This document shows positions 1 to 55,788 of a stretch of 55,788 bases of DNA, piece by piece. How positions within the stretch are numbered: the stretch's first letter is position 1; each line of letters begins with the position of its first letter. Position numbers and translations under genes: made by a program. The notes under the pieces were generated by a model, which did not search any database, had not been told where the DNA came from, and worked only from the letters and a program-made list of their open reading frames with translations. The DNA comes from a virus (taxonomy: Duplodnaviria > Caudoviricetes): the IMG/VR virus record IMGVR_UViG_3300035494_000076, positions 1-55,788 of that record; one strand, written 5' to 3'.

Positions 1-471
1 ATATTACGGTGCTCACATTCCCACTCTTTGCGATTTGCTCGCAAGAGGTGAATTTGATTAAATTCCCAATTTAGCTGGAAAAGGTGTGAAATTCACTTAA
101 TGGATTTTTCCACGCACTATTCCAGATACCCAAATATGCCAATAGAATTTTATGGAATGTTTTTGACTGTATGATGATGGCAGATGGATTTTTCATGTTC
201 AAGAAGTGGGGAAAGGGAAAAGTCTTATCACAGTTAACTAACCTGACTACAGTAAGACACGGAGATTCAGCTTGGTGCAAGACTAATATAAATAGAGTTT
301 GATGATGCTAAGACTAGCTATCATCTTAAAGGTGATATTATTGACGCATTGCACAAGTTCTATAGTAGTAAAGGTTGGTCTACTGGAAAGTATACAAATA
401 AGCACGTAATCGAACCAAAAGATGTTGAGAACCTTAGAATTTCTGTAACAAGTCGATGGTTTAATGATTAA
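1..471 (+). pseudogene. Fragmented gene remnant at window start
   Basis: Protein-like stretches in different frames broken by stops (YYGAHIPTLCDLLARGEFD*, YDDGRWIFHVQEVGKGKSLITVN*, IEFDDAKTSYHLKG...SRWFND* ending at 471); no intact ORF. Confidence 0.4.
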
Positions 472-473
472 GT

Positions 474-481
474 TATAAATA
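474..481 (+). promoter_or_regulatory. T4-type late promoter
   Basis: Exact TATAAATA upstream of the head-gene cluster. Confidence 0.75.
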
Positions 482-519
482 CATAACGAAATGATAACAC
501 AATCTAGGAATAAATTAAA

Positions 520-1524
520 ATGATTAAAAACCAAGTAAAATCCATTATCAAGGAATGCGTTCACCAGCACATCGCCGAAACACATGGCATTCTTACTGAA
601 AGTCAACTTGAACTTTTCGAGAATACGGCGCAGCGTATCCAAAAAGCTGGAATCGAGTCAGTTAAGGTTGAAATTTTTAAAAAAGGTCGTGAGTCTTATG
701 TATTCACGGAGTTTGCGAATAAGTTTGAATTCCTTCATCAAAATGGTGAAGATTTGGTGGAAAAAGGTGAAATTGACCGACAGACTTTCCAACAGAAGAA
801 GCGTGACGTTCGTAGTCAAGGTTTTAAACTTTTGAAAGACGGTGATAAGAAAAGTTATTTCCGTTCCATTACGGGATTCATTAAAAAGAACTATTTAAAA
901 ATTGGTATTGGTTCTGTAATCCTTATCGCACTTATTATTGTGGGTATCCAGTTCGGTGCGCCTTATATGGGTGTTATGTCGTTCCTACGCACAATTCCTT
1001 ACATTGGTAAAATGGCAGATGCAGTATCTGACGTAGACCTTAGTATGGATAACGAACTAGACGTAGCCATCGACGATGCTCAGATGCTTCAATTAGATGC
1101 GGCTGAAGCAGCAAAGGCTGAAGCAGCACTTAATCGAGAACTAGCTAAAATTGATGCACAGTTTGCTAGTGCTAATGCCGACCATACAGACCCTGTACAA
1201 ATTACAAAAGTTCAGCTTCTCTTAAAACGAATGAATGACACCATCGAAACTGTTGGTGGTCAAGCTGTGTTGGATAATGATGAGATTGAAAGAATCAAGT
1301 CAGTTTGGTTAGGTAGAACGTATAGTGGTAATACGCAGGAAGAAGTAACGGCACAAGCGAATAAGGCACTACAGTCTTTAACAATGGCTAAGATTCATAA
1401 CAAGCTATTTGGAACGCCTATGCCACAAGAATGGCAATCAACTTTTAAAATTCATCCTAAAGAGTATGGAGACAACTATACCGTTAGTGCGGATTTGAGT
1501 CGTGCAGTAACTCAACCATTTTAA
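520..1524 (+). CDS. Putative internal head (ejected) protein with hydrophobic segment
   Basis: Late promoter; N-terminal KSIIKE/ILTE/LFE motifs resemble gp21 cleavage sites; TM-like IGIGSVILIALIIVGIQFG. Confidence 0.5.
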   Translation: MIKNQVKSIIKECVHQHIAETHGILTESQLELFENTAQRIQKAGIESVKVEIFKKGRESYVFTEFANKFEFLHQNGEDLVEKGEIDRQTFQQKKRDVRSQGFKLLKDGDKKSYFRSITGFIKKNYLKIGIGSVILIALIIVGIQFGAPYMGVMSFLRTIPYIGKMADAVSDVDLSMDNELDVAIDDAQMLQLDAAEAAKAEAALNRELAKIDAQFASANADHTDPVQITKVQLLLKRMNDTIETVGGQAVLDNDEIERIKSVWLGRTYSGNTQEEVTAQANKALQSLTMAKIHNKLFGTPMPQEWQSTFKIHPKEYGDNYTVSADLSRAVTQPF

Positions 1525-1568
1525 TCATTATGCCCTTCGGGGCTTTTAGTACACAAAAGGAAATATAA

Positions 1569-2090
1569 ATGAAAGACTTAATCAAAGAAACAATCCGTAA
1601 GCAGGTATCTGAAAGCTTAACCCCCAAACAGTATAAAGATGAAAGTTTAAATGAATCTTTATTAGCATTGGGAGCAGTTGCTGTTGGTCTTGGCGCATCT
1701 TGGGCGTGGCTTCGTAATCGCATCAAAAAGCTTGTTAAGGATATAGTATTCGCTGAATTCATTAAGGAACATGATACGCAAAAGGTTATTGAGAAGAAAC
1801 TTCCAAATATCCTTCGAAAGTTCAAGTTAGCAAGCACATTGGCAGATTTGCATTCTTTAGAAAAAGAATCCGAGGATGCAATAAAAGAGCTGAATCGTTT
1901 GGTTTTGCAGGTAGATAGGTTCATTGATACAAATGCTAACGCCGACAAGACATTTATGGATAAAGTTTTGGCTATTGATCCAAACAAAGAAAAGATAAGA
2001 CTGAAAAAAGAACTCAAAGATTTCATTGAAATGACTAATAAATCTTTTGAATATGATTTAGAAAACAAGAAAAATGGTCTACTAGACTAA
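1569..2090 (+). CDS. Putative internal head protein
   Basis: MKDLIKE...VSES...LNES propeptide-like motifs followed by a hydrophobic segment; next to the protease gene. Confidence 0.5.
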   Translation: MKDLIKETIRKQVSESLTPKQYKDESLNESLLALGAVAVGLGASWAWLRNRIKKLVKDIVFAEFIKEHDTQKVIEKKLPNILRKFKLASTLADLHSLEKESEDAIKELNRLVLQVDRFIDTNANADKTFMDKVLAIDPNKEKIRLKKELKDFIEMTNKSFEYDLENKKNGLLD

Positions 2091-2098
2091 GATAATAT

Positions 2099-2122
2099 AA
2101 GCCCCTTAATTGGGGCTTTTTT
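2099..2122 (+). terminator. Intrinsic terminator (AAGCCCC-TTAATT-GGGGCTTTTTT family)
   Basis: GC stem plus T tract; near-identical copies at 5014, 7832 and 22998. Confidence 0.9.
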
Positions 2123-2183
2123 GTAACACTTTTTCTAAATTAATAAATACCACTATAACGCACTACAAAAAGGTAAAATTAAA

Positions 2184-2816
2184 ATGATTCTTATTGAAGA
2201 GAAGTTCAATGATGTTTCTCCTATTATAGAGTCTGCTGGCGAAGGCAAGAAGCGAATGTATCTAAAAGGGGTATTCGCTGAGTCCGAAGAAAAGAACCAA
2301 AACGGCAGAGTATATGATAAGAAAGAAATGGAAAATGAAGTAAAACGAATTAATGAACAAGCAAAGTTGAAAAGATTCGTTTTAGGTGAATTGGACCACC
2401 CTTCCACCTTAGAAATAAAATTAGAGAACGTATCGCATAAAATTGTTGAAATGTGGATGGAAGGTAATAAGGCTTATGGGAAAGCCGAAATCATCGAAGG
2501 ACACCCAAAAGGGCAAATATTAAAATCTCTTGTTGAGTCTGGTATCCAAGTTGGCGTATCAACTCGTGGGTCTGGGCAAGTTAATGAATCAACTGGTAGG
2601 GTTAATAACTTTCGCATGATTACCGTTGACGCTGTTGCTACACCTTCCGCAAGGTCTGCATATCCAGAAACAATCCAAGAGCAACTTGACTACTATAAGC
2701 GTGGTAATATTGTTACAGACCTTTCCGAAGCAGTAATTCATGATCCAATCGCCCAAAAGTATTTCCAACTAGAAATGAAGAAGTTCATTAATGACGTTTT
2801 ACTCAAGGGTAAGTGA
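2184..2816 (+). CDS. gp21: Prohead protease (T4 gp21-like)
   Basis: KNQNGRVY, GELDHP, GVSTRGSG and DAVATPSA motifs. Confidence 0.95.
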   Translation: MILIEEKFNDVSPIIESAGEGKKRMYLKGVFAESEEKNQNGRVYDKKEMENEVKRINEQAKLKRFVLGELDHPSTLEIKLENVSHKIVEMWMEGNKAYGKAEIIEGHPKGQILKSLVESGIQVGVSTRGSGQVNESTGRVNNFRMITVDAVATPSARSAYPETIQEQLDYYKRGNIVTDLSEAVIHDPIAQKYFQLEMKKFINDVLLKGK

Positions 2817-2840
2817 TATAAAATTAAATAGTTAAAACGC

Positions 2841-2848
2841 TATAAATA
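2841..2848 (+). promoter_or_regulatory. T4-type late promoter
   Basis: TATAAATA upstream of the scaffold gene. Confidence 0.8.
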
Positions 2849-2892
2849 CTAATTGTAAGAAATAACAATCATTTGTTTTAGGAGAAAATCAC

Positions 2893-3702
2893 ATGAGTTT
2901 AAAAGCACTTTTAGAAAGCGGTTTATTGACTGCTGAATCTAAGGAAGTAATCGAAGAGCAGTTTAATGCTGTTCTAAAAGTTAAGGAAGCTGAACTTCAA
3001 GAAAGCTTTGATGCTAAATTGGTTGAAGAAAAAGCTAATATGCTTAACACCGTAATGGAAATGGTTGAAGAAGCTGTTGCCGAAGAACTAGACGCTATTG
3101 CCGAAGAAGTTAAACACGCTCGCACATTGGAAGTGCAGTATGCTGAAAAGCTAGAGATGTTTAAAGAAGAATACGCTCAAAAGCAAGAAGAACAAATGCA
3201 AATTTTGGTTGCTGAATCTATTGCAGAAGAACTAGAAACTATTCAAGAAGAAATCGAATCAGTTAAAAAGCATGAGTTCGTGATGGAAATGTTCAACACA
3301 TTTAAATCATCTTATGAAAAACTATTCGGTGCATCTGATATTAATGCATATGATGAACTATCAGAAGCTAAAGCAGAACTTGACCAATTAAAGCGTGAGA
3401 AAAAGTTAGCAGAACTTCTTGAAAACGTTACTGGAAGAAAAAAGGCTATTGCTGAAACTATTCTTGAATCAGTAGCAACTGAAAAGTTAGAAGAAAAGTT
3501 TGAATCAATTAAGGCGGTATTATTAGCTGAATCTGTCCAGGATACTCCTGTGGAAGAGTCAGTAAATACTAAAGAAGTTAATGTGACTGTTGTGCTAGAG
3601 AATCAATCAGAAGAAGTAAACGAACCTGTTGCGGTTCAAGAGTCTACTATCGACCCGATTGTTGCTAAATTGCAGCGTTCATTGAAAATTGCTAAACGAT
3701 AA
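2893..3702 (+). CDS. gp22: Prohead core/scaffold protein (gp22-like)
   Basis: Glu-rich coiled coil with many xxE|S sites, located between protease and capsid genes. Confidence 0.85.
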   Translation: MSLKALLESGLLTAESKEVIEEQFNAVLKVKEAELQESFDAKLVEEKANMLNTVMEMVEEAVAEELDAIAEEVKHARTLEVQYAEKLEMFKEEYAQKQEEQMQILVAESIAEELETIQEEIESVKKHEFVMEMFNTFKSSYEKLFGASDINAYDELSEAKAELDQLKREKKLAELLENVTGRKKAIAETILESVATEKLEEKFESIKAVLLAESVQDTPVEESVNTKEVNVTVVLENQSEEVNEPVAVQESTIDPIVAKLQRSLKIAKR

Positions 3703-3768
3703 AATAAAAATATTCAATTATAATAAATATAATTGAAGATAATAAAAACATCAATTTACTAGGAGTTA

Positions 3769-4989
3769 ATGATGAGTGAATTTAAGAATTGGGGCGATTA
3801 TAAAACTGCTCTTTTGGAAGGTTTAACTGAGAAGCAAGTAAGCATCGTTGGCGGCTTGATGGAGAATGTTCACGCAGAGAACGCTCAAATCAAAGACGCA
3901 CATAACGAAACTTTAGTTGTTGCGGAATCTACTGCACCAGGCTCAACCACCACTGGTAACATCTCTCGTTTCGATATGATGTTCATGCCATTGGTTCGTC
4001 GTGTAATGCCTTCACTATTAGCTATGGATTTGGTTGGTGTTCAACCTCTACAAGCTTCTCGTGGCATTGTTCGTACAATCCGTCACCGTTATTCAGAAAC
4101 TACTGAAGTTGGTGGTTCACCAGTTGTTGTGGCTAACACCGAAGCTTCTGGTATGAATGTGTTCTCAAAATATTCTAAGCTTGCTCTTGGTGGTGATTAT
4201 GATGATGTTGATGCACTTGACCCATTCGCGCAAACTGTATACCTAGAAGGCAACCGTGGTAAGCCACTAGATTTAGAAGTTGTAACTGATTCTGTAGAAA
4301 CTATGTCACGTAAGTTAAGTGCGGCTTACTCTTTAGAAGCGGCTGATGATTTACAGGCATATGATGGTCTTGACATCGAAGCAGAACTTTCACAGTCTTT
4401 GGGTGACGAGATTCTTCGTGAGTTGGATCGTGAATTGATTGATGAATTAACTAGCTTGGCTGGTATCATTGATTCATTCGACTTCGCATCTGTAGATGGT
4501 CGCTACGCTGGCGAAAAACTGGCTGCTCTTACCATTGCATTAGACAACCTTTCTGGTCGTATTGCTATCGCAACCAAGAAGGCTGGTGCTAACTTCATGG
4601 TAGTATCGCAGAAGATTTATACTGGTCTTAAAAATGCTTCTAACAGCACTTTTGTTCCAGCACAAGGCGAACAGTTCAACATTTCTTCTAGCTTGTTCGT
4701 AGGAACTATGGCTGGTATCAAAGTATATGTTGACCCATACTTGATGACTGACACTGTGTTGATGGGTTATAAAGGTTCTGAAATCGATGCAGGTCTAATC
4801 TACTGCCCATACATTCCATTAAGTTCTTCTGGTGTTGTTCGTAACCCAGAAACTGGCGATTTCCGTGTGATGATGAGAACACGTTACGGCTTATATGCGC
4901 AAACAGATGTAACTAAATCATTGGGCATCGGTCCTGATTATTATGCTACTGCTACTGTAAGCAACATCAACTTGGGCTTCACTAATTAA
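3769..4989 (+). CDS. gp23: Major capsid protein (gp23-like)
   Basis: LVRRVMPSLLA..VGVQP, SRKLSAAYSLEAADDL, DAGLIYCPYIPL and RTRYG motifs. Confidence 0.97.
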   Translation: MMSEFKNWGDYKTALLEGLTEKQVSIVGGLMENVHAENAQIKDAHNETLVVAESTAPGSTTTGNISRFDMMFMPLVRRVMPSLLAMDLVGVQPLQASRGIVRTIRHRYSETTEVGGSPVVVANTEASGMNVFSKYSKLALGGDYDDVDALDPFAQTVYLEGNRGKPLDLEVVTDSVETMSRKLSAAYSLEAADDLQAYDGLDIEAELSQSLGDEILRELDRELIDELTSLAGIIDSFDFASVDGRYAGEKLAALTIALDNLSGRIAIATKKAGANFMVVSQKIYTGLKNASNSTFVPAQGEQFNISSSLFVGTMAGIKVYVDPYLMTDTVLMGYKGSEIDAGLIYCPYIPLSSSGVVRNPETGDFRVMMRTRYGLYAQTDVTKSLGIGPDYYATATVSNINLGFTN

Positions 4990-5013
4990 TTATTGAAGTT
5001 CCTTATTTAGAAG

Positions 5014-5037
5014 AAGCCCCTTAATTGGGGCTTTTTT
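5014..5037 (+). terminator. Intrinsic terminator after the capsid gene
   Basis: AAGCCCCTTAATTGGGGCTTTTTT. Confidence 0.9.
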
Positions 5038-5054
5038 GTGTCTGAAATTTACTC

Positions 5055-5083
5055 TTGACATCTCATGTTTGTATTGGTATATT
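5055..5083 (+). promoter_or_regulatory. Sigma70-type promoter
   Basis: TTGACA-N17-TATATT with TG extension. Confidence 0.75.
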
Positions 5084-5116
5084 ACTCCCAACCAATAAAA
5101 AGAAAGGAGTTTTACC

Positions 5117-5753
5117 ATAAAAAAATCAATTAAATTACAGTTAGAAAAAGCATTCCCAACACAGACAGTAACAGAAAAAGAATCCTGCATTTTTAGTTTA
5201 CAGCCATCTGGCGTAAATGTAATGATTCGAGAGAATGAATCATATATGGAAGAATCTGTGTTTGTGCCTAAATTAAAAAATCTCGTATGCTAATATGGGA
5301 TATAAAGTTATTCATATTCCATATTTCGTTCAAATGGATAAAATGGCACTCGTTCATTTCTTTGGTGAGTATGTCGAAACTGAAACAGAACTAGACGAAA
5401 TTGTTTCTAAATATCCACATGGGTTCATTGATGAAAGTGCAACTATGCCAAGTGATTTTAACAGCATTGGTAACACGCTTTATAATTATATCTTGAATAA
5501 GTCGTTGCCTTCTGACATTAGCCATGATATTATAATGTCCTTGCAATATAAGTATTTGGATGGCGGCATGGATATGATTGAGTGTATCCCAATGCACCAC
5601 ATTGATGACGAATTTGAGTTTTTTGATGATATTCGTAATGATTTGATGGAGTCTTTTAACCAAAGAATTGATAATATCAGAGAACAGGCATTTAATGTGC
5701 TTGATGGATTGTTCCAAGTTCAACAAAGAGAGGAGACTGAACAAAATGCTTAA
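5117..5753 (+). pseudogene. Frameshifted gene, possibly PD-(D/E)xK/DUF559-like nuclease-related; the 5295-5753 ORF is its C-terminal part
   Basis: SD AAGGAG precedes ATA at 5117; open frame to TAA 5291; a +1 shift in the A6 run at 5275-5280 joins it to SYANMGYKVIHIPYFVQ. Confidence 0.5.
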
Positions 5754-6102
5754 AATATTAAAAAAAGAAACATATAATAAGTTGATAGAAGAAAATGAAA
5801 ATCTAGTCAAACAGTTAGAAGAAGTCAGCGAGAAGTTAAATGAAATTGACAAGACATTGACATCTATTCAAGAAGCCAATGAGCGTGAAAATTCTGTTAC
5901 CATCACGTTCGACGATTCTTTGCAGAAAGCAACTCCAGTTCTTAAGTATAAGCCAAATATTACTGATAAGATGGTTGAGATGAATATTATTACATCTGCT
6001 AACACGGACAAGTATAGTGTAGAACTTGCACTACTAACAATGACCGAAGAAGTTGTATCTCAAATATTAGATTCTTTTGGTGAAACATTCAAGGAGGTTT
6101 GA
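5746..6102 (+). CDS. Hypothetical coiled-coil protein
   Basis: SD AGGAG before ATG 5746. Confidence 0.7.
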   Translation: MLKILKKETYNKLIEENENLVKQLEEVSEKLNEIDKTLTSIQEANERENSVTITFDDSLQKATPVLKYKPNITDKMVEMNIITSANTDKYSVELALLTMTEEVVSQILDSFGETFKEV

Positions 6103-6105
6103 CAC

Positions 6106-6975
6106 ATGAACCTCATCATTGACACTAACAACCTAGTATTCATTACTAGGTATAGTAAACTTGGGCAGCCAAAATCGAGAAGACAGAAAGAGAAGAATGC
6201 CGAACTTCTCATCTTCATTGAAACATTGAAGATGATAGTTAGCCTTGCTAGTTCGTTCAATGCGGATGGGTTGGTGGTTGCTAAGGATAGTAAGGGTTCT
6301 TGGAGAAAGGGCTTATATCCAGAATATAAAGGGAATTCTACCAGTGATGAAGATTTCTATTATGAAGAAACGATATATGCCGCTAATATGATTTTTGATT
6401 TCCTAAAAGAATATACAAGTGCATATTGTTTGGAATATCCTAGAACCGAAGCAGACGACATCATTGCTATATGGTGTCAACATACAACCGAAGAAACAAC
6501 TATTATTTCGTCTGACAAAGACTATATTCAGTTGATTAATGAAAAGACTAGACTGTATTCACCTACTCAGAAATTGTTTAGGGAATCAGATGATGTCGGT
6601 TATGACTTATTTTTAAAATGTTTTCGTGGTGATAAGAGTGATAATATAAAATCAGCTTATCCGAGAATACGAGAAACCCAAATAAAAAAAGCTTGGGAGA
6701 ATGACTTAGAACTTTTAAACTTACTTGAAACTGTTATTGGTGAAAATAAGGTAGGGGATATATTCCAACTTAACCAAAACCTTATGGACTTAACATTACA
6801 GCCAATAAATATTAGACAAGAAGTGCTTAATATTATTTATGATTATAAGCCTAATAAATATAATCATATAAAAGTTTTAAAATTTTTCAAGACAAATGGA
6901 TTGGAAAAATTTTCTGACCTTTTTGACCACAAGGATAAGGCTTTAAAAACCTGTCCAATTTTTGTTAAAGATTAA
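6106..6975 (+). CDS. rnh: RNase H / 5'-3' exonuclease (T4 Rnh-like)
   Basis: IIDTNN, SWRK..YPEYKG, EADDII, ISSDKDYIQL and GDKSDNI motifs. Confidence 0.92.
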   Translation: MNLIIDTNNLVFITRYSKLGQPKSRRQKEKNAELLIFIETLKMIVSLASSFNADGLVVAKDSKGSWRKGLYPEYKGNSTSDEDFYYEETIYAANMIFDFLKEYTSAYCLEYPRTEADDIIAIWCQHTTEETTIISSDKDYIQLINEKTRLYSPTQKLFRESDDVGYDLFLKCFRGDKSDNIKSAYPRIRETQIKKAWENDLELLNLLETVIGENKVGDIFQLNQNLMDLTLQPINIRQEVLNIIYDYKPNKYNHIKVLKFFKTNGLEKFSDLFDHKDKALKTCPIFVKD

Positions 6976-6985
6976 GGAGTAATCT

Positions 6986-7195
6986 ATGTTTGATAAAGAA
7001 GCTTTTGTTGCAGAAATGAAAGAAACTGTTAAGGAATCTGTATCCGTTGTGTTCGAGTCTAATATTCGTGAGAAAATGCACGATGATAAAGAGAAAGAAG
7101 ATGAAGAATTAGAGGAAATGGGAGACGAGGATGATTCTGACGAAGATGAAGACGAGTTAGAAGAAAAGAAGGGCGATTCTAAACCAAAAAAGTAG
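6986..7195 (+). CDS. Acidic prohead-core-like protein (gp67-like), with a probable -1 frameshift extension to 7383
   Basis: D/E-rich; VKES and VFES cleavage-like motifs; ends at A_AAA_AAG TAG. Confidence 0.6.
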   Translation: MFDKEAFVAEMKETVKESVSVVFESNIREKMHDDKEKEDEELEEMGDEDDSDEDEDELEEKKGDSKPKK

Positions 7196-7233
7196 TCAGT
7201 GAGTCTTATGTTGGCGTGACCGCATTCGACTCA
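7186..7233 (+). other. Candidate programmed -1 ribosomal frameshift element
   Basis: In-phase A AAA AAG at 7186-7192, 7-nt spacer, TGAGTC/GACTCA stem-loop at 7200-7233, open -1 frame to 7383. Confidence 0.65.
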
Positions 7234-7405
7234 GGCAATTCCGGTACAGATTTAGGTAAACTAAATATTAAGGAATTGAATCTGCTTGCTAAGAGTAGTA
7301 AATATAAAAGATTTGTTGCCAAGACCCGAAACGATGATGTTGAGGAATTCTTGGTACGACATGGTAAACTTGTAAAAATTTAAAATTAATGAGAGAGGTT
7401 CTATA

Positions 7406-7813
7406 ATGAAAAAAGATATTCGTATTGATGGTCGATTGCACCGTGTTTTTGTTTTAACTGAGAACAAAGACCGTTTGCTTTATATTCCATTGAAAAACTT
7501 GACCAAAGTACACTACGACCAACTTACCAAAATTTCTGAATCTAATCCTACTCAAATGTTAGAAGAAATGCGTAAGACCACCCTCCAGAATGGTCGTAAT
7601 GCTTTGGCTACTTTTGACTCAATCATTCAAGTTCTTGTTAAAGAAAGTGATACCGAAGGTACTCGCCTTCCTAAACCAGAAGAAGCAATTGGTAAAGTTC
7701 AACAGCAGACTGCTGTTCGTGAGCAACAAGTACAACCTGTTCAGCAAGTAAATGTTGATCAACCACAAGACGAACCACAACGAAGAAAGCCTGGACCGAA
7801 ACCAAAACAATAA
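7406..7813 (+). CDS. Hypothetical protein with Q-rich tail ending RRKPGPKPKQ
   Basis: ORF with SD GAGG. Confidence 0.75.
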   Translation: MKKDIRIDGRLHRVFVLTENKDRLLYIPLKNLTKVHYDQLTKISESNPTQMLEEMRKTTLQNGRNALATFDSIIQVLVKESDTEGTRLPKPEEAIGKVQQQTAVREQQVQPVQQVNVDQPQDEPQRRKPGPKPKQ

Positions 7814-7831
7814 CAATTCTTCCTCCAACAC

Positions 7832-7854
7832 AAAACCCCTTAATTGGGGTTTTT
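7832..7854 (+). terminator. Intrinsic terminator
   Basis: AAAACCCCTTAATTGGGGTTTTT. Confidence 0.85.
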
Positions 7855-7859
7855 CTTTT

Positions 7860-7888
7860 TTGACACTTCAATCATTCTATGATATACT
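7860..7888 (+). promoter_or_regulatory. Sigma70-type promoter
   Basis: TTGACA-N17-TATACT. Confidence 0.75.
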
Positions 7889-7922
7889 CTTAACAATCTT
7901 TTTTGCACAATGAGGAGGCGTC

Positions 7923-9080
7923 ATGGAAACAGTAAACAGTTTTGGACTTTACCAAGAACAACAAGAAGTATTTGATTTGATATTACAAACAACCGCAGTC
8001 CCGTTTAATGGGGAAGCCTTGGTTATTGGTGGTATTGGTGGAGCAGGAAAAACCTACACAATCAAAAAGGCGTTAGAAATGTTATCTCAAGCAGGTCTTA
8101 ATGGGTTTGTTGGGGCATATACAGGTCGTGCATCTTCTCAATTAAGAAGTGCTGGCTTACCCGCAAAAACATTATCAAAGCTTCTGTATAAGCCTGTATT
8201 GGATGATAAAGGAGATTTGTTATACTTCACCAAGCGTAGCATTGACGATGTTCGAGAAGAAGCAGGAAACTTTGTGGTCATTGATGAAGGTTCAATGGTT
8301 CCAAAAGAAATGATGGATACGATAATGAACATTGGTGTCCCTGTCATCGTGTCAGGTGATTACTTTCAGCTTCCGCCTGTTGATAAAATGAATCCAAACT
8401 TCAACGCAATGTTTTCTTTAAAAGGGAAACGCGCAGAACTAAAAACTAATCGAAGAGTTGACCCAGATTCTGTTGGTATATTTGACGTGACAATGGCTCT
8501 TAGGGATTCTAATTCTATCCCTCGATTGGGTGGAAATGGTTATAAGACTGTTAAAAAGCCACTAATAAACAAGATTCAATACCATGAACAAAACCAACAT
8601 GACGTTATCATTACTGGTACTAATAAAGTAAGAAGAAACTTCAATTCTATGGTTAGAAAAGTTCGTGGGTTCGAATCTAACTTGCCTGAAAGTGGTGAGC
8701 GCATTGTTTGTCTTCAAAATTCTGTAGTAGAAGGTGAAGAAATAAACAATGGGGAAATCTTTGAAGTGCAATACATTATCCAAGCAGATACAATATCAAC
8801 ATTAAGTATTGTAAATATTGATAGCGGTAAGCACTTCTTGGTTAATGTTTATAACGAAACATGGGATACTGAGCAAGTGCCAAAACATCATAATAAAGAG
8901 CGAAACGGAAATGTCCACAACTTCACTTATGCGTACTCTATGTCATGCCATAAGGTGCAAGGTTCATCCATTGAGAATGTTCTGTTTTATGACGAAGATG
9001 TTAGCTTTTTCTTAGACCAACAAAGATTTAGATATACGGCTTGTAGTCGTGCGTCTAAATCATTAGTGGTAGCCGTTTAA
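7923..9080 (+). CDS. dda: Dda/RecD-like SF1B DNA helicase
   Basis: GIGGAGKT, VIDEGSMV, GDYFQLPPV, HKVQGS and YTACSRA motifs. Confidence 0.92.
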   Translation: METVNSFGLYQEQQEVFDLILQTTAVPFNGEALVIGGIGGAGKTYTIKKALEMLSQAGLNGFVGAYTGRASSQLRSAGLPAKTLSKLLYKPVLDDKGDLLYFTKRSIDDVREEAGNFVVIDEGSMVPKEMMDTIMNIGVPVIVSGDYFQLPPVDKMNPNFNAMFSLKGKRAELKTNRRVDPDSVGIFDVTMALRDSNSIPRLGGNGYKTVKKPLINKIQYHEQNQHDVIITGTNKVRRNFNSMVRKVRGFESNLPESGERIVCLQNSVVEGEEINNGEIFEVQYIIQADTISTLSIVNIDSGKHFLVNVYNETWDTEQVPKHHNKERNGNVHNFTYAYSMSCHKVQGSSIENVLFYDEDVSFFLDQQRFRYTACSRASKSLVVAV

Positions 9081-9135
9081 ATTTTTTATAATATGTAAAC
9101 TAATGGTTTACGAAACCAAAGGAGAGAGAACCTTT

Positions 9136-10344
9136 ATGAAATTTACAAAAGAAGAGTATGAAAATTATTTAGATTTCTGTAAGTCTGAAAGAGAAAAACA
9201 AACATTTAAGCTTTTTATTGAGGGCAAGACCCAAGATAAAATTGCAGAAAAGATTGGTGTTCATCCAAGAACCATTCGTAAGATTAAGAAGCGTGTCTTA
9301 GAACGTGCATCAACCAAAGGTTATTCACCTGAGCATGATATTCGCCACAAACTTCCTAGTAATCTCTTGCTGAAAGGAACTTCCACTCTATACAAGACTG
9401 ATGAAAATGGTAGAACCACAAAAACCTTAGAATGGATTAAGACCAATGCTGATGCAGAGAAAATGGTCGATGTGATGCAAGGCGTTTTAGATGCTCTTAA
9501 AGAAGACATTCCAGCTAATCCGTTAAGTGTTATCAATAAACAGAAATCTCGTAATGACGACCTGTTAAACTTGCACGTAGTAGCTGATTACCATCTCGGT
9601 ATGTTTGCATGGCATGAATTGAACGGTGAAAGTGGTGATTGGACTACTCAGCGAGCAGAGAAGTTTATTGTTGAGTGGTTTAAGCAAAGTATCCAACAAT
9701 CACCTGATGCGAAAGTTGGGGTTTTGTTAAATCTTGGTGATTTCTTCACTTCTGATTCGACTGACCCTGTTACACCAGCTTCACGACACCTCTTGGACGT
9801 GGATGTCAAGTTCCAACAAATGATTCGTATTGGAACTAGAGTGTTAAGACAGATTATCGAAATGATGCGTGAGAAATATGAAGTAGTTTACTTCTACAAT
9901 GTTGCTGGAAACCATGATTTCAGTTCATCTATGTGGCTTAAAGAGTTCTTCTACCAATTCTATGAAAATTGCGAAGACGTGATTGTTGATAGAAGTGGTG
10001 ATATTTATCACTCACACCGTCATGGTGATGTAAGTCTATTCTTCCATCATGGTCATAAGAAAGGTGTAGCGAATGTGGCAGACACTTTAGTTTATAAGTT
10101 TAGAGACTTGTATGGAAGTACCAAACACTCTTATGCGCACTTAGGACATTTCCATCATACAAATATGAAAGAAAATAACTTGATGATTTGTGAACAGCAT
10201 CGTACAATGGTTCCAACCGATGCTTATGCCTCCAATGGTGGATACTTGTCCGGGCGTTCTGCCTATGTGATAACGTATCATGCAGAATATGGAGAGGTCG
10301 GAAGAATCAATATTGGTGCAAAAATGATTGAGGAGGGTATGTAG
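9136..10344 (+). CDS. HTH + calcineurin-like metallophosphoesterase
   Basis: N-terminal HTH (TQDKIAEKIGVHPRTI); DYH, GD, GNHD, HGH and GHFH metal-binding motifs. Confidence 0.85.
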   Translation: MKFTKEEYENYLDFCKSEREKQTFKLFIEGKTQDKIAEKIGVHPRTIRKIKKRVLERASTKGYSPEHDIRHKLPSNLLLKGTSTLYKTDENGRTTKTLEWIKTNADAEKMVDVMQGVLDALKEDIPANPLSVINKQKSRNDDLLNLHVVADYHLGMFAWHELNGESGDWTTQRAEKFIVEWFKQSIQQSPDAKVGVLLNLGDFFTSDSTDPVTPASRHLLDVDVKFQQMIRIGTRVLRQIIEMMREKYEVVYFYNVAGNHDFSSSMWLKEFFYQFYENCEDVIVDRSGDIYHSHRHGDVSLFFHHGHKKGVANVADTLVYKFRDLYGSTKHSYAHLGHFHHTNMKENNLMICEQHRTMVPTDAYASNGGYLSGRSAYVITYHAEYGEVGRINIGAKMIEEGM

Positions 10345-10992
10345 ATGGGAATGGATTACAAAACTTTTAAGCTTATTCAACAATATAATCGTGTTATAAT
10401 GTGGAACTCTTTTGCGGGTAAAGACGAAAATTCAGACAAATCTCAACAACATGAAAGAGTGATTGAGGAAATTGATGAGTTTGAAGCACACACTAACACA
10501 CCTGTTGGGGAAAATCATGCAATGAGAGTTAAAGTTCTTGACGATATTTGTGATATTTTTGTTACGGCTTCCTTCTTGGATTATATGACGTGTGGTGGCA
10601 AATCTTGTTCATTGTACGGGATGCCACAGAATGAACGCATTCAAAACATTGTAAGAAATGGAAATTTCCACGAACTGCGAGATGAACTTTATGTTGTCAA
10701 CGCACTTTATGTTGTCAACAGCATCATCAACACACCAAATTACGATGATATTGATTTCGTGGGGGCAATTGAACACGTAGTAGATTCAAACTTCTCTAAA
10801 TTTATTCCAAGAGGGGCAAACGCATTGTTAGAAGCTGCTCTTGTGGAATTCGCTAAAAAAGGTGAAGACGTATATGTTGTCGATTCAAACCTATATCATG
10901 TCATTAAGAGAAAATCTGATGATAAGATTATGAAACCGAAGATTTGCTTTAGAGAACCACAACTCGACAAGTTCATTAAAAAGGGCGCATGA
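10345..10992 (+). CDS. MazG-like (PRA-PH family) nucleotide pyrophosphohydrolase
   Basis: EEIDE...DDICD, SNFSK and KIMKP motifs. Confidence 0.75.
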   Translation: MGMDYKTFKLIQQYNRVIMWNSFAGKDENSDKSQQHERVIEEIDEFEAHTNTPVGENHAMRVKVLDDICDIFVTASFLDYMTCGGKSCSLYGMPQNERIQNIVRNGNFHELRDELYVVNALYVVNSIINTPNYDDIDFVGAIEHVVDSNFSKFIPRGANALLEAALVEFAKKGEDVYVVDSNLYHVIKRKSDDKIMKPKICFREPQLDKFIKKGA

Positions 10993-10993
10993 T

Positions 10994-11233
10994 ATGGAAA
11001 TGTTAGTAGAAATTTCTCTGAGAGACCCCGAAAGAGTATGGAGAGTATATAAAACGAAACACCAAACCTTTCACTGTCAAGAAATTCTACTAATACGAGA
11101 GCATGAATATGTTTTTGAGAAAGAGGTTTTTACTATAAAAGATGCCAAGCACTTTTTTGAGTGCTTGGATATAAAAGAAACGGATAGAGTAAATTTATAT
11201 AAATATTCTTCCCCTCAAAATAAAAAGGGATAA
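10994..11233 (+). CDS. Hypothetical protein
   Basis: ORF in operon. Confidence 0.6.
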   Translation: MEMLVEISLRDPERVWRVYKTKHQTFHCQEILLIREHEYVFEKEVFTIKDAKHFFECLDIKETDRVNLYKYSSPQNKKG

Positions 11234-11239
11234 TAATAA

Positions 11240-13558
11240 ATGAGTTTGACCAACATTTCAGTAGACAAAAAGAAAGGGATAGTAGAAGAATTTAATATTG
11301 GAAAAATCCATAAGGTAACTTCTTTTGCGTGTGAGGGATTGCAAGGCGTTTCACCATCTTCTCTTGAGATAAGCCTGTCTAAGAAATTGGCTAGTGTTAC
11401 AAAAATTACTACTAGCGAAATTACTAAGTTATTGGTTAAGTGTGCTCAAGAGTTGGTATACACCGACTCTGCAAACTATCAATACGTTGCTGGTAGACTG
11501 ACCAATTATGATGTTAGAAAGATTGCATATGGAACATTCGAAGTTCCACCATTATATGACATTGTTATGAAGAATGTTAATGACGGTTGGTATGATAAGG
11601 AAATTCTTGAGTTCTACACAAAGGAAGAAATCGAATACTTTGGTTCTAAGATTGACCATAGACGTGACGAGCACTTCACGATTGCCGCATGGAAACAGCT
11701 AACATCCAAGTATCTTGTTCGTGATAAAAAAGAAGCCAAAGGGTATGGGTTTAAAGAAACCCCTCAAATCATGTATATGATGATTGCAATGACCCTTATG
11801 AACAAACGCCATGACAGAAAAACAATAGTTGTTGAACTATATGACGCAATCTCGAAAGGGTCTAATAGTGTTCTATCTCAAGCAACTCCTATTGTTGGAG
11901 GAGTAAGAACCCCAACACGACAATTCAGTTCATGTGTTGTTGGTAAGGCTGGCGATTCTTTAGAGTCTATTAATGCTTCTTCTAACATGATTGTAAATTA
12001 TGCATCTAAGAGAGCAGGGATTGGCATAGACTTATCAGAGATTCGACCATATGGTTCGCCTATCAGAAATGGAGAAGTGACGCATACTGGAATACTACCT
12101 TTTACTAAGTTAATTCAGTCAGCCACTAAGTCATCATCGCAGGGTGGAATACGCAGTGGTGCATCCACAGCATACTTTAATATCTTTCACTTAGAAATTG
12201 AAGATATTATTACACTAAAGAATAACAGAGGGACTGAAGAAAACAGAGCAAGGCAGATTGACTACGGAATAAACATAAACACCCATTTCTATCAGAAAGT
12301 TGTAAAAGGTGAAGATTATTGGTTGTTTAATACAAATCAAACTCCGGGTTTGTATGAAGCATTCTTCACAGACCCTATTAAGTTTGAAGAACTTTATGAA
12401 AAGTATGCTAAGAAGCGTGGGATTCAGAAAAAGAAAGTAAACGCTAAAGAACTTTTCGTCAATCTTTGTATTGAACGTATGGGTACTGGTAGAATTTATA
12501 TTCATAATGTTGATAATGTTAACAAACAAACAGTTTACAATGGGCTAAAAGACGTAATATATAGTTCTAACCTTTGCCTCGAAATATCATTGACAACTCA
12601 TAACTTAACTAAATTGAGTAACTTCACTAAACAAGAAGCATTGAGTCTTGGAATCTATAATGATGCCATGTCTCCGAATGAGTTTAAGGAAAAGTTTGGT
12701 GAGATTGGTTTATGTACCTTATCGAACATTAACTGGGGGATGATTAAGAGTCCTGACGACTTCGAGATTCCGTGTAAGCTTGCGGTATATTCGTTGGATG
12801 AATTGTTAGACTACCAATCATATCCAGTAATTGCTGCTGAAGTTCCAGCTAAGGCACGAAGACAGCTTGGAATTGGTGTTAATAACCTAGCATACTTCTT
12901 AGCCAAGAACGGAGTACAGTACGGCTCACAGGAAGCCCTAGAACTTATTGACGAATATATGGAAGCTATGTATTATTATTGTACTAAGGCATCATTGGAG
13001 TTGGCTAAGGAGAAAGGTAAGTGTGATTGGTGGGATCAACTAGACTACGATTTTATCTTTAATAAGAGAAATCCGAATGTTGATCAACTTGTCGAACACA
13101 AACCTCGATATGATTGGGATTCATTGAAGAAAGAGATTGATGTATATGGTCTTAGACACACTATGCTAATCTCAACTCCACCATCAGAAACTAACTCGAT
13201 TCTTATCAATGCAACAAATGGGGTTGAACCTGTTCGTTCTTTGATTACGGTAAAAGGAAATGGCGATGACACATATCCAGTGGTTGTTCCAAATTTATCA
13301 TTGAAGTATGATATGCTTTGGGGAATGGATATGTTAAACTACATTAAGACGGTTGCGGTTTTACAGAAATACCACGACCAAGGAATCAGCAACAACTTGT
13401 CATATGACCCTGATGCTTTCCCTGATGGAAAACTTCCTATCAAGAAAGTTATGACAGATATTCTAATGGCACAAAAGTATGGATTGAAATCGTTATACTA
13501 CCATAATACAAAGGGAGAAGATGACGTATCAACTGATTGTGAATCGTGTAAGTTGTAA
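11240..13558 (+). CDS. nrdA: Class Ia ribonucleotide reductase alpha subunit
   Basis: ATP cone, QFSSC, SNLCLEI, SLYY and C-terminal CESC. Confidence 0.97.
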   Translation: MSLTNISVDKKKGIVEEFNIGKIHKVTSFACEGLQGVSPSSLEISLSKKLASVTKITTSEITKLLVKCAQELVYTDSANYQYVAGRLTNYDVRKIAYGTFEVPPLYDIVMKNVNDGWYDKEILEFYTKEEIEYFGSKIDHRRDEHFTIAAWKQLTSKYLVRDKKEAKGYGFKETPQIMYMMIAMTLMNKRHDRKTIVVELYDAISKGSNSVLSQATPIVGGVRTPTRQFSSCVVGKAGDSLESINASSNMIVNYASKRAGIGIDLSEIRPYGSPIRNGEVTHTGILPFTKLIQSATKSSSQGGIRSGASTAYFNIFHLEIEDIITLKNNRGTEENRARQIDYGININTHFYQKVVKGEDYWLFNTNQTPGLYEAFFTDPIKFEELYEKYAKKRGIQKKKVNAKELFVNLCIERMGTGRIYIHNVDNVNKQTVYNGLKDVIYSSNLCLEISLTTHNLTKLSNFTKQEALSLGIYNDAMSPNEFKEKFGEIGLCTLSNINWGMIKSPDDFEIPCKLAVYSLDELLDYQSYPVIAAEVPAKARRQLGIGVNNLAYFLAKNGVQYGSQEALELIDEYMEAMYYYCTKASLELAKEKGKCDWWDQLDYDFIFNKRNPNVDQLVEHKPRYDWDSLKKEIDVYGLRHTMLISTPPSETNSILINATNGVEPVRSLITVKGNGDDTYPVVVPNLSLKYDMLWGMDMLNYIKTVAVLQKYHDQGISNNLSYDPDAFPDGKLPIKKVMTDILMAQKYGLKSLYYHNTKGEDDVSTDCESCKL

Positions 13559-13567
13559 AAATTTGGA

Positions 13568-13606
13568 TTGACGATAATGGGTCTTGGTGTTATAATACAA
13601 GACCCA
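13568..13606 (+). promoter_or_regulatory. Sigma70-type promoter for nrdB with an inverted repeat around the -10
   Basis: TTGACG-N17-TATAAT; GGGTCTTG...CAAGACCC. Confidence 0.7.
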
Positions 13607-13625
13607 AAACAAAAGGAGAGAAAAT

Positions 13626-14330
13626 ATGTCGGAAACTTGTTCGTTTACTTTTTCAAAGTGCAAGACAGATCACATGAATGACCCCATGTACCTATCATCT
13701 AATGGTCACGATATTTCAAGAACTGATATGGTGAAGTATCCAACAATTCTTAAAATGGATGAGAAGATGCGTTCGTTGTTTTGGGTACCAGAAGAAATCA
13801 CAATCTTACAAGATAAAAAGGACTTTAAGGATTTACCAGAACATCAACAAAAAATATTTACAGAAACCCTATTACGGGCTACTATGCTAGATAGTATTCA
13901 AGGTAGAGCACCAAGTGCGGTATTATTGCCAATCTGCACTAACCCTGAGTTGGAACTCGCGATCACTACGTGGGATTTTTTCGAGAGCATTCATTCAAAG
14001 TCGTATTCATATATCATTAAGAATGTTTACACTAACCCGTCAGCAATATTTGACGAACTGAAAGATATTTCTGGTATTACTGATTGTTCTAGTTCTATTG
14101 CAGAGTATTATGATGACTTGTATGTATATAATGCCAAGGCAGTGCTACACTCACAAGGATATGACGTTGGCTATGACTTATACGAGCATAAGAAGAAGCT
14201 ATACTTATGCCTGACCGCGATTAATGCGCTAGAAGCAATTCGATTCTATTCAGCATTTGCGGTATTCTTTTCACTTGGTGAGAATGATATTATGCAAGGT
14301 ACAGCTAAAATCCTCCAGATGATTGCCCGT
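13626..14330 (+). CDS. nrdB: Ribonucleotide reductase beta subunit, exon 1
   Basis: FWVPEE, DSIQ, ESIHSKSY and EAIRFY motifs; ends ...MIAR (CGT). Confidence 0.95.
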
Positions 14331-14704
14331 AGACACTTTAAGTAAAAGGCTACTTAAATTGCGGCTTCAAGTAGTGATACTTGTCGAATAACTTCGTTAA
14401 ATCAGGGGAACTCTTAGCAAGTAGTGTTGAAGACAATCCTGAGATTTTAGTTTTGTTGTGATATAATAAATAATGTAGTAATTCAACAATAAGATGAAGA
14501 GGTGCATTATTTATGAAAGATTTCATTAATTACTACGAAACTAGAATTGCAACGACTATCCCTGACGGGAGTACACCATAAGCGATTGATGGTGGAAAAG
14601 CGAAGCAACTCATTGAGTTGGTGATATAGTCTAATCTGCATAGAAATGTGTAGCAGTTCTGAATAGAACGGTATATGGTGTAGCGATCATGTGCGAATAT
14701 AATG
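14331..14704 (+). mobile_element. Group I intron (IA2-like) in nrdB, 374 nt, homing endonuclease deleted
   Basis: Splits the conserved IAR|DExxH motif; exon ends in T, intron ends in G; P AAATCAGGGGAA, Q AATCCTGAG, R CAACGACTA, S GATATAGTCTA; P3 CTTCG/CGAAG; P7 GACTA/TAGTC. Confidence 0.93.
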
Positions 14705-15124
14705 GATGAAAGCCTTCACGTAGGTTTAACTACTTACCAAATTAACACTTTACCAAAAGAAGATGAGGACTATGCAAAAATTGCTAAAGATTCTTATGAC
14801 GAGATGGTAAAAGTATATAATGATGTCGTACATCAGGAAATTGATTGGGTTAAATATATCTTCAAAGAGGGGTCTATGCTAGGGCTTAACGAAGATATGC
14901 TAAGTGAGTATATCTATTACTTAGGAAGACAGAAGATTAAACAATTTGGTTTCAAGGAAGAAGATATTAAGTTTCCTATCATTAAATCAAACCCTTTACC
15001 TTGGATGGACAACTGGCTTAATTTGTCTGCTACACAGTCTGCACCGCAAGAGATTGAACAAATCAACTATCGTGCTGGTGCTGTTGATTTGAATGATTCC
15101 GACTTGGGTGATTTTGATTTTTAA
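14705..15124 (+). CDS. nrdB: Ribonucleotide reductase beta subunit, exon 2
   Basis: DESLH, EIDW..Y, NPLPWM and APQEIEQINY motifs. Confidence 0.95.
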   Translation, partial: DESLHVGLTTYQINTLPKEDEDYAKIAKDSYDEMVKVYNDVVHQEIDWVKYIFKEGSMLGLNEDMLSEYIYYLGRQKIKQFGFKEEDIKFPIIKSNPLPWMDNWLNLSATQSAPQEIEQINYRAGAVDLNDSDLGDFDF

Positions 15125-15137
15125 AAAAGGAGAATAT

Positions 15138-15377
15138 ATGGATTTTGTTGTTTACTCAAAGCCCAACTGCCCACAATGCGTTCAAGTTAAGAATATACTA
15201 AATGCCGAGAACATTGTATACGAGGAACGTCAGATTGACCATGACAATATTGAAATGCTTATGGAGTATACTCGTTCGGCTCCAGTAGTGTTCATCGGTG
15301 GAAAATTTGTAGATAATGATGATATTCTTGGAAGAACTTGGAAAGAGGAACTAGATTTAAGCGGAATTGACTTATAA
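15138..15377 (+). CDS. nrdC: Glutaredoxin
   Basis: YSKPNCPQC and RSAPVVF motifs; SD GGAG before ATG 15138. Confidence 0.9.
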   Translation: MDFVVYSKPNCPQCVQVKNILNAENIVYEERQIDHDNIEMLMEYTRSAPVVFIGGKFVDNDDILGRTWKEELDLSGIDL

Positions 15378-15390
15378 ACATCGATGTTTA

Positions 15391-15398
15391 TATAAATA
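15391..15398 (+). promoter_or_regulatory. Late promoter for the lysis cassette
   Basis: TATAAATA; directly followed by the hairpin AAAGGAGTC..GACTCCTTTTTT. Confidence 0.65.
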
Positions 15399-15445
15399 TA
15401 AAGGAGTCACTAGGACTCCTTTTTTGTATTTAATGCGGTGAAAAT

Positions 15446-15901
15446 ATGACAAAAACTATTAGGATTGTTAGATTTAAAGAATCAGATAACTCAGCAACAG
15501 TTGGTAAGTGCTTCTTAGATGACAAGTTTTTTTGCTTCACAATGGAACAACCGTGGAATGATAATGAACCATACAAATCTTGCATTCCAACTGGCGTGTA
15601 TAATTTAGTTGATTTCAACTCACCAAAATTCGGACACACTTATGCTCTAGTTAATGAAGTCATTGGTGTTACACCGTACAAAACAAACCTCAATAACCGA
15701 ACTAATCGATATGCTATCCTATTCCATTCAGCAAATTGGGCTAAACAACTAAATGGTTGCATTGCATTAGGTGAGAGGCTAATCACAGATGGAAATGGCG
15801 ATAAAATGATTACATCATCAGCAAACATGACCAGAAACTTTCTTAAAAAAATTAACTCTGATTCTGTTGTAGAAATTGTAAACGAAGGAGACTGGCAATG
15901 A
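15446..15901 (+). CDS. DUF5675-family protein, probable endolysin (L,D-peptidase-like)
   Basis: TMEQPW..N....SCIPTGVY and ILFHSAN...GCIALG motifs; first gene of a holin/spanin cluster. Confidence 0.75.
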   Translation: MTKTIRIVRFKESDNSATVGKCFLDDKFFCFTMEQPWNDNEPYKSCIPTGVYNLVDFNSPKFGHTYALVNEVIGVTPYKTNLNNRTNRYAILFHSANWAKQLNGCIALGERLITDGNGDKMITSSANMTRNFLKKINSDSVVEIVNEGDWQ

Positions 15902-16206
15902 GCGATGAAGCTATAAACACTATTGTAGAACACGCGATAGATAAAGACACTGATTCTGATGTACATAATTGGCGTGTTCAGGATGGGTGGGGAAGAAGAA
16001 ACTTGTCAAGTCGAATGATTGTTGTTACAATGATAATTCTTATGCTAGGTATGTTGACTGGATTTTTCATGGGTTTTCCTGTTCCTGATGGTTTTTGGTC
16101 ATCTATAATTTGGGCAAGTGCTTTGATTGTGGTAGTATATGCAATTGGCCCATCAGCTTTAGAACAGGCGAGTGATTTGGTAAGTAATATAAAGGGGTTT
16201 AGATGA
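15898..16206 (+). CDS. Putative holin (2 TM)
   Basis: Two hydrophobic helices; lysis-cassette position. Confidence 0.7.
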   Translation: MSDEAINTIVEHAIDKDTDSDVHNWRVQDGWGRRNLSSRMIVVTMIILMLGMLTGFFMGFPVPDGFWSSIIWASALIVVVYAIGPSALEQASDLVSNIKGFR

Positions 16207-16526
16207 TTATTAGTAAATTAAAAACATATATGTTAGCAATTGGCGCAGCAATAGCCAGTATTGGTTACTTAATACTTAACCATAAGGCTAAAAAAGCAGA
16301 ACAAGAAAGAGATGAACTTGAGCGTGAGTATGATGAATACAAACTTTCTCAACTTCTAAAACAAGAAGAACAAAAGCGTTTGGTTGCCGAAGTTGAGAAG
16401 GAATCTGCGATTAGTTCTACAAAAAAGCAAAAAGAAGTTACGGAGGATGTTATTGATTACAAGAAACAAATCACAGAAACGATGAAGGAGACGGAAAATG
16501 AAAAGACTTTTACTTTTAGTTCTTAG
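16203..16526 (+). CDS. Inner-membrane spanin (Rz-like)
   Basis: N-terminal TM plus coiled coil; overlaps a lipoprotein gene. Confidence 0.75.
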   Translation: MIISKLKTYMLAIGAAIASIGYLILNHKAKKAEQERDELEREYDEYKLSQLLKQEEQKRLVAEVEKESAISSTKKQKEVTEDVIDYKKQITETMKETENEKTFTFSS

Positions 16527-16803
16527 TTCTGTTTTGGTTGTCGGTTGTGCTAAACCAAATACCGTTATTGTTCCAGTAACAACACCTCATCCGACAATAA
16601 CAACCGAAGGATTCAATCATATTGAGTCAATGACGTTTAGTGCTTCCAATAACAATGGCATGATTTGTCTAACCCAAGAAGATTTTATAAACTTGACAAC
16701 ACATCTAAGACATAGTAGAATATCACACAACAAGTTGCTAGATCATGTTATAGAATTTAATAAAAATGTTGAAGAAGTTAATGCGCGAATAAGTAGCGAT
16801 TAA
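16498..16803 (+). CDS. Outer-membrane spanin lipoprotein (Rz1-like)
   Basis: Signal peptide with lipobox VVG-C. Confidence 0.75.
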   Translation: MKRLLLLVLSSVLVVGCAKPNTVIVPVTTPHPTITTEGFNHIESMTFSASNNNGMICLTQEDFINLTTHLRHSRISHNKLLDHVIEFNKNVEEVNARISSD

Positions 16804-16829
16804 ACTCTATTTTTTGTGAAATCTACTAC

Positions 16830-16856
16830 AAAAGACCAACATTTCGTTGGTCTTTT
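16830..16856 (+). terminator. Terminator after the lysis cassette
   Basis: AAAAGACCAAC-ATTTC-GTTGGTCTTTT. Confidence 0.75.
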
Positions 16857-16876
16857 ACTATAAAGGGGATAAAGTT

Positions 16877-17770
16877 ATGGCAGTTTATAAAAACGAGATT
16901 GGTTATATGTGGTTGATTGAAGACATTCTACGTCATGGAGTGGAAGTCCCTGATCGGACAGGCGTGGGGTGTATTGCTTTATTTGATGCTAAGGTAATGT
17001 ATGACCAGTTCCCATTCAGTACGTATAGACCTGCTCCTCTTAGAATGGCATTCGAGGAATTTTGGATGTTTATTCGTGGAGAAACACAAACAAAATACCT
17101 AGAAGAAAAGGGTATTAACTTTTGGAAAGGTAACACAAGTCGAGAGTTCTTGGACAAGCGGGGGTTGACCCATTTAGTTGAAGGGGACATGGGAAAGGGA
17201 TATGGATTTCAATTCAGAAACTTTGGACAAGGATATACCGAACATGGTGACGAAATTTATGGTGTCGATCAACTTAAAAACCTTTATGAAGGGTTGAAGA
17301 ATGACCCATATGGCAGACGACACTATGTTACTTTTTGGAATCCACAACAATCAGATGAAATGGCATTGACCCCCTGTCATCACAGTCATCAGTTTGTTGC
17401 TCTTCCTGACGGAGATGGCAATGATGTTCTTCATTTAAAGCTACTAAATCGGTCACTTGACAGCGTTTTTGGATTTTTGTATGCCTCTCAGCAATATTAC
17501 TTATATATGATGGCTATGGCTAAACTTCTTAATATGAAGGTTGGGAGGCTTTCTGTAGATTTAACTCATGTTCATATATACAACAATCAGATAGAATATG
17601 CCAACGAGTTATTAACAAGAGAAATAGGAAAACCTGGTAAAGTTACTATAACAAAAGAACTTAATACTCTTGATGACTTGATTTCTATGGAATGGTCTGA
17701 TATACTTGTTGAAGATTTGTTAGTTAATACAACACCTTTTAAAACACCAAGACCCCCGATGGCAGTATAA
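16877..17770 (+). CDS. thyA: Thymidylate synthase (ThyA fold)
   Basis: DRTGVG, YGFQFR, RR, LTPCH, RSLD and HIY motifs. Confidence 0.92.
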   Translation: MAVYKNEIGYMWLIEDILRHGVEVPDRTGVGCIALFDAKVMYDQFPFSTYRPAPLRMAFEEFWMFIRGETQTKYLEEKGINFWKGNTSREFLDKRGLTHLVEGDMGKGYGFQFRNFGQGYTEHGDEIYGVDQLKNLYEGLKNDPYGRRHYVTFWNPQQSDEMALTPCHHSHQFVALPDGDGNDVLHLKLLNRSLDSVFGFLYASQQYYLYMMAMAKLLNMKVGRLSVDLTHVHIYNNQIEYANELLTREIGKPGKVTITKELNTLDDLISMEWSDILVEDLLVNTTPFKTPRPPMAV

Positions 17771-17773
17771 ATA
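17766..17773 (+). promoter_or_regulatory. Late promoter
   Basis: TATAAATA. Confidence 0.7.
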
Positions 17774-17796
17774 CTAATATAACAAAAGGAACAAAA

Positions 17797-18030
17797 ATGG
17801 ACATATATGATTTTTTCGACCAATTAGAAGCAGACTTTGGATATGTTCCAAAGGTGTGTGTTGAAACATACACAAATGTTTATGATATTCCAGAAGCTGA
17901 ACTTAAAAAAATGATTGAACGTGACTTCAATCATTTGCTAGAAGCAGCTTCTGTAATCAGAGAAAGCAAAAACTACGCCGAAGAAAAGTCTGCAATAAAA
18001 GAGGTATTAGAAAATGTCCAAGCCTTTTAA
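17797..18030 (+). CDS. Small late protein
   Basis: Late promoter and SD; LLEA/IRES/VLEN motifs. Confidence 0.65.
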   Translation: MDIYDFFDQLEADFGYVPKVCVETYTNVYDIPEAELKKMIERDFNHLLEAASVIRESKNYAEEKSAIKEVLENVQAF

Positions 18031-18379
18031 TATTCTAATGGAGGAACTGATTGGTTTTGTTGATGGTGTTGATATAATGCTTTCACATCATGTTAAGTTC
18101 GATAAACGTAATGGAAGAAATCGCCAAGGCAATTTAAAGAATAGCTGTTTGGCTAAAATCATAAACGACGGGTTGCGAATGGCAAGGTTCAGAACAGCCA
18201 GTCCTGATGGCAATTATCACATTAAGACAACACGAAACGGTGTAAACATTGGTGTTGTTGTGAGTGATAATGGAAATCATTTTAAAGTTGTTACGATCAT
18301 TATACAAAAGAACCCAATATTTAAAAATAAGACAGAAGGTTCAGTTTTTAATATTCCACCAATTGACGGCATTTGCTAG
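18014..18379 (+). CDS. Hypothetical protein
   Basis: Overlapping ORF with SD GAGG. Confidence 0.65.
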   Translation: MSKPFNILMEELIGFVDGVDIMLSHHVKFDKRNGRNRQGNLKNSCLAKIINDGLRMARFRTASPDGNYHIKTTRNGVNIGVVVSDNGNHFKVVTIIIQKNPIFKNKTEGSVFNIPPIDGIC

Positions 18380-18388
18380 GAGAGTTTT

Positions 18389-19045
18389 ATGATAATCGGG
18401 TTAGTCGGATATGCTGGGGCTGGAAAGGATACTGCGTATGCTTTAATGAAACCACAATTACAGAATTATAAAAACTTTAAGTTTGCTGGAAAGCTTAAAG
18501 AGTTTTGTTCAAATATGTATGATATGCCACCTCAGACTTTTGAGGTGTATGAAGAAAAAATGAAAGATTTTTCTTTCATTATCAGTGTAGAAGAATACCA
18601 CAAAAGATTTAAAGAACTTTGCTGTGAGGTGTTAAATATTTGCGATATGCCTCATCTATCGAGCATATCTTTAATGGAACTTTGTTCAAAGATTGAAAAT
18701 GGCATGGTGTCAATAGAAACAACACCAAGAAAGATCCTTCAGATTATTGGCACAAATGTTTTTCGTGATTATTATTCAGAAACGGTTTGGATTGATTTTT
18801 TGGAAGAAGGTGACTATGTTGTGACTGACGTAAGATTTCTAAACGAAGCCGAGAAGATAAAAGAACTTGGTGGTGTCTTGGTCAGAGTTCAAAATAAAAA
18901 CCAACCACATTCTAGTTTTTTACATGAGTCTGAAAAGTATATAGAAGAAATTAAATGTGATAGTGTGATATATAATGATGGGGAAAGCCTTGAAAGTTTT
19001 GATTTGGCTTTAAAAAATTCCCTACGAGATTTAAATATTTTATAA
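18389..19045 (+). CDS. Deoxynucleoside monophosphate kinase (T4 gp1-like)
   Basis: GYAGAGKDT, FAGKLK, PRKILQIIGT, TDVRFLNE and HESE motifs. Confidence 0.92.
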   Translation: MIIGLVGYAGAGKDTAYALMKPQLQNYKNFKFAGKLKEFCSNMYDMPPQTFEVYEEKMKDFSFIISVEEYHKRFKELCCEVLNICDMPHLSSISLMELCSKIENGMVSIETTPRKILQIIGTNVFRDYYSETVWIDFLEEGDYVVTDVRFLNEAEKIKELGGVLVRVQNKNQPHSSFLHESEKYIEEIKCDSVIYNDGESLESFDLALKNSLRDLNIL

Positions 19046-19048
19046 ATA
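19041..19048 (+). promoter_or_regulatory. Late promoter
   Basis: TATAAATA. Confidence 0.75.
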
Positions 19049-19084
19049 CATATACTAATAATTAAAATATTTAAAGGCAAACCG

Positions 19085-19516
19085 ATGAGTGAAATGGAGA
19101 CGCGCCTGCATTTAGTAGAGCACGTACTACATGACTATAATGCTAGAATGAATGCCCACCGAGAAGGGCTAGAAAAACTAGAAGAAAAACATTCAACATT
19201 AGTGTCTAAAGTTAATGTGCTTGAAGGGGATGTAAACAACTACACCAGAAATCATAGTGAAGCAATACGAACTTTGCAAGAAACGGTTCAGGCGTTAAGA
19301 GAGTTGACCAATGAACTTAAACAAGATTCAAGGATTCAAGAAAAATCTGTCAATTCCTTGATAGAACAGATGCGAGAAATGAACAGTTCTATTGGTTCTC
19401 TTTCTCGCACCATGTATAAATTTTTATATATAGGTGGTGGGGTGTTTATAGCCTTCTCGTTGTTAGCCAATGGGACATTGTCGAATATAATTTTAAAATT
19501 GTCTGGAGGCGGTTGA
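19085..19516 (+). CDS. Coiled-coil protein with C-terminal TM
   Basis: Heptad repeats followed by a hydrophobic tail. Confidence 0.65.
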   Translation: MSEMETRLHLVEHVLHDYNARMNAHREGLEKLEEKHSTLVSKVNVLEGDVNNYTRNHSEAIRTLQETVQALRELTNELKQDSRIQEKSVNSLIEQMREMNSSIGSLSRTMYKFLYIGGGVFIAFSLLANGTLSNIILKLSGGG

Positions 19517-19517
19517 T

Positions 19518-20123
19518 ATGAAATCTAATGTACAAGAGAACAGCAATAGGCTGATAGACGAGAACAAGGAGATGTTCAATTCGGTAAGCCACGAGATTAA
19601 GGTAATGCGGTTTATTAATAAAATCTTCGGTGGCATTCTCGTATTATTGGCTTTTATGGTTGCTTATTGGGTGGTCGAGCCCGACCCATTACAAATAACC
19701 AAGTCCGAAGATTCTGCGGATATTATTGTATGTGTTGATGGTGCATTTAGCTTCAAAAGGCACGTTGTTACCTCAAAATATTTGCAAGTTTCTGTAGAAC
19801 CACGTTTATTTGATTTTGCCACTAATTCAACTTTTGTGTTAGAGGGAAAAACTTACGAAGGTGCGGCTCAAGATGGTATAGTTACTTACAGACATAGAAT
19901 TGGGAATTCTTTTCCAAGTGGTGTCTATGAGTATAAACCAACTCTTAATTATGCAGTCAATCCTATAAAAAGTATTTCTAAAGCTGCACCTTCTCAAATC
20001 GTTGTGTTTGGTTGTAGAATTGATAGTGCGACTTATAAAGAGGTTGTTGATATTGTCAGTAACCAGTATGCGCCGACTGATTTAAAGATTGAACTAATCT
20101 TGTTGGTTATGGAAGGTATATAA
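19518..20123 (+). CDS. Single-TM protein with a probable periplasmic beta domain
   Basis: IFGGILVLLAFMVAYWVV followed by a beta-rich region. Confidence 0.65.
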   Translation: MKSNVQENSNRLIDENKEMFNSVSHEIKVMRFINKIFGGILVLLAFMVAYWVVEPDPLQITKSEDSADIIVCVDGAFSFKRHVVTSKYLQVSVEPRLFDFATNSTFVLEGKTYEGAAQDGIVTYRHRIGNSFPSGVYEYKPTLNYAVNPIKSISKAAPSQIVVFGCRIDSATYKEVVDIVSNQYAPTDLKIELILLVMEGI

Positions 20124-20126
20124 GCG

Positions 20127-20639
20127 ATGGCACTCATTGTGTGCTCGGTCAATTCATTTGAAGGTCAGTACCTAACCGGGTATCCGCATTATCAGGGAAT
20201 GGAGAACAAATACTTCGAGTCTATCGTATATGACATTTCATGCGGAGACCCCGCGCCTGGATATTCTTTGAGTGGTGATATTGCTCCAAACTTAATATGC
20301 GAAACCCCGTCATCCACTAGCACAAGAATAATCGCTCCAACCATAGGACAACTTTTTCCTGACGATAGTGTGTTGGGTGAGGTGGTTAAACAATGGGAAG
20401 TGGAAACGTTAACATTTGGGTTTCCAAACTCTGACCAAGGTTCATCTACTTTTACCCCAAGACAAACAGGAACAAACGTAACTAAAACTTTTGATTTTGA
20501 GTTGGTGTATGATGGCATTTCGGCAGGTGCTCCTTGTAAAAATACATTACCATTGACGCTGATTGTTATGATCGATTGGGCATACCAATCAACATCATCT
20601 TACATTGAAGTGAAAAAACTTAACGACGTGTGGGTATAG
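20127..20639 (+). CDS. Hypothetical (possibly baseplate-associated) protein
   Basis: Late operon, adjacent to PAAR. Confidence 0.55.
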   Translation: MALIVCSVNSFEGQYLTGYPHYQGMENKYFESIVYDISCGDPAPGYSLSGDIAPNLICETPSSTSTRIIAPTIGQLFPDDSVLGEVVKQWEVETLTFGFPNSDQGSSTFTPRQTGTNVTKTFDFELVYDGISAGAPCKNTLPLTLIVMIDWAYQSTSSYIEVKKLNDVWV

Positions 20640-20648
20640 GGGAATTAT

Positions 20649-20948
20649 ATGAAAGGTGGTGGAATGCGCTTGGGGGATATTGCTTTCCCTTATGGAGACC
20701 ATATCGTTTGGCAATCTGTTTCTACTATTGAAGGTGCTGCAACGGTATTCATCAATGGACTGCCAGCAATTCGCATTGGGGATACTTATTCTACGCATTG
20801 CTTAGGTTCATCATGTCATGCGCCTATACAAGACACAGGAAGCCCTACTGTAATCATTGAAGGAAGTCCTGCCACTAGAATAGGTGATAGAACTGATTGT
20901 GGAATGTTGGTGGGTACAGGAAGCCGTGATGTGTTTATAGGTGAGTAA
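20649..20948 (+). CDS. PAAR spike-tip protein (gp5.4-like)
   Basis: PAIRIGD, PATRIGD and GS..VFIG motifs. Confidence 0.92.
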   Translation: MKGGGMRLGDIAFPYGDHIVWQSVSTIEGAATVFINGLPAIRIGDTYSTHCLGSSCHAPIQDTGSPTVIIEGSPATRIGDRTDCGMLVGTGSRDVFIGE

Positions 20949-20963
20949 ACGCATCACCATATA

Positions 20964-21509
20964 TCAGAACTTCATTGTGTAAGAAATCCCATAAGCAGTA
21001 AATCTCTCATCTCCGTATGAATGGGCATAGTCAAACTTCAGACCATGCTTTGTGCCACTAAGACTAACATCAAATCCAACCAATTGGCTGTTAAACTTAT
21101 AATCACTACTAAAGACGTCCCTATGTCTAACGTATACACCCGCGCTTCCATATTTGAAAGGTTTTGATGCCTTAGCCGCCACTACATAATAACCATCATC
21201 GGTGTAGCTATCCATTAGGCATCCTAAGCCTGTTCCAATGGTAAAATTTATCCCATCAACATTGTGTGTTTTTGATATAATACCTTGTGTTGTGGTTCGG
21301 TTGTATCTAGAATTTTTTGATTTCAGCCCCGTCATGTTCACGGACATTACCGTATTCAGTGGGGTTGAAAAATTTGTCTGTAAAGCCGCGCCATGCAAAT
21401 CGTTGCCTTTGTGATTTTCTATAAAGATGCTTTGTATAGAAACTGAGTTAGCTATTGTAACCATTGGCACACACGCAAGGGCGATTGCTGATAAAATGTT
21501 TTTCTTCAT
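20964..21509 (-). CDS. Outer-membrane beta-barrel-like protein
   Basis: Sec signal peptide, amphipathic beta strands, C-terminal YGISYTMKF beta-signal. Confidence 0.7.
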   Translation of the reverse strand: MKKNILSAIALACVPMVTIANSVSIQSIFIENHKGNDLHGAALQTNFSTPLNTVMSVNMTGLKSKNSRYNRTTTQGIISKTHNVDGINFTIGTGLGCLMDSYTDDGYYVVAAKASKPFKYGSAGVYVRHRDVFSSDYKFNSQLVGFDVSLSGTKHGLKFDYAHSYGDERFTAYGISYTMKF

Positions 21510-21544
21510 TCTGTTCTCCGAGATTAAAAATATATATTACAGAA

Positions 21545-21552
21545 TATTTATA
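21545..21552 (-). promoter_or_regulatory. Late promoter for the beta-barrel gene
   Basis: TATAAATA on the minus strand. Confidence 0.6.
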
Positions 21553-21558
21553 AATTAT

Positions 21559-21587
21559 GTTGACAACGCTTAAAACATATAATAGAA
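21559..21587 (+). promoter_or_regulatory. Sigma70-type promoter driving the non-coding region
   Basis: TTGACA-N17-TAGAAT; predicted +1 lies near the first stem at 21593. Confidence 0.7.
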
Positions 21588-21592
21588 TATAA

Positions 21593-22020
21593 ATCGTGTT
21601 GAGTTGGCTTGCTTTTGGCGTAAAATTGATAAGACCTATCTAATGCAACTCAACACGATAAACCAGAACAAGACAAATGGTAGTGCAGACTAAATAAATC
21701 TTGACTCACTGCATCGCGTAGGTTAAGATAGTCTTGTTGTCTAGTTGAACCAACGGACAGGGTTTAAAACAGTTTCCTACTTCTGTAAAAAGTAGGACTT
21801 ATCAAAATGGGTGTAAGTAATCCGACATTGTAAACCTTCGGGGGAGTTGATGAAAAACGGATGTAGTTCGATTACTCTTGGATTGAGAGTCTAGCACCCA
21901 TTTTGATAAGTGAGAAGTAACCTAGCCTAGCTGGTTATAAAGAAGTGGTGGCGTTAATGCTACGGTACTAACTTAATAGTGTGTCAACCACCATAATAGT
22001 AATGTGTGACTGCTCTACTT
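21593..22020 (+). ncRNA. Array of structured non-coding RNA domains, family unknown
   Basis: Perfect 14-bp, 8-bp, 8-bp and 17-bp closing stems with internal junctions and a possible pseudoknot; no ORF. Confidence 0.7.
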
Positions 22021-22109
22021 AACACTTATCGATCAAATTCTTTAACAGTGTACGTCTACATTAGATATTAAAGCAGGGAGTTTTAACTATTACAAAAAGG
22101 GGGAAGTTG

Positions 22110-22266
22110 ATGGGATTGTTTATTTGGAGCGTAGCTATTGTTTTACTTATTGTGTATATTGTATTACGAAAGCGGTCTGGACATAAAAGAGTTACATGAA
22201 AGAGACAAAAGCGCACTGCGTAGAGTTTTAACCAAAGAATATGCCGAAACTTTAAAAGAAATGTAA
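22110..22266 (+). pseudogene. Small membrane protein gene, frameshifted
   Basis: MGLFIWSVAIVLLIVYIVLRKR..* (22110-22199) continues in another frame as LDIKELHERDK...LKEM* to 22266. Confidence 0.45.
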
Positions 22267-22283
22267 TTGGAGAAGCGTGGAAT

Positions 22284-22799
22284 ATGACTGAGGAAGAGTA
22301 CCACATGAAATCCGCTTTTCTGATCGCGGAGTTATCGAAGTGTGAGAGAAAAAAGGTTGGAGCAGTATTGGTGAAAGACGGCAGACATTTATGTACTGCT
22401 CGGAATGGAACTCTTGCAGGGCAAGATAATTGTTGCGAAACTAAAGAGTATATGAACCCTGATTCTGGTGGATGGCTGGACTTAGAAACCATAGAAGAAC
22501 AATATCCATATAAAGCTGATAAAGGTCGTTACAAATTGGTAACGAATGAGTTGACATTGCACGCAGAGCAGAATATACTTACATACTGTGCTAAGAATGG
22601 AATACCAACAAATGGGTCAACCATCTACATTACCCTGAGTCCTTGTAAGACTTGTGCTAAACTAATGGCAAGTGCTGGAGTACAAAGAGTAGTATACAGT
22701 GAACAATATAGAGATACCGAAGGTGTTGATTTCTTAAAGAGAGTCGGCATCGAAGTCGAACAATATGATTTTTTACTACAAAAAGGAGAGGTGGGATGA
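22284..22799 (+). CDS. cd: dCMP deaminase
   Basis: KVGAVLV, HAEQN and PCKTC motifs. Confidence 0.93.
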   Translation: MTEEEYHMKSAFLIAELSKCERKKVGAVLVKDGRHLCTARNGTLAGQDNCCETKEYMNPDSGGWLDLETIEEQYPYKADKGRYKLVTNELTLHAEQNILTYCAKNGIPTNGSTIYITLSPCKTCAKLMASAGVQRVVYSEQYRDTEGVDFLKRVGIEVEQYDFLLQKGEVG

Positions 22800-22993
22800 G
22801 AGGTAAAGTGGCTAAAGCTTATCGTAAATTGGCAAAAACTATGCAGTTGTCTGAAACGGAATATATCGAAACACGACACCCGATTTATATGAAAAATGGT
22901 ATGCCTGTTATTGGTGTAACCATTCGACTCAAAGATGAGTGTGAACGAGGTTTCTATCAAAAATTAAAACACGCCCACACGCGAAGCCGATAA
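22796..22993 (+). CDS. Small basic hypothetical protein
   Basis: Translationally coupled ORF. Confidence 0.65.
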   Translation: MRGKVAKAYRKLAKTMQLSETEYIETRHPIYMKNGMPVIGVTIRLKDECERGFYQKLKHAHTRSR

Positions 22994-22997
22994 AAAC

Positions 22998-23023
22998 AAA
23001 ATCCCCTTAACTGGGGATTTTTT
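22998..23023 (+). terminator. Intrinsic terminator
   Basis: AAAATCCCC-TTAACT-GGGGATTTTTT. Confidence 0.85.
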
Positions 23024-23033
23024 ATATTAGGTA

Positions 23034-23062
23034 TTGACATTGAGGCTAAGGTTTAGTATACT
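23034..23062 (+). promoter_or_regulatory. Sigma70-type promoter
   Basis: TTGACA-N17-TATACT. Confidence 0.75.
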
Positions 23063-23092
23063 AACACACGTAAACAACAAAGGAGAGTCAAT

Positions 23093-23320
23093 ATGAAGCT
23101 AGTAGTGCCGTGGGAAGAAAAGAATACAACCATCAAGATCAAAAACATCGATGTAAACGAAAATCTTAACATTTCCTTAGACGTTAAGTATGATGAGTCT
23201 GTTGCCTCGAGAGTAGAAGTTGAAGAATTCCTCACAGTGTTCTTTACTGAAGCCATTAAAAACCAGATTGATGAGTTGTATATCGACAAGTATATCGAAA
23301 ATATTGAGAAAGGAGAATAG
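23093..23320 (+). CDS. Hypothetical protein
   Basis: SD AGGAG. Confidence 0.7.
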   Translation: MKLVVPWEEKNTTIKIKNIDVNENLNISLDVKYDESVASRVEVEEFLTVFFTEAIKNQIDELYIDKYIENIEKGE

Positions 23321-23323
23321 AAT

Positions 23324-23644
23324 ATGTTTAAGAAAATTATTGTAGGTCTGTTTTTATCATTGTTTGCTTTAACAGCAAGTGCGAGTTCTTTTGTTAAAAT
23401 TGAAGAAGATGCTATTGTTTGTGACAGTGTTTCAGACCTGAGGTATCTTGTACAAATGGTACAAGAAAATCAAGAAGCAATGTTTAATGAATATTTGATG
23501 TTTGTTTTGGAAAAGAACCGTTGCGGTTTAGCAAAACCAAATATCATCGGTAAGGTTGTTGATGTTGACAGTGATTTTGTTTTGATCGAGGGCGTTTCTG
23601 TGGTTGGTCGAGTGTGGGTAATGCACACACAGTTAGTCAAATAA
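23324..23644 (+). CDS. Secreted/periplasmic protein
   Basis: Signal peptide ending ASA; two Cys. Confidence 0.7.
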   Translation: MFKKIIVGLFLSLFALTASASSFVKIEEDAIVCDSVSDLRYLVQMVQENQEAMFNEYLMFVLEKNRCGLAKPNIIGKVVDVDSDFVLIEGVSVVGRVWVMHTQLVK

Positions 23645-23656
23645 AGGTGAGATGAT

Positions 23657-24232
23657 ATGAAGAATAAACTCATTGGTATTGTCGCAATGACAGATGAAGG
23701 TGTCATTGCAATTGACGGAAAGCTTCCTGTAAAATCTAAAGTGGACATGAAGCACTTTAAAGAAACAACCGAGGGCAACATCGTTATTATGGGAAACACA
23801 ACCTATAAAACATTAAATGGACAGTTACCAAATCGTCTAAACATTGTTTTAACTAAATCAAAGATTGACGGTGATCCATCAACTCGTCCATATTACACTG
23901 ATTCAATTTTAAACGCCATCAGATACCAACCAGTAGGCGATACTAGGGACTTGTATGTGATTGGTGGTACTAAGGTATATCGTGCAATGTTACCAATGTG
24001 TGATGAAGTTATCATTACTGTATTCAGTTTGAGCACAGTAGAAGAAAATTTTGATGATGAGTTGACTTTGTTTCCATTTAAGGTTACAGTCTTTGATGAA
24101 GGCGTTTTGGTTACTCAAACAAATGTATCTTTACCATCGTTGAACTCATTCTTTCCATATTATGAAATCGAGAGAAAATTTGAAGAGAATGGAATCATCG
24201 GGCGTATCATTCGTTTTAAGAAGGAAATCTAA
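23657..24232 (+). CDS. frd: Dihydrofolate reductase
   Basis: DMKHFKETT, IMGNTT, LPNRLNIVL and VIGG motifs. Confidence 0.92.
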   Translation: MKNKLIGIVAMTDEGVIAIDGKLPVKSKVDMKHFKETTEGNIVIMGNTTYKTLNGQLPNRLNIVLTKSKIDGDPSTRPYYTDSILNAIRYQPVGDTRDLYVIGGTKVYRAMLPMCDEVIITVFSLSTVEENFDDELTLFPFKVTVFDEGVLVTQTNVSLPSLNSFFPYYEIERKFEENGIIGRIIRFKKEI

Positions 24233-24670
24233 ATGAAGATTATTCATAAGTCTTGGTTATCCAAGAAGCAGATTAAAGCGATACAAAAGGAAAAAGAAGC
24301 AACGTATATATGCGATAACCCTCTAAGGCTAAGAGACGGAAGTTGGGCAAATTTCCCTATCGCTATTTTTTATGCCAAAACTCCTCATCCTAATGGGTCT
24401 AATTGGTTTGGATTGTATAATGATTATATGGGAAGGGTTATGATTGTCAATGCAGGAGAAGTAGAAGGCAGAGAGATTGATGGACTGATCGTTGGTGATA
24501 AGATTATTTATTCATCTTATCGACATCATTTGCACTGTCTGTCTGACGAAAATGGTGATTATGCCTGTATTGATGGTGGCATCGACTATCTTAAACTTAC
24601 AGGTACGGCTAAAATAACCAAATCTATCATAAGACTTAAAATTACTAAAGACGGATTAATGGAGGTGTAA
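24233..24670 (+). CDS. Hypothetical protein (paralog of 25094-25513)
   Basis: YSSYRH...IDGGIDY. Confidence 0.65.
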   Translation: MKIIHKSWLSKKQIKAIQKEKEATYICDNPLRLRDGSWANFPIAIFYAKTPHPNGSNWFGLYNDYMGRVMIVNAGEVEGREIDGLIVGDKIIYSSYRHHLHCLSDENGDYACIDGGIDYLKLTGTAKITKSIIRLKITKDGLMEV

Positions 24671-24673
24671 GAG

Positions 24674-24865
24674 ATGGATATTATTACTAAGGCGATTGAT
24701 GTTGTTCTTTCTTGTGAAACTGTACCACAATTGGAATATGCTAGACGGTATATTGAGTTGATTGAACAACACTCAACTGAAGATGATTTTCGAGGTATTG
24801 TTGAACTGTATAGCCAACAATATTCTAAGGTATTGCGGTCAAACTTAGAAACCGCATTTGATTAG
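24674..24865 (+). CDS. Hypothetical protein
   Basis: SD GGAGG. Confidence 0.6.
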   Translation: MDIITKAIDVVLSCETVPQLEYARRYIELIEQHSTEDDFRGIVELYSQQYSKVLRSNLETAFD

Positions 24866-25097
24866 GTATCGTATGCAAAGCAGATTATCGTCATTCATTG
24901 AACAGGTACTGAATGTGGGGTCTGGGTTCATTTTGTCTTTGGTTATATGGGTATTTGTTATTGTGCCCATATTTCATTTTGAAGTGTCCATGACAGAGAA
25001 CCTAATGGTCACAGCGATTTTTACCATAGTCTCCATCATTCGTGGATACTTTTGGCGAAGATTATTTAACAAGATACACGGAAAGGTAAACCAATGA
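24858..25097 (+). CDS. Small 2-TM phage membrane protein
   Basis: SFIE...NVGSG and SIIRGYFWRRLF; probable start at ATG 24873. Confidence 0.7.
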   Translation: MIRYRMQSRLSSFIEQVLNVGSGFILSLVIWVFVIVPIFHFEVSMTENLMVTAIFTIVSIIRGYFWRRLFNKIHGKVNQ

Positions 25098-25513
25098 ATA
25101 TATTTTTTGCCAATGTGCCATTTGCAACAGAAGAAGAAATCCATAATGCTAGAACCAAGTATGGTTTAGAATTTATATTTGAGTCTGATGATGTCTTTGA
25201 TAAAGATGGCACCAAATCACCAATCATCACCATATTTAGAAACCGTGGCAATATGTTCAAGTCAAAGTGGGTTGGGCTTGACTTTGTTAACGAAGAAATA
25301 TATGACTTTGACGACATAATCGATAAATTCAGAATCATTTATGCAGTTAATACTCCATACGGTTATCTGTATAGTAGAGCATTCCATGAGACGTGTGTTC
25401 TTGATGTTTCTAAAAAGCGTTATAAAATATCGGGTGGAAGAATGATAGCGAAGTCTGATAACCCTCTTACCCCTTTATACTTAACAGATGATGGATTCGT
25501 GGTGCTCCAATAA
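25094..25513 (+). CDS. Hypothetical protein (paralog of 24233-24670)
   Basis: YSRAFH...ISGG; ends LTDDGF versus ITKDGL in the paralog. Confidence 0.65.
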   Translation: MNIFFANVPFATEEEIHNARTKYGLEFIFESDDVFDKDGTKSPIITIFRNRGNMFKSKWVGLDFVNEEIYDFDDIIDKFRIIYAVNTPYGYLYSRAFHETCVLDVSKKRYKISGGRMIAKSDNPLTPLYLTDDGFVVLQ

Positions 25514-25539
25514 ATATAACAATATAAAAGGAAAATCAA

Positions 25540-26150
25540 ATGAAGCAAGAAATAAGAAAATTGATACGAGAATCCCTTATGTAGGCGCAACAGCTAAATG
25601 AAGCTGTAAGATTTGGTAATAAACAGATTGCAGAGGTAATGCGCCATGCTAATAGTTTTCTAGTTGGTGGTGAGTTTGAGTTCTCATATGGCGATATTTC
25701 GTCTGATGTTGATTCTTATATAGATTCAGTGTCTGCTTATGAAGTAGACGAAGCGTATGGCAAACGTATGGAAGAAATATACGAAACCCTTGGTGATGCT
25801 TTTGCCATTATACATCTATCCGAGTCCGAAAGAGTATTTGAAGGAGTATTGGAGACTGGAAACTATGGCGAGGTTGATGTTGAGTACGCAGAAGAACTTC
25901 GCCTAGCAACCCAATACTTCTCGAAGATTCACCAAAGTGTTGCAAACGAAAATAGAATCATCGAAGCATTAGAATACACATACGGAAATGATATATTTGA
26001 TGAAGTCATAGCGAAAGCACCGTGGGCTATGCGAAACTTATCAAAACTCAAGCACAACATAGAGAATGGTGAATATGACGAAAATTTGGTGTCTGAGATA
26101 TACCAATACTTATTATACGTGAATGGGGTAGACCTCATCCAAGAACGATT
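25540..26150 (+). pseudogene. Truncated internal-head-protein-like gene
   Basis: AATAAATA and SD, then MKQEIRKLIRESLM*AQQLNEA with in-frame TAG at 25582; runs into a half terminator at 26149-26164. Confidence 0.65.
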
Positions 26151-26190
26151 GGGGATTTTTTTTTATCCCACAATAAAAGGAGAGATTTTT

Positions 26191-27390
26191 ATGTTTAAAC
26201 TGCCATCACTACGACAAGCGAAACGTCTAGTTAAAAAATATAAGCATTTTGTGATGAAAAAAGAAATCATTGATGGGAAAACTGTTTATCAATTCGACTA
26301 TCTTTTAGCAAGCCCAAAAGACTTCACAGTAACCCCTTATGCAAAAGAACTAAGAGGCATTGCTTATGTTTCCTCATTCTTTGGATTAATCAACGAAACT
26401 GTACCAATGCTACATAAGTTTCACAATCTTAATGAGTGTGATGGTTATATGTTCGATGACTTAAATGGATGGGTAGTCTTAGGTATTCAGGAAAAGGATG
26501 ATGGGTCTGTTATTAACTTCATCAATATTGCTGGAAAGTTTTATGCCAAGTCTAAGTATTCATTCCAATCATATCAGTCACAGAAAGCCCAAGAACTTTT
26601 TGATAATAGTTCAAACCTTCAGAAGTGTGTTTCATTTTTCTATGATATGGGATATACGCCAATCTTTGAATTAGTTGGTAGAGATAATCCTATTGTTGTT
26701 GAATATGGAGACTTGGAACTAAGACTTATTCAGATAAGAAGTACAGAAACTGGTAATTATGTTCATCCAAAAAATATTCTAATGTGGGCAGGACACTTCA
26801 ACGTACCAACAGGAAAGTTTGATCCTATCATGGGTCTTGAACCAACATTCGGAAACGTATTTGACCGATACTACAAAGACAAAGTAGAAACCTTAGAAGG
26901 GATAGAGGGTTGGGTGTTTACACTAGAACACCCAATAACAGGAGAAACTAAATTAGTCAAGGTTAAGACAAAATGGTATCTAGCCCTTCATGGTATAATG
27001 ACTGGCTCAACATTGTTTGCTAATAATATCATTGAGTATATCCTAACCGATACGATTGATGATGTTGTTTCTAGTATGAAGTTTGTTGAAAACGATTTCC
27101 GTAAGAAGTTTATTGATGAAACAATAGAAACTATTGACAACTACTATAATACGGAATATACTAGACTTGTTAATATTCTTGAAAAGTATAAGCATATGGA
27201 TAACAAAGAGTTTGCTAATCAATATAAAACTACTCCAAACTTCCATGTACTGATGGCGGGGCGAAAAGGGAAAGATGTTGGTAAACTTCTTAAAGAATCC
27301 ATCATCCGTCAAACACGCAAAAAAGAAATGGCTGAGACTTTTCTACAAGATATAAAGGAGAAAGATAATGGAAGTATTACAGTGGTTTAG
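26191..27390 (+). CDS. rnlA: RNA ligase 1 (T4 Rnl1/gp63-like)
   Basis: SD AGGAG before ATG 26191; ELRG, KFHN, motif I EKDDGS, FELV..DNPIV, EGWV and KVKT.WY. Confidence 0.9.
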   Translation: MFKLPSLRQAKRLVKKYKHFVMKKEIIDGKTVYQFDYLLASPKDFTVTPYAKELRGIAYVSSFFGLINETVPMLHKFHNLNECDGYMFDDLNGWVVLGIQEKDDGSVINFINIAGKFYAKSKYSFQSYQSQKAQELFDNSSNLQKCVSFFYDMGYTPIFELVGRDNPIVVEYGDLELRLIQIRSTETGNYVHPKNILMWAGHFNVPTGKFDPIMGLEPTFGNVFDRYYKDKVETLEGIEGWVFTLEHPITGETKLVKVKTKWYLALHGIMTGSTLFANNIIEYILTDTIDDVVSSMKFVENDFRKKFIDETIETIDNYYNTEYTRLVNILEKYKHMDNKEFANQYKTTPNFHVLMAGRKGKDVGKLLKESIIRQTRKKEMAETFLQDIKEKDNGSITVV

Positions 27391-28417
27391 AAAAAATCAT
27401 CCAAACGTTTTAGAAAGAATGAAGAATGTTCCGCATGGATATGTGGATGGATATTTAGAAAGTTATTCTCCATATCATTTAGAGGGTGATGTGTATACCC
27501 ATACCATGCTAGTATATAGCCATGCGGCTAAAAATTTTGCAAATGAGCCGGAACTTCTAGCCGCACTATTGCATGATTATGGTAAAGTGTTTACAGCATT
27601 TGATGACCACGAGAAGCAAAGAAGATTTTTCCGTGGACATGAGGGGGTTTCTTTCTTTCGTTCCATTAACATTGTAAAAGAATATATGCAATCTTCCGAT
27701 ATGGGTAATCTATCAGAAGAAGCAAGAGATGAATTGACGAAAGCTGTTTTATTTGCAATCGCAAATCATGGAGTTGGTTTTAACCATAACCCAAGAACAA
27801 AAGAAGATGTAGAAAAATTGGTTTCTGTTGTTAATAAAACTGAAAAATATATGTTAGACGGATTGATGGAAGCAGATTATTTGGGGAAGATTTGTGAGAA
27901 AAAGAACAAGAAATCCCTTGACCTTTTTCAAGTTGTCGGAGTCGATAAACCACCTGTAGACTTCTATAAGGAAGTTGTTATTATGGTTGGATTACCAGGT
28001 TCAGGAAAGTCTACTTATATTAAAAATAACTTACCAACGCACTCGGTTGTTTCAAGAGATGAAATTGTGGAAGCAATGAATCCTGATATGAGTTATGCCA
28101 AAGCATTTAGAAATGCAGACCAAAAAGAAGTTGATAGACTTCTCATGGAAAAGTATAATGAATCGTTAAAAACATCAACTAAGGTTGTGGTTGATTTAAC
28201 TAACCTTTCTAAGAAGTCAAGAAAGAAATGGATTACACTAGCTAGACAAAAGCAATTTAATGTTCGTGCTGTTATTATGGCAACCGACTTTATGGACTGT
28301 TGTCAGAGAAGAAATGCAACTGAAAAGATTGTACCTTATAGCGTCATTGCGGATATGTCAACCAAGTTCACCTACCCTCTTGGTGACGAAGTTGATGCTG
28401 TCCAAATGGTTATATAA
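27368..28417 (+). CDS. HD phosphoesterase + P-loop polynucleotide kinase (HD-Pnk)
   Basis: HLEGDVYTHT, LLHDYGK and GHE motifs; GLPGSGKST, SRD and DLTNLS..SR. Confidence 0.88.
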   Translation: MEVLQWFRKNHPNVLERMKNVPHGYVDGYLESYSPYHLEGDVYTHTMLVYSHAAKNFANEPELLAALLHDYGKVFTAFDDHEKQRRFFRGHEGVSFFRSINIVKEYMQSSDMGNLSEEARDELTKAVLFAIANHGVGFNHNPRTKEDVEKLVSVVNKTEKYMLDGLMEADYLGKICEKKNKKSLDLFQVVGVDKPPVDFYKEVVIMVGLPGSGKSTYIKNNLPTHSVVSRDEIVEAMNPDMSYAKAFRNADQKEVDRLLMEKYNESLKTSTKVVVDLTNLSKKSRKKWITLARQKQFNVRAVIMATDFMDCCQRRNATEKIVPYSVIADMSTKFTYPLGDEVDAVQMVI

Positions 28418-28420
28418 ATA
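28413..28420 (+). promoter_or_regulatory. Late promoter upstream of phoH
   Basis: TATAAATA. Confidence 0.6.
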
Positions 28421-28500
28421 ATTTTGGAGGTGGTAATGTTTTTCGTTACCACCGTTTTACTCCCTTAAAATAATATCCCTTATCGGGTATTGGAGATTAT

Positions 28501-29180
28501 ATGTCCGATTTAACACGCGCACAACGTAGATAAATTAAACGGGATCGCAGAAGAGAAAGAAACGCCAAACGAAATCCTCGATATGAATCTGATACATTCC
28601 AATCTATTCCAGTTATTCAAGACTACTCCCCTCCAAAAATTCAAAAGAAAATCGAAGCACAGACCGAAGCACAAGGTCACTACTTATTATCGATAGATTC
28701 AAACATTGTGACAATCGCAATCGGTCCAGCAGGAACTGGTAAAACTTTTTGCTCTGTTGCTAAGGCTTGCGAAGCATTGGAATCCAAACAAGTTGATCGA
28801 ATTATCCTAACAAGACCATTAGAGGATTCTGAGTCTAATCGTATTGGGGCATTACCAAGTCTAAAGTAGAAGCGTATTTAAGAGCAGGAAAGATTGTTCC
28901 AATGCCCTTGGCATTTTTGAGAGGTCATACCTTAGATAACTGTTTCGTCATCTGTTCTGAAATGCAAAATAGTACACCTACCACTATGAAACTCATCTTA
29001 ACACGAATTGGGAAATATTCTAAGGTTGTTATTGATGGGGATGTTAAACAAAAAGACATACGTGGACTTTCTGGATTAGAAGATGCCGTAAGACGTTTAC
29101 AGGGGGTAAAAGGCATTAATACTGTTGAGTTTACTAAAGACGACATTGTTCGTTATATCTTAGACCGATACGAAAACTAA
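28501..29180 (+). pseudogene. phoH: phoH pseudogene
   Basis: GPAGTGKT, ILTRP, LAFLRG and TRIG..SK...GD..Q motifs; TAA at codon 11 (28531), deletion plus frameshift near 28858, Walker B DE changed to SE. Confidence 0.88.
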
Positions 29181-29183
29181 TTC

Positions 29184-29212
29184 TTGACACCCTCTAGAAA
29201 TTAGGTTATACT
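29184..29212 (+). promoter_or_regulatory. Sigma70-type promoter of the clamp-loader operon
   Basis: TTGACA-N17-TATACT. Confidence 0.75.
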
Positions 29213-29251
29213 TCCTCTTGATTTATTAACTAAAGAGGGGTATAATCACAA

Positions 29252-29695
29252 ATGAAAATCTTCCAAACCATTCTTCTTTTCGCAGTCTACCTTCCAATTT
29301 TATATTTTGGACTTCAAGCTGATTCCTACCCAATTCTAACATGGGCTTCTTATTTTATTCTATTTTTATTCTTTTTAGGTTCAGCAGGTAGTTTCTTGAT
29401 CGGAAACAGAATCGAGAGAGTTTTATTTGACATGATGAATAAAAACGAAGCACACTCTATCCATAACTTTGCAGAAAAAGGATTCGGCTTCATACAGACC
29501 ACACTTTTTGCGTTACCTGTCACATACATCTTATTCATTAATGGGCATGCCACGACGGCGGCATTATTCTTGACATCTTATCTTATTGGTGTATACTACT
29601 TGTTTAAAATGAAAAAAACTGCCAGAGTATTCAGTTCGGCAATCCTACTGAAAAGAGAAAATGATTTATATAAAATTTATGGAGATAAGCTATGA
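29252..29695 (+). CDS. Multi-pass membrane protein
   Basis: About four hydrophobic segments. Confidence 0.7.
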   Translation: MKIFQTILLFAVYLPILYFGLQADSYPILTWASYFILFLFFLGSAGSFLIGNRIERVLFDMMNKNEAHSIHNFAEKGFGFIQTTLFALPVTYILFINGHATTAALFLTSYLIGVYYLFKMKKTARVFSSAILLKRENDLYKIYGDKL

Positions 29696-30618
29696 AGAAG
29701 TTGTTAGTTGATAAGTATCGCCCAGTTAAGTTAAGTGATTATGTCTTTCAAACAAAATCAAATGAGCGCAAGATTAAGAAATGGTTAAATGAGAATTCAA
29801 TCCCTAATGTTCTAATGTCAGGACCACCGGGTACAGGTAAGACAACCATGAGCCGCATTCTAGTTAATGAGTTGGGCATTGATGATATGGATGTCTTAAC
29901 CATCAATGCGTCATTAATGAAATTAGAGGACATCAGAGAAAAGATTATTCCATTCTTAGGAAAGAGTTCATTCAGTGCTTTCAAGATTATTCAGCTAGAA
30001 GAAGTTGATAGATTGAACTATAGCCAAACCAAAAGCCTACTATCGCTCATTGAAGACAACAGTGATCGTGTTCGTTGGATATTGACTTGTAACTATGTTT
30101 CTAAATTAGACACAGCACTTCTTTCTCGGTTTGAAGCAGGTCATCTAGTTATGGATGAACTCAATGAGGATGGTGTTCTTGAATATATCATTAATATCAT
30201 CGAACAAGAAGAAATCATTGTTAATGATGACATGGACTTACTATCTCACATTGATGCCTATTGGAGTGATATTCGAAAAATCTTGATGTCCATTGAAGGA
30301 CATTTGGATAGTGATAATGTTCTGCATAGCCTAGAAACAAAGTCTGGCTCTACTGATGTTGCAGAGTTCGAAGCAATCTTTAGACAAGGTGAAGCAAAAG
30401 AAAGACTAGCGGACTTACTAGAACTTACCGCACACGTTGATGCTAATAACTTTGAATGGTTCTACACGGTGTTATATGAAACGGCAGGTAAGAACTTTAC
30501 AGACGTTGGGGAATCTGTTATTATTATTGCAGAATCATTGGATAGAGCATTGCGTAGTGCAAACCAACGACTCACGTTGGATGCCTGTTTGTATAAACTG
30601 TTTATGGGAGAAGAATAA
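29692..30618 (+). CDS. gp44: Clamp loader ATPase subunit (gp44-like)
   Basis: DKYRP, GPPGTGKTT, INAS, EEVD, LTCN and LLSR motifs. Confidence 0.93.
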   Translation: MKKLLVDKYRPVKLSDYVFQTKSNERKIKKWLNENSIPNVLMSGPPGTGKTTMSRILVNELGIDDMDVLTINASLMKLEDIREKIIPFLGKSSFSAFKIIQLEEVDRLNYSQTKSLLSLIEDNSDRVRWILTCNYVSKLDTALLSRFEAGHLVMDELNEDGVLEYIINIIEQEEIIVNDDMDLLSHIDAYWSDIRKILMSIEGHLDSDNVLHSLETKSGSTDVAEFEAIFRQGEAKERLADLLELTAHVDANNFEWFYTVLYETAGKNFTDVGESVIIIAESLDRALRSANQRLTLDACLYKLFMGEE

Positions 30619-30620
30619 GA

Positions 30621-32780
30621 ATGAATGTACTGAGTCTTTTTGATGGTTTAAGTGGCTGTCGCATAGCGCTTGAGCGCGTAGGCATACCCCCTTCAAAATA
30701 TTATGCGAGTGAGATTGATAAATATGCAATCAAAGTAGCGCAAGCCAATTACCCCGATACGGTGCAATTAGGGAGTGTGACAGAATGGCAAAACTGGGAT
30801 ATTGATTGGTCGAGTATTGACTTGGTGACAGGTGGCTTTCCATGCTTTGTTGCAGGTACGCTTGTTACAACAAGGGATGGTCTAAAGCCAATCGAGGAAG
30901 TTAAGAAAGGTGACGAGGTTATTACGCACAAACATCGCTTTAAAAAAGTTGTTGTACCCATGATTAAAGTTTCAGACCACTTTAATTTAGTAAAAATACA
31001 AGGCAGTCATGAGCTAAAAGTGACAGATGAACACCCATTTTATGTTCGTGAGTTGAGTAGAAAATGGGATAACGAATTAAGAAGAGATAAGCGTTGCTTC
31101 TCAGAGCCAAAGTGGGTTGACTGTAAGGATTTGACCACAAATCACTTTGTAGGCGTACCTATCAACCAAAACTCAATTTCCCCAAGTTTCAGTAGTGATA
31201 TTCATTTTTGGTATATGATTGGCCGATATGTTGCAGATGGATATAGCAGCACTACAAATAAGCATAGCCGTGGTAAGGACAATTCTAAAGCTGACAGACG
31301 AGTTTATAAGACAATTATTACTTGCGGAAAGCATGAAGAACCTCAAATGGATTCAATTATAAATTCAGTTGATTACCATACAACAAAATCTGTAGAACGA
31401 ACAAGTATTAAGTACACCATCTCGAATAAAGAATTATGGGAGTTTGTGCAATCTTTTGGGCGAGGTGCTGAAAACAAAGAGATACCGCCATTTTTATTTG
31501 ACGCACCAATTGAGATTATTAAATCGTTCTTAAATGGTTATTTATCAGGTGATGGCTGTTTAATCCACAGTGAAGAATATAAACGCAATAAGAACATGAG
31601 CCAGTTGACAACTGTGAGTGAAAAGTTGGCTTATGGTTTAATACAGCTTGTGCAAAAAGCATACAAAACTCAGCCAACAATAACAAAAGCAAAAGTTGCT
31701 TCAAAGAAAATAATTGAGGGTAGAGAGGTTAATCAGAAACCATTTTTTGCCGTTCGTTTTTATAAACAAAAACCTAGACTAGCAAAATATTTTGAAGAAG
31801 ACGGCTTTATATGGACACCATTTAAATCAAAAGAACGCTTTGAGGAATCAATTCCTGTTTACAATTTTGAGGTTGAAGATGACAATTCTTATGCGGTTAA
31901 TAATTTAATCGTACATAACTGCCAGGCCTGGTCGGTCGCTGGTAAACAGATGGGCGATAAAGACGAGCGCGGTATGTTGTTTTGGACTATGCTTGATGTG
32001 ATGAAGCAGGTTAGGAAGCACAATCCAAATGCCCATTTCTTGGTTGAGAACGTCAAGATGAAGAAAGATTTTGAACAGTACATCACCCATCACACCGTAC
32101 AAGCGTTAGGTGAGGTGCATAAAATCTTGATTAATTCAGCATTAGTATCGGCTCAAAACCGTAATCGGTATTATTGGACTAGCTTCCCTGTAACACAGCC
32201 CGAAGATAAGGGCATTGTGTTGGCGGATATTATTGAGAGCGGTGAAGCAACTGGTGAGATGACAACTAAAAATGGTAAAAGTTATGGACTAACAGCGTCT
32301 TATGGAGGGGCGGTGGCATGGAATAGCATAGCTAAAAAGCAAGGGTCTATGATTTTAGAACGCCCTTGTGAGCCACGTGAATTTAATGAAAATTCAATCT
32401 GTCATCGTGAGCCTAAGGTTTTATGCGGTGCTATGCGTGGGCGATACATTGTTGATGGTAAACGACAAGACCATAAAATGAAAACAGCAGGATTGACCGA
32501 GCAAAGGCTAGAAATTAGACAGGATGAAAAAACCAACAGCCTAACAACGGTGCAAAAAGATAATGTTGTGGTTGAAGACTTGAAGGCGCTAACTTATCGC
32601 AAACTCACACCGCTGGAATGTGAGCGGTTACAAACCTTGCCTGATAATTACACAGCACACGTGAGTAATTCGCAACGTTACAAGATGATTGGTAATGGCT
32701 GGACTATTGACGTTATTGCTCATATACTGCATTGTATGTTAAGTCCACCAAAAAAGAAAGAAAGCCTATTTGGGTTTTAG
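30621..32780 (+). CDS. C5-cytosine DNA methyltransferase containing an intein
   Basis: LSLFDG, GGFP|CQ, ENV, Q.R.R and RYKMIGNGW motifs. Confidence 0.95.
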   Translation: MNVLSLFDGLSGCRIALERVGIPPSKYYASEIDKYAIKVAQANYPDTVQLGSVTEWQNWDIDWSSIDLVTGGFPCFVAGTLVTTRDGLKPIEEVKKGDEVITHKHRFKKVVVPMIKVSDHFNLVKIQGSHELKVTDEHPFYVRELSRKWDNELRRDKRCFSEPKWVDCKDLTTNHFVGVPINQNSISPSFSSDIHFWYMIGRYVADGYSSTTNKHSRGKDNSKADRRVYKTIITCGKHEEPQMDSIINSVDYHTTKSVERTSIKYTISNKELWEFVQSFGRGAENKEIPPFLFDAPIEIIKSFLNGYLSGDGCLIHSEEYKRNKNMSQLTTVSEKLAYGLIQLVQKAYKTQPTITKAKVASKKIIEGREVNQKPFFAVRFYKQKPRLAKYFEEDGFIWTPFKSKERFEESIPVYNFEVEDDNSYAVNNLIVHNCQAWSVAGKQMGDKDERGMLFWTMLDVMKQVRKHNPNAHFLVENVKMKKDFEQYITHHTVQALGEVHKILINSALVSAQNRNRYYWTSFPVTQPEDKGIVLADIIESGEATGEMTTKNGKSYGLTASYGGAVAWNSIAKKQGSMILERPCEPREFNENSICHREPKVLCGAMRGRYIVDGKRQDHKMKTAGLTEQRLEIRQDEKTNSLTTVQKDNVVVEDLKALTYRKLTPLECERLQTLPDNYTAHVSNSQRYKMIGNGWTIDVIAHILHCMLSPPKKKESLFGF
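30843..31919 (+). mobile_element. Intein (359 aa) with LAGLIDADG homing endonuclease
   Basis: Starts CFVAGT; block B TDEHPF; IGRYVADG and LNGYLSGDG; ends VYNFEV...VHN; +1 residue is Cys. Confidence 0.95.
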
Positions 32781-32792
32781 TAAGGAGAGTAT

Positions 32793-33203
32793 ATGGATAA
32801 CTTATTTGCATTTTTTGATGCAATGAACGCTGAAAACTATGATTATGTGGATTCAATGACTGATGAAGAAGTTAAAGCACTATCTCCATTTGTCCTATTG
32901 ATGTGGGCTAATGGGGCTGTTGACAATCCACACATCCACACAATATTAACGGATACTTATGTTAATCCTTATGTGTTTAGTTTATCCAAGCACCCACGAC
33001 TTCTTCTTAAGTTAATGGTTACTGCTAATGGTGGTATCGATAGAACGCGATACAAGTTTAAGAAGTCTGTTACAAAAGAACAATCAAATCTTATTAAGAT
33101 TATTGCAGAACACTATCAGTGCGGTTATAATGAAGCCAAGGAGATAAAAGAACTTCTTAGTAAAGATGATTTAAAAGAGTTGGAGTCTTTGTATGGTAAG
33201 TGA
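32793..33203 (+). CDS. gp62: Clamp loader small subunit (gp62-like)
   Basis: SPFVLLMW and IAEHYQCGYNEAKE..LLS; position after gp44. Confidence 0.75.
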   Translation: MDNLFAFFDAMNAENYDYVDSMTDEEVKALSPFVLLMWANGAVDNPHIHTILTDTYVNPYVFSLSKHPRLLLKLMVTANGGIDRTRYKFKKSVTKEQSNLIKIIAEHYQCGYNEAKEIKELLSKDDLKELESLYGK

Positions 33204-33408
33204 TTTTTCAAAAACACTTTTTGTAACGTCTAAGGTTAAATCCGATGATGGAGTATTGGAAATCCACGTAATATCAACAAAAGGTTGTGCAAAAATAACA
33301 ATGAACACCACTACTATGATATATGGTGCAGACCTTGAAGTGTTTTGTGAATACCATAAGGAGAGAATACAAGAGTTGCGCGACTTAATGATAATGGAGG
33401 AGTTATGA
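33193..33408 (+). CDS. Microprotein with C-terminal tag (DLMIMEEL)
   Basis: Coupled ORF. Confidence 0.7.
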   Translation: MVSDFSKTLFVTSKVKSDDGVLEIHVISTKGCAKITMNTTTMIYGADLEVFCEYHKERIQELRDLMIMEEL

Positions 33409-33653
33409 TAAATCACAGCAAAGACTTCAAAAACTATGTTTACAAAACAGACATAATGTATAATGGCGGTGAATACTTTTTTAATCTTCATTTTGGGGAT
33501 TTAACCTTTACCCTAACGACAAACGGTCTGTCATTACATTGGTCAGCTAAGACTGATACAATGGATAAAAATAAAGTTATCGACGATTTTTATAAAACAT
33601 TCAAATCTGATATTGACGGCTTAAGAGACCTTTTAGTTATGGAGCAGTTATGA
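33405..33653 (+). CDS. Microprotein with C-terminal tag (DLLVMEQL)
   Basis: ATGA-coupled ORF. Confidence 0.75.
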   Translation: MINHSKDFKNYVYKTDIMYNGGEYFFNLHFGDLTFTLTTNGLSLHWSAKTDTMDKNKVIDDFYKTFKSDIDGLRDLLVMEQL

Positions 33654-33841
33654 CTCCTAAATATGGCGATGTTATGGTTTCGGAAGAAACTGAGATGATT
33701 TATCTTAACGAAGATGGCTGGGTAATTTTTGGGTTTCCAAATTTTGATGATATGTATAAAGAAGATATTCAGAACCTAGCAAGACAAGGACTAAGCTACA
33801 TAAGCATTGCACAATTGTATGAAGCGATGAGGGGATTATGA
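33650..33841 (+). CDS. Microprotein with variant tag (LYEAMRGL)
   Basis: ATGA-coupled ORF. Confidence 0.7.
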   Translation: MTPKYGDVMVSEETEMIYLNEDGWVIFGFPNFDDMYKEDIQNLARQGLSYISIAQLYEAMRGL

Positions 33842-34065
33842 GAGAACGTTTCTACTATGGCGAGTATGAGTTCATTTTTCCAAAATTCTTTGGAAAACGG
33901 AACATGATAGAATTCTACGACCCAAAGCGTGGGAAAGTCTTGGGGTGTTACTTTGTAGAGAACAAAACAGTCACATATTCAGACTACTCAAAGCAACACA
34001 ACATCTACATATCCAATAGTGCGATAAAATTTGCTTTGGATGTTTATCTTATGGAGGAACTGTAG
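33838..34065 (+). CDS. Microprotein with C-terminal tag (DVYLMEEL)
   Basis: ATGA-coupled ORF. Confidence 0.75.
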   Translation: MRERFYYGEYEFIFPKFFGKRNMIEFYDPKRGKVLGCYFVENKTVTYSDYSKQHNIYISNSAIKFALDVYLMEEL

Positions 34066-34262
34066 TGATTAGAGAAATGGAAGTTGACGGATATACGTTA
34101 CACGCTAGAGGGAATGAGGTGGAAGTGTATGATGAAATCTTTCAGCGATCTGTGTGCATTGTTGAACTAAGCGGTAAGGTTTCATATTACTATGATGATA
34201 GGTTTGTTTCTAAGAAAGTTGTTCAGCAATGCAAAGATTTATTAACGCTAAACAATATTTGA
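34065..34262 (+). CDS. Microprotein with C-terminal tag (DLLTLNNI)
   Basis: GTG start overlapping the TAG; SD GGAGG. Confidence 0.7.
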   Translation: MIREMEVDGYTLHARGNEVEVYDEIFQRSVCIVELSGKVSYYYDDRFVSKKVVQQCKDLLTLNNI

Positions 34263-34286
34263 CAAAACTTTCCTTTCTGTTATAAT
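34259..34286 (+). promoter_or_regulatory. Sigma70-type promoter
   Basis: TTGACA-N16-TATAAT with TG extension. Confidence 0.75.
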
Positions 34287-34315
34287 GCCTCCATAGAATA
34301 CGTTTGGAGGTTATA

Positions 34316-34981
34316 ATGACAATCGCAGTAGCTAATGACGTCGAAAAACTATACGAGAATGGACTAATAAGCCACTCTGACGGCACGTTTGAGTGCCCTG
34401 TGTGTCATAAGGTATATAAAAGAAAAAGCAACGCCATAGCCCATTTAAATAAGCAGGATTGCTACTCGCTTCTTGATATATTCAAAAACACCGCCAATGA
34501 AACTCGTGGCTTATCCTTATACAAAACATTGGTATCTGCGGTTAATCCTCAAGCAAGAACAAGTCTTAATGTTTTTAGAAAGAGTAGATACTATAACCCT
34601 GTTATGCGTTACATATCTTTTTCGGCAATCCATGAACTTGGTAAACTTTCAGAAGATTACCTTGATTGGTTAATCCAATATAAGAACTTCTCAAATGTCA
34701 ATGCCTTACTTTCTAATGCAACCAAAGAATCATTCCTTAGAGAATTTAGATTGTTTTTACAATCTCATGGTGATATAATGATAGACTCAAAGACATTCAT
34801 CGAAAGATATAAGCAAGACTTGATAGATGACCAAAACTTCTTTATAAGAAGTTTAGAGAAAGGGCATTTGTGGATTGGTTACTTAACACCAGACATATTT
34901 CCGATTGATGATGTATACGAATCCCTTGACCTAGACTATAAATTTAGATTTGAAAAAATATTGGAGGAAATTGAAAAATGA
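34316..34981 (+). CDS. Zinc-finger protein
   Basis: CPVC-x12-H-x5-C; SD GGAGG before ATG 34316. Confidence 0.7.
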   Translation: MTIAVANDVEKLYENGLISHSDGTFECPVCHKVYKRKSNAIAHLNKQDCYSLLDIFKNTANETRGLSLYKTLVSAVNPQARTSLNVFRKSRYYNPVMRYISFSAIHELGKLSEDYLDWLIQYKNFSNVNALLSNATKESFLREFRLFLQSHGDIMIDSKTFIERYKQDLIDDQNFFIRSLEKGHLWIGYLTPDIFPIDDVYESLDLDYKFRFEKILEEIEK

Positions 34982-35160
34982 AATATCGTATCGAAGTTGA
35001 CCAAACGCGAATGGTGTATGTATTAATCGACACCGTGAATAAAACGATTATTGCGGCTAACAAGAAATCTAGTGTTTTGTATGACCATGCACTTACATTA
35101 ACAGGAATGGAGAGAACCGCAAGTGTTCTAAATTCTCAGTTGCAATGTTACGGTAAGTAA
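34978..35160 (+). CDS. Hypothetical protein
   Basis: Coupled ORF. Confidence 0.6.
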   Translation: MKYRIEVDQTRMVYVLIDTVNKTIIAANKKSSVLYDHALTLTGMERTASVLNSQLQCYGK

Positions 35161-35162
35161 TA

Positions 35163-35459
35163 ATGAGACAACGAGATATTTTGTTTGAACAAATTAAGGA
35201 ACGTATCCTTACCTTAGAATATTCTTTTCATAAGATGCACGAAACATTAGAAAACCTAACAAAGTGCGTTGATGGGTTGGTTGAAGATATGAACCGCAAT
35301 GAAGAAACTCTGCAGGTTGTTGCTGATGTTGTGTATGGTGTTAGGGATGGTTTAGAATCAACTACTAAGGACTTGTCAGATTTAGAAAACCTTGTAGATA
35401 AGATTGATGGAATTGTTGCGGATATTGCGCCATTCATCGACACATTCAGGGGTGTATAA
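35163..35459 (+). CDS. Coiled-coil hypothetical protein
   Basis: Heptad pattern. Confidence 0.65.
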   Translation: MRQRDILFEQIKERILTLEYSFHKMHETLENLTKCVDGLVEDMNRNEETLQVVADVVYGVRDGLESTTKDLSDLENLVDKIDGIVADIAPFIDTFRGV

Positions 35460-35521
35460 TCTGTGAAAAATTCAGCTGATTCTTATACTACCACGGAAGA
35501 CTTATTATTAATGGAGATGAT

Positions 35522-36109
35522 GTGAAAAATCTATTCGATGTTGATATTGACACCACCACTAAAACCGATAAAACGCTGTATGGTATACCTGCTATGATAT
35601 ACAACGAAGAACAGGAAAGAATTAGCCCACATCCTTCTGGTGTTTATTTAGAAGATGTACCAATTGATACAATGACAGGTTTATGTGCATTTGACTATAA
35701 GTATGGCGATGCTAACGGTTTTATGAAAGTTGATATACTCCATAACAGTGTCTATGATATTTTTAAATCTAAGGAAGAAGTATCGACTGCGGTTGGGAAT
35801 GACATCGATTGGTCTTTATTAGAAGATGAATCTGTTGTTAAGACCTTACCACACTTAGCTAAACACTTTGATACTGTAAAGAAACTGAAACCAAGGTCTG
35901 TAGAGGATTTGGCTGATGTGTTAGCACTCATTAGACCTGGTAAGATTCATTTGCCCCAAGACTACATAAGAGACAAAGAAAAGGTTAGACGTTTTTTATA
36001 TAAAAGACCTAGCAGTGGAATTTATTTTAAGAAATCCCACGCCATATCATATGCTATGATGATTAAGGCGTATATCTACAAAAAACATCAGTCTATGTTT
36101 TGTTGGTAA
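35522..36109 (+). CDS. Minimal DNA polymerase III alpha (C-family)-like protein
   Basis: DVDID, HPSGV, KVDIL, ALIRPG and FKKSHAISYA match DnaE core motifs. Confidence 0.85.
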   Translation: MKNLFDVDIDTTTKTDKTLYGIPAMIYNEEQERISPHPSGVYLEDVPIDTMTGLCAFDYKYGDANGFMKVDILHNSVYDIFKSKEEVSTAVGNDIDWSLLEDESVVKTLPHLAKHFDTVKKLKPRSVEDLADVLALIRPGKIHLPQDYIRDKEKVRRFLYKRPSSGIYFKKSHAISYAMMIKAYIYKKHQSMFCW

Positions 36110-36407
36110 ACTTAAAAGTCTGCTTATTTGGTTTTTGGGTTATTAGTTTCTTTGAAGACCTTTTAATGGCACTCTTGTTTATCATAATGGGAGGGGGGAT
36201 TTGGTGGTGATTGAAATATAATGACTTGTAAACACTAAACCGCATATCTGAGAAGTACAACTTATAAATGATTGCCGCCATTGACAGTTCGGGGTCATCA
36301 TTGTTTGACATATCATAGATGGTGATATGCTTTGATGAAACGTAATCAACAATCCCTACAATTTTAAGTGTTGATGTTTCGATTGTGTCTAACAATTCTT
36401 CTTGCAA
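36093..36407 (-). CDS. Late hypothetical protein
   Basis: SD AAGGA, TTG start, minus-strand TATAAATA at 36441-36448. Confidence 0.65.
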   Translation of the reverse strand: MQEELLDTIETSTLKIVGIVDYVSSKHITIYDMSNNDDPELSMAAIIYKLYFSDMRFSVYKSLYFNHHQIPPPIMINKSAIKRSSKKLITQKPNKQTFKFTNKT

Positions 36408-36461
36408 TTTGAATCCTTTAGTGTTAAAATCTGTTTTATGTATTTATAAAGGAGAAACTGA

Positions 36462-36791
36462 GTGGGTTATAGAACAACACTTCGTTCAAAATACTACTAC
36501 CAAAAAATGCAGATAGAGGTAATGGTTGATTTTGGAAACAAATTAGAATTTTTTGAAGTTGATGCAAAAAAGGCAAACGAATTTGTAAAAAGTAACTTGG
36601 GGTTATCTGTTACTTTGGATGTTGACCCGGCGACTGAGTGTTTGTTATATCAATCAGAGGATGGAAGTTATCGTGTATATCCTATATGGAAACTCAGTTC
36701 ACTCTCCACCGATGAAGTTCTAAGACTTTCTAATATTCTTATGAGTGGTGAGATAAACATTAAAGATGCTATTATGTTGGCAAGTTTATAG
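36462..36791 (+). CDS. Small protein with C-terminal tag (DAIMLASL)
   Basis: SD AGGAG, GTG start. Confidence 0.7.
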   Translation: MGYRTTLRSKYYYQKMQIEVMVDFGNKLEFFEVDAKKANEFVKSNLGLSVTLDVDPATECLLYQSEDGSYRVYPIWKLSSLSTDEVLRLSNILMSGEINIKDAIMLASL

Positions 36792-36801
36792 GGAGGACTC
36801 T

Positions 36802-37018
36802 ATGGAAGACACACAATGCAAATGATAGTGAAGTAATTCAATCGTTAAGAAAATTGCAAAGGGTGTATAACAAAAGAGATGCAATATTGCTTGGCTATGA
36901 TAAAACATTCGTTGCTCTGGTGGGTGAGCATGATATTCAAGTTAAAGATTTTGAAACTGCGTATGATATGCTTAAGCAGGAAAAATTTCGAGACTACTTA
37001 CTAATGCGAGAAATTTGA
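36802..37018 (+). pseudogene. Frameshifted microprotein with C-terminal tag (DYLLMREI)
   Basis: GGAGG-ATG 36802 frame stops after 7 codons; another frame is open as HNANDSEVIQ...FRDYLLMREI*. Confidence 0.6.
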
Positions 37019-37134
37019 TGAGTGTTCGTGTCGATATTGGTGGTAAAGAATATGAATGGGTGAATGACTGGCTAATGGGGATGAAGGTAGTGGTCTGTGA
37101 ACATAAAGACGCATTGGTACTAGCAAAGCTATGA
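37018..37134 (+). CDS. 38-aa microprotein with C-terminal tag (DALVLAKL), absent from the ORF track
   Basis: TGATG/ATGA coupling at both ends: MSVRVDIGGKEYEWVNDWLMGMKVVVCEHKDALVLAKL. Confidence 0.65.
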   Translation: MSVRVDIGGKEYEWVNDWLMGMKVVVCEHKDALVLAKL

Positions 37135-37382
37135 AATATGAAGATGAAACTGTAACCATTGAGACAATATCCAGTTCATTTGTACTAGAACTAAATTCCA
37201 TTCCAGATGTCACTATCGCAACTGTTCAAATAATGGGAAGGCTGTGGAAAGTCGTATTCCTACGTGCAGACGGAAGCATTGATGAGAAAATCATAAAACC
37301 ATCTTCAATGTATTTGAACGATGAAGAAGAAAAGAAGATAAACGAGTTGGGCATTGATGTTTTAATGATGCACGAATTGTAG
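37131..37382 (+). CDS. Microprotein with C-terminal tag (DVLMMHEL)
   Basis: Coupled ORF. Confidence 0.7.
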   Translation: MKYEDETVTIETISSSFVLELNSIPDVTIATVQIMGRLWKVVFLRADGSIDEKIIKPSSMYLNDEEEKKINELGIDVLMMHEL

Positions 37383-37391
37383 GGGGAACTG

Positions 37392-38345
37392 ATGGGAATA
37401 CTAACAAATCACTTTGAAGACCTAAAGCAAGAAATAGTCATCAGAGCAAATCTAGGGTCTAAGGAGAATACTGGGTTTCATGCAGTATATTGTCCAATTT
37501 GCAACAAAACTGATAGAAAGACGGGTGGATTTAAGTTTGAATCTGATAAAATAGTCTACCATTGCTTTCGTGGTTCTTGTGATGCTTCAACTGTGTATGA
37601 ATTTGGTAAACCCATTTCAAAGAAGTTTAGAAGTCTTATGGACTCCATTGGTGTTACCATCCCAACTCAACTTTTGATGGTTAAATCATCATTTCAAAAG
37701 ACCTTAGAAAGTTTAGATGAAAGACTATATAAGAAGCATTACTACCGAGACGTTCACAAACTTGAACTGTTCATTAAATCCGAACATTCTAAAAAAGTGA
37801 ACAGAGAATATTGGCAGTATTACTTTGAGTCTCGACATTGTGACATGAATGGTGTTCTAATATGCGATGAAGGGAAATATAAGGGGTGCTGTGCCATTGA
37901 AATGAAGTTCTATGATAAGACCATAGGGTATCAGATATTAACCCGCAGAGGCGATTATATAAAGCAGTATGATGGCAACACAAATCTACTCTATATTCCT
38001 GACGGAAATATTCGTGATACGGTTATCTTGGTTGAAGGAACAATGGATGCAAAGTGCTTCCCTAACGCTATAGCAACACTTCAATCAAAAATTTCTCCAG
38101 AACAAGCCTACCATCTGAGAGGCAAGAATGTTATAATGCTCCCTGATATGGATGGGTCTAACCATTTCATCGAACAGTTTATGGATTATGGGTGGAAGAT
38201 TTCCATACCAGATTGGGGAGTTAAAGATTTGAATGAAGCAGTTATTAAGTATGGTGTTATTGTGGTGGCTGAAATGATTATGGAGGGGATATGCACGAAC
38301 AAGAACAAGGCAAACGCATTATACAAAATGAGGAAGATTTCGTGA
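37392..38345 (+). CDS. gp61: DNA primase (Zn ribbon + TOPRIM; gp61-like)
   Basis: CPIC...HCFRGSC; VEGTMD, PDMDG and KDLNEA motifs. Confidence 0.85.
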   Translation: MGILTNHFEDLKQEIVIRANLGSKENTGFHAVYCPICNKTDRKTGGFKFESDKIVYHCFRGSCDASTVYEFGKPISKKFRSLMDSIGVTIPTQLLMVKSSFQKTLESLDERLYKKHYYRDVHKLELFIKSEHSKKVNREYWQYYFESRHCDMNGVLICDEGKYKGCCAIEMKFYDKTIGYQILTRRGDYIKQYDGNTNLLYIPDGNIRDTVILVEGTMDAKCFPNAIATLQSKISPEQAYHLRGKNVIMLPDMDGSNHFIEQFMDYGWKISIPDWGVKDLNEAVIKYGVIVVAEMIMEGICTNKNKANALYKMRKIS

Positions 38346-38581
38346 ACCTTTGTATTGCCACATATGTTGATGACGTTTTACAAAACAAAATGAAATTATA
38401 TAAGACAAGGTTTTCGGTCAAGAGTGTCAATGACTATGCAACCCGTAATGGGATTGATTTTATTAAGTCTTTTGGTGAGTTCGGTTGTCATGTTTATTCT
38501 GATGGAACAATGTATATACCAAACAATCAAAAACACATTGACACCGCAAAAGAAATATGTAAAACTATGAAGAATTTATAG
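38342..38581 (+). CDS. Small hypothetical protein (ends TMKNL)
   Basis: GTGA-coupled to the primase gene. Confidence 0.6.
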   Translation: MNLCIATYVDDVLQNKMKLYKTRFSVKSVNDYATRNGIDFIKSFGEFGCHVYSDGTMYIPNNQKHIDTAKEICKTMKNL

Positions 38582-38596
38582 AAGGGAGAATAACCA

Positions 38597-39916
38597 TTGA
38601 GTGAAGAAATTATTGACAAGAAGCAAAAACTATTGATTGAATACCTAGTATCATCACCATCAATTTTTGCTAAGTGTTACAGTATCACCAAGCCAGAATA
38701 CTATGATGCACCACTTGATAGAGTGGTCGAGTTTATCCTAGACTTCTTTATGAAGCATGGTGGAATTCCTAAGCTTGATGTTATTGATGCTGAAACTGGT
38801 GTAGCCTTAAAAGAACAGTCCATTGATATTCCATCTGATATGGAATATTTCTTAGAGGAATATGAATCATTCTGTAAAGATTCTGCAATGGCTAAGGCAA
38901 TCTTAGCTGGGGTTGATCTAGTAAATGAAGGCAAATCCAATCAAGTAGAAGCCTTAGTGAGAGAAGCCATGCTTGTTAAACTTGATAAGCATATTGGTCT
39001 TGATATTTTTAAGGATGTTAAAGATCGTATTGACACAATGGATGATAATGTTGTAAACTACTCAACAGGTTCAAAATCTATTGATGAACTTATTGGTAAT
39101 GTTCGTAAGGGTGAGTTGATTGTTACCACGGCTGTTTCCTCTGGTGGCAAGTCATTGCATTTAGGTAATATGTCGATTGCTTTATCACAGCAAGGGCTTG
39201 ATGTGGCTGTTATCTCTTTAGAGTTGAATGAACAGTTATATGCCAAGCGTATGGATGCCATGATAACAGGGATTGCCATTGCTGACCACAAGAAGTCTGC
39301 TAATGATATTGATGCCATAATGCAACAAAAGCGTAAGGAAATGGCTAATATTACCATTAAGCAGTTACCACCAGGTTCAACAGCCTCTGATATTCGTGCA
39401 TACTTATTAGAATATTCTTTAGAATTTAAGAAGTATCCAGACGTTTTAGTCATTGACTATATAGGAATCATGGGTTATAATACAAAAAGTTCAAATAAGT
39501 TTGACCAAGACGAAGAAAAGGCTATCGCATTAAGACAGATTGCTGTAGAATATGATATGATTGTATTAACAGCCCAACAACTTAATCGTGAAGCGGCTAA
39601 TGTTGTTGATGTGACTTATGCACACTTGGCGGGGGGTTTGTCATTGGCAAACAATTCTGATGCCTTGATTGCCATTGTGCAATCTGAACAGGACATTGAG
39701 AATAACCAAGTACAAGTAAGAGGATTAAAGCTTAGAAACTCACCTAAGACGACTAAGCCAATCATCTTATATAGATGCCCAAAGACCTTACGGTTTAGTG
39801 ATTCACCAAACGCAGGTAACATCACCGTAACAACTAAACCACCTTTTGTTAAGGATAAACATAAAGACGAATCAAAAGGTCAATCAAAATTAAAAAAAGC
39901 TTTACAACGTAGATAG
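38597..39916 (+). CDS. gp41: Replicative DnaB-like helicase (gp41-like)
   Basis: SSGGKS, ISLEL, IDYIG, TAQQLNR and KLRN motifs. Confidence 0.93.
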   Translation: MSEEIIDKKQKLLIEYLVSSPSIFAKCYSITKPEYYDAPLDRVVEFILDFFMKHGGIPKLDVIDAETGVALKEQSIDIPSDMEYFLEEYESFCKDSAMAKAILAGVDLVNEGKSNQVEALVREAMLVKLDKHIGLDIFKDVKDRIDTMDDNVVNYSTGSKSIDELIGNVRKGELIVTTAVSSGGKSLHLGNMSIALSQQGLDVAVISLELNEQLYAKRMDAMITGIAIADHKKSANDIDAIMQQKRKEMANITIKQLPPGSTASDIRAYLLEYSLEFKKYPDVLVIDYIGIMGYNTKSSNKFDQDEEKAIALRQIAVEYDMIVLTAQQLNREAANVVDVTYAHLAGGLSLANNSDALIAIVQSEQDIENNQVQVRGLKLRNSPKTTKPIILYRCPKTLRFSDSPNAGNITVTTKPPFVKDKHKDESKGQSKLKKALQRR

Positions 39917-39924
39917 AAAGGAGT

Positions 39925-40665
39925 ATGACAATGGATATTAAGTTAACAAAGGCATTATTAACAGAGTTAAGTTCTGTTGGAATCTCACAAATGATTGTTG
40001 ACCCTGTTGAAGGTGGTACACAATTTCGTGGGACTAATGATAACCGTTCATTGATTTTGTTTGATACGATTAGAGAAGAACTAACCACCAGTCCCATCGG
40101 CATTAAGTCAATCAATGCCCTTTTATCTCGAATCAATTTGTTTGATGAAGATAAGGCTAAGATTGAGTTGATTGATACAGACGAAGGGTTCTGTCGTGAT
40201 ATTATTGTTAAGCATGGGCGTAAGCGTGTTACATATCGTTGCCACGAACCAAGCCCAAAATACATTCAAGCACCAAAACATATCCCAGGTAACTTTACAA
40301 TTACCGCAGAAAATGCTATAATGTTTAACAAGGACTATGTTTCTTACTTATCAACTGCCATCTCAGCAATGGCATATACAGGTGATAAAGAAGAACGTTC
40401 GATTAAAGTGACAGCCAATGAAGGTGTTGTTACGGTAAGCATCTTTGACGGAAGTGATGATTCATTCGTTGATGTTGTTGAAGGATTTGATGAAAATCTA
40501 AAACTTGAGGGGGTATTTGATGTTGCGTCATTCAGTCGAGTTATGAAACAATCGGTGAACAGTCCGTCCAATGATGGGTTTGCGGTGTTCACCATCAGCG
40601 AACAGGGTGTTGGTGTGTTCCGACTAGAATATATGGATATTCTTGTTCATCCATCAGTTAGCTAG
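39925..40665 (+). CDS. gp45: Sliding clamp (gp45-like)
   Basis: Size about 246 aa, beta/alpha pattern, position among replisome genes. Confidence 0.6.
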   Translation: MTMDIKLTKALLTELSSVGISQMIVDPVEGGTQFRGTNDNRSLILFDTIREELTTSPIGIKSINALLSRINLFDEDKAKIELIDTDEGFCRDIIVKHGRKRVTYRCHEPSPKYIQAPKHIPGNFTITAENAIMFNKDYVSYLSTAISAMAYTGDKEERSIKVTANEGVVTVSIFDGSDDSFVDVVEGFDENLKLEGVFDVASFSRVMKQSVNSPSNDGFAVFTISEQGVGVFRLEYMDILVHPSVS

Positions 40666-40713
40666 TAAATAAACAATCAAACAATTTTATAACCAAAAAG
40701 AGAGGTATTAATT

Positions 40714-41766
40714 ATGGGTATTCTATCAAGCCTAAAGAAAAGCAAAAACTCATTGTTGGATCAAGTTAAAAAACTTCAGAGTCAAGGACATGAACAAGAC
40801 AAGCGATACTTAAATTACTACGACCTAAAGGACAATGAATCAATGAAGATTCTTATTCTTCCTGATACGAATGGTGACTTGTTTGTTAAGTATAAGAAGC
40901 ACGGACCAAACCTTCACTACATTGATGCTAAAGGTCAACGTCAAGGTATTCGTGGACTTCCGTCAATAGGCGTATATCCGAATGATTCAGAATCGCCTGT
41001 TATGCAGAAAGGTTATGACTTACTGCAACTTCACAAAGATACAGGCGAGGCTTATTATAAAGAAGAAGCTAAGAAGTGGTTTGCTAAAGAATATACTGTA
41101 ATGTCTTGTATTGTTCTTGACTCACCATTTGAAGTGAATCACTCACCTGATGGGAATGATGTTAAGTTAGTCAATGTTCCATACAAAGTTGAACAATACA
41201 TCATCAACCAAATCATGGATGAAGTAATCAGTGAAGAAGAACTATTTACAACACCGTTTATTCTTAAAAAGTCTAAGAACACTGGTGGTTGGACTTCTTA
41301 CGAAACATCGTACTTTGCTCGTAAGGCATTAAATGTAGACGAGATGAATGATATTGAAGAAGCAATGAATATTACCTTGTTTGACTACAAGGTCATTGAT
41401 ATTGTTCCTCCTACACCGACCATTGATGAATTGGAAGAATGGTTGGCTAAGGCTGAAGCGGCATACGAAAAGGCAACATCAGGTGGTGGCAATACTGATG
41501 ATTCTTCGGATGAGGATGAAGAAATTCCAGTTAAGAAAACAGCAGGGACTTCTTTGAAAGACCGAATCAAGAAAGCACCAGTGAAGGTTGAAGAAGAGGA
41601 AGAAGACGATATTCCTTGGAATGATGAACCCCCCGCTAAACCAAAGAAGGTAGCAAAGGTTGAAGATAAGGAACCAGAAGAAGTTGATGATGAACGGGAG
41701 AAAGAAGAAGCACCTGTTAAGAAATCAGCACTCGCTGAACGTCTAGCCAAGCTTCGTTCGAAATAA
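40714..41766 (+). CDS. gp32: Single-stranded DNA-binding protein (gp32-like)
   Basis: ILILPD and KK...GWTSYETSYF motifs; acidic tail. Confidence 0.8.
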   Translation: MGILSSLKKSKNSLLDQVKKLQSQGHEQDKRYLNYYDLKDNESMKILILPDTNGDLFVKYKKHGPNLHYIDAKGQRQGIRGLPSIGVYPNDSESPVMQKGYDLLQLHKDTGEAYYKEEAKKWFAKEYTVMSCIVLDSPFEVNHSPDGNDVKLVNVPYKVEQYIINQIMDEVISEEELFTTPFILKKSKNTGGWTSYETSYFARKALNVDEMNDIEEAMNITLFDYKVIDIVPPTPTIDELEEWLAKAEAAYEKATSGGGNTDDSSDEDEEIPVKKTAGTSLKDRIKKAPVKVEEEEEDDIPWNDEPPAKPKKVAKVEDKEPEEVDDEREKEEAPVKKSALAERLAKLRSK

Positions 41767-41775
41767 ACCAACAAC

Positions 41776-41795
41776 AAGCCCCTTTCGGGGCTTTT
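41776..41795 (+). terminator. Intrinsic terminator
   Basis: AAGCCCC-TTTC-GGGGCTTTT. Confidence 0.85.
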
Positions 41796-41844
41796 CTTTG
41801 TGCATAAATATTTCCACACACTAACTCATAAAGGAAATATATAA

Positions 41845-42402
41845 ATGAATGCACTGGTGAATTCTTTCAATGCCATGTCTTCTCGTTCAAAACTATCTGA
41901 TAGGTTCTATGTCAAATTCTTAGGATTGCCTGAGAACTATTCCAACGTCTTAGGCCGACAAATCCGTTCATTCAACAGGCCAAACATCACGTTTGATGAA
42001 ACAGAAGTCAAAAAACGTGGATTCCAGTTTAAGGAAAAAGGTTACGTGAGGTTTAATCCAATCAGCATTGTATTTTGGGATGACGAGGGGTCTATGGTAT
42101 CCTCAATCCTATATGCACAAGTTATGCGTCAGCTTAATAAGTATGTTGATTGTTTTGGTAGAGAACCTGATACATCATCACCAGAACGTGACTATAGATT
42201 TGATATTCAGTATGATATACTAACACCAGATGACGTTGTGGTTGAATCTTTTATTTTAAGAAACTGTTTCTTGACTGAAATTAGCCATGACCCAATAACC
42301 ATTGATGATGATGGTGAAATGACCATCAGTGCAAGCTTTGCATATGATAACATTTCTGTTATGCTGTTTGACGAATTTGTTGACTTCTTAGATTCCAAAT
42401 AA
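41845..42402 (+). CDS. Tail tube/baseplate tube-like protein (gp19/gp54 fold)
   Basis: RFYVKF, RPNITF, F.PISIVFWDD, L.NCF and FAYD; CATAAATA late-like promoter. Confidence 0.75.
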   Translation: MNALVNSFNAMSSRSKLSDRFYVKFLGLPENYSNVLGRQIRSFNRPNITFDETEVKKRGFQFKEKGYVRFNPISIVFWDDEGSMVSSILYAQVMRQLNKYVDCFGREPDTSSPERDYRFDIQYDILTPDDVVVESFILRNCFLTEISHDPITIDDDGEMTISASFAYDNISVMLFDEFVDFLDSK

Positions 42403-42403
42403 A

Positions 42404-42847
42404 TTATCTAAATATTTCTTTTTCTGTCAAGATTCTAAATCCCCATCCACGCTCGGCGGCATATTTCTGTGCCGCTTCCCATTTCTGAAGATTGGTTATA
42501 TACGTTAAGGTTTGTTGATCGTGTGTTGACTGTTTTTGGTTCTTACCACGTTTAGGCTTGACGGTCTCGTGGTGTGGTTTAATCTCAACCACAACCGTTT
42601 TAGTATCACCATGTTTATCAATATAAGTCATTAACACATCAGGAAAATATCTTGACATTCTTCCCTTTACGGAAGACTCATAAGGTATCTGTAAAACCTC
42701 CGACCCCCATTTAACAACCTTTGGGTTCTTATCAAGATATTCGAAGAAGTATTTTTCCCAACTAGACCTGTAAGTAATCTTTCCTGTATTAAGGCACTTC
42801 TCAGGATTAGTTGGTTCAAAATATCCTTGACGGTAGTTTCTTGCCAT
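42404..42847 (-). CDS. gp4: Head completion nuclease (T4 gp4-like)
   Basis: YRSSWE, W.SE...IPY, RYFPD, VEIKP and KWEAA...F.ILTE motifs. Confidence 0.93.
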   Translation of the reverse strand: MARNYRQGYFEPTNPEKCLNTGKITYRSSWEKYFFEYLDKNPKVVKWGSEVLQIPYESSVKGRMSRYFPDVLMTYIDKHGDTKTVVVEIKPHHETVKPKRGKNQKQSTHDQQTLTYITNLQKWEAAQKYAAERGWGFRILTEKEIFR

Positions 42848-42852
42848 TTGTT

Positions 42853-43263
42853 TTACCTAGAAGGATTCCATGTCATCATTGGGCTTCTTTCTCTCCCTGA
42901 TGTGACAAATACATCTAAATCTGGGTCACGCTTATATTCTGCACTGTTAAACTTAAATCCATGATTGGTGTAATAGTTTATAAGTCTGTCCTGTACACTT
43001 CTATCTAAATCGCCCAAGTCAACATCTAGCCCAACGGGAAGTCCTTTAGATTGAGCAAACACCTTAATATCGTTCAAGACTTCAGCCCCAATACCTTTAG
43101 GGGTTTGTCTTTCTCGTTTAATATAACCAACGAGGATATGTCCTTTTGAGAAGTAAAGTTCAAGGTAAATCCCTTTACGTTTAGCTATATTCTCTAGTTC
43201 TTTCAGTTCCATTTTGATATTGACTGATTCTGTTATTGATTTTATTAAAGTAAGCTTATCCAT
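42853..43263 (-). CDS. GNAT acetyltransferase-like late protein
   Basis: KGIGAEVL motif A and LINYYTNHGF motif B; N-terminal LIKSITES. Confidence 0.7.
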   Translation of the reverse strand: MDKLTLIKSITESVNIKMELKELENIAKRKGIYLELYFSKGHILVGYIKRERQTPKGIGAEVLNDIKVFAQSKGLPVGLDVDLGDLDRSVQDRLINYYTNHGFKFNSAEYKRDPDLDVFVTSGRERSPMMTWNPSR

Positions 43264-43933
43264 TAATCTCATTCCCTATAACACTTTCATCGTTGTTTCC
43301 ATCGATAACATTTTGGGTTATCTTAGTGATTAGAATATCTTGTAGTTCTCTTGGGTAGTTTAAACGAATCGGCATAGAGAATGTCATATTCATTGACACG
43401 ACATCACGTTCAGTTCCTAGTGGGTATTGTATTTCATTTTGAATTGATTCCAATATCACTTCGGTTAAGAAATTTCCAGATGACATATTAGTATCAACTC
43501 TTATCGTCACTCTAGGGTTAAACACTAATAATATTTGTTCAACAATATTAAACAACTCAATCTTGGAACTTGCATATATCGAGAGTTCCATATCCATTAT
43601 AAAGGATGGTCCAATCAAACGGTTAACAACTTTTTGAGTGTCCGCTTTTGATATATTAACAACAGAATCAATATGGGTTCTTGCTCTTTTTCCTAGAGGG
43701 TCTAAGTTTATACCAGTCATATTGACTGCCATCATCGGGAGTCTGTTGTTTTGGTGAGTATCATTTTTTGATAGAATCCCTGCAACAATCCTAGACATAC
43801 TTCCATATACTACTGGAATTCTTGTCGGAGTTTCATCACCAGCATCGTATTGAAACCCTTTGAATATTCTAGCAAACTGTGAGATATATTTCTCAAATTG
43901 TCGTGTTTCTAAGTATGGGTATAGTTCCATCAT
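43256..43933 (-). CDS. gp15: Tail terminator/sheath stabiliser (gp15-like)
   Basis: QFARIF, IPVVYG, LPMMA and IVEQILLVFNP motifs. Confidence 0.85.
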   Translation of the reverse strand: MMELYPYLETRQFEKYISQFARIFKGFQYDAGDETPTRIPVVYGSMSRIVAGILSKNDTHQNNRLPMMAVNMTGINLDPLGKRARTHIDSVVNISKADTQKVVNRLIGPSFIMDMELSIYASSKIELFNIVEQILLVFNPRVTIRVDTNMSSGNFLTEVILESIQNEIQYPLGTERDVVSMNMTFSMPIRLNYPRELQDILITKITQNVIDGNNDESVIGNEING

Positions 43934-43964
43934 AATCCCTTGTTTGGTATAATTTCCATATACT

Positions 43965-43978
43965 GTATTTATAAATAC
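43965..43978. promoter_or_regulatory. Bidirectional late promoter
   Basis: Palindrome GTATTTATAAATAC gives TATAAATA on both strands between divergent virion genes. Confidence 0.8.
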
Positions 43979-43996
43979 CACATAGAGGATTAACAT

Positions 43997-44734
43997 ATGA
44001 ATTTTTTAGATTTATTAGAAAGCGCACCATCAAACGCTGGTTTTCTTGATATTAAAGAACTTATGCGTCTTTATTATGGAAGAATTGGTATTTTTGTTTC
44101 ATTTTCTGATTCAGAAGATTTGGAAGAAACTGGGCTTGAAAACAATGTGCTGGCTAGACCTTATGGTATCGTTGCCTATTCCATTGACACGGTGGTTGGG
44201 CGAAAGGTTAGTAGTGCTAAGTTTTATGCCCACGTCTTTAGAAACAAAAGACCGGATGGCTTCTTAAAAGACATTCGTGACTACAATAAAGAAGACTTCA
44301 AACAGGATATAGAAGCAGTAAGCCTTTTATCTTACATCGACGAAGGCGAAGTTGAAGGTGCATTGGCTGTTGTGAATAACACAATGAACATTCGATATGA
44401 GTTTCAACGATTCTGGGAAGTTGTTAAAGTTGTTTGTATGTCAGAAGGTAGATATGGAGATAAGTTGTGGAGAAGAATATTATTGGACTTAGGCTATAAA
44501 GGATTCAATGACCCTTCTGGGTTGGGTATTATGACTAAGAGAAGAACTGCTATAGCAATTTTTTTAGAAGAACGTCACCTAGACCTTTTTGATATTGTTC
44601 CTGTTCAGCGATACAGAAAGGACAGAAGACAACGTGTTATCAATGCAATCAATAAAAAGAACCGCCTTAGTCATGCTAGAAGAAATAGAATAGCAAAAGT
44701 TAAGACCAAAAAGACAAGGGAAAAAGATATATGA
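43997..44734 (+). CDS. Late hypothetical protein
   Basis: SD GAGG; N-terminal LLES; basic tail. Confidence 0.7.
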   Translation: MNFLDLLESAPSNAGFLDIKELMRLYYGRIGIFVSFSDSEDLEETGLENNVLARPYGIVAYSIDTVVGRKVSSAKFYAHVFRNKRPDGFLKDIRDYNKEDFKQDIEAVSLLSYIDEGEVEGALAVVNNTMNIRYEFQRFWEVVKVVCMSEGRYGDKLWRRILLDLGYKGFNDPSGLGIMTKRRTAIAIFLEERHLDLFDIVPVQRYRKDRRQRVINAINKKNRLSHARRNRIAKVKTKKTREKDI

Positions 44735-45414
44735 GAATGGGAAAGATTGGGGTCTACTCAGAAAAGACCCGAAAGCTTCAACGACGACTCACCTATGAGG
44801 CTTATGGACTTACCTTTAAGGAAGCAAAGTTTTACTTATACCTAGGCGATAAGGAAAGTGATGTTATTGATATTAATGACTTCTCAAATAAGGTTTTGTT
44901 TGAAGTAGCAGACAGAACATATTCAACCACTGGTATTTCTGTTCCCGTTGGCATGGAACAATATTCTGATAGTAAACAAGACTTCTCAAGATTCGGTTTA
45001 ATCAATCCTTTAACAGATGAAGTTAGGTTCTCCATTCATATTGATGATTTTGAGACATTGGGAAGACCTCTTGTTGTTGGTGATGTGTTTGAAATGCCAT
45101 TCTTTGAGAAAGATGGCAAGAAGGCATTTTATGAGGTCACAGACGTTGACTTCAAATTAGAAAAAGAAAAATTCATTTGCGTGTTTCATGCATCAACCCT
45201 AGAGTCATCAAGAAAATCTCGTGATATTGATTTGAATCGTGATAACTTTAACTTTATGGAAGACCTAAGTGAAGGTATGGACGAGAATTTCTCTGAAATC
45301 ATTAACACCGATGAAACAGAAACAGACTTTGAAAAAGAATCGGTCACGAAGAATGTTGACTATCGAAACAAACTACAATCAAGCTTTTTAGATGATCCAC
45401 TGAAGGAATTATAG
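44731..45414 (+). CDS. gp14: Neck/head-closure protein (gp14-like)
   Basis: FSRFGL, GR.LVVGDVFEMP and FYEVTDV motifs. Confidence 0.75.
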   Translation: MRMGKIGVYSEKTRKLQRRLTYEAYGLTFKEAKFYLYLGDKESDVIDINDFSNKVLFEVADRTYSTTGISVPVGMEQYSDSKQDFSRFGLINPLTDEVRFSIHIDDFETLGRPLVVGDVFEMPFFEKDGKKAFYEVTDVDFKLEKEKFICVFHASTLESSRKSRDIDLNRDNFNFMEDLSEGMDENFSEIINTDETETDFEKESVTKNVDYRNKLQSSFLDDPLKEL

Positions 45415-45415
45415 A

Positions 45416-46150
45416 ATGACATTTGACGAATTTAAGGATGACTTAGAATTGGCACTAGGTGGAAACCTAGTGTCAGTAGAGTTAGAAGAAAAAGAGTATG
45501 AATTTGCACTTAAACGCGCAATCAAGGTGTTTCAACAAAAAGGACACAACACATACAGAAGGAAGTTTCATGCCATTGAAACCGTGGAAGGTGTTCAGTC
45601 TTATGATATTCCAAACAATATCATGGATGGTATTAAGGTTATTCGGCCAAACACATCAGGGGAATTTTCGTCTGAGGACTTATTTGTTCGTAAGGCCATT
45701 GATGAACTTATTCCATCTTCATCAAGACTTGGTGGGTGTAATGGTATCCAGTTCCTCGAATATGAAATGGTTCTTCAAACCCTAGAGAAGTATAAGCGAT
45801 ATACCGCATATGATGTTGACTTTCAAATTGACAAGTTTCAGCATAAGGTTAAGTTCTTCAATCAGCCAAAACGTGATGGTGAGATTTGGTTTTTGGAATG
45901 CTACGAGAATTTAACAGATGAAGAATATATGGAAGTTGATTGGATTTTTAGATGGGCATTAACAGAGGCTAAGATTATATTAGGACAAGCTTATAGAAAG
46001 TTTTCAAGCCTTCCTAGTCCAGATGGTTCAACCACCTTATCAGGGTCTGAGATGATTAACGAAGCTAAAGAAGAACAAAGAATGCTGTTAGAGGAAATTA
46101 CAGAACTAACAGACGGTGCAATTGATTATTATGGTGTGTATGTAGGATAG
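45416..46150 (+). CDS. gp13: Neck/head-tail adaptor (gp13-like)
   Basis: LGGNLVSVEL, WI...AL..AK..LG..YRKF..LP and TLSG motifs. Confidence 0.88.
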   Translation: MTFDEFKDDLELALGGNLVSVELEEKEYEFALKRAIKVFQQKGHNTYRRKFHAIETVEGVQSYDIPNNIMDGIKVIRPNTSGEFSSEDLFVRKAIDELIPSSSRLGGCNGIQFLEYEMVLQTLEKYKRYTAYDVDFQIDKFQHKVKFFNQPKRDGEIWFLECYENLTDEEYMEVDWIFRWALTEAKIILGQAYRKFSSLPSPDGSTTLSGSEMINEAKEEQRMLLEEITELTDGAIDYYGVYVG

Positions 46151-46156
46151 ATACAT

Positions 46157-46183
46157 AAAAGCCCCGTGAGGGGCTTTATTTTT
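46157..46183. terminator. Bidirectional terminator between convergent blocks
   Basis: AAAAGCCCC-GTGA-GGGGCTTTATTTTT. Confidence 0.85.
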
Positions 46184-46625
46184 ATCCAATACCGACAACC
46201 GCTTCAACGTTTTCATGGTTTGCAAACAACCAACAAATAAGAGCGTGTTTATCCTCTGGTTTAACAGCAGAATAAGCATCAATCAAAATAATATATTTAT
46301 CATCGCATTCCAAATCGGTTTTGCAGAATGCACCGATAGACTTAAAATTCAACCACTGTCCATGATTTGATTTATGGCGCATTGCCATATCATTGCTTAG
46401 GGTTAAGCAAACCAATACAGTCTCGCTATCGTTGCGATGCAAATCCATATAATGCGATATAGCTGTAGTATGTCCGACACATCTACCAAAACTAAATGAG
46501 GTTAGGTATGTCGGCTCAACCTGATTAGGGTCTCTAAGCAATTTTAAGTTTTTCGATACTTCGACCATTTCTCCAATAGAATCTCGGATTTTATCACGAA
46601 GTGCAGTTTTTGCAAAATCAAACAT
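46182..46625 (-). CDS. Hypothetical protein with degenerate P-loop-like motifs
   Basis: GRCVGHTT and IILID; SD AGGAG. Confidence 0.55.
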   Translation of the reverse strand: MFDFAKTALRDKIRDSIGEMVEVSKNLKLLRDPNQVEPTYLTSFSFGRCVGHTTAISHYMDLHRNDSETVLVCLTLSNDMAMRHKSNHGQWLNFKSIGAFCKTDLECDDKYIILIDAYSAVKPEDKHALICWLFANHENVEAVVGIG

Positions 46626-46642
46626 ATTGTCTCCTTTTTCCC

Positions 46643-47134
46643 CTATAACCAAACTGCGAGAAGCTTGGTTCTGTTATTGTTTATAAGTGCGTGGTCAACC
46701 GTTGGGTCGAAAATTATACAATCGCCCTCTGTTAATGATGTCCATTTCTTAGAATGATGTAAGTAGACTTCACCAGTTACACCAAGGTCTCCGCTGACTT
46801 CCTTAGATACGTCCACGTTCATAACATAAAGTAAAACACGCTTTGCTCCAGTTCTTGAACTGAATGCTTCATCATCGTGAGGTGCAACTGATGCACTATC
46901 TAATATAATGTAGTTGACAAGCTTCACGACACTAGCTTTACCAATTATACCATATTCTGCGAACATATCCTTAAACTCACTTAGGATCTCTTTTCCATCA
47001 ATATCGTCATAGATATTATTTCTATCGTCATTCAGACTGTTAGTGACAGCTTCAGGAAAATGGAGATTAACTAATGAACTTAGTGTTTTTGCTTGGGATT
47101 TCCCTAGTTTTCCTTTTGTGTTTTTGGCTAACAT
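46643..47134 (-). CDS. 2OG-Fe(II) dioxygenase-like protein
   Basis: PHDD (HxD), GEVYL, GDCIIFD...DH and distal R. Confidence 0.7.
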   Translation of the reverse strand: MLAKNTKGKLGKSQAKTLSSLVNLHFPEAVTNSLNDDRNNIYDDIDGKEILSEFKDMFAEYGIIGKASVVKLVNYIILDSASVAPHDDEAFSSRTGAKRVLLYVMNVDVSKEVSGDLGVTGEVYLHHSKKWTSLTEGDCIIFDPTVDHALINNNRTKLLAVWL

Positions 47135-47135
47135 A

Positions 47136-47645
47136 TTAGTGGAATCCTCCAAAGTTATTTTCCATAAAGGCAATAAGGTCTTGTTTTTGTTTTGTTAACA
47201 TATTGTAGGTTGGGTTTGTTAAGAATGTTTTTGTTCCCATTAAACGAAATATTTCTTTGTCTAGTTGGTCTGAAATCTTGTATCCAATGGGTTTGCTCAT
47301 AACACCATACTCATCGCTGTATACCCATTTGGTTGATCCAAACTTAGTAAGAAACTCTTGAATGGGGTAGCTAAATGTTTCTGTTGGGAGTTTCATAATA
47401 ATCTCGTTATGCTCTTCATTAATGACGTATTGGTATTCTCTTTGTGATATTGATGAAGTGATTTCACAATTGTCCAAGTTTTCTGCAATGAAACATAAAT
47501 GCAACGAAGGCCGGCTTATGGATTCGAATTTTCTTTTGATTGCTCGTTCTAGCTTTCCTGCTGTTCCGTATGGATGACCATCCCAATGTGAATACAAGAT
47601 TACATCTGTATCGTTTTTGAAGTGGATTATTGAGTTTGTGGACAT
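47136..47645 (-). CDS. Early hypothetical protein (YxHxDGxP family)
   Basis: LYSHWDGHP and EYQYVI. Confidence 0.7.
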   Translation of the reverse strand: MSTNSIIHFKNDTDVILYSHWDGHPYGTAGKLERAIKRKFESISRPSLHLCFIAENLDNCEITSSISQREYQYVINEEHNEIIMKLPTETFSYPIQEFLTKFGSTKWVYSDEYGVMSKPIGYKISDQLDKEIFRLMGTKTFLTNPTYNMLTKQKQDLIAFMENNFGGFH

Positions 47646-47680
47646 TTGACTTCTCCTTTATGACTTGTTTAAGTTTGTTT

Positions 47681-47709
47681 ATTATATACAAGTCATAAAA
47701 GATTGTCAA
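47681..47709 (-). promoter_or_regulatory. Sigma70-type promoter
   Basis: TTGACA...TATAAT on the minus strand. Confidence 0.75.
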
Positions 47710-47720
47710 TAGAAAGAGGG

Positions 47721-48053
47721 TTAAATTGAATCTTTCAATTCTTGTTTTGAAATTATCAACATTCTGACAGAACCAATGCATTTTTTTTCATCGCTTTCGT
47801 ATGAATGTAGCCAAATATAACTTTCGCTTTTATTTGTTCTTATAATCCATTCAGTCAACTCTTCTATTACAAGAGTCAGCAAGTCTTCTTCTGATTCTGC
47901 TGTTCTACTTAACCGAAACCGTCCCCCTAGTGTATAGCTCTTACCTATGATCGAAATAACCGTTTCTGACGTAGACATTATATTAGAATTTGAGAATGTC
48001 TTCCTTAAAGTTTCTACCACCATATCGTTATCGTTTGCATTTATACTAATCAT
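47721..48053 (-). CDS. Hypothetical protein
   Basis: SD GAGG. Confidence 0.65.
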   Translation of the reverse strand: MISINANDNDMVVETLRKTFSNSNIMSTSETVISIIGKSYTLGGRFRLSRTAESEEDLLTLVIEELTEWIIRTNKSESYIWLHSYESDEKKCIGSVRMLIISKQELKDSI

Positions 48054-48082
48054 AATAACCTCATTTCGCTAACATAAATTAT

Positions 48083-48691
48083 TCAAACTCCACCGAATCT
48101 TCCGATTCGATAGTTTCTAGCAAGTTTACCTTGAAATTCTTCAACTCCATGAAACTCGCCCAATGAGTAAACGTCTAAATCACCACCGCACAGCCAAACA
48201 CTTTCTGCTGTTGTATAGTCCATCAACTCAAATCTGTCAGTGAATAACACTAATTGATTCCCACTATTTCTATGCTCACAATCATCGATAAAGTCTTCGA
48301 TGATTCTTATAAGCTTTCTAGTGGATAGTTGGCAAAAATCAATATCTATATCAGTGTATCTAACAATGAATAGTGTATTCATTGTTTCTTTTGCGTTTTC
48401 CATTAAATCAGTTATCATTGTGTATGTATCGATTTTTTGGGTATATAACGCATCCGAAGAAGCTTCGCACTTAAACTTACCAAAAGATAAGGCATCATAT
48501 ACCAAGTCTTCTTCTAACCCTTCATTTCTGATAACCAACGTGAAGAAACCGGGGTAGAGCCCATCAGGAATCTCGTCTTTCTCTTTTGCTACTTCATAGC
48601 CTTCCCATATTGTTTCATTATATGAGTACACTTGCGATTCTTGTAGTAAATTGATGTGATCGTTATCATTGAACTCGATTGTGTAAATCAT
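48083..48691 (-). CDS. Degenerate homolog of the C-terminal half of AAA_21/RloA-type ABC ATPases
   Basis: QLVLFT...ESVWL...VYSLGEF...NYRIGRFGGV; no Walker A. Confidence 0.6.
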   Translation of the reverse strand: MIYTIEFNDNDHINLLQESQVYSYNETIWEGYEVAKEKDEIPDGLYPGFFTLVIRNEGLEEDLVYDALSFGKFKCEASSDALYTQKIDTYTMITDLMENAKETMNTLFIVRYTDIDIDFCQLSTRKLIRIIEDFIDDCEHRNSGNQLVLFTDRFELMDYTTAESVWLCGGDLDVYSLGEFHGVEEFQGKLARNYRIGRFGGV

Positions 48692-48692
48692 A

Positions 48693-49055
48693 CTAAACCT
48701 CCATCATTAAGAATACTTCACAAATTGCGCGGCGTGGATTTGGATTGTTTGCTTGTTTATGATCCTTGTTCAACAAAGCGATATTATCAACAGTGTAAAC
48801 AAACGGACCATCTGCGTCAAAGCTTACGGAAAGATGATACTTTTCAGCAATCGGCATAACATCATTCCAGTCTTCACAAGGATTGAAGATTTCCCAATAC
48901 CGCTCACTTTCGATGAAAATTTCCAACCATGATTTTTTTATCCCTTTTGGGCATACGCGCGATTTTTCTCTGTAGTTTATTCCCGACTTTTTCGCTACAG
49001 CTAATCCAACTTCATGGTCAGTCATCAGGTCTAACTGTTCTTGTGTGTGAATCAT
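48693..49055 (-). CDS. NinX/DUF2591-like phage protein
   Basis: FNPCEDWNDVMPIAEKY and NPRRAICEVFL. Confidence 0.75.
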   Translation of the reverse strand: MIHTQEQLDLMTDHEVGLAVAKKSGINYREKSRVCPKGIKKSWLEIFIESERYWEIFNPCEDWNDVMPIAEKYHLSVSFDADGPFVYTVDNIALLNKDHKQANNPNPRRAICEVFLMMEV

Positions 49056-49099
49056 GCTATTCTCCTTTTAATCTGTCTCTGTTCTATGAATTAATACAA

Positions 49100-49513
49100 C
49101 TAGACAAACTTGTCCCGAACTTCTTCTATTAGCAATATTGCATTCTCGAAAGGCGTTTCATCGTCATCATATTCAAAGTATGAAATCAAATCCTTAAATC
49201 GTTCAGCAAGTCTAAGCACATCGTCTTTAGTCATTCCACTTGATTGATTATTGATGAAGGTGTTATTGATTCTTAGTGGCTTATGGTTCACTTCGTCATA
49301 TCCCCATTCCATCTCAACTTTTCTATATAAATCATACTCGTTATAATACGAATGTTCGGTGATTCCAGCGCGGTCAATATCATCAATATTGTAACCGTAA
49401 GAGTCATAACCGTCTTCATCGAATAAATAATCATGTGGTGTTGCATTCTTCTCAAACCATTTTTGGTCTTTTCTATATGCGGCTGAAACTGTCGGTGAGT
49501 ATTTTCCTATCAT
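49100..49513 (-). CDS. Hypothetical protein with GYD-like repeats
   Basis: FDEDGYDSYGYNIDDIDRAG. Confidence 0.7.
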   Translation of the reverse strand: MIGKYSPTVSAAYRKDQKWFEKNATPHDYLFDEDGYDSYGYNIDDIDRAGITEHSYYNEYDLYRKVEMEWGYDEVNHKPLRINNTFINNQSSGMTKDDVLRLAERFKDLISYFEYDDDETPFENAILLIEEVRDKFV

Positions 49514-49566
49514 GATTGGTGTCTCCTATTCTTTTAAAATTAATCCTTTCGCTATTGTCTGAGTGT

Positions 49567-49595
49567 ATTATATAAAACTCATGCATATATGTCAA
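49567..49595 (-). promoter_or_regulatory. Sigma70-type promoter
   Basis: TTGACA...TATAAT on the minus strand; TGAGT/ACTCA repeat flanks the -10. Confidence 0.7.
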
Positions 49596-49742
49596 TATCT
49601 TTTACACCCTAAATTAGAATAGCCACAAGTACCAAATAAATGACGAATGGGCTTAGTAGAAGTATGGTCACAACAGCATAAACTAATACGAAATGGGTAT
49701 GTACAGGATCAACTTCAACAAAGTGTAAAGAACATTCATATC

Positions 49743-50210
49743 CTACCACCAAAGGTTATCATAAAACTTACAAAACAACTCCATCCCTTCTTTTACTTTT
49801 CTTTCATACTCTTTCATGTCTTCATCATATCGTTCGTTTTCTGCTTCTGTTCCTTCTCTTAATTGCATGGTATAACATTGACCATACTCAGGATCAACAC
49901 CACTTGGAATATAATCATAGTCAAAATCATAGTCAGAAATATCAGGTGCTTTTGCGTTGAACGCAAAGCTAATCTTTTCCAACACTTCATCCCAAACCTT
50001 ATCGCAATATTCCAAGTCTTCGGATTGTTTTTCACTCACTAAACCATGACGTAATAGTGCTCCCGTCGGAACACCAAACCATTCGGACTTATTTCCGTTT
50101 TTAACTTCAATGAATTTACGAACAGCTTCCCCGATGATGGGATTCAGTGCAGTCTTTAAGCAAAATGTGTCCTTATATGAAGCAATCGGTTTCTTTCCTT
50201 TAAATCTCAT
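49743..50210 (-). CDS. Conserved phage hypothetical protein
   Basis: WDEVLEKISFAF...EGMELFCKFYDNLWW. Confidence 0.75.
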   Translation of the reverse strand: MRFKGKKPIASYKDTFCLKTALNPIIGEAVRKFIEVKNGNKSEWFGVPTGALLRHGLVSEKQSEDLEYCDKVWDEVLEKISFAFNAKAPDISDYDFDYDYIPSGVDPEYGQCYTMQLREGTEAENERYDEDMKEYERKVKEGMELFCKFYDNLWW

Positions 50211-50227
50211 TTTATCTCTCCTTATAA

Positions 50228-50329
50228 TTAATGTGACCAGTTATCCCAATCATCTCCTATTTGTTGCAATATCATTAGTAAAAGCAATACAACACCCGCA
50301 ACGATTATAGATCCTAGTATATCAAACAT
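50228..50329 (-). CDS. 33-aa single-TM microprotein
   Basis: MFDILGSIIVAGVVLLLLMILQQIGDDWDNWSH, directly after the SLT gene. Confidence 0.5.
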   Translation of the reverse strand: MFDILGSIIVAGVVLLLLMILQQIGDDWDNWSH

Positions 50330-50332
50330 TCC

Positions 50333-51145
50333 TCAACTCTCCAAATTAAGTTTAATAACCTGTCCAACGTATATCTTCTCACCTACTTGTGATAATAATA
50401 CTTTTGTATCAATATTATACATTCTAGCAATTTTCCAAACCGTATCGCCACTTTCAACAACGTGTTCTACACCAAATACTTGACTTGTTATAGTATTAAC
50501 ATAGTTTCTAGTCTCTTTGAACGTTATGACATTAGACAACTCTGAATGTGTTTTTAGTTTTCTTTTATGCGCCTTAGATGCCCATAGTAAACCATTACTT
50601 GGTCCACCATTATATGATGCTAATACTAACCCCCACTGAATCTCTTCTCTTAGATTAGGATAATGTTTATTGATTTTCTTTTTTAGGTATGAGAGGTAGA
50701 TAGAAGCCCCTAGCGCAGAGGACTCATAGTCATAGGGATTAACAAGGGTATTAAATTTCTGTTCAATGTGTCTAATGGTGATTGGCATAAACTGAAAGCA
50801 ACCCTTAGCACCAACTCTTGATTCAACATTACATCTACCACTCGTTTCTTTCATATGGATTGCATCTAAGAGACCTTTCGGGAGTTCATATTGATATTCG
50901 AACTGGTTATTGATTTCATCCTTAGAAACTGACTTTGGTGTTTCCTCTGCGGTAGAAGTAGGATCAACAGGTTCCGGGTGTTTTAAGATTTCATGAAACT
51001 CGTAAACGGTTTCTTGTGGGATTTGTGTGTCAAATACTATTTCTTCTACTTGTTGTGGTTTTACTTTTGGCTCAGTGTCTAAGAGAAGAATGAAACCAAC
51101 CGTAACTGACCCTACTAATAAAAGAAACTTTGGATTTAACTGCAT
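50333..51145 (-). CDS. Membrane-anchored lytic transglycosylase (SLT) with LysM
   Basis: N-terminal TM; KETSG, GAKGCFQFMP, ASYNGG and ETRNYV; HVVESGDTVWKIA. Confidence 0.9.
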   Translation of the reverse strand: MQLNPKFLLLVGSVTVGFILLLDTEPKVKPQQVEEIVFDTQIPQETVYEFHEILKHPEPVDPTSTAEETPKSVSKDEINNQFEYQYELPKGLLDAIHMKETSGRCNVESRVGAKGCFQFMPITIRHIEQKFNTLVNPYDYESSALGASIYLSYLKKKINKHYPNLREEIQWGLVLASYNGGPSNGLLWASKAHKRKLKTHSELSNVITFKETRNYVNTITSQVFGVEHVVESGDTVWKIARMYNIDTKVLLSQVGEKIYVGQVIKLNLES

Positions 51146-51176
51146 GATATAACACTCCTTTAGTGACTTGATAGTA

Positions 51177-51695
51177 TTATACCTTCATTCTTTCTCTCAA
51201 GTCAAGAACAAAATCATCAAATTCTTCTCTGCTCATATCGTCTATGTGCTTACTTGGAATGATGTAAATATGACCATGTTTGATTAGTTTCATTCCTGCA
51301 TTATCACAATCAGGGACTACCATCTTGTCATTATACTTTTCAATCAATTGTTTTGAAAACCACTTAGGTAGATTATTACAAAGAGTGGCTATGGCTGGTA
51401 TCTTATGATCGTGAAACCTACAAGCCTTGAAAACTCCCTCACATACGACTATGAAATTGCTATCATCAAAGTCATAAATGGATTCTAAACCCCATACACC
51501 AAACTCAGAAGTGATGGTATAGTATCTACCATCACGAGGGTCTCTTCTAAGTTTCTTATTACCATTAGGGTTATATTGTTGAAACCCAACCCACTTATGT
51601 TCTAGATTGTATAGCTTAAATGTGGCTATATCCTCATGGAGAACATATGATGTTTGGTTTGAGTTTATAAAATCTCTTTCTTCTAAGATATTCAT
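51177..51695 (-). CDS. Small TOPRIM-domain (primase-like) protein
   Basis: GFQQYNP, VWGLES, VCEGVFKA and PDCD.AG. Confidence 0.7.
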   Translation of the reverse strand: MNILEERDFINSNQTSYVLHEDIATFKLYNLEHKWVGFQQYNPNGNKKLRRDPRDGRYYTITSEFGVWGLESIYDFDDSNFIVVCEGVFKACRFHDHKIPAIATLCNNLPKWFSKQLIEKYNDKMVVPDCDNAGMKLIKHGHIYIIPSKHIDDMSREEFDDFVLDLRERMKV

Positions 51696-52069
51696 TTGTA
51701 TTTAAGACGCCCTTTCATAGCACTAGCACACGGAAAAGACTCACCTTCCTCGAATAGCTTACCGTTTAGGTAGAAAGGTTCAATGACTCTATCTCCATTC
51801 CACCATCCTCTTTCGATTTTGATATAACCATTAGCCCCTAACCATTCCCTAGTTGCAGTGAATGATGGATGGTCGATCATAGAAAGAGAACCTATCTTGT
51901 TTCCTGTTTTGCCATCTATAATATCAGTCTCAAGGTCTAATGAGCAAAGGTATTCTTCTTTAATGTTGATGATGGCTGGAGACCCCTGCAGTTCTAGAAC
52001 ATCATTTCCCAAATATCCATCAAGTTTCATTATGTCTAAAATTAAACTAGCGGGGATTCCAGCATACAT
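51692..52069 (-). CDS. Hypothetical protein
   Basis: SD GGAG. Confidence 0.7.
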   Translation of the reverse strand: MYAGIPASLILDIMKLDGYLGNDVLELQGSPAIINIKEEYLCSLDLETDIIDGKTGNKIGSLSMIDHPSFTATREWLGANGYIKIERGWWNGDRVIEPFYLNGKLFEEGESFPCASAMKGRLKYK

Positions 52070-52072
52070 ATT

Positions 52073-52530
52073 CTACTCCTTGATTCCTAACATTACCTTA
52101 GCGTGTAGAATGGCGGCTTGCTTGCCTTCTACAGTGAAGGGGTAACAAAGATTGTTCTCCGATAGACGTTTTTCTAAAGCATAAGAGCCAAAAATCGTTT
52201 TTTAAAGAAGTCCGCAGTCTCTATAGATGGATAGTAATACATATCACCTTCACGTGGAGTAAAACTAATGTCAGGTACTTCAACACCGTGGATTAGTTTC
52301 ATTCGTGGTGGTTGTACTGGGATTTCAAACTTGATTTCATCCCAGAATAAAATTTGCGGGGTATCATTAAAGTATTTTCCTTCAATAGTAAATGTTAAGA
52401 AGTTTCCGCATTTAAACTCAACGCATATAGGGCGTGTATCTTTTGTAGAAATGCTACTTATGACACCCCAACCAAAAGTCGGACTCCAAACTTCATCCCC
52501 GGAACGCGCATTCTCAAACGTTGTAGTCAT
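52073..52530 (-). pseudogene. Frameshifted hypothetical gene
   Basis: One extra A in the A6 run (52198-52203) would extend the frame to ...NLCYPFTVEGKQAAILHAKVMLGIKE*, ending at the next SD. Confidence 0.6.
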
Positions 52531-52539
52531 TATATCTCC

Positions 52540-52902
52540 TTATAAATACTCTTTGTCCTTGTGATGTCGCATCTCTGCAACAATCTCACACAAACTAGAC
52601 AAGTTGTGGATTTCATTTAAGTTATCCTCATCCGTAAAAGGACATTCTAGTATACTAACAGCAGTCTTAGCGAGTGCAACTTTTTTCTCGATATTGAATA
52701 GTTCGTTTAAATAGTCGAGGTTGTCTTTGTAGGATTTGCTGAACACTGATAAATGGTTATTAAGAATATCCTCCCGTCGTTTTTGACTTAATAAAGCGTA
52801 TCTTCTACAAAGCTTCACTAAGAAATCAACATCTCGAAAGTCTGAGCATTCCTCTCTCAGTTCCAATATCATTTTTTCAAAGTGTTCTTGTTTGCTGTTC
52901 AT
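52540..52902 (-). CDS. Hypothetical protein
   Basis: ORF in operon. Confidence 0.65.
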   Translation of the reverse strand: MNSKQEHFEKMILELREECSDFRDVDFLVKLCRRYALLSQKRREDILNNHLSVFSKSYKDNLDYLNELFNIEKKVALAKTAVSILECPFTDEDNLNEIHNLSSLCEIVAEMRHHKDKEYL

Positions 52903-53230
52903 TTATTCTATCCTTAGTAAAGCTGATGATTAGATGAAGTCTTGTTGCACTTCTCCATCTGTCACAGTAGTATTCCATGTCTTCATCTGTCACAATTACT
53001 GTCATGTTTTTGTGGCATTTTTCAATCAGTTCATCTTTAAGTTTTTTATGTGGATATATCAGCACGCCGTCTTTCTCGTATTGGTCAATAGTTGCCATTT
53101 CTTTCCTTAGACACCACTCAGCTTCCTTGACGATGACATTAAGCATTTTTCGTTTGTTGAATGACGGCTTGTCCAACATAAACCGTTTAAACTCTTTGTT
53201 GATTAGGGTATATCTCTTCTCAGGTCTCAT
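52877..53230 (-). CDS. Hypothetical protein
   Basis: Coupled ORF. Confidence 0.65.
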   Translation of the reverse strand: MRPEKRYTLINKEFKRFMLDKPSFNKRKMLNVIVKEAEWCLRKEMATIDQYEKDGVLIYPHKKLKDELIEKCHKNMTVIVTDEDMEYYCDRWRSATRLHLIISFTKDRINEQQTRTL

Positions 53231-53910
53231 TTGACAATCTTCTTCGCATATCCATAAATTAACAACGGATAGTGTGTTGGGTCAGCATCACCAAACAAAT
53301 CGGCATAGAATTTGCTATGGTCGTAAGTTTTAGACAAGTAGTCACCACGATTGCTATACATCTCTACAAACAGTCTAGCTAATAGACGATATGTGATGAT
53401 GTTATGTACTGGGGTGATGAGATCCAATGCAACAAATTCTTCAATTGAAAGATGCATATCATGTAAGGATCTAGCTATAATCACCATAGCATCATAGTCC
53501 TTACAAGTTTTCATATCAGGTCGATTCAATTCAGACATTAAGCTTCTTTCTCTACCCAATCCTAATCCAATCATCTTAATGTCGGAATCGATGATTTCTT
53601 GTAACCATTCTTCGTCAGAGTAAGGAATTTCTTCTTCTGTTGTTACTCGAATATCATATCCCCACTCATAGTCACCAAATGTGTTAATACTAATTTCTGT
53701 ATCTTCTTCATACTCATGTAGTGCGGCAACTAACTCGCCTTTGCTAACAGTTTCACCGTTAAACCGCACCAATTCTTTTATGTGCAAATGATTGGGTCTT
53801 TTGTAGTAGCAATCAAAATCTCGATGATAGTTGTTGTTCAATTCTTTAATATTGGCTAGAATTTTTCCAGCCTTGATAAAATTCACAATGCTTTGTCTGG
53901 TTGCGTTCAT
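53227..53910 (-). CDS. Hypothetical protein
   Basis: SD AGGAG. Confidence 0.7.
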   Translation of the reverse strand: MNATRQSIVNFIKAGKILANIKELNNNYHRDFDCYYKRPNHLHIKELVRFNGETVSKGELVAALHEYEEDTEISINTFGDYEWGYDIRVTTEEEIPYSDEEWLQEIIDSDIKMIGLGLGRERSLMSELNRPDMKTCKDYDAMVIIARSLHDMHLSIEEFVALDLITPVHNIITYRLLARLFVEMYSNRGDYLSKTYDHSKFYADLFGDADPTHYPLLIYGYAKKIVK

Positions 53911-53913
53911 GGT

Positions 53914-54141
53914 TTACTCCTTGATATAAAACAACTCTTGTTTACACACATTGCACTGTTTACCTTCATAATTAAATGCGAGTCTGCCTATAGAGTTTTC
54001 GCCAAATGATATAACAATGGGGAAAGATAGACTACTTGATTGGATACTTTCTACAGTAACCACTTCTTCTTCTTCTTTACCGTATTCCGGCTTAAATAAA
54101 AGCTTACTACCTACTGTGATGTTATTTAGTATTTTACTCAT
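53914..54141 (-). CDS. Hypothetical protein
   Basis: SD GGAGG. Confidence 0.65.
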   Translation of the reverse strand: MSKILNNITVGSKLLFKPEYGKEEEEVVTVESIQSSSLSFPIVISFGENSIGRLAFNYEGKQCNVCKQELFYIKE

Positions 54142-54144
54142 GGC

Positions 54145-54351
54145 TTAATCCTCCAATTTATAACTAACCCATTTAGTTTGTTCTTTGTTCTTATCAGCGC
54201 GAATAACAATACCATTACTACAACACAAAAGGTCGTGGTCATACTTTGATACAATCTTTTCTAACTCGCCACCGTGTTCAGCGCAAACATCCTCGGCTTT
54301 TTTAATCGTGGATTTAGGTATTTCTACCACTGCACTCTTGATGCTTGACAT
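54145..54351 (-). CDS. Hypothetical protein
   Basis: ORF in operon. Confidence 0.55.
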   Translation of the reverse strand: MSSIKSAVVEIPKSTIKKAEDVCAEHGGELEKIVSKYDHDLLCCSNGIVIRADKNKEQTKWVSYKLED

Positions 54352-54451
54352 AGTTCATTTCTGTTTCGGTGAAGTGATTATCAGACTCTTTAAACACAGC
54401 ATAATCTCCATCAATTTGAACAGTCGTCGTTCATTTTCATGGTCTTCTCCA

Positions 54452-54628
54452 TTAAAGGTTATTTGATTTCTTTTTTACAACGTATAGTTTTGGTTTAACT
54501 TTTTCTTCTCGTTCTGCTGGAATCGAGTAGTAAAGCTTTGACTTAATTTTTGTTAGGTATATAAAACCAAACAAAGTCTTAATCAAAGCTAGAATCAATA
54601 TAATGACGCTTGTATCATCGTCCCTCAT
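54452..54628 (-). CDS. 58-aa membrane microprotein
   Basis: Promoter and SD AGGAG; MRDDDTSVIILILALIKTLFGFIYL... Confidence 0.5.
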   Translation of the reverse strand: MRDDDTSVIILILALIKTLFGFIYLTKIKSKLYYSIPAEREEKVKPKLYVVKKKSNNL

Positions 54629-54647
54629 TCACTCTCCTATTTTGGTG

Positions 54648-54676
54648 CATTATACCACATCTACATAACTTGTCAA
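54648..54676 (-). promoter_or_regulatory. Sigma70-type promoter
   Basis: TTGACA-N17-TATAAT with TG extension. Confidence 0.8.
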
Positions 54677-54703
54677 TTGATATTAACACTTACCAATTTT
54701 ATA

Positions 54704-54922
54704 TCACTTATTTCTTAATGCCTTTTCAGCCTCACGATATGCTTTATATTCTTTGTTAAAATCTTTTGTTATGATTTTATTGATTCGCTGTAGTCTAGAA
54801 AATGCTTCCTGAAATTCATTCTTATCTTTCTTATATTCTTCGGTTTGGCGAATCGATTCTATAACCATACCCATATCATTTTTTAGATAAATATGTAAGC
54901 TGCCTGTCAAATCAGAAATCAA
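54704..54922 (-). pseudogene. 5'-truncated gene remnant downstream of the IS remnant
   Basis: TTG start without SD; abuts the IS200/IS605-like end. Confidence 0.4.
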
Positions 54923-54944
54923 TCACAGAATACGGATACCCATT

Positions 54945-55035
54945 ATCTTCTGCTTAATCCGAAAACTAAGCCCTCTGGTCAATTAGGATTTCGGTTTTCA
55001 CTTCAAGCCTCGGCCTAAAGGCCGAGGCTATTGAC
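54945..55035 (-). mobile_element. IS200/IS605 end / IscB omegaRNA (HEARO)-like 5' remnant
   Basis: Minus strand GTCAATAGCCTCGGCC-TTTA-GGCCGAGGCTTG...ATTGACCAGAGGGCTTAG...TAAGCAG. Confidence 0.7.
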
Positions 55036-55361
55036 TAACACTCTTCGCTATTGTTGACGGTTGTCTTCAATTCTTGGATAAATCGCTGAACGTTATAATT
55101 AGCCCAGTACGGGGATTTTCCGGTTTGCATGCCGTTACTGACGTGACCCGTTACCCGCTCAATCGCCTCGGCAACGGCCTCTTGCTTTATTTTCTCAACA
55201 AGAACTCTAAACTCTTTCTCACAATCATTCCGGTTCTGGATAAGCGCACCGGCATTGTCACGCCCGCTTTGCGAACCATCTGTCGGGTGGTATGATTCCA
55301 CGTCACTACAGGCATCTAGCCAGTTTCTAGCGGCGTTGGCTAATTGAATTTCAATATCCAT
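55035..55361 (-). CDS. Hypothetical protein (higher-GC segment)
   Basis: Coupled ORF. Confidence 0.65.
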   Translation of the reverse strand: MDIEIQLANAARNWLDACSDVESYHPTDGSQSGRDNAGALIQNRNDCEKEFRVLVEKIKQEAVAEAIERVTGHVSNGMQTGKSPYWANYNVQRFIQELKTTVNNSEEC

Positions 55362-55756
55362 TATGAGTCACTCCCCAACTCTTCAATCAAATCGGCCAGG
55401 TCGCTAATTGGTTCGAGATAAGGGGTATTTCCGGTGACGTGCAAGTACAGTGGGTATCGCATATCAGCAACCCATTCATTCTCGTCATCCTTATACCAAT
55501 CCTCCTCCATTATTGAGGCTGTTGACTGTAGATAAACGCCGCCTCTAACCTCTACACACGACCCTTCCAGCGCGTCCTGGTAGGCTTTTTTAACTTTTAA
55601 GATTTCCTGAGCGTCCTTAGCCCAGTCCAAATACCATTCCAAGTCGTCTTCAAGCTCGGGTGAAAACTCAACCAGGTCAGCAACGGAGCCATTTAGGGCA
55701 TCGGGCATCCACTCCTCAACCCAGTCAGGATTGCGTCGCTGGTCATCTTCGAACAC
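55361..55756 (-). CDS. Acidic hypothetical protein, possibly starting beyond the window
   Basis: ORF near the window edge. Confidence 0.6.
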   Translation of the reverse strand: MFEDDQRRNPDWVEEWMPDALNGSVADLVEFSPELEDDLEWYLDWAKDAQEILKVKKAYQDALEGSCVEVRGGVYLQSTASIMEEDWYKDDENEWVADMRYPLYLHVTGNTPYLEPISDLADLIEELGSDS

Positions 55757-55788
55757 GTTCCAGTCACCGCCGGCTTCCCAAAGAAGCA

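Follow-up and report, generated by a model that had tools for sequence, protein, structure and literature searches.

Stems processed by RNase III usually measure roughly 20 bp, and known examples are the leader-trailer helices around the 16S and 23S rRNAs and the hairpins in the early transcripts of phage T7. The biological roles of RNAC and RNAD of phage T4 are given as unknown (PMC3014915). In T4-type phages, PeSLs (promoter-early stem-loops) combine strong sigma70-like promoters with stem-loops in variable regions; they are ~100 bp long, flank ORFans, recur through the genome and act as terminators, and recombination at them exchanges the sequence lying between them (PMC2839356). A further relevant group is formed by the RNAs associated with Ro60 proteins. 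The general design of bacterial YrlA joins a long stem to a tRNA-like module (PMC4201824), and Thermus phage phiLo is described as having a pair of Y-like RNAs encoded upstream of the gene for its Ro60 protein (PMC12135203).

Here we describe a locus in a 55,788-nt stretch of DNA (the window), about 19% of a genome, whose source is an uncultured T4-like jumbo phage. The evidence supports a non-coding, plus-strand, structured RNA region behind an early-type promoter, and the locus matches no known RNA family. In our best explanation, for which belief and doubt weigh about the same, it is the non-coding first ~500 nt of an early unit in which conserved helices (holders) hold exchangeable RNA inserts; this even weighting applies to the explanation as a whole, including the view of the stretch as the rearranged counterpart of a tRNA/stable-RNA operon in a sister phage, G001. 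The locus is best read as sitting in a hyperplastic region. A first-pass annotation had divided it into five folded units behind a sigma70 promoter, and its unit numbers are kept in the following list of features:

20964..21509, minus strand: orphan ORF of 181 aa with a signal-peptide-like start, the left border of the gap
21560..21588, plus strand: early sigma70-type promoter-like site, TTGACA-17-TAGAAT, 11/12 matches
21593..21659, plus strand: holder 1 (unit 1), a 39-nt interior closed by a perfect stem of 14 bp, arms 21593-21606/21646-21659
21619..21645, plus strand: core of the holder-1 interior, homologous to the G001 promoter element TTGACA-17-TAAAAT
21667..21738, plus strand: unit 2, inner pairings closed by a stem of 8 bp; weak, no conservation
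21775..21797, plus strand: conserved hairpin (unit 3), perfect 8 bp, 21775-21782/21790-21797, abutting holder 2
21797..21911, plus strand: holder 2 (unit 4), a perfect 17-bp stem around an 81-nt insert, arms 21797-21813/21895-21911
21814..21894, plus strand: exchangeable insert of holder 2, unrelated to the G001 insert and replaced in other strains
21850-21894, plus strand: mini-ORF of 14 codons with a strong ribosome site, inside the holder-2 insert
21905..22030, plus strand: possible holder 3, an imperfect 15-nt inverted repeat (13/15) enclosing unit 5; weak
22107..22199, plus strand: small ORF behind a strong ribosome site, its 30 aa hydrophobic at first and basic thereafter; the first frame past the leader
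22284..22799, plus strand: dCMP deaminase gene (Pfam PF00383, E 9e-22)

By a crude ORF call, the 774-nt gap at 21510-22283 is the largest gene-free interval in the window, the runner-up measuring 253 nt. The orphan ORF on its left is its own sole match among 5.8 billion proteins and, by synteny, has no counterpart in G001. The description of the stretch as ORF-free mostly stands, the exception being the mini-ORF in unit 4, whose ribosome site and start are a 13-nt repeat of those of the next small ORF. The promoter-like site lies where it had been annotated, and strain contigs X3 and X7 carry it without change. With 0.11 copies expected, the window has 4 matches to TTGACA-N17-TANAAT, a count reached in 0/100 shuffles. 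We infer transcription from this site, with a start expected at ~21595-21596, 2-3 nt into the first stem. The terminator scan returned no plus-strand terminator-like site in 21590-22400, and the dCMP deaminase gene is probably co-transcribed with the leader. That no terminator is present before the next genes had been overlooked in the annotation. Encoded 4 kb downstream of the locus is the enzyme pair of T4-type tRNA repair, consisting here of an RnlA-like ligase and an HD/P-loop kinase, and such a pair implies that the phage meets attacks on tRNA. The heptamer ACTTATC has 9 copies in the window, 3 of these at the locus, which amounts to no general enrichment, and it was therefore rejected as a genome-wide site.

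On the plus strand, the whole locus folds better than its shuffles (z -4.31). For the single units, 0/200 dinucleotide shuffles were as stable as unit 1 (z -4.81) or unit 4 (z -4.41), and 6/200 were as stable as unit 3 (z -2.48). Among the perfect inverted repeats of the 55.8 kb (arms <=300 nt apart), the 17-bp one ranks first in length and the 14-bp one second; an inverted repeat of 17 nt arose in 0/100 dinucleotide shuffles and any of 14 nt in 12/100. The annotated 14-bp stem of unit 1 is real, perfect in its place and far beyond chance, and the 8-bp hairpin of unit 3 is likewise perfect and kept in G001. For unit 4 the perfect 17-bp stem is also far beyond chance, but the inner arms drawn within it have no stable prediction, the centroid retaining hardly more than the closing stem, and its T-loop-like GTTCGAT proved to be a mere 7-nt resemblance on a 3-bp stem.

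Units 2 and 5 fold with z -2.00 and z -2.01 (5/200 and 8/200 dinucleotide shuffles as stable), so that complementary stretches are present in them but close to chance. The AACAAGAC/GTCTTGTT stem of unit 2 (21667-21674/21731-21738) is perfect; neither unit 2 (27 vs 27.1) nor unit 5 shows similarity to G001, and both may be filler. The pseudoknot proposed for unit 2 is sterically possible but unsupported, RNAfold placing its second helix in the nested fold. The 5' arm of holder 3 has 7 nt in common with the 3' arm of holder 2, and the two therefore give competing pairings; strain contig X6 departs from the window at 22031, the edge of this possible holder. With conserved or better-than-chance stems confined to units 1, 3 and 4, the picture of five independent domains was not borne out.

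G001 is the one related phage contig that was recovered, with 66-78% DNA identity to the window phage over ~40 kb. In IMG/VR, the hairpin pattern gave 10 loci with G001 as the sole related contig, the unit 1 core pattern gave G001 alone, and the deaminase-guided scan gave G001 only; the 17 loci matched by the 17-mer arm pattern were all chance single-arm matches and were discarded. A scan with the RNR small subunit returned G001 and 43 loci at 46-50%, and a two-protein deaminase alignment returned 80 loci, all at <=42% identity. The deaminase as a single protein found nothing in metagenomes, the orphan-ORF-guided scans yielded no related locus, and of 94 pattern matches in GTDB genomes none was confirmed by blastn or tblastx of the locus. 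Among GenBank phages, a 901-nt query had no DNA match and a 51-nt query had 3 rows at chance level, while G001 holder 1 had T-arm-sized matches to Lactococcus phages and nothing else.

The top inverted repeats of G001 are the same two helices as in the window, and the stem inserts of the two phages are unrelated. As judged from this comparison of two species, compensatory changes have preserved the pairing of the long stems and of the small hairpin. Holder 1 and the promoter-proximal 21-bp stem of G001 share 14 pairs in register, 8 of them identical and 6/14 changed on both sides with pairing kept. The register is our own, ungapped from the shared outer ATCGT/ACGAT, and the pairs were hand-counted in a script because MAFFT aligned holder 1 with a 3-nt shift or gap. 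A 41-nt block at 21768-21808 has 83% identity to L018 5527-5567 (G001). Over 7 pairs of the unit 3 hairpin, 1 is changed on both sides and 1 goes from C-G to U-G, a pairing available on the plus strand alone; in holder 2, 5 of the 21 aligned pair columns are changed on both sides. The 28 pair columns of hairpin and holder 2 thus hold 6 compensatory changes, and 54/56 cells are paired, against 37-43% when the alignment is slid; the shuffle control, which is weak with two sequences, reached these values in 12/500 shuffles. The covariation of a 6-bp stem around the promoter-like element of G001 was dropped, given that it folds no better than shuffles (z -0.43, 66/200 as stable).

The stems of the window are perfect and are consequently uninformative on strand. 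The G001 array folds with z -7.11 on the plus strand, its hairpin and stem reach -49.2 kcal/mol there against -33.1 kcal/mol on the minus strand, and energies favoured the plus strand in 11/11 segments tested. Wobble pairs were consistent with the plus strand at 5/6 of the single-transition positions counted, a bias of about 0.11 under a 50:50 null that is not significant alone.

The orthologous locus of G001 is a promoter-to-terminator RNA operon carrying tRNA-Met. Its promoter has 12/12 matches, its end is a terminator-like hairpin with a U-run, identified from the fold, and its 21-bp stem (holder 1) encloses a tRNA-like module that scores 19.3 bits, the Rfam tRNA cut-off being 29 bits. The locus lies on opposite sides of the deaminase gene in the two phages. 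The core of the holder-1 interior is homologous to a different G001 element, which precedes tRNA-Arg and the deaminase gene (Smith-Waterman 54 vs 26.8 +/- 3.0 for shuffles). In G001 this element is promoter-like, with 11/12 matches and a TG, and a weak promoter-like match is left in holder 1 (TTGAGT-16-TAAAAT, 21599-21626, 9/12). This homology of the unit 1 interior to the relative's promoter element had escaped the first-pass annotation.

Contigs of near-identical strains diverge from the window exactly at the stem arms, and strains have exchanged what the stems enclose. Contig X3 departs at 21813 and continues with 213 unlike letters, X7 departs at 21808 with 203 unlike letters, and in X5 a run of 165 unlike letters, closing with a tRNA-type T-arm, precedes the junction with the window at 21898; these three breakpoints come from DNA contigs of three runs in two studies. 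A look for RNA runs containing the locus returned none. Strain contigs also break at 22158/22162, within the small ORF. Inversion of the insert was discounted, as the window insert in reverse complement does not match, by eye, the first 30 unlike letters of X3. The swapping of stem contents had been overlooked in the annotation.

The best explanation can be worked out as follows. The early transcription unit would run from the promoter at 21560 through the small ORF at 22107 to the dCMP deaminase gene. Its working parts would be two or possibly three long RNA helices, in each of which the two flanks of an insert pair with one another, with the small conserved hairpin abutting the second helix. 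The helices would be kept by selection and the inserts exchangeable, the kinds of insert being a tRNA-like module, an insert bearing a tRNA T-arm, a rod-like hairpin, a promoter-derived piece and, in the window, a branched 81-nt piece. On the RNA, the helices would act as double-strand processing or protection stems cut by a host RNase III-type enzyme, and they are probably nuclease-processing stems; such cuts may free or trim the enclosed module and detach the leader from the message that follows it. That RNAs are set free by cleavage of the long stems, as the annotation had suggested, is a reasonable idea, and we infer cleavage and any function of the window modules. On the DNA, the conserved arms may offer the homology for insert exchange between co-infecting phages. 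Measured against the roughly two-turn length associated with RNase III, the helices have 14 bp and 17 bp (+3) in the window and 21 + 21 pair columns in G001.

Several points were counted against this explanation. A DNA site recognized on both arms would also give concerted arm change, the window modules resemble no tRNA, the predicted start would cost holder 1 2-3 nt, and the 14- and 17-bp stems of the window are below the ~20 bp usual for RNase III.

A fairly improbable alternative is that the locus works at the DNA level as a set of PeSL-type cassette junctions, in which early promoters combine with stem-loops that serve as attenuators and homology linkers for shuffling and the RNA modules are passengers or scars. 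The unit 1 interior, being homologous to a real-looking promoter of G001, fits such an origin, as do breakpoints that fall at stem arms (21808, 21813, 21898, 22031) and in the small ORF, the 13-nt repeat of ribosome site and start, which resembles a recombination scar, and the differing placement of the locus relative to the deaminase gene, on one side of it in G001 and on the other in the window phage. Elsewhere in the window, another promoter has its -10 box flanked by the arms of an 18-nt inverted repeat (47654-47709), and a terminator and promoter pair is located after the next gene. However, linkers of this type recur through a genome, whereas the unit 1 core is single-copy in the window (<=3 mismatches). 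Exchange by homology needs no inverted flanks, yet 12 double changes keep complementarity; energies favour the plus strand, and no U-run follows any window stem on that strand. The G001 locus, moreover, holds a tRNA and a tRNA-like RNA between a promoter and a terminator, with no ORFan.

An unlikely reading takes the stems to be Y-RNA-like scaffolds that bind a phage Ro60-like protein, with swappable inserts as effector modules in the manner of YrlA/YrlB or of Yrl1/Yrl2 of phiLo. The G001 array ends ~120 nt upstream of a same-strand gene for a 497-aa Ro60-like protein, whose model (pLDDT 87.8) has full-length matches to Ro60, Rsr and phage Ro60, the best 12 listed structure matches all being Ro60-type (E 1.6e-9 to 1.7e-5). 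This is well within the ~4 kb of a same-strand Ro60 gene by which Y RNAs are recognized, and the upstream position recalls the two Y-like RNAs of phiLo (PMC12135203). G001 holder 1, a long stem with a tRNA-like module, has the general YrlA design, and a phage Ro60-like gene stands among same-strand tRNA genes at 24/80 loci. In the window, itself ~19% of a genome, TROVE, DUF2828 and family-profile searches had no match, and regular expressions for GNCGAAN0-1G and CGAA found neither motif in window positions 21590-22110 or in L018 5000-6150, the two arrays. Rfam, which presumably includes a YrlA model, gave no Y-RNA family at E up to 10. The T-arm of the G001 tRNA-like module stands in ordinary tRNA order, not permuted as in YrlA, and the window has no T-arm. 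The motif CWGCAAA, enriched beside phage Ro60-like genes (33/76 loci), occurs in two other G001 hairpins (L018 5007-5127) outside the holders and is absent from window positions 21000-23200; a stem test of CWGCAAA hairpins was set aside as non-discriminating in AT-rich sequence (2/32 beat 95% of shuffles). Model R1, built here for the RNA beside phage Ro60-like genes, gave a best E of 0.28 in the window, away from the locus, and E 2.4 for unit 4. We attach the same low probability to the broader form of the reading, in which the stems would be docking stems of phage Y-like RNAs with interchangeable effector modules (tRNA-like, hairpin, branched), part of a wider undescribed partnership of large phages between a DUF2828-type Ro60 homologue inside a tRNA cluster and stem-closed RNAs in long and short forms, the window phage showing the RNA half away from the protein gene.

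It is distinctly improbable that the region acts solely in cis, as a 5' leader adjusting how stable the message for the small ORF and deaminase is or how well it is translated, for example through a 5' stem opposing 5'-end-dependent decay or a switch of the GATAAGT arm. The array does run to these genes without a terminator, in both phages the predicted 5' end falls at the beginning of holder 1, and the 3' arm of holder 2 can pair at 21797 or at 22024, an arrangement matched in G001 by a third copy of the arm 10 nt past its stem. In G001, though, the stems belong to a separate terminator-ended unit that precedes no ORF of its own, which means that they do not need the deaminase gene, and the similarity past the third copy is marginal (31 vs 22.9 +/- 4.0).

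Separate small RNAs acting as tRNA mimics, decoys, antitoxin mimics or self-cleaving ribozymes, the reading of the first-pass annotation, are very improbable: relatives do hold a tRNA-like module and a T-arm in the same stems, and the ligase-kinase pair lies nearby, but no window unit is tRNA-like by ARAGORN, by the tRNA model or against the G001 tRNAs, a type III antitoxin repeat array is absent, no ribozyme family matches, and the inner folds are unstable in prediction. The searches agreed with the annotation that no unit is a canonical tRNA, with 0 tRNAs called by ARAGORN in the window, also at lowered thresholds, and no match to RF00005 in 21400-22200 at E up to 10; three intron-containing ARAGORN calls (-ps80 -i) were treated as spurious. 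Rfam as a whole, ribozymes included, gave no family match for the locus at E up to 10. tRNA mimicry failed likewise, the window units being unlike the G001 tRNAs (best z 2.4, 6/200 shuffles as high), and units 2, 4 and 5 were rejected as decayed tRNAs for want of significant similarity. For a ToxI-like type III antitoxin, a tandem or direct repeat array is missing: Tandem Repeats Finder returned 0 rows at the locus, where the direct repeats are three, short and two-copy. The decoy idea found no support.

Returning to the helices with exchangeable inserts, the locus gives an anatomy for the extra stable RNAs of phage tRNA regions, such as T4 RNAC and RNAD, namely covarying helices framing inserts that differ by strain or species, some of them tRNA-like. 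If the helices are processing stems, they would represent a plug-in format by which phages express small RNAs as parts of an early leader; as docking stems for Ro60, they would link to RNA quality control and repair in infection. Dozens of uncultured phages have a Ro60-like gene within a tRNA cluster and, immediately 3' of it, an unannotated RNA, an arrangement that may matter more widely; IMG/VR offers roughly 570 loci for this RNA. With ~450 nt and two stems, each of which can be mutated to break and restore pairing, the locus is a compact test case.

Compared with T4 RNAC and RNAD, the window differs in having no tRNA and no sequence match to GenBank phages, and we know of no exchangeable inserts in long stems for either RNA. 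Like them, it concerns phage non-coding RNAs found with tRNA genes in an early-transcribed T4-type cluster, the G001 counterpart being such a cluster. The likeness to PeSLs lies in an 11/12 promoter followed by a 14-bp stem that encloses a weak promoter-like match, in an intergenic variable region; unlike PeSLs, the window stems enclose RNA-sized inserts, their core is single-copy and a U-run is absent. With the Y RNAs YrlA/YrlB (PMC4201824) and Yrl1/Yrl2 (PMC12135203), the locus shares a stem of 5' and 3' ends and a variable module that can be tRNA-like, and in G001 there are several in tandem upstream of a same-strand Ro60 gene, whereas the window has no Ro60-like gene, binding motifs or Rfam match and the tRNA-like part is unpermuted. 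From RNase III stems the locus differs in that its contents vary by strain, with no fixed mature RNA. The RNase III sites of T7 have internal loops, and the window stems are perfect, without such loops. As in the RNase III systems, long helices form from the flanks of an RNA to be released, here with 17-21 bp behind an early host-type promoter and with a transcript predicted to continue into genes.

The RNA locus lies within the window's widest gap between genes (21510–22283, 774 nt; the runner-up measures 253 nt). The window is a 55.8 kb fragment of an uncultured phage whose completeness is estimated at 19% and for which no close GenBank phage was found. Its gene content includes the nucleotide and RNA genes of the T4 set, namely those for ribonucleotide reductase, thymidylate synthase, dNMP kinase, dCMP deaminase, DHFR and a PAAR spike tip, along with an RNA ligase and kinase pair. 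Four kilobases from the RNA locus, the gene of an RnlA-like RNA ligase, of which an N-terminal part of 200 aa is uncharacterised, overlaps that of an HD and P-loop kinase protein (25639–28417), the two being an RNA repair pair of T4 type. Further on, a C5 cytosine DNA methylase (30621–32780) is split by an intein bearing a LAGLIDADG domain, and its extein parts share 65% identity with the methylase of Vibrio phage ICP1.

The gap is bordered on the right by the dCMP deaminase gene and on the left by an orphan ORF, which belongs to no Pfam or PHROG family, gave no relative in a search of 5.8 billion proteins, and is missing from the related phage contig G001. Near-identical strains are represented by DNA contigs from four sequencing runs (X3, X5, X6 and X7); in a contig of run X7, 106 nt of the orphan ORF are exchanged for 841 letters. 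A 30-aa hydrophobic and basic ORF with a strong ribosome site occupies 22107–22199, and contigs of runs X3, X5 and X6 break inside it at 22158/22162 (5-nt overlap), the pattern expected if other strains had 139 or more extra letters inserted there. The orphan ORF, the promoter-like site and the RNA units are arranged as follows:

20964–21509, minus strand: 181-aa orphan ORF whose start resembles a signal peptide, C-terminal ...YTMKF, left border of the gap
21560–21588, plus strand: promoter-like site TTGACA-17-TAGAAT, 11/12 matches
21593–21659: unit 1, closed by a 14-bp stem (stem 1)
21667–21738: unit 2
21775–21797: unit 3, a hairpin
21797–21911: unit 4, closed by a 17-bp stem (stem 2) around an 81-nt insert (21814–21894)
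21905–22030: imperfect 15-nt inverted repeat enclosing unit 5

The first-pass annotation had described a promoter followed by five folded units, none of them a canonical tRNA. The promoter-like site does stand in front of the units, where transcription may start, and the window holds more sites of just this type than expected (4 versus 0.11; 4 were reached in 0 of 100 shuffles). All the complementary stretches described are present, and no other perfect inverted repeat in the whole window is as long as the 17-bp or the 14-bp stem, a 17-mer inverted repeat arising in 0 and a 14-mer in 12 of 100 dinucleotide shuffles. As for folding, units 1 (z −4.81) and 4 (z −4.41) lie far beyond shuffled sequences, 0 of 200 being as stable for either, and unit 3 exceeds them modestly (z −2.48; 6/200), but units 2 and 5 stay near chance (z about −2.0; 5/200 and 8/200 as stable). 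No stable fold was predicted for the interior of unit 4. ARAGORN found no tRNA in the window, in agreement with the annotation, and no tandem repeats were found. Rfam gave no match at gathering scores and, at E up to 10, only microRNA-type rows, which appear because of the long stems.

After many scans by DNA pattern and neighbouring proteins, G001 was the only related contig. It is also a fragment (completeness estimate 21%) and runs collinear to the window for about 40 kb, with a DNA identity of 66–78%. Its dCMP deaminase (locus L018, 3986–4816) measures 276 aa versus 171 aa in the window, the excess being a 105-aa C-terminal extension, and the gene is preceded by a tRNA-Arg(UCU) inside the deaminase leader. 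One gene downstream of the deaminase lies a gene-free array of 1.1 kb, with a folding z of −7.11 as a whole, which comprises, in order:

First: promoter, 12/12 matches
Second: 21-bp stem around a tRNA-like module with acceptor and perfect T-arm (19.3 bits, tRNA model)
Third: other folds, about 200 nt
Fourth: hairpin, then a second stem (21 columns) around a rod-like hairpin
Fifth: further folds, then tRNA-Met
Last: GC-based hairpin, then GUUUUUAUU, from the predicted fold

In sequence, the two loci resemble each other significantly in two places only, namely unit 1 (score 54; shuffles 26.8 ± 3.0) and unit 3 together with the opening bases of unit 4 (score 46; shuffles 21.1 ± 2.2; 83% identity over 41 nt), while units 2 and 5 and the interior of unit 4 score at shuffle level. 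Both phages share the order promoter, long stem 1, variable RNA, hairpin, long stem 2, and in both, long stem 1 opens with AATCGT a few bases past the −10 box. In the MAFFT alignment of hairpin and stem 2, 54 of 56 cells (pair columns × phages) are paired and both sides have changed in 6 of 28 pairs; sliding the partner by 1–3 columns leaves 37–43% pairing and 0–3 double changes. Because MAFFT misplaced the arms of stem 1, its pairs were counted without gaps, in the register fixed by the outer five pairs that both phages share: all 14 form in both phages, 8 identical and 6 with both sides changed. One-sided transitions yield a G-U type pair on the plus strand in five cases and an A-C type in one. 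The plus strand folds better than the minus strand in 11/11 segments tested; for the G001 hairpin-stem unit, the difference is 16 kcal/mol. The compensatory changes proposed as a check were found in stem 1 and in hairpin and stem 2, albeit with one relative only. The covariation and the strand bias together are what a plus-strand RNA helix predicts and, with two species compared, are suggestive rather than conclusive.

The inserts of both stems are unrelated between the window phage and G001, and near-identical strains from other metagenomes depart from the window exactly at stem 2. A further strain departs at the weaker third inverted repeat:

X3 contig: matches 21719–21813, then 213 unlike letters
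X7 contig: matches 21357–21808, then 203 unlike letters
X5 contig: 165 unlike letters, then a match from 21898
X6 contig: departs at 22031, one base past the 3' arm of the repeat around unit 5

Together, the unrelated inserts and the strain breaks at stem 2 indicate, at the level of sequence, that the stems are constant frames and their contents cassettes. The unlike part of the X5 contig ends in a canonical T-arm (5-bp stem, TTCGATT loop), and in this strain, as in stem 1 of G001, the cassette abuts the 3' arm flush, like a tRNA 3' end. A 13-nt direct repeat comprising a ribosome site and start codon occurs in the stem 2 insert (21840–21852) and at the next small ORF (22100–22112); the first copy opens a 14-codon frame that runs right up to the 3' arm of the 17-bp stem, where it stops. 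We read this repeat and frame as a putative recombination scar, not a gene.

We give about an even chance to the locus being an early non-coding unit of modular build, either a leader or an operon for stable RNAs, with processing or protection helices. At the RNA level, the long helices would serve as double-strand processing or protection stems, and at the DNA level, their arms would supply homology for insert exchange. Since no terminator was found in the window between the array and the small ORF and deaminase gene, the leader would probably be separated from the message by cleavage. That the locus is transcribed, that the stems are cut and that the window modules have any function are our inferences; the case as a whole draws on two species and on strain contigs, all of them DNA.

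The main rival is a DNA-only reading, modelled on the promoter-plus-stem-loop (PeSL) cassettes known from T4-type hyperplastic regions (available text of PMC2839356), and it accounts for the strain breakpoints and for unit 1. The 39-nt interior of unit 1 is homologous to a promoter-looking G001 element ahead of the tRNA-Arg and deaminase gene (TTGACA-17-TAAAAT with TG, 11/12 matches), of which only a 9/12 promoter match is left in the window; a promoter-derived interior is a typical PeSL trait in the same text. Two other window sites resemble the cassettes as described there: 47654–47709 (minus strand), a consensus promoter with its −10 box flanked by the arms of an 18-nt inverted repeat, and 22999–23060, after the next gene, a terminator followed at once by a consensus promoter. 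However, the need for the two flanks to stay complementary and the strand bias are left unexplained, and we consider the DNA-only reading unlikely.

The first gene past the G001 array (L018, 6155–7648) encodes a protein of 497 aa with DUF2828 and DUF7788. Its structural model is confident (pLDDT 87.8). Among the listed PDB matches of the model, the best 12 all belong to Ro60, Rsr or phage Ro60 and span the full length (E 1.6e-9 to 1.7e-5); a sequence profile likewise picks up the phage TROVE protein (E 0.0034), at the vWA metal site. As modelled, the protein is Ro60-like. The G001 array thus has the Y-RNA signature as given in the available text of PMC4201824 and PMC12135203, a tandem long stem and tRNA-like module upstream of a Ro60 gene on the same strand, but a Y-RNA-like nature of the stem-framed RNAs seems quite improbable, given that Y-RNA motifs are missing from both arrays, that the Rfam search gave no Y-RNA row and that no Ro60-like gene was found in the window, whose 55.8 kb are an estimated 19% of the genome.

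Big phage contigs hold a very large number of Ro60-like proteins; of the 8000 candidates scored, more than 6262 match at E up to 1e-5. tRNA or tmRNA genes lie within 3 kb of the Ro60-like gene in 24 of 80 IMG/VR loci, all on the same strand, and in the first 20 of these 80, the set compared with Rfam, nothing but tRNAs was recognised. In many phages, an unannotated stem-closed RNA stands directly past the stop codon of the Ro60-like gene, and seven members, nearly identical to one another, come in two forms, a long one with a T-arm-like hairpin insert and a short one:

Stem-closed RNA after the Ro60-like gene: loci L268 (4416–4610), L269, L275, L279, L285, L315 and L318

CWGCAAA is present within 200 nt past the stop in 33 of 76 loci, versus 4–10 of 74–79 in four control windows. 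Two hairpins of this type lie in G001 just ahead of the array promoter (L018, 5007–5127), and none was found in the window; the stem test applied to such hairpins was crude and not discriminating.

No Rfam family matches the window locus, and in the papers searched on phage tRNA-like RNAs, tRNA clusters and processing stems, exchangeable RNA inserts framed by stems were not found described. The closest known kinds are RNAC and RNAD of the T4 tRNA region, whose roles are called unknown in the available text of a review (PMC3014915), together with RNase III processing stems, PeSL cassettes and Y RNAs.

Follow-up and report, generated by a model that had tools for sequence, protein, structure and literature searches.

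Small open reading frames (ORFs) in a 55,788-nt stretch of Caudoviricetes phage DNA (the window) end in a common C-terminal tail, in which Asp at −8, a hydrophobic run, Met at −4 and a terminal Leu or Ile are kept by protein-level selection. The Shine-Dalgarno (SD) site of the following gene, together with its stop-start junction, accounts only for the Glu-Glu pair at −3/−2 and for the fixed register. Numbering the last residue before the stop as −1, the tail consensus is [K/R]-D-h-h-h-M-(E)-(E)-[L/I]. We find at least 11 tail-bearing ORFs in the window contig and about 27 in its sole close relative, G001; all of the evidence comes from these two genomes.

The original prediction named ten such tails and placed them in a replisome operon. 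All ten (10/10) are present in sequence and translation, and the ORFs are indeed interspersed among clamp-loader, primase and helicase genes. The tail-bearing ORFs and their flanking genes are as follows.

32793..33203, + strand: clamp-loader small-subunit-like gene (phrog_225, phrog_11758)
33193..33408, + strand: 71-aa ORF, tail RDLMIMEEL; ATGA overlap with next ORF, SD GGAGGAG within tail
33405..33653, + strand: 82-aa ORF, tail RDLLVMEQL; ATGA overlap; matrix score 17.1
33650..33841, + strand: 63-aa ORF, variant tail LYEAMRGL
33838..34065, + strand: 75-aa ORF, tail LDVYLMEEL; stop overlaps GTG start of next ORF; matrix score 16.4
34065..34262, + strand: 65-aa ORF, last gene of cluster 1, tail KDLLTLNNI; no SD in tail, no coupled downstream gene
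35463..35525, + strand: new 20-codon micro-ORF with GTG start, tail TEDLLLMEMM-stop, the 11th tail; matrix score 14.4
35522..36109, + strand: 195-aa protein with DNA polymerase III alpha finger domain (PF17657, 6.1e-7; phrog_11778, 2.7e-49)
36093..36407, − strand: conserved 104-aa gene (alignment A4 of 8 sequences, 27-62% identical to the protein encoded here)
36462..36791, + strand: 109-aa ORF, tail prototype, IKDAIMLASL; SD past stop
36802..37018, + strand: tail-bearing ORF, tail RDYLLMREI; matrix score 17.5
37015..37134 (ATG at 37018), + strand: 38/39-aa ORF, tail HKDALVLAKL; ATGA overlap
37131..37382, + strand: 83-aa ORF directly 5′ of primase, tail IDVLMMHEL; SD past stop
37392..38345, + strand: DNA primase (tblastn to annotated phage primases; 72% identity to G001)
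38291..38581, + strand: ORF between primase and helicase, weak variant tail ICKTMKNL
38597..39916, + strand: DnaB-like helicase (PF03796, 2.5e-17; 186 relatives)

Cluster 1 begins directly after the clamp-loader gene. The stop of the 34065 ORF overlaps the −35 box of a sigma-70 consensus promoter (12/12 match, 34259-34286), the sole full consensus match, positioned at the end of this cluster. Frame 0 has the highest codon-usage score of the six frames for the 33405 ORF and is also the best of six for the 37015 ORF, whose tail shares 6/9 residues with the prototype tail. In a strain found in contigs of runs X3 and X4, the variant tail at 33650 is LYEVMEEL, with the three changes A>V (−5), R>E (−3) and G>E (−2). 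The micro-ORF at 35463, located via repeat family D3, is almost nothing but tail, and its stop runs into the GTG at 35522 with which the PolIII-finger gene starts; G001 carries a 78-aa tail-bearing ORF in this slot (L001 2863-3099). The ORF ending in RDYLLMREI looks frameshifted, as had been proposed: the SD and ATG at 36802 yield only MEDTQCK-stop, a frame of 7 codons, whereas the open frame of the body, from 36764 on, is the +1 frame. There are two readings of this ORF, a frameshift or a start at TTG 36854 (36854-37018, 54 aa). The 38291 ORF probably starts at the in-frame GTG at 38342, which overlaps the primase stop and would give 79 aa; its counterpart in G001 (L001 6954-7202, Smith-Waterman z 4.6) ends in TYMMLEEI.

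C-termini matching the proposed regular expression exceed the internal background in both genomes. When F and T are also allowed at −7, the expression matches 8 window gene ends versus 12/16738 internal positions; six of these eight ends come from a greedy 111-gene set, which lacks 33193 and 33405 because a spurious minus-strand ORF took their place. The unmodified expression matches 6/52 gene ends versus 4/7623 internal positions in G001. Using a matrix built from 26 G001 tails, we found that 6/115 window gene ends exceed a score met by 0.098% of internal windows, and the top seven window ends are all ORFs named in the original prediction. Across all stops in six frames, 8/3082 window stops score >5, seven of them on the + strand at 33.4-37.4 kb. 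In the reverse test, 17/1374 G001 stops score >5, and 16 of the 17 are cluster ORF ends. The tail signal thus replicates, as the matrix of one genome recovers the tails of the other among all stops. A profile of the last 20 residues gave 6 matches in the window (33.3-37.4 kb) and 18 in G001 (22.7-41.5 kb), all of them training rows, with no match in the more distantly related G002 (94 kb), G003 (99 kb) and Alishewanella phage (141 kb).

The last four codons (ATG GAG GAR NTN, then stop) double as SD and stop-start junction: GGAGGA, 4-9 nt 5′ of the next start, lies within them and is read M-E-E. The form ATG GAG GAR TTA TGA with GGAGGA correctly spaced is found in 4/10 window tails and most G001 tails, and GAG outnumbers GAA at −3 by 18 to 5. 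Some tails had been said not to encode an SD, and those at 34065, 36462 and 37131 do not; with the SD after the stop or no downstream gene, they keep D, the hydrophobics and L and lose E-E. The X3/X4 strain has E-E in place of R-G in its 33650 tail, with the SD still purine-rich.

To separate the motif from these overlap constraints, we compared 36 cluster ORFs with 43 other genes that have a coupled downstream gene (Fisher test). In the cluster set, whose raw residue frequencies are inflated because it was picked by hand from cluster slots, D at −8 is present in 15 ORFs versus 1 of the other coupled genes (p 1e-5), M/L at −4 in 32 versus 8 (p 2e-10) and L/I/M at −1 in 36 versus 9 (p 2e-14). 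The other coupled genes thus mostly lack these residues, and the motif extends beyond SD/ATGA constraints as anticipated. Tail-less small ORFs left out of the set are 34978-35160 and 35163-35459 in the window, L001 106-339, 370-789, 801-1016, 977-1390, 1403-1882 and 5407-5571, and L020 32-415. Among unrelated viral contigs, the ATGATGGAGGAA-NTN-stop DNA pattern occurs singly in >120; of 79 such sites, 35 have stop-free frames, and D stands at −8 in 2, one of which is G001 itself.

Codon choice within the tails bears out the proposed protein-level conservation, as synonymous codon sharing is near the codon-usage expectation. Pairs with the same residue use the same codon in 62/121 cases at −8 (expected 72.8), 10/50 at −5 (expected 11.2) and 84/308 at −1 (expected 70.7); identical codons are slightly above expectation at −7 (40 vs 30.5) and −6 (39 vs 25.5). 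T is in excess at codon position 2 only (0.56 in tails vs 0.31 in bodies; position 3, 0.37 vs 0.36). A wholly protein-level origin therefore holds for D-8, the hydrophobics, M-4 and the terminal L/I, but not for E-E and the register, which are SD-driven.

The bodies preceding the tails were described as without obvious similarity, and we agree: 2/630 pairs reach BLAST E<0.05, and the median Smith-Waterman z is −0.05. The share of body pairs with z>3 is 4.4%, against roughly 1% by a rule-of-thumb extreme-value expectation, and four pairs exceed z 5; this excess hints at cryptic paralogy. Only 3-4 orthologous pairs are recognisable between the window and G001, despite 72% primase identity, and in these the conservation of the tail exceeds that of the body only to a moderate degree (6/9 vs 42%; 3/9 vs 28%). 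The first values are those of the 33193 ORF and its G001 ortholog by global alignment (BLAST identity 41%); a search of 1.84 billion representatives with this ORF gave no match beyond itself and that ortholog. The 37131 ORF and its positional counterpart in G001 (L001 5697-5987) share 32% identity in the body and 5/9 tail residues.

In 32 tails, hydrophobicity peaks at −14/−13, −11/−10, −7 to −4 and −1, and G/P counts are 0-1 at −13 to −1, rising to 7 at −17. The tail was proposed to be an 8-residue C-terminal tag; its helical character and place at the exact C-terminus stand, and the conserved module is ~16 residues rather than 8. The stop follows directly after L/I/M in 36/36 proteins. Four hydrophobic residues in a row cover more than one helix face. 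Two of five AF2 models are confident. The model of the 33193 ORF (pLDDT 87.3) has four strands followed by helices 48-54 and 56-70, with the tail in the second of these (pLDDT 86 for residues 61-70); its best structural matches (VIA) are weak sheet-plus-helix domains, none of them significant (Z at most 5.7), and the tail may therefore be no more than one element of the fold. For the 36462 ORF (8 sequences, pLDDT 45.7), the tail is modelled as helix 100-108. Member lengths range from 20 to 193 residues, some being 38-40. By eye, some members look all-helical, for example L001 5009-5188.

The ORFs had been regarded as unrelated to each other apart from the tail. The other bodies are indeed unalignable, but a conserved prototype upstream of primase bears the same tail. 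The 36462..36791 gene belongs to a family found directly upstream of primase in all relatives, distant ones included, with the tail present in each; the 36093..36407 gene is divergent from it in all of them. The profile of the prototype family matched none of the other tail ORFs (best E 0.24, in the shuffled-control range).

We tentatively favor, at somewhat short of even chances, a reading in which small early proteins have multiplied in this lineage while retaining a single C-terminal amphipathic helix, their common surface for contacts. The small early genes are packed into slots among the clamp-loader, zinc-finger, PolIII-finger, primase and helicase genes, and each protein ends exactly in the same ~16-residue amphipathic alpha-helix. 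The conserved primase-upstream gene may be the source; extra copies would have appeared in the lineage of the window and G001, with bodies that diverged or were replaced past recognition, and the tail-only micro-ORF at 35463-35525 shows that the tail outlives the body. The tail is dual-coded, the SD and junction setting register and E-E, and protein selection keeping D-8, the hydrophobics, M-4 and L/I. From the exact L/I/M end, the hydrophobic run and the mixed member types, we infer a contact function for the helix, which may dock either on other tails or on a common putative partner, be it a component of the replisome, a hub protein of the host or a protease; individual activities would be carried by the variable bodies.

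In the main rival account, the tails could instead mark far-diverged paralogs of one fold, a small alpha/beta protein spread by tandem duplication from the primase-adjacent gene, with no tag and no shared partner. The C-terminal helix would then be the core of the common fold and therefore its slowest-evolving part. The same-strand tandem clusters beside the prototype gene, a module of ~16 residues rather than 8, the strands-then-C-terminal-helices order in both AF2 secondary-structure strings, the weak sheet-plus-helix matches (Z 5.7), the 4.4% of body pairs with z>3 and the 6/9 agreement of the 37015 and prototype tails all fit this account. We nevertheless consider it somewhat less likely than the favored reading, as the bodies lack significant similarity by BLAST, Smith-Waterman and profile search, and lengths span 20-193 residues. 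A four-stranded fold is too large for the 38-40-residue members, and others seem all-helical (L001 5009-5188), making one common fold unlikely; a core helix also needs no exact C-terminal ending, yet 36/36 have one.

Explanations acting on the nucleic acid or during translation fare less well. The last 8-9 residues might act in cis within the exit tunnel, tuning termination or re-initiation on the overlapping gene; in the leader peptide TnaC, key residues lie at fixed distances from the stop. The motif is stop-anchored and body-independent, the next start overlaps or directly adjoins the majority of the carriers, the 20-codon tail-only ORF directly 5′ of the PolIII-finger gene resembles a leader ORF, and the motif is weaker in the last gene of cluster 1. 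However, the two genomes contain 43 other coupled genes that manage without it, and it is kept where the next start is ≥10 nt off or absent (34065, 36462, 37131); we know of no precedent for such a signal with this tail sequence and regard the idea as improbable. A DNA recombination junction, in which the tail-coding stretch and SD serve as short homology for PeSL-like cassette swap or insertion, would suit junctions that persist as bodies turn over (3-4 orthologous pairs against 72% primase identity), the 13-25 of 16-33 nt shared by some junctions (repeat families D3 and D5), and the slight codon excess at −7 and −6. Yet the other synonymous sites are as free as in bodies, with T in excess at codon position 2 only, and tails from one genome resemble each other no more than tails from different genomes do (p=0.24). 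There is also no stem-loop (folding z −0.4 to +0.8 in 9/10 junctions, −1.64 in the tenth), and a full-consensus promoter-like site occurs just once, at the end of cluster 1, leaving this account about as improbable. We give hardly any credence to the tail as a pure by-product of translational coupling, an SD and ATGA overlap read in frame. The well-spaced GGAGGA and the DNA pattern's occurrence in unrelated contigs speak for it, but it covers E-E and register alone: neither other coupled genes nor the unrelated contigs have D-8, the −7 to −5 hydrophobics, M-4 and terminal L/I, and the motif persists in tails with no internal SD. As a full explanation, coupling is refuted by the codon analysis, the unrelated-contig sites and the coupled-gene comparison.

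Among known systems, the capsid targeting sequence (CTS) of T-even phage internal proteins is likewise a short conserved terminal peptide that is the sole common part of diverse small phage proteins. The CTS is N-terminal and is cut off by the prohead protease. Its role is to send proteins to the scaffolding core, whereas the tail here is C-terminal, lies in early replication-gene operons and has neither CTS sequence likeness nor a capsid link. C-terminal docking peptides include the RNR small-subunit tail, the clamp-binding polymerase tail of T4/RB69 and the C-terminal tip of SSB; a piece of an RNR small subunit with the C-terminus DLGDFDF is encoded in the window. These too are short hydrophobic/acidic extreme C-termini, which plug into a partner, but they use aromatics and each sits on one conserved protein, whereas the tail here has Met and Leu without an aromatic pair, is found on dozens of unrelated small proteins and has a putative docking role. 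SD/ATGA translational coupling shares GGAGGA within the last four codons of the upstream gene, but coupling alone comes without D-8, the hydrophobic run, M-4 and the invariant terminal L/I. Finally, PeSL, the promoter-terminator (stem-loop) cassettes of T4-type phages, and the hyperplastic regions (PMC2839356, PMC4122927) are of similar layout, with fast-turnover small ORFs in slots between core genes and a recurrent boundary element per ORF. PeSL is a non-coding DNA motif, whereas the recurrent element here, without RNA structure signal, is coding and conserved as protein.

A set of small ORFs lying among the replication genes of the window at 33193-38581 end in a shared C-terminal tail, (K/R)-D-h-h-h-M-(E)-(E)-(L/I), with positions counted back from the stop (−1 is the last residue). 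All ten tails placed there by the original prediction are found when the sequence is read directly. The ORFs tile the + strand, and the annotated frame scores best of six by codon usage in 10/10. The ORF ending RDYLLMREI is frameshifted, as had been proposed: an SD and ATG at 36802 open a seven-codon frame (MEDTQCK, then stop) and the body lies in the +1 frame, unless TTG at 36854 is the start. The apparent +1 shift at 36802-36860 (+) may stem from a sequencing error or mark a pseudogene, or the ORF may begin at TTG 36854. A 20-codon ORF (35463-35525) carries an eleventh tail, TEDLLLMEMM followed by the stop, and shares nucleotides with the GTG that starts the PolIII-finger gene. The matching slot in G001, a 62-kb IMG/VR contig with 72% primase identity and the sole close relative reached, holds a full 78-residue ORF with the tail.

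Genes surrounding and interspersed with the tail-bearing ORFs:
29692-30618, clamp loader
30621-32780, + strand, C5 DNA methyltransferase with an intein-like insert, 719 aa
32793-33203, clamp-loader small-subunit-like protein
34304-34981, zinc-finger protein
35522-36109, + strand, stand-alone protein of 195 aa with a DNA polymerase III alpha finger domain (PF17657, phrog_11778)
36093-36407, − strand, conserved gene, 104 aa (alignment A4)
37392-38345, primase
38597-39916, DnaB-like helicase
39925-40665, clamp-like protein, 246 aa (alignment A5)
40714-41766, + strand, candidate SSB, 350 aa, without family match (and relatives)

The window is a complete 55.8-kb record, a phage genome fragment with a G+C content of 36%. 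Its nearest isolates are Alishewanella phages (42% primase identity); a metagenome scan with the primase alignment returned six loci only, none nearer than G001, and helicase relatives (P0010-P0018) are 62-82% identical. A megablast search of 33000-39000 against the phage collection gave no match. The methyltransferase matches methyltransferase families at its N-terminal (1-75) and C-terminal (434-708) parts, and its insert is probably an intein, because the middle part matches intein- or endonuclease-bearing families; it ends in KKKESLFGF, which we take to resemble the clamp-binding tails of T4-type polymerases. The PolIII-finger protein is kept as a stand-alone gene in all relatives, which suggests that the replicative polymerase is split into pieces. 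The 104-aa gene on the − strand is well conserved, sits inside an otherwise one-directional replication operon and is invariably transcribed away from the tail-bearing prototype gene. The product of 40714-41766, possibly an SSB, carries at its C-terminus a basic helix that is conserved (window: ALAERLAKLRSK; all relatives have a similar one), and its G001 counterpart has an additional internal acidic stretch with DDIPF.

Elsewhere in the window, 14702-15124 (+, 140 aa) aligns with just the C-terminal portion of the small subunit of ribonucleotide reductase (positions 263-402 in a profile of 504) and ends in DLGDFDF; the gene seems split into an upstream piece (13626-14345), a gap, and this piece. 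At 25639-28417 (+), the gene for an RNA ligase (phrog_562) lies ahead of one for a polynucleotide-kinase-like protein (phrog_505, phrog_6931), an RNA-repair pair like that of T4-type phages.

Tail enrichment is far above chance and is replicated in the second genome. The C-terminal regular expression of the original prediction, widened by F and T at −7, matches eight gene ends across the whole window, compared with an internal rate of 12/16,738 positions; applied to 25 kb of G001 in its original form, as defined on the window, it matches 6/52 gene ends versus 4/7,623 internal positions. Each of nine more distant loci has zero or one matching gene end, and in both loci with a single match (L005, L015) it is the gene that directly precedes primase. 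A matrix trained on G001 tails alone puts ORFs of the original prediction in the first seven places among 115 window gene ends. When the ten residues before every stop in all six frames were scanned at a cut-off score of >5, this matrix retained 8/3,082 window stops, seven of them on the + strand at 33.4-37.4 kb; the eighth, at 43049, is likely a false match. Conversely, a window-trained matrix retained 17/1,374 G001 stops; sixteen of these terminate cluster ORFs, one of which (ending at L020:1803) is absent from the earlier hand-made set. Searching with a profile built from the final 20 residues gave no match outside the clusters in either genome, and none in three related genomes (335 kb total).

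Residues at tail positions in a hand-picked, biased set of 36 small ORFs from the window and G001. Tail-less small ORFs of these regions (window 34978-35160 and 35163-35459; G001 L001 106-339, 370-789, 801-1016, 977-1390, 1403-1882 and 5407-5571, and L020 32-415) are outside the set.
Position −9: K/R 16/36
Position −8: D 15/36
Position −4: M 27/36, L 5/36
Position −3: E 23/36
Position −2: E 17/36
Position −1: L/I/M 36/36

The usual last four codons are ATG GAG GAR NTN followed by the stop, which overlaps the next start or precedes it by 1-10 nt, so that GGAGGA in the tail is the SD of the next gene. The E-E pair at −3/−2 arises because GGAGGA acts in this way, and GAG outnumbers GAA at −3 (18 vs 5). 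Among window tails, 4/10 contain an internal GGAG/GAGG plus an ATGA or TAGTG overlap. It had also been noted that several tails do not encode an SD; this holds for 3/10 window tails, with an SD past the stop or no downstream gene, and tails of these kinds have N-N, A-S or H-E at −3/−2. Conservation at the protein level, as originally proposed, is borne out by tail pairs with the same residue, which share codons about as codon usage predicts (62/121 observed vs 72.8 expected at −8, 10/50 vs 11.2 at −5, 84/308 vs 70.7 at −1; sharing at −7 and −6 slightly exceeds expectation). In the tails, enrichment of T is limited to codon position 2.

Contigs from other sequencing runs contain a strain with LYEVMEEL where the window has the odd tail LYEAMRGL; AGG GGA becomes GAG GAA through three nucleotide changes, and both versions are purine-rich. 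For the variant strain, the best-supported differences listed within codons 1-30 of 33838-34065 are 6 nonsynonymous and 0 synonymous changes. These contigs are short and of low depth, and the parts that they leave uncovered are uninformative. Contigs of runs X3 and X4 from another study, at 33550-33954 and 37725-38155, carry a strain that differs by 6-10% in some small ORFs and hardly at all in other places; they also contain, within the primase gene, a more divergent allele whose joints leave out 85-126 nt.

The conserved module is a helix. Across 32 aligned tails, residues are hydrophobic at −14/−13, −11/−10, −7 to −4 and −1 and polar between, and Gly and Pro are nearly missing from −13 to −1 and enriched at −17/−18. 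In the AF2 models of both W_33193 (the window ORF starting at 33193) and the prototype, the family of window ORF 36462-36791, the tail lies in a terminal helix. The W_33193 model (pLDDT 87.3, 2/5 models) has four strands and then two helices; Foldseek found no match for it in PDB or BFVD at E ≤ 1e-3, and a wide VIA search gave weak sheet-plus-helix matches whose best Z of 5.7 falls short of what would indicate anything beyond a common arrangement. The prototype model, built from its alignment (A3), likewise has strands and then helices; its pLDDT is poor (45.7), and it is therefore not usable for a fold search. A complex prediction with the helicase (A7), the primase (A8), the 104-aa minus-strand protein (A4) and the prototype (A3) as partner scored 0.00, the partner's own fold being uncertain, and counts neither for nor against binding; none of the computations pointed to a partner for the tail.

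Upstream of this helix the proteins, which range from 20 to 193 residues, have little obvious similarity, as originally described. With the last 10-12 residues removed from the 36 proteins, 2/630 body pairs reach BLAST E < 0.05, both cross-genome orthologs, and Smith-Waterman z-scores have a median of −0.05 (4.4% above 3). The prototype profile finds the other bodies no better than it finds shuffled sequences (best E 0.24). Only 3-4 positional orthologs are recognisable between the window and G001, with 24-42% body identity versus 72% for the primases. Some members appear all-helical by eye. Exhaustive HMMER with W_33193 and its ortholog (A6) against 1.84 billion representatives returned those two query sequences only; a word-based protein search with 36462-36788 returned only itself, and one with A3 returned six members of the same sparse prototype family and nothing else. 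PHROGs gave a best E of 0.04 for the ten ORFs, Pfam gave no match for 36462-36788, the one ORF run, and ESM Atlas models for 37131-37379 and 33193-33405 (pLDDT 0.51 and 0.50, feature scores ≤0.76) offered no usable lead.

The tail-bearing set has an ancestral prototype adjoining primase. In every relative, primase is immediately preceded by a poorly conserved gene that usually overlaps the primase start; its product has 99-143 residues (203 in L017, a short contig) and ends in I-K-D-h-h-x-h-h-x-L. The window member is 36462-36791. Expansion of tail-bearing ORFs was observed only in the window and G001. The tail is a dual-coded, protein-level, C-terminally anchored helix common to lineage-specific, otherwise unalignable small early proteins.

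Could the tail be a pure by-product of SD/ATGA coupling? The SD core and stop-start overlap do lie inside the last codons of 4/10 window tails; however, other coupled genes do not have the tail residues. Asp at −8 occurs in 15/36 cluster ORFs versus 1/43 other coupled genes, M/L at −4 in 32/36 versus 8/43, and L/I/M at −1 in 36/36 versus 9/43. Nor do ORFs of unrelated viral contigs that end in the same DNA pattern (ATGATGGAGGAANTNTRA; >120 single, unrelated, mostly non-coding matches) have these residues, with D at −8 in 2/35 stop-free frames. We regard this by-product explanation as already contradicted and extremely improbable. A recombination junction at the DNA level, or a mobile regulatory cassette resembling the PeSLs of T4-type phages (a conserved nucleotide motif bearing promoter and stem-loop at every ORF boundary), is very improbable: codon sharing is close to expectation, there is no unusual RNA structure (junction folding z −1.64 to +0.77), and only one full-consensus promoter is present. 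This perfect sigma-70 promoter (TTGACA, 16 nt, TG-TATAAT; 34259-34286, +) has a −35 box overlapping the stop of the last cluster-1 ORF; TTGACA likewise directly follows the corresponding stop in G001. Comparison of tails within and between genomes gave no significant concerted evolution (p = 0.24). A nascent-peptide effect at termination is improbable.

Diverged paralogs of one fold, with the helix playing a structural role, are an explanation that we consider possible though unlikely. Both AF2 models run from strands to helices (pLDDT 87.3, and a poor 45.7). BLAST, Smith-Waterman and the A3 profile detect no similarity outside the tail. Of the variable bodies and shared docking helix originally envisaged, the common C-terminal helix and the unalignable bodies are upheld. 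The tail helix may be a shared contact surface, a reading to which we give nearly an even chance. More speculatively, and with a distinctly smaller likelihood, it could be a portable C-terminal address tag plugging dozens of unrelated, rapidly replaced early proteins into one hub. The hub might belong to the replisome, be a machine of the host, or be a protease timing the carriers' removal. The tag would be copied from the ancestral primase-adjacent replisome protein, its last codons would also act as the ribosome-binding site through which every new cassette can be expressed, and the tail-only micro-ORF could then serve as a competitor peptide.

Among the genes of unknown function in phage genomes, small orphan early genes form the largest block. 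A common terminal helix provides one experimental handle on ~40 orphan genes together; a single bait peptide could expose a common partner, and the tag could be used to deliver or destabilise cargo inside infected cells. The tail is also a clean natural case of dual coding, in which four codons are both the next gene's ribosome-binding site and part of a protein motif, and it therefore bears on the birth and continued expressibility of new phage genes. If the set reflects ordinary paralogy, it still documents a family evolving so fast that one helix alone survives.

Literature searches found no description of such a tail among the wordings tried. Clamp-binding peptides of the T4/RB69 type are hydrophobic/acidic tails with paired aromatic residues. 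We rejected this identity, as paired aromatics are missing from the 36 tails: F occurs in at most 1/36 at any position from −8 to −5 and in none from −4 to −1, and Y at −8 to −6 only. The capsid targeting sequence (CTS) is defined by its N-terminal position, cleavage by the prohead protease and packaging of its carriers into the capsid; the tail was rejected as a T4-type CTS because the motif is at the extreme C-terminus. The CTS is nonetheless the closest known concept, differing in being N-terminal and for encapsidation. In the T-even phages the CTS is a short terminal peptide that is the sole feature common to diverse internal proteins (PMC3012670). The address tag proposed here would be the mirror image of this N-terminal T4 sequence.
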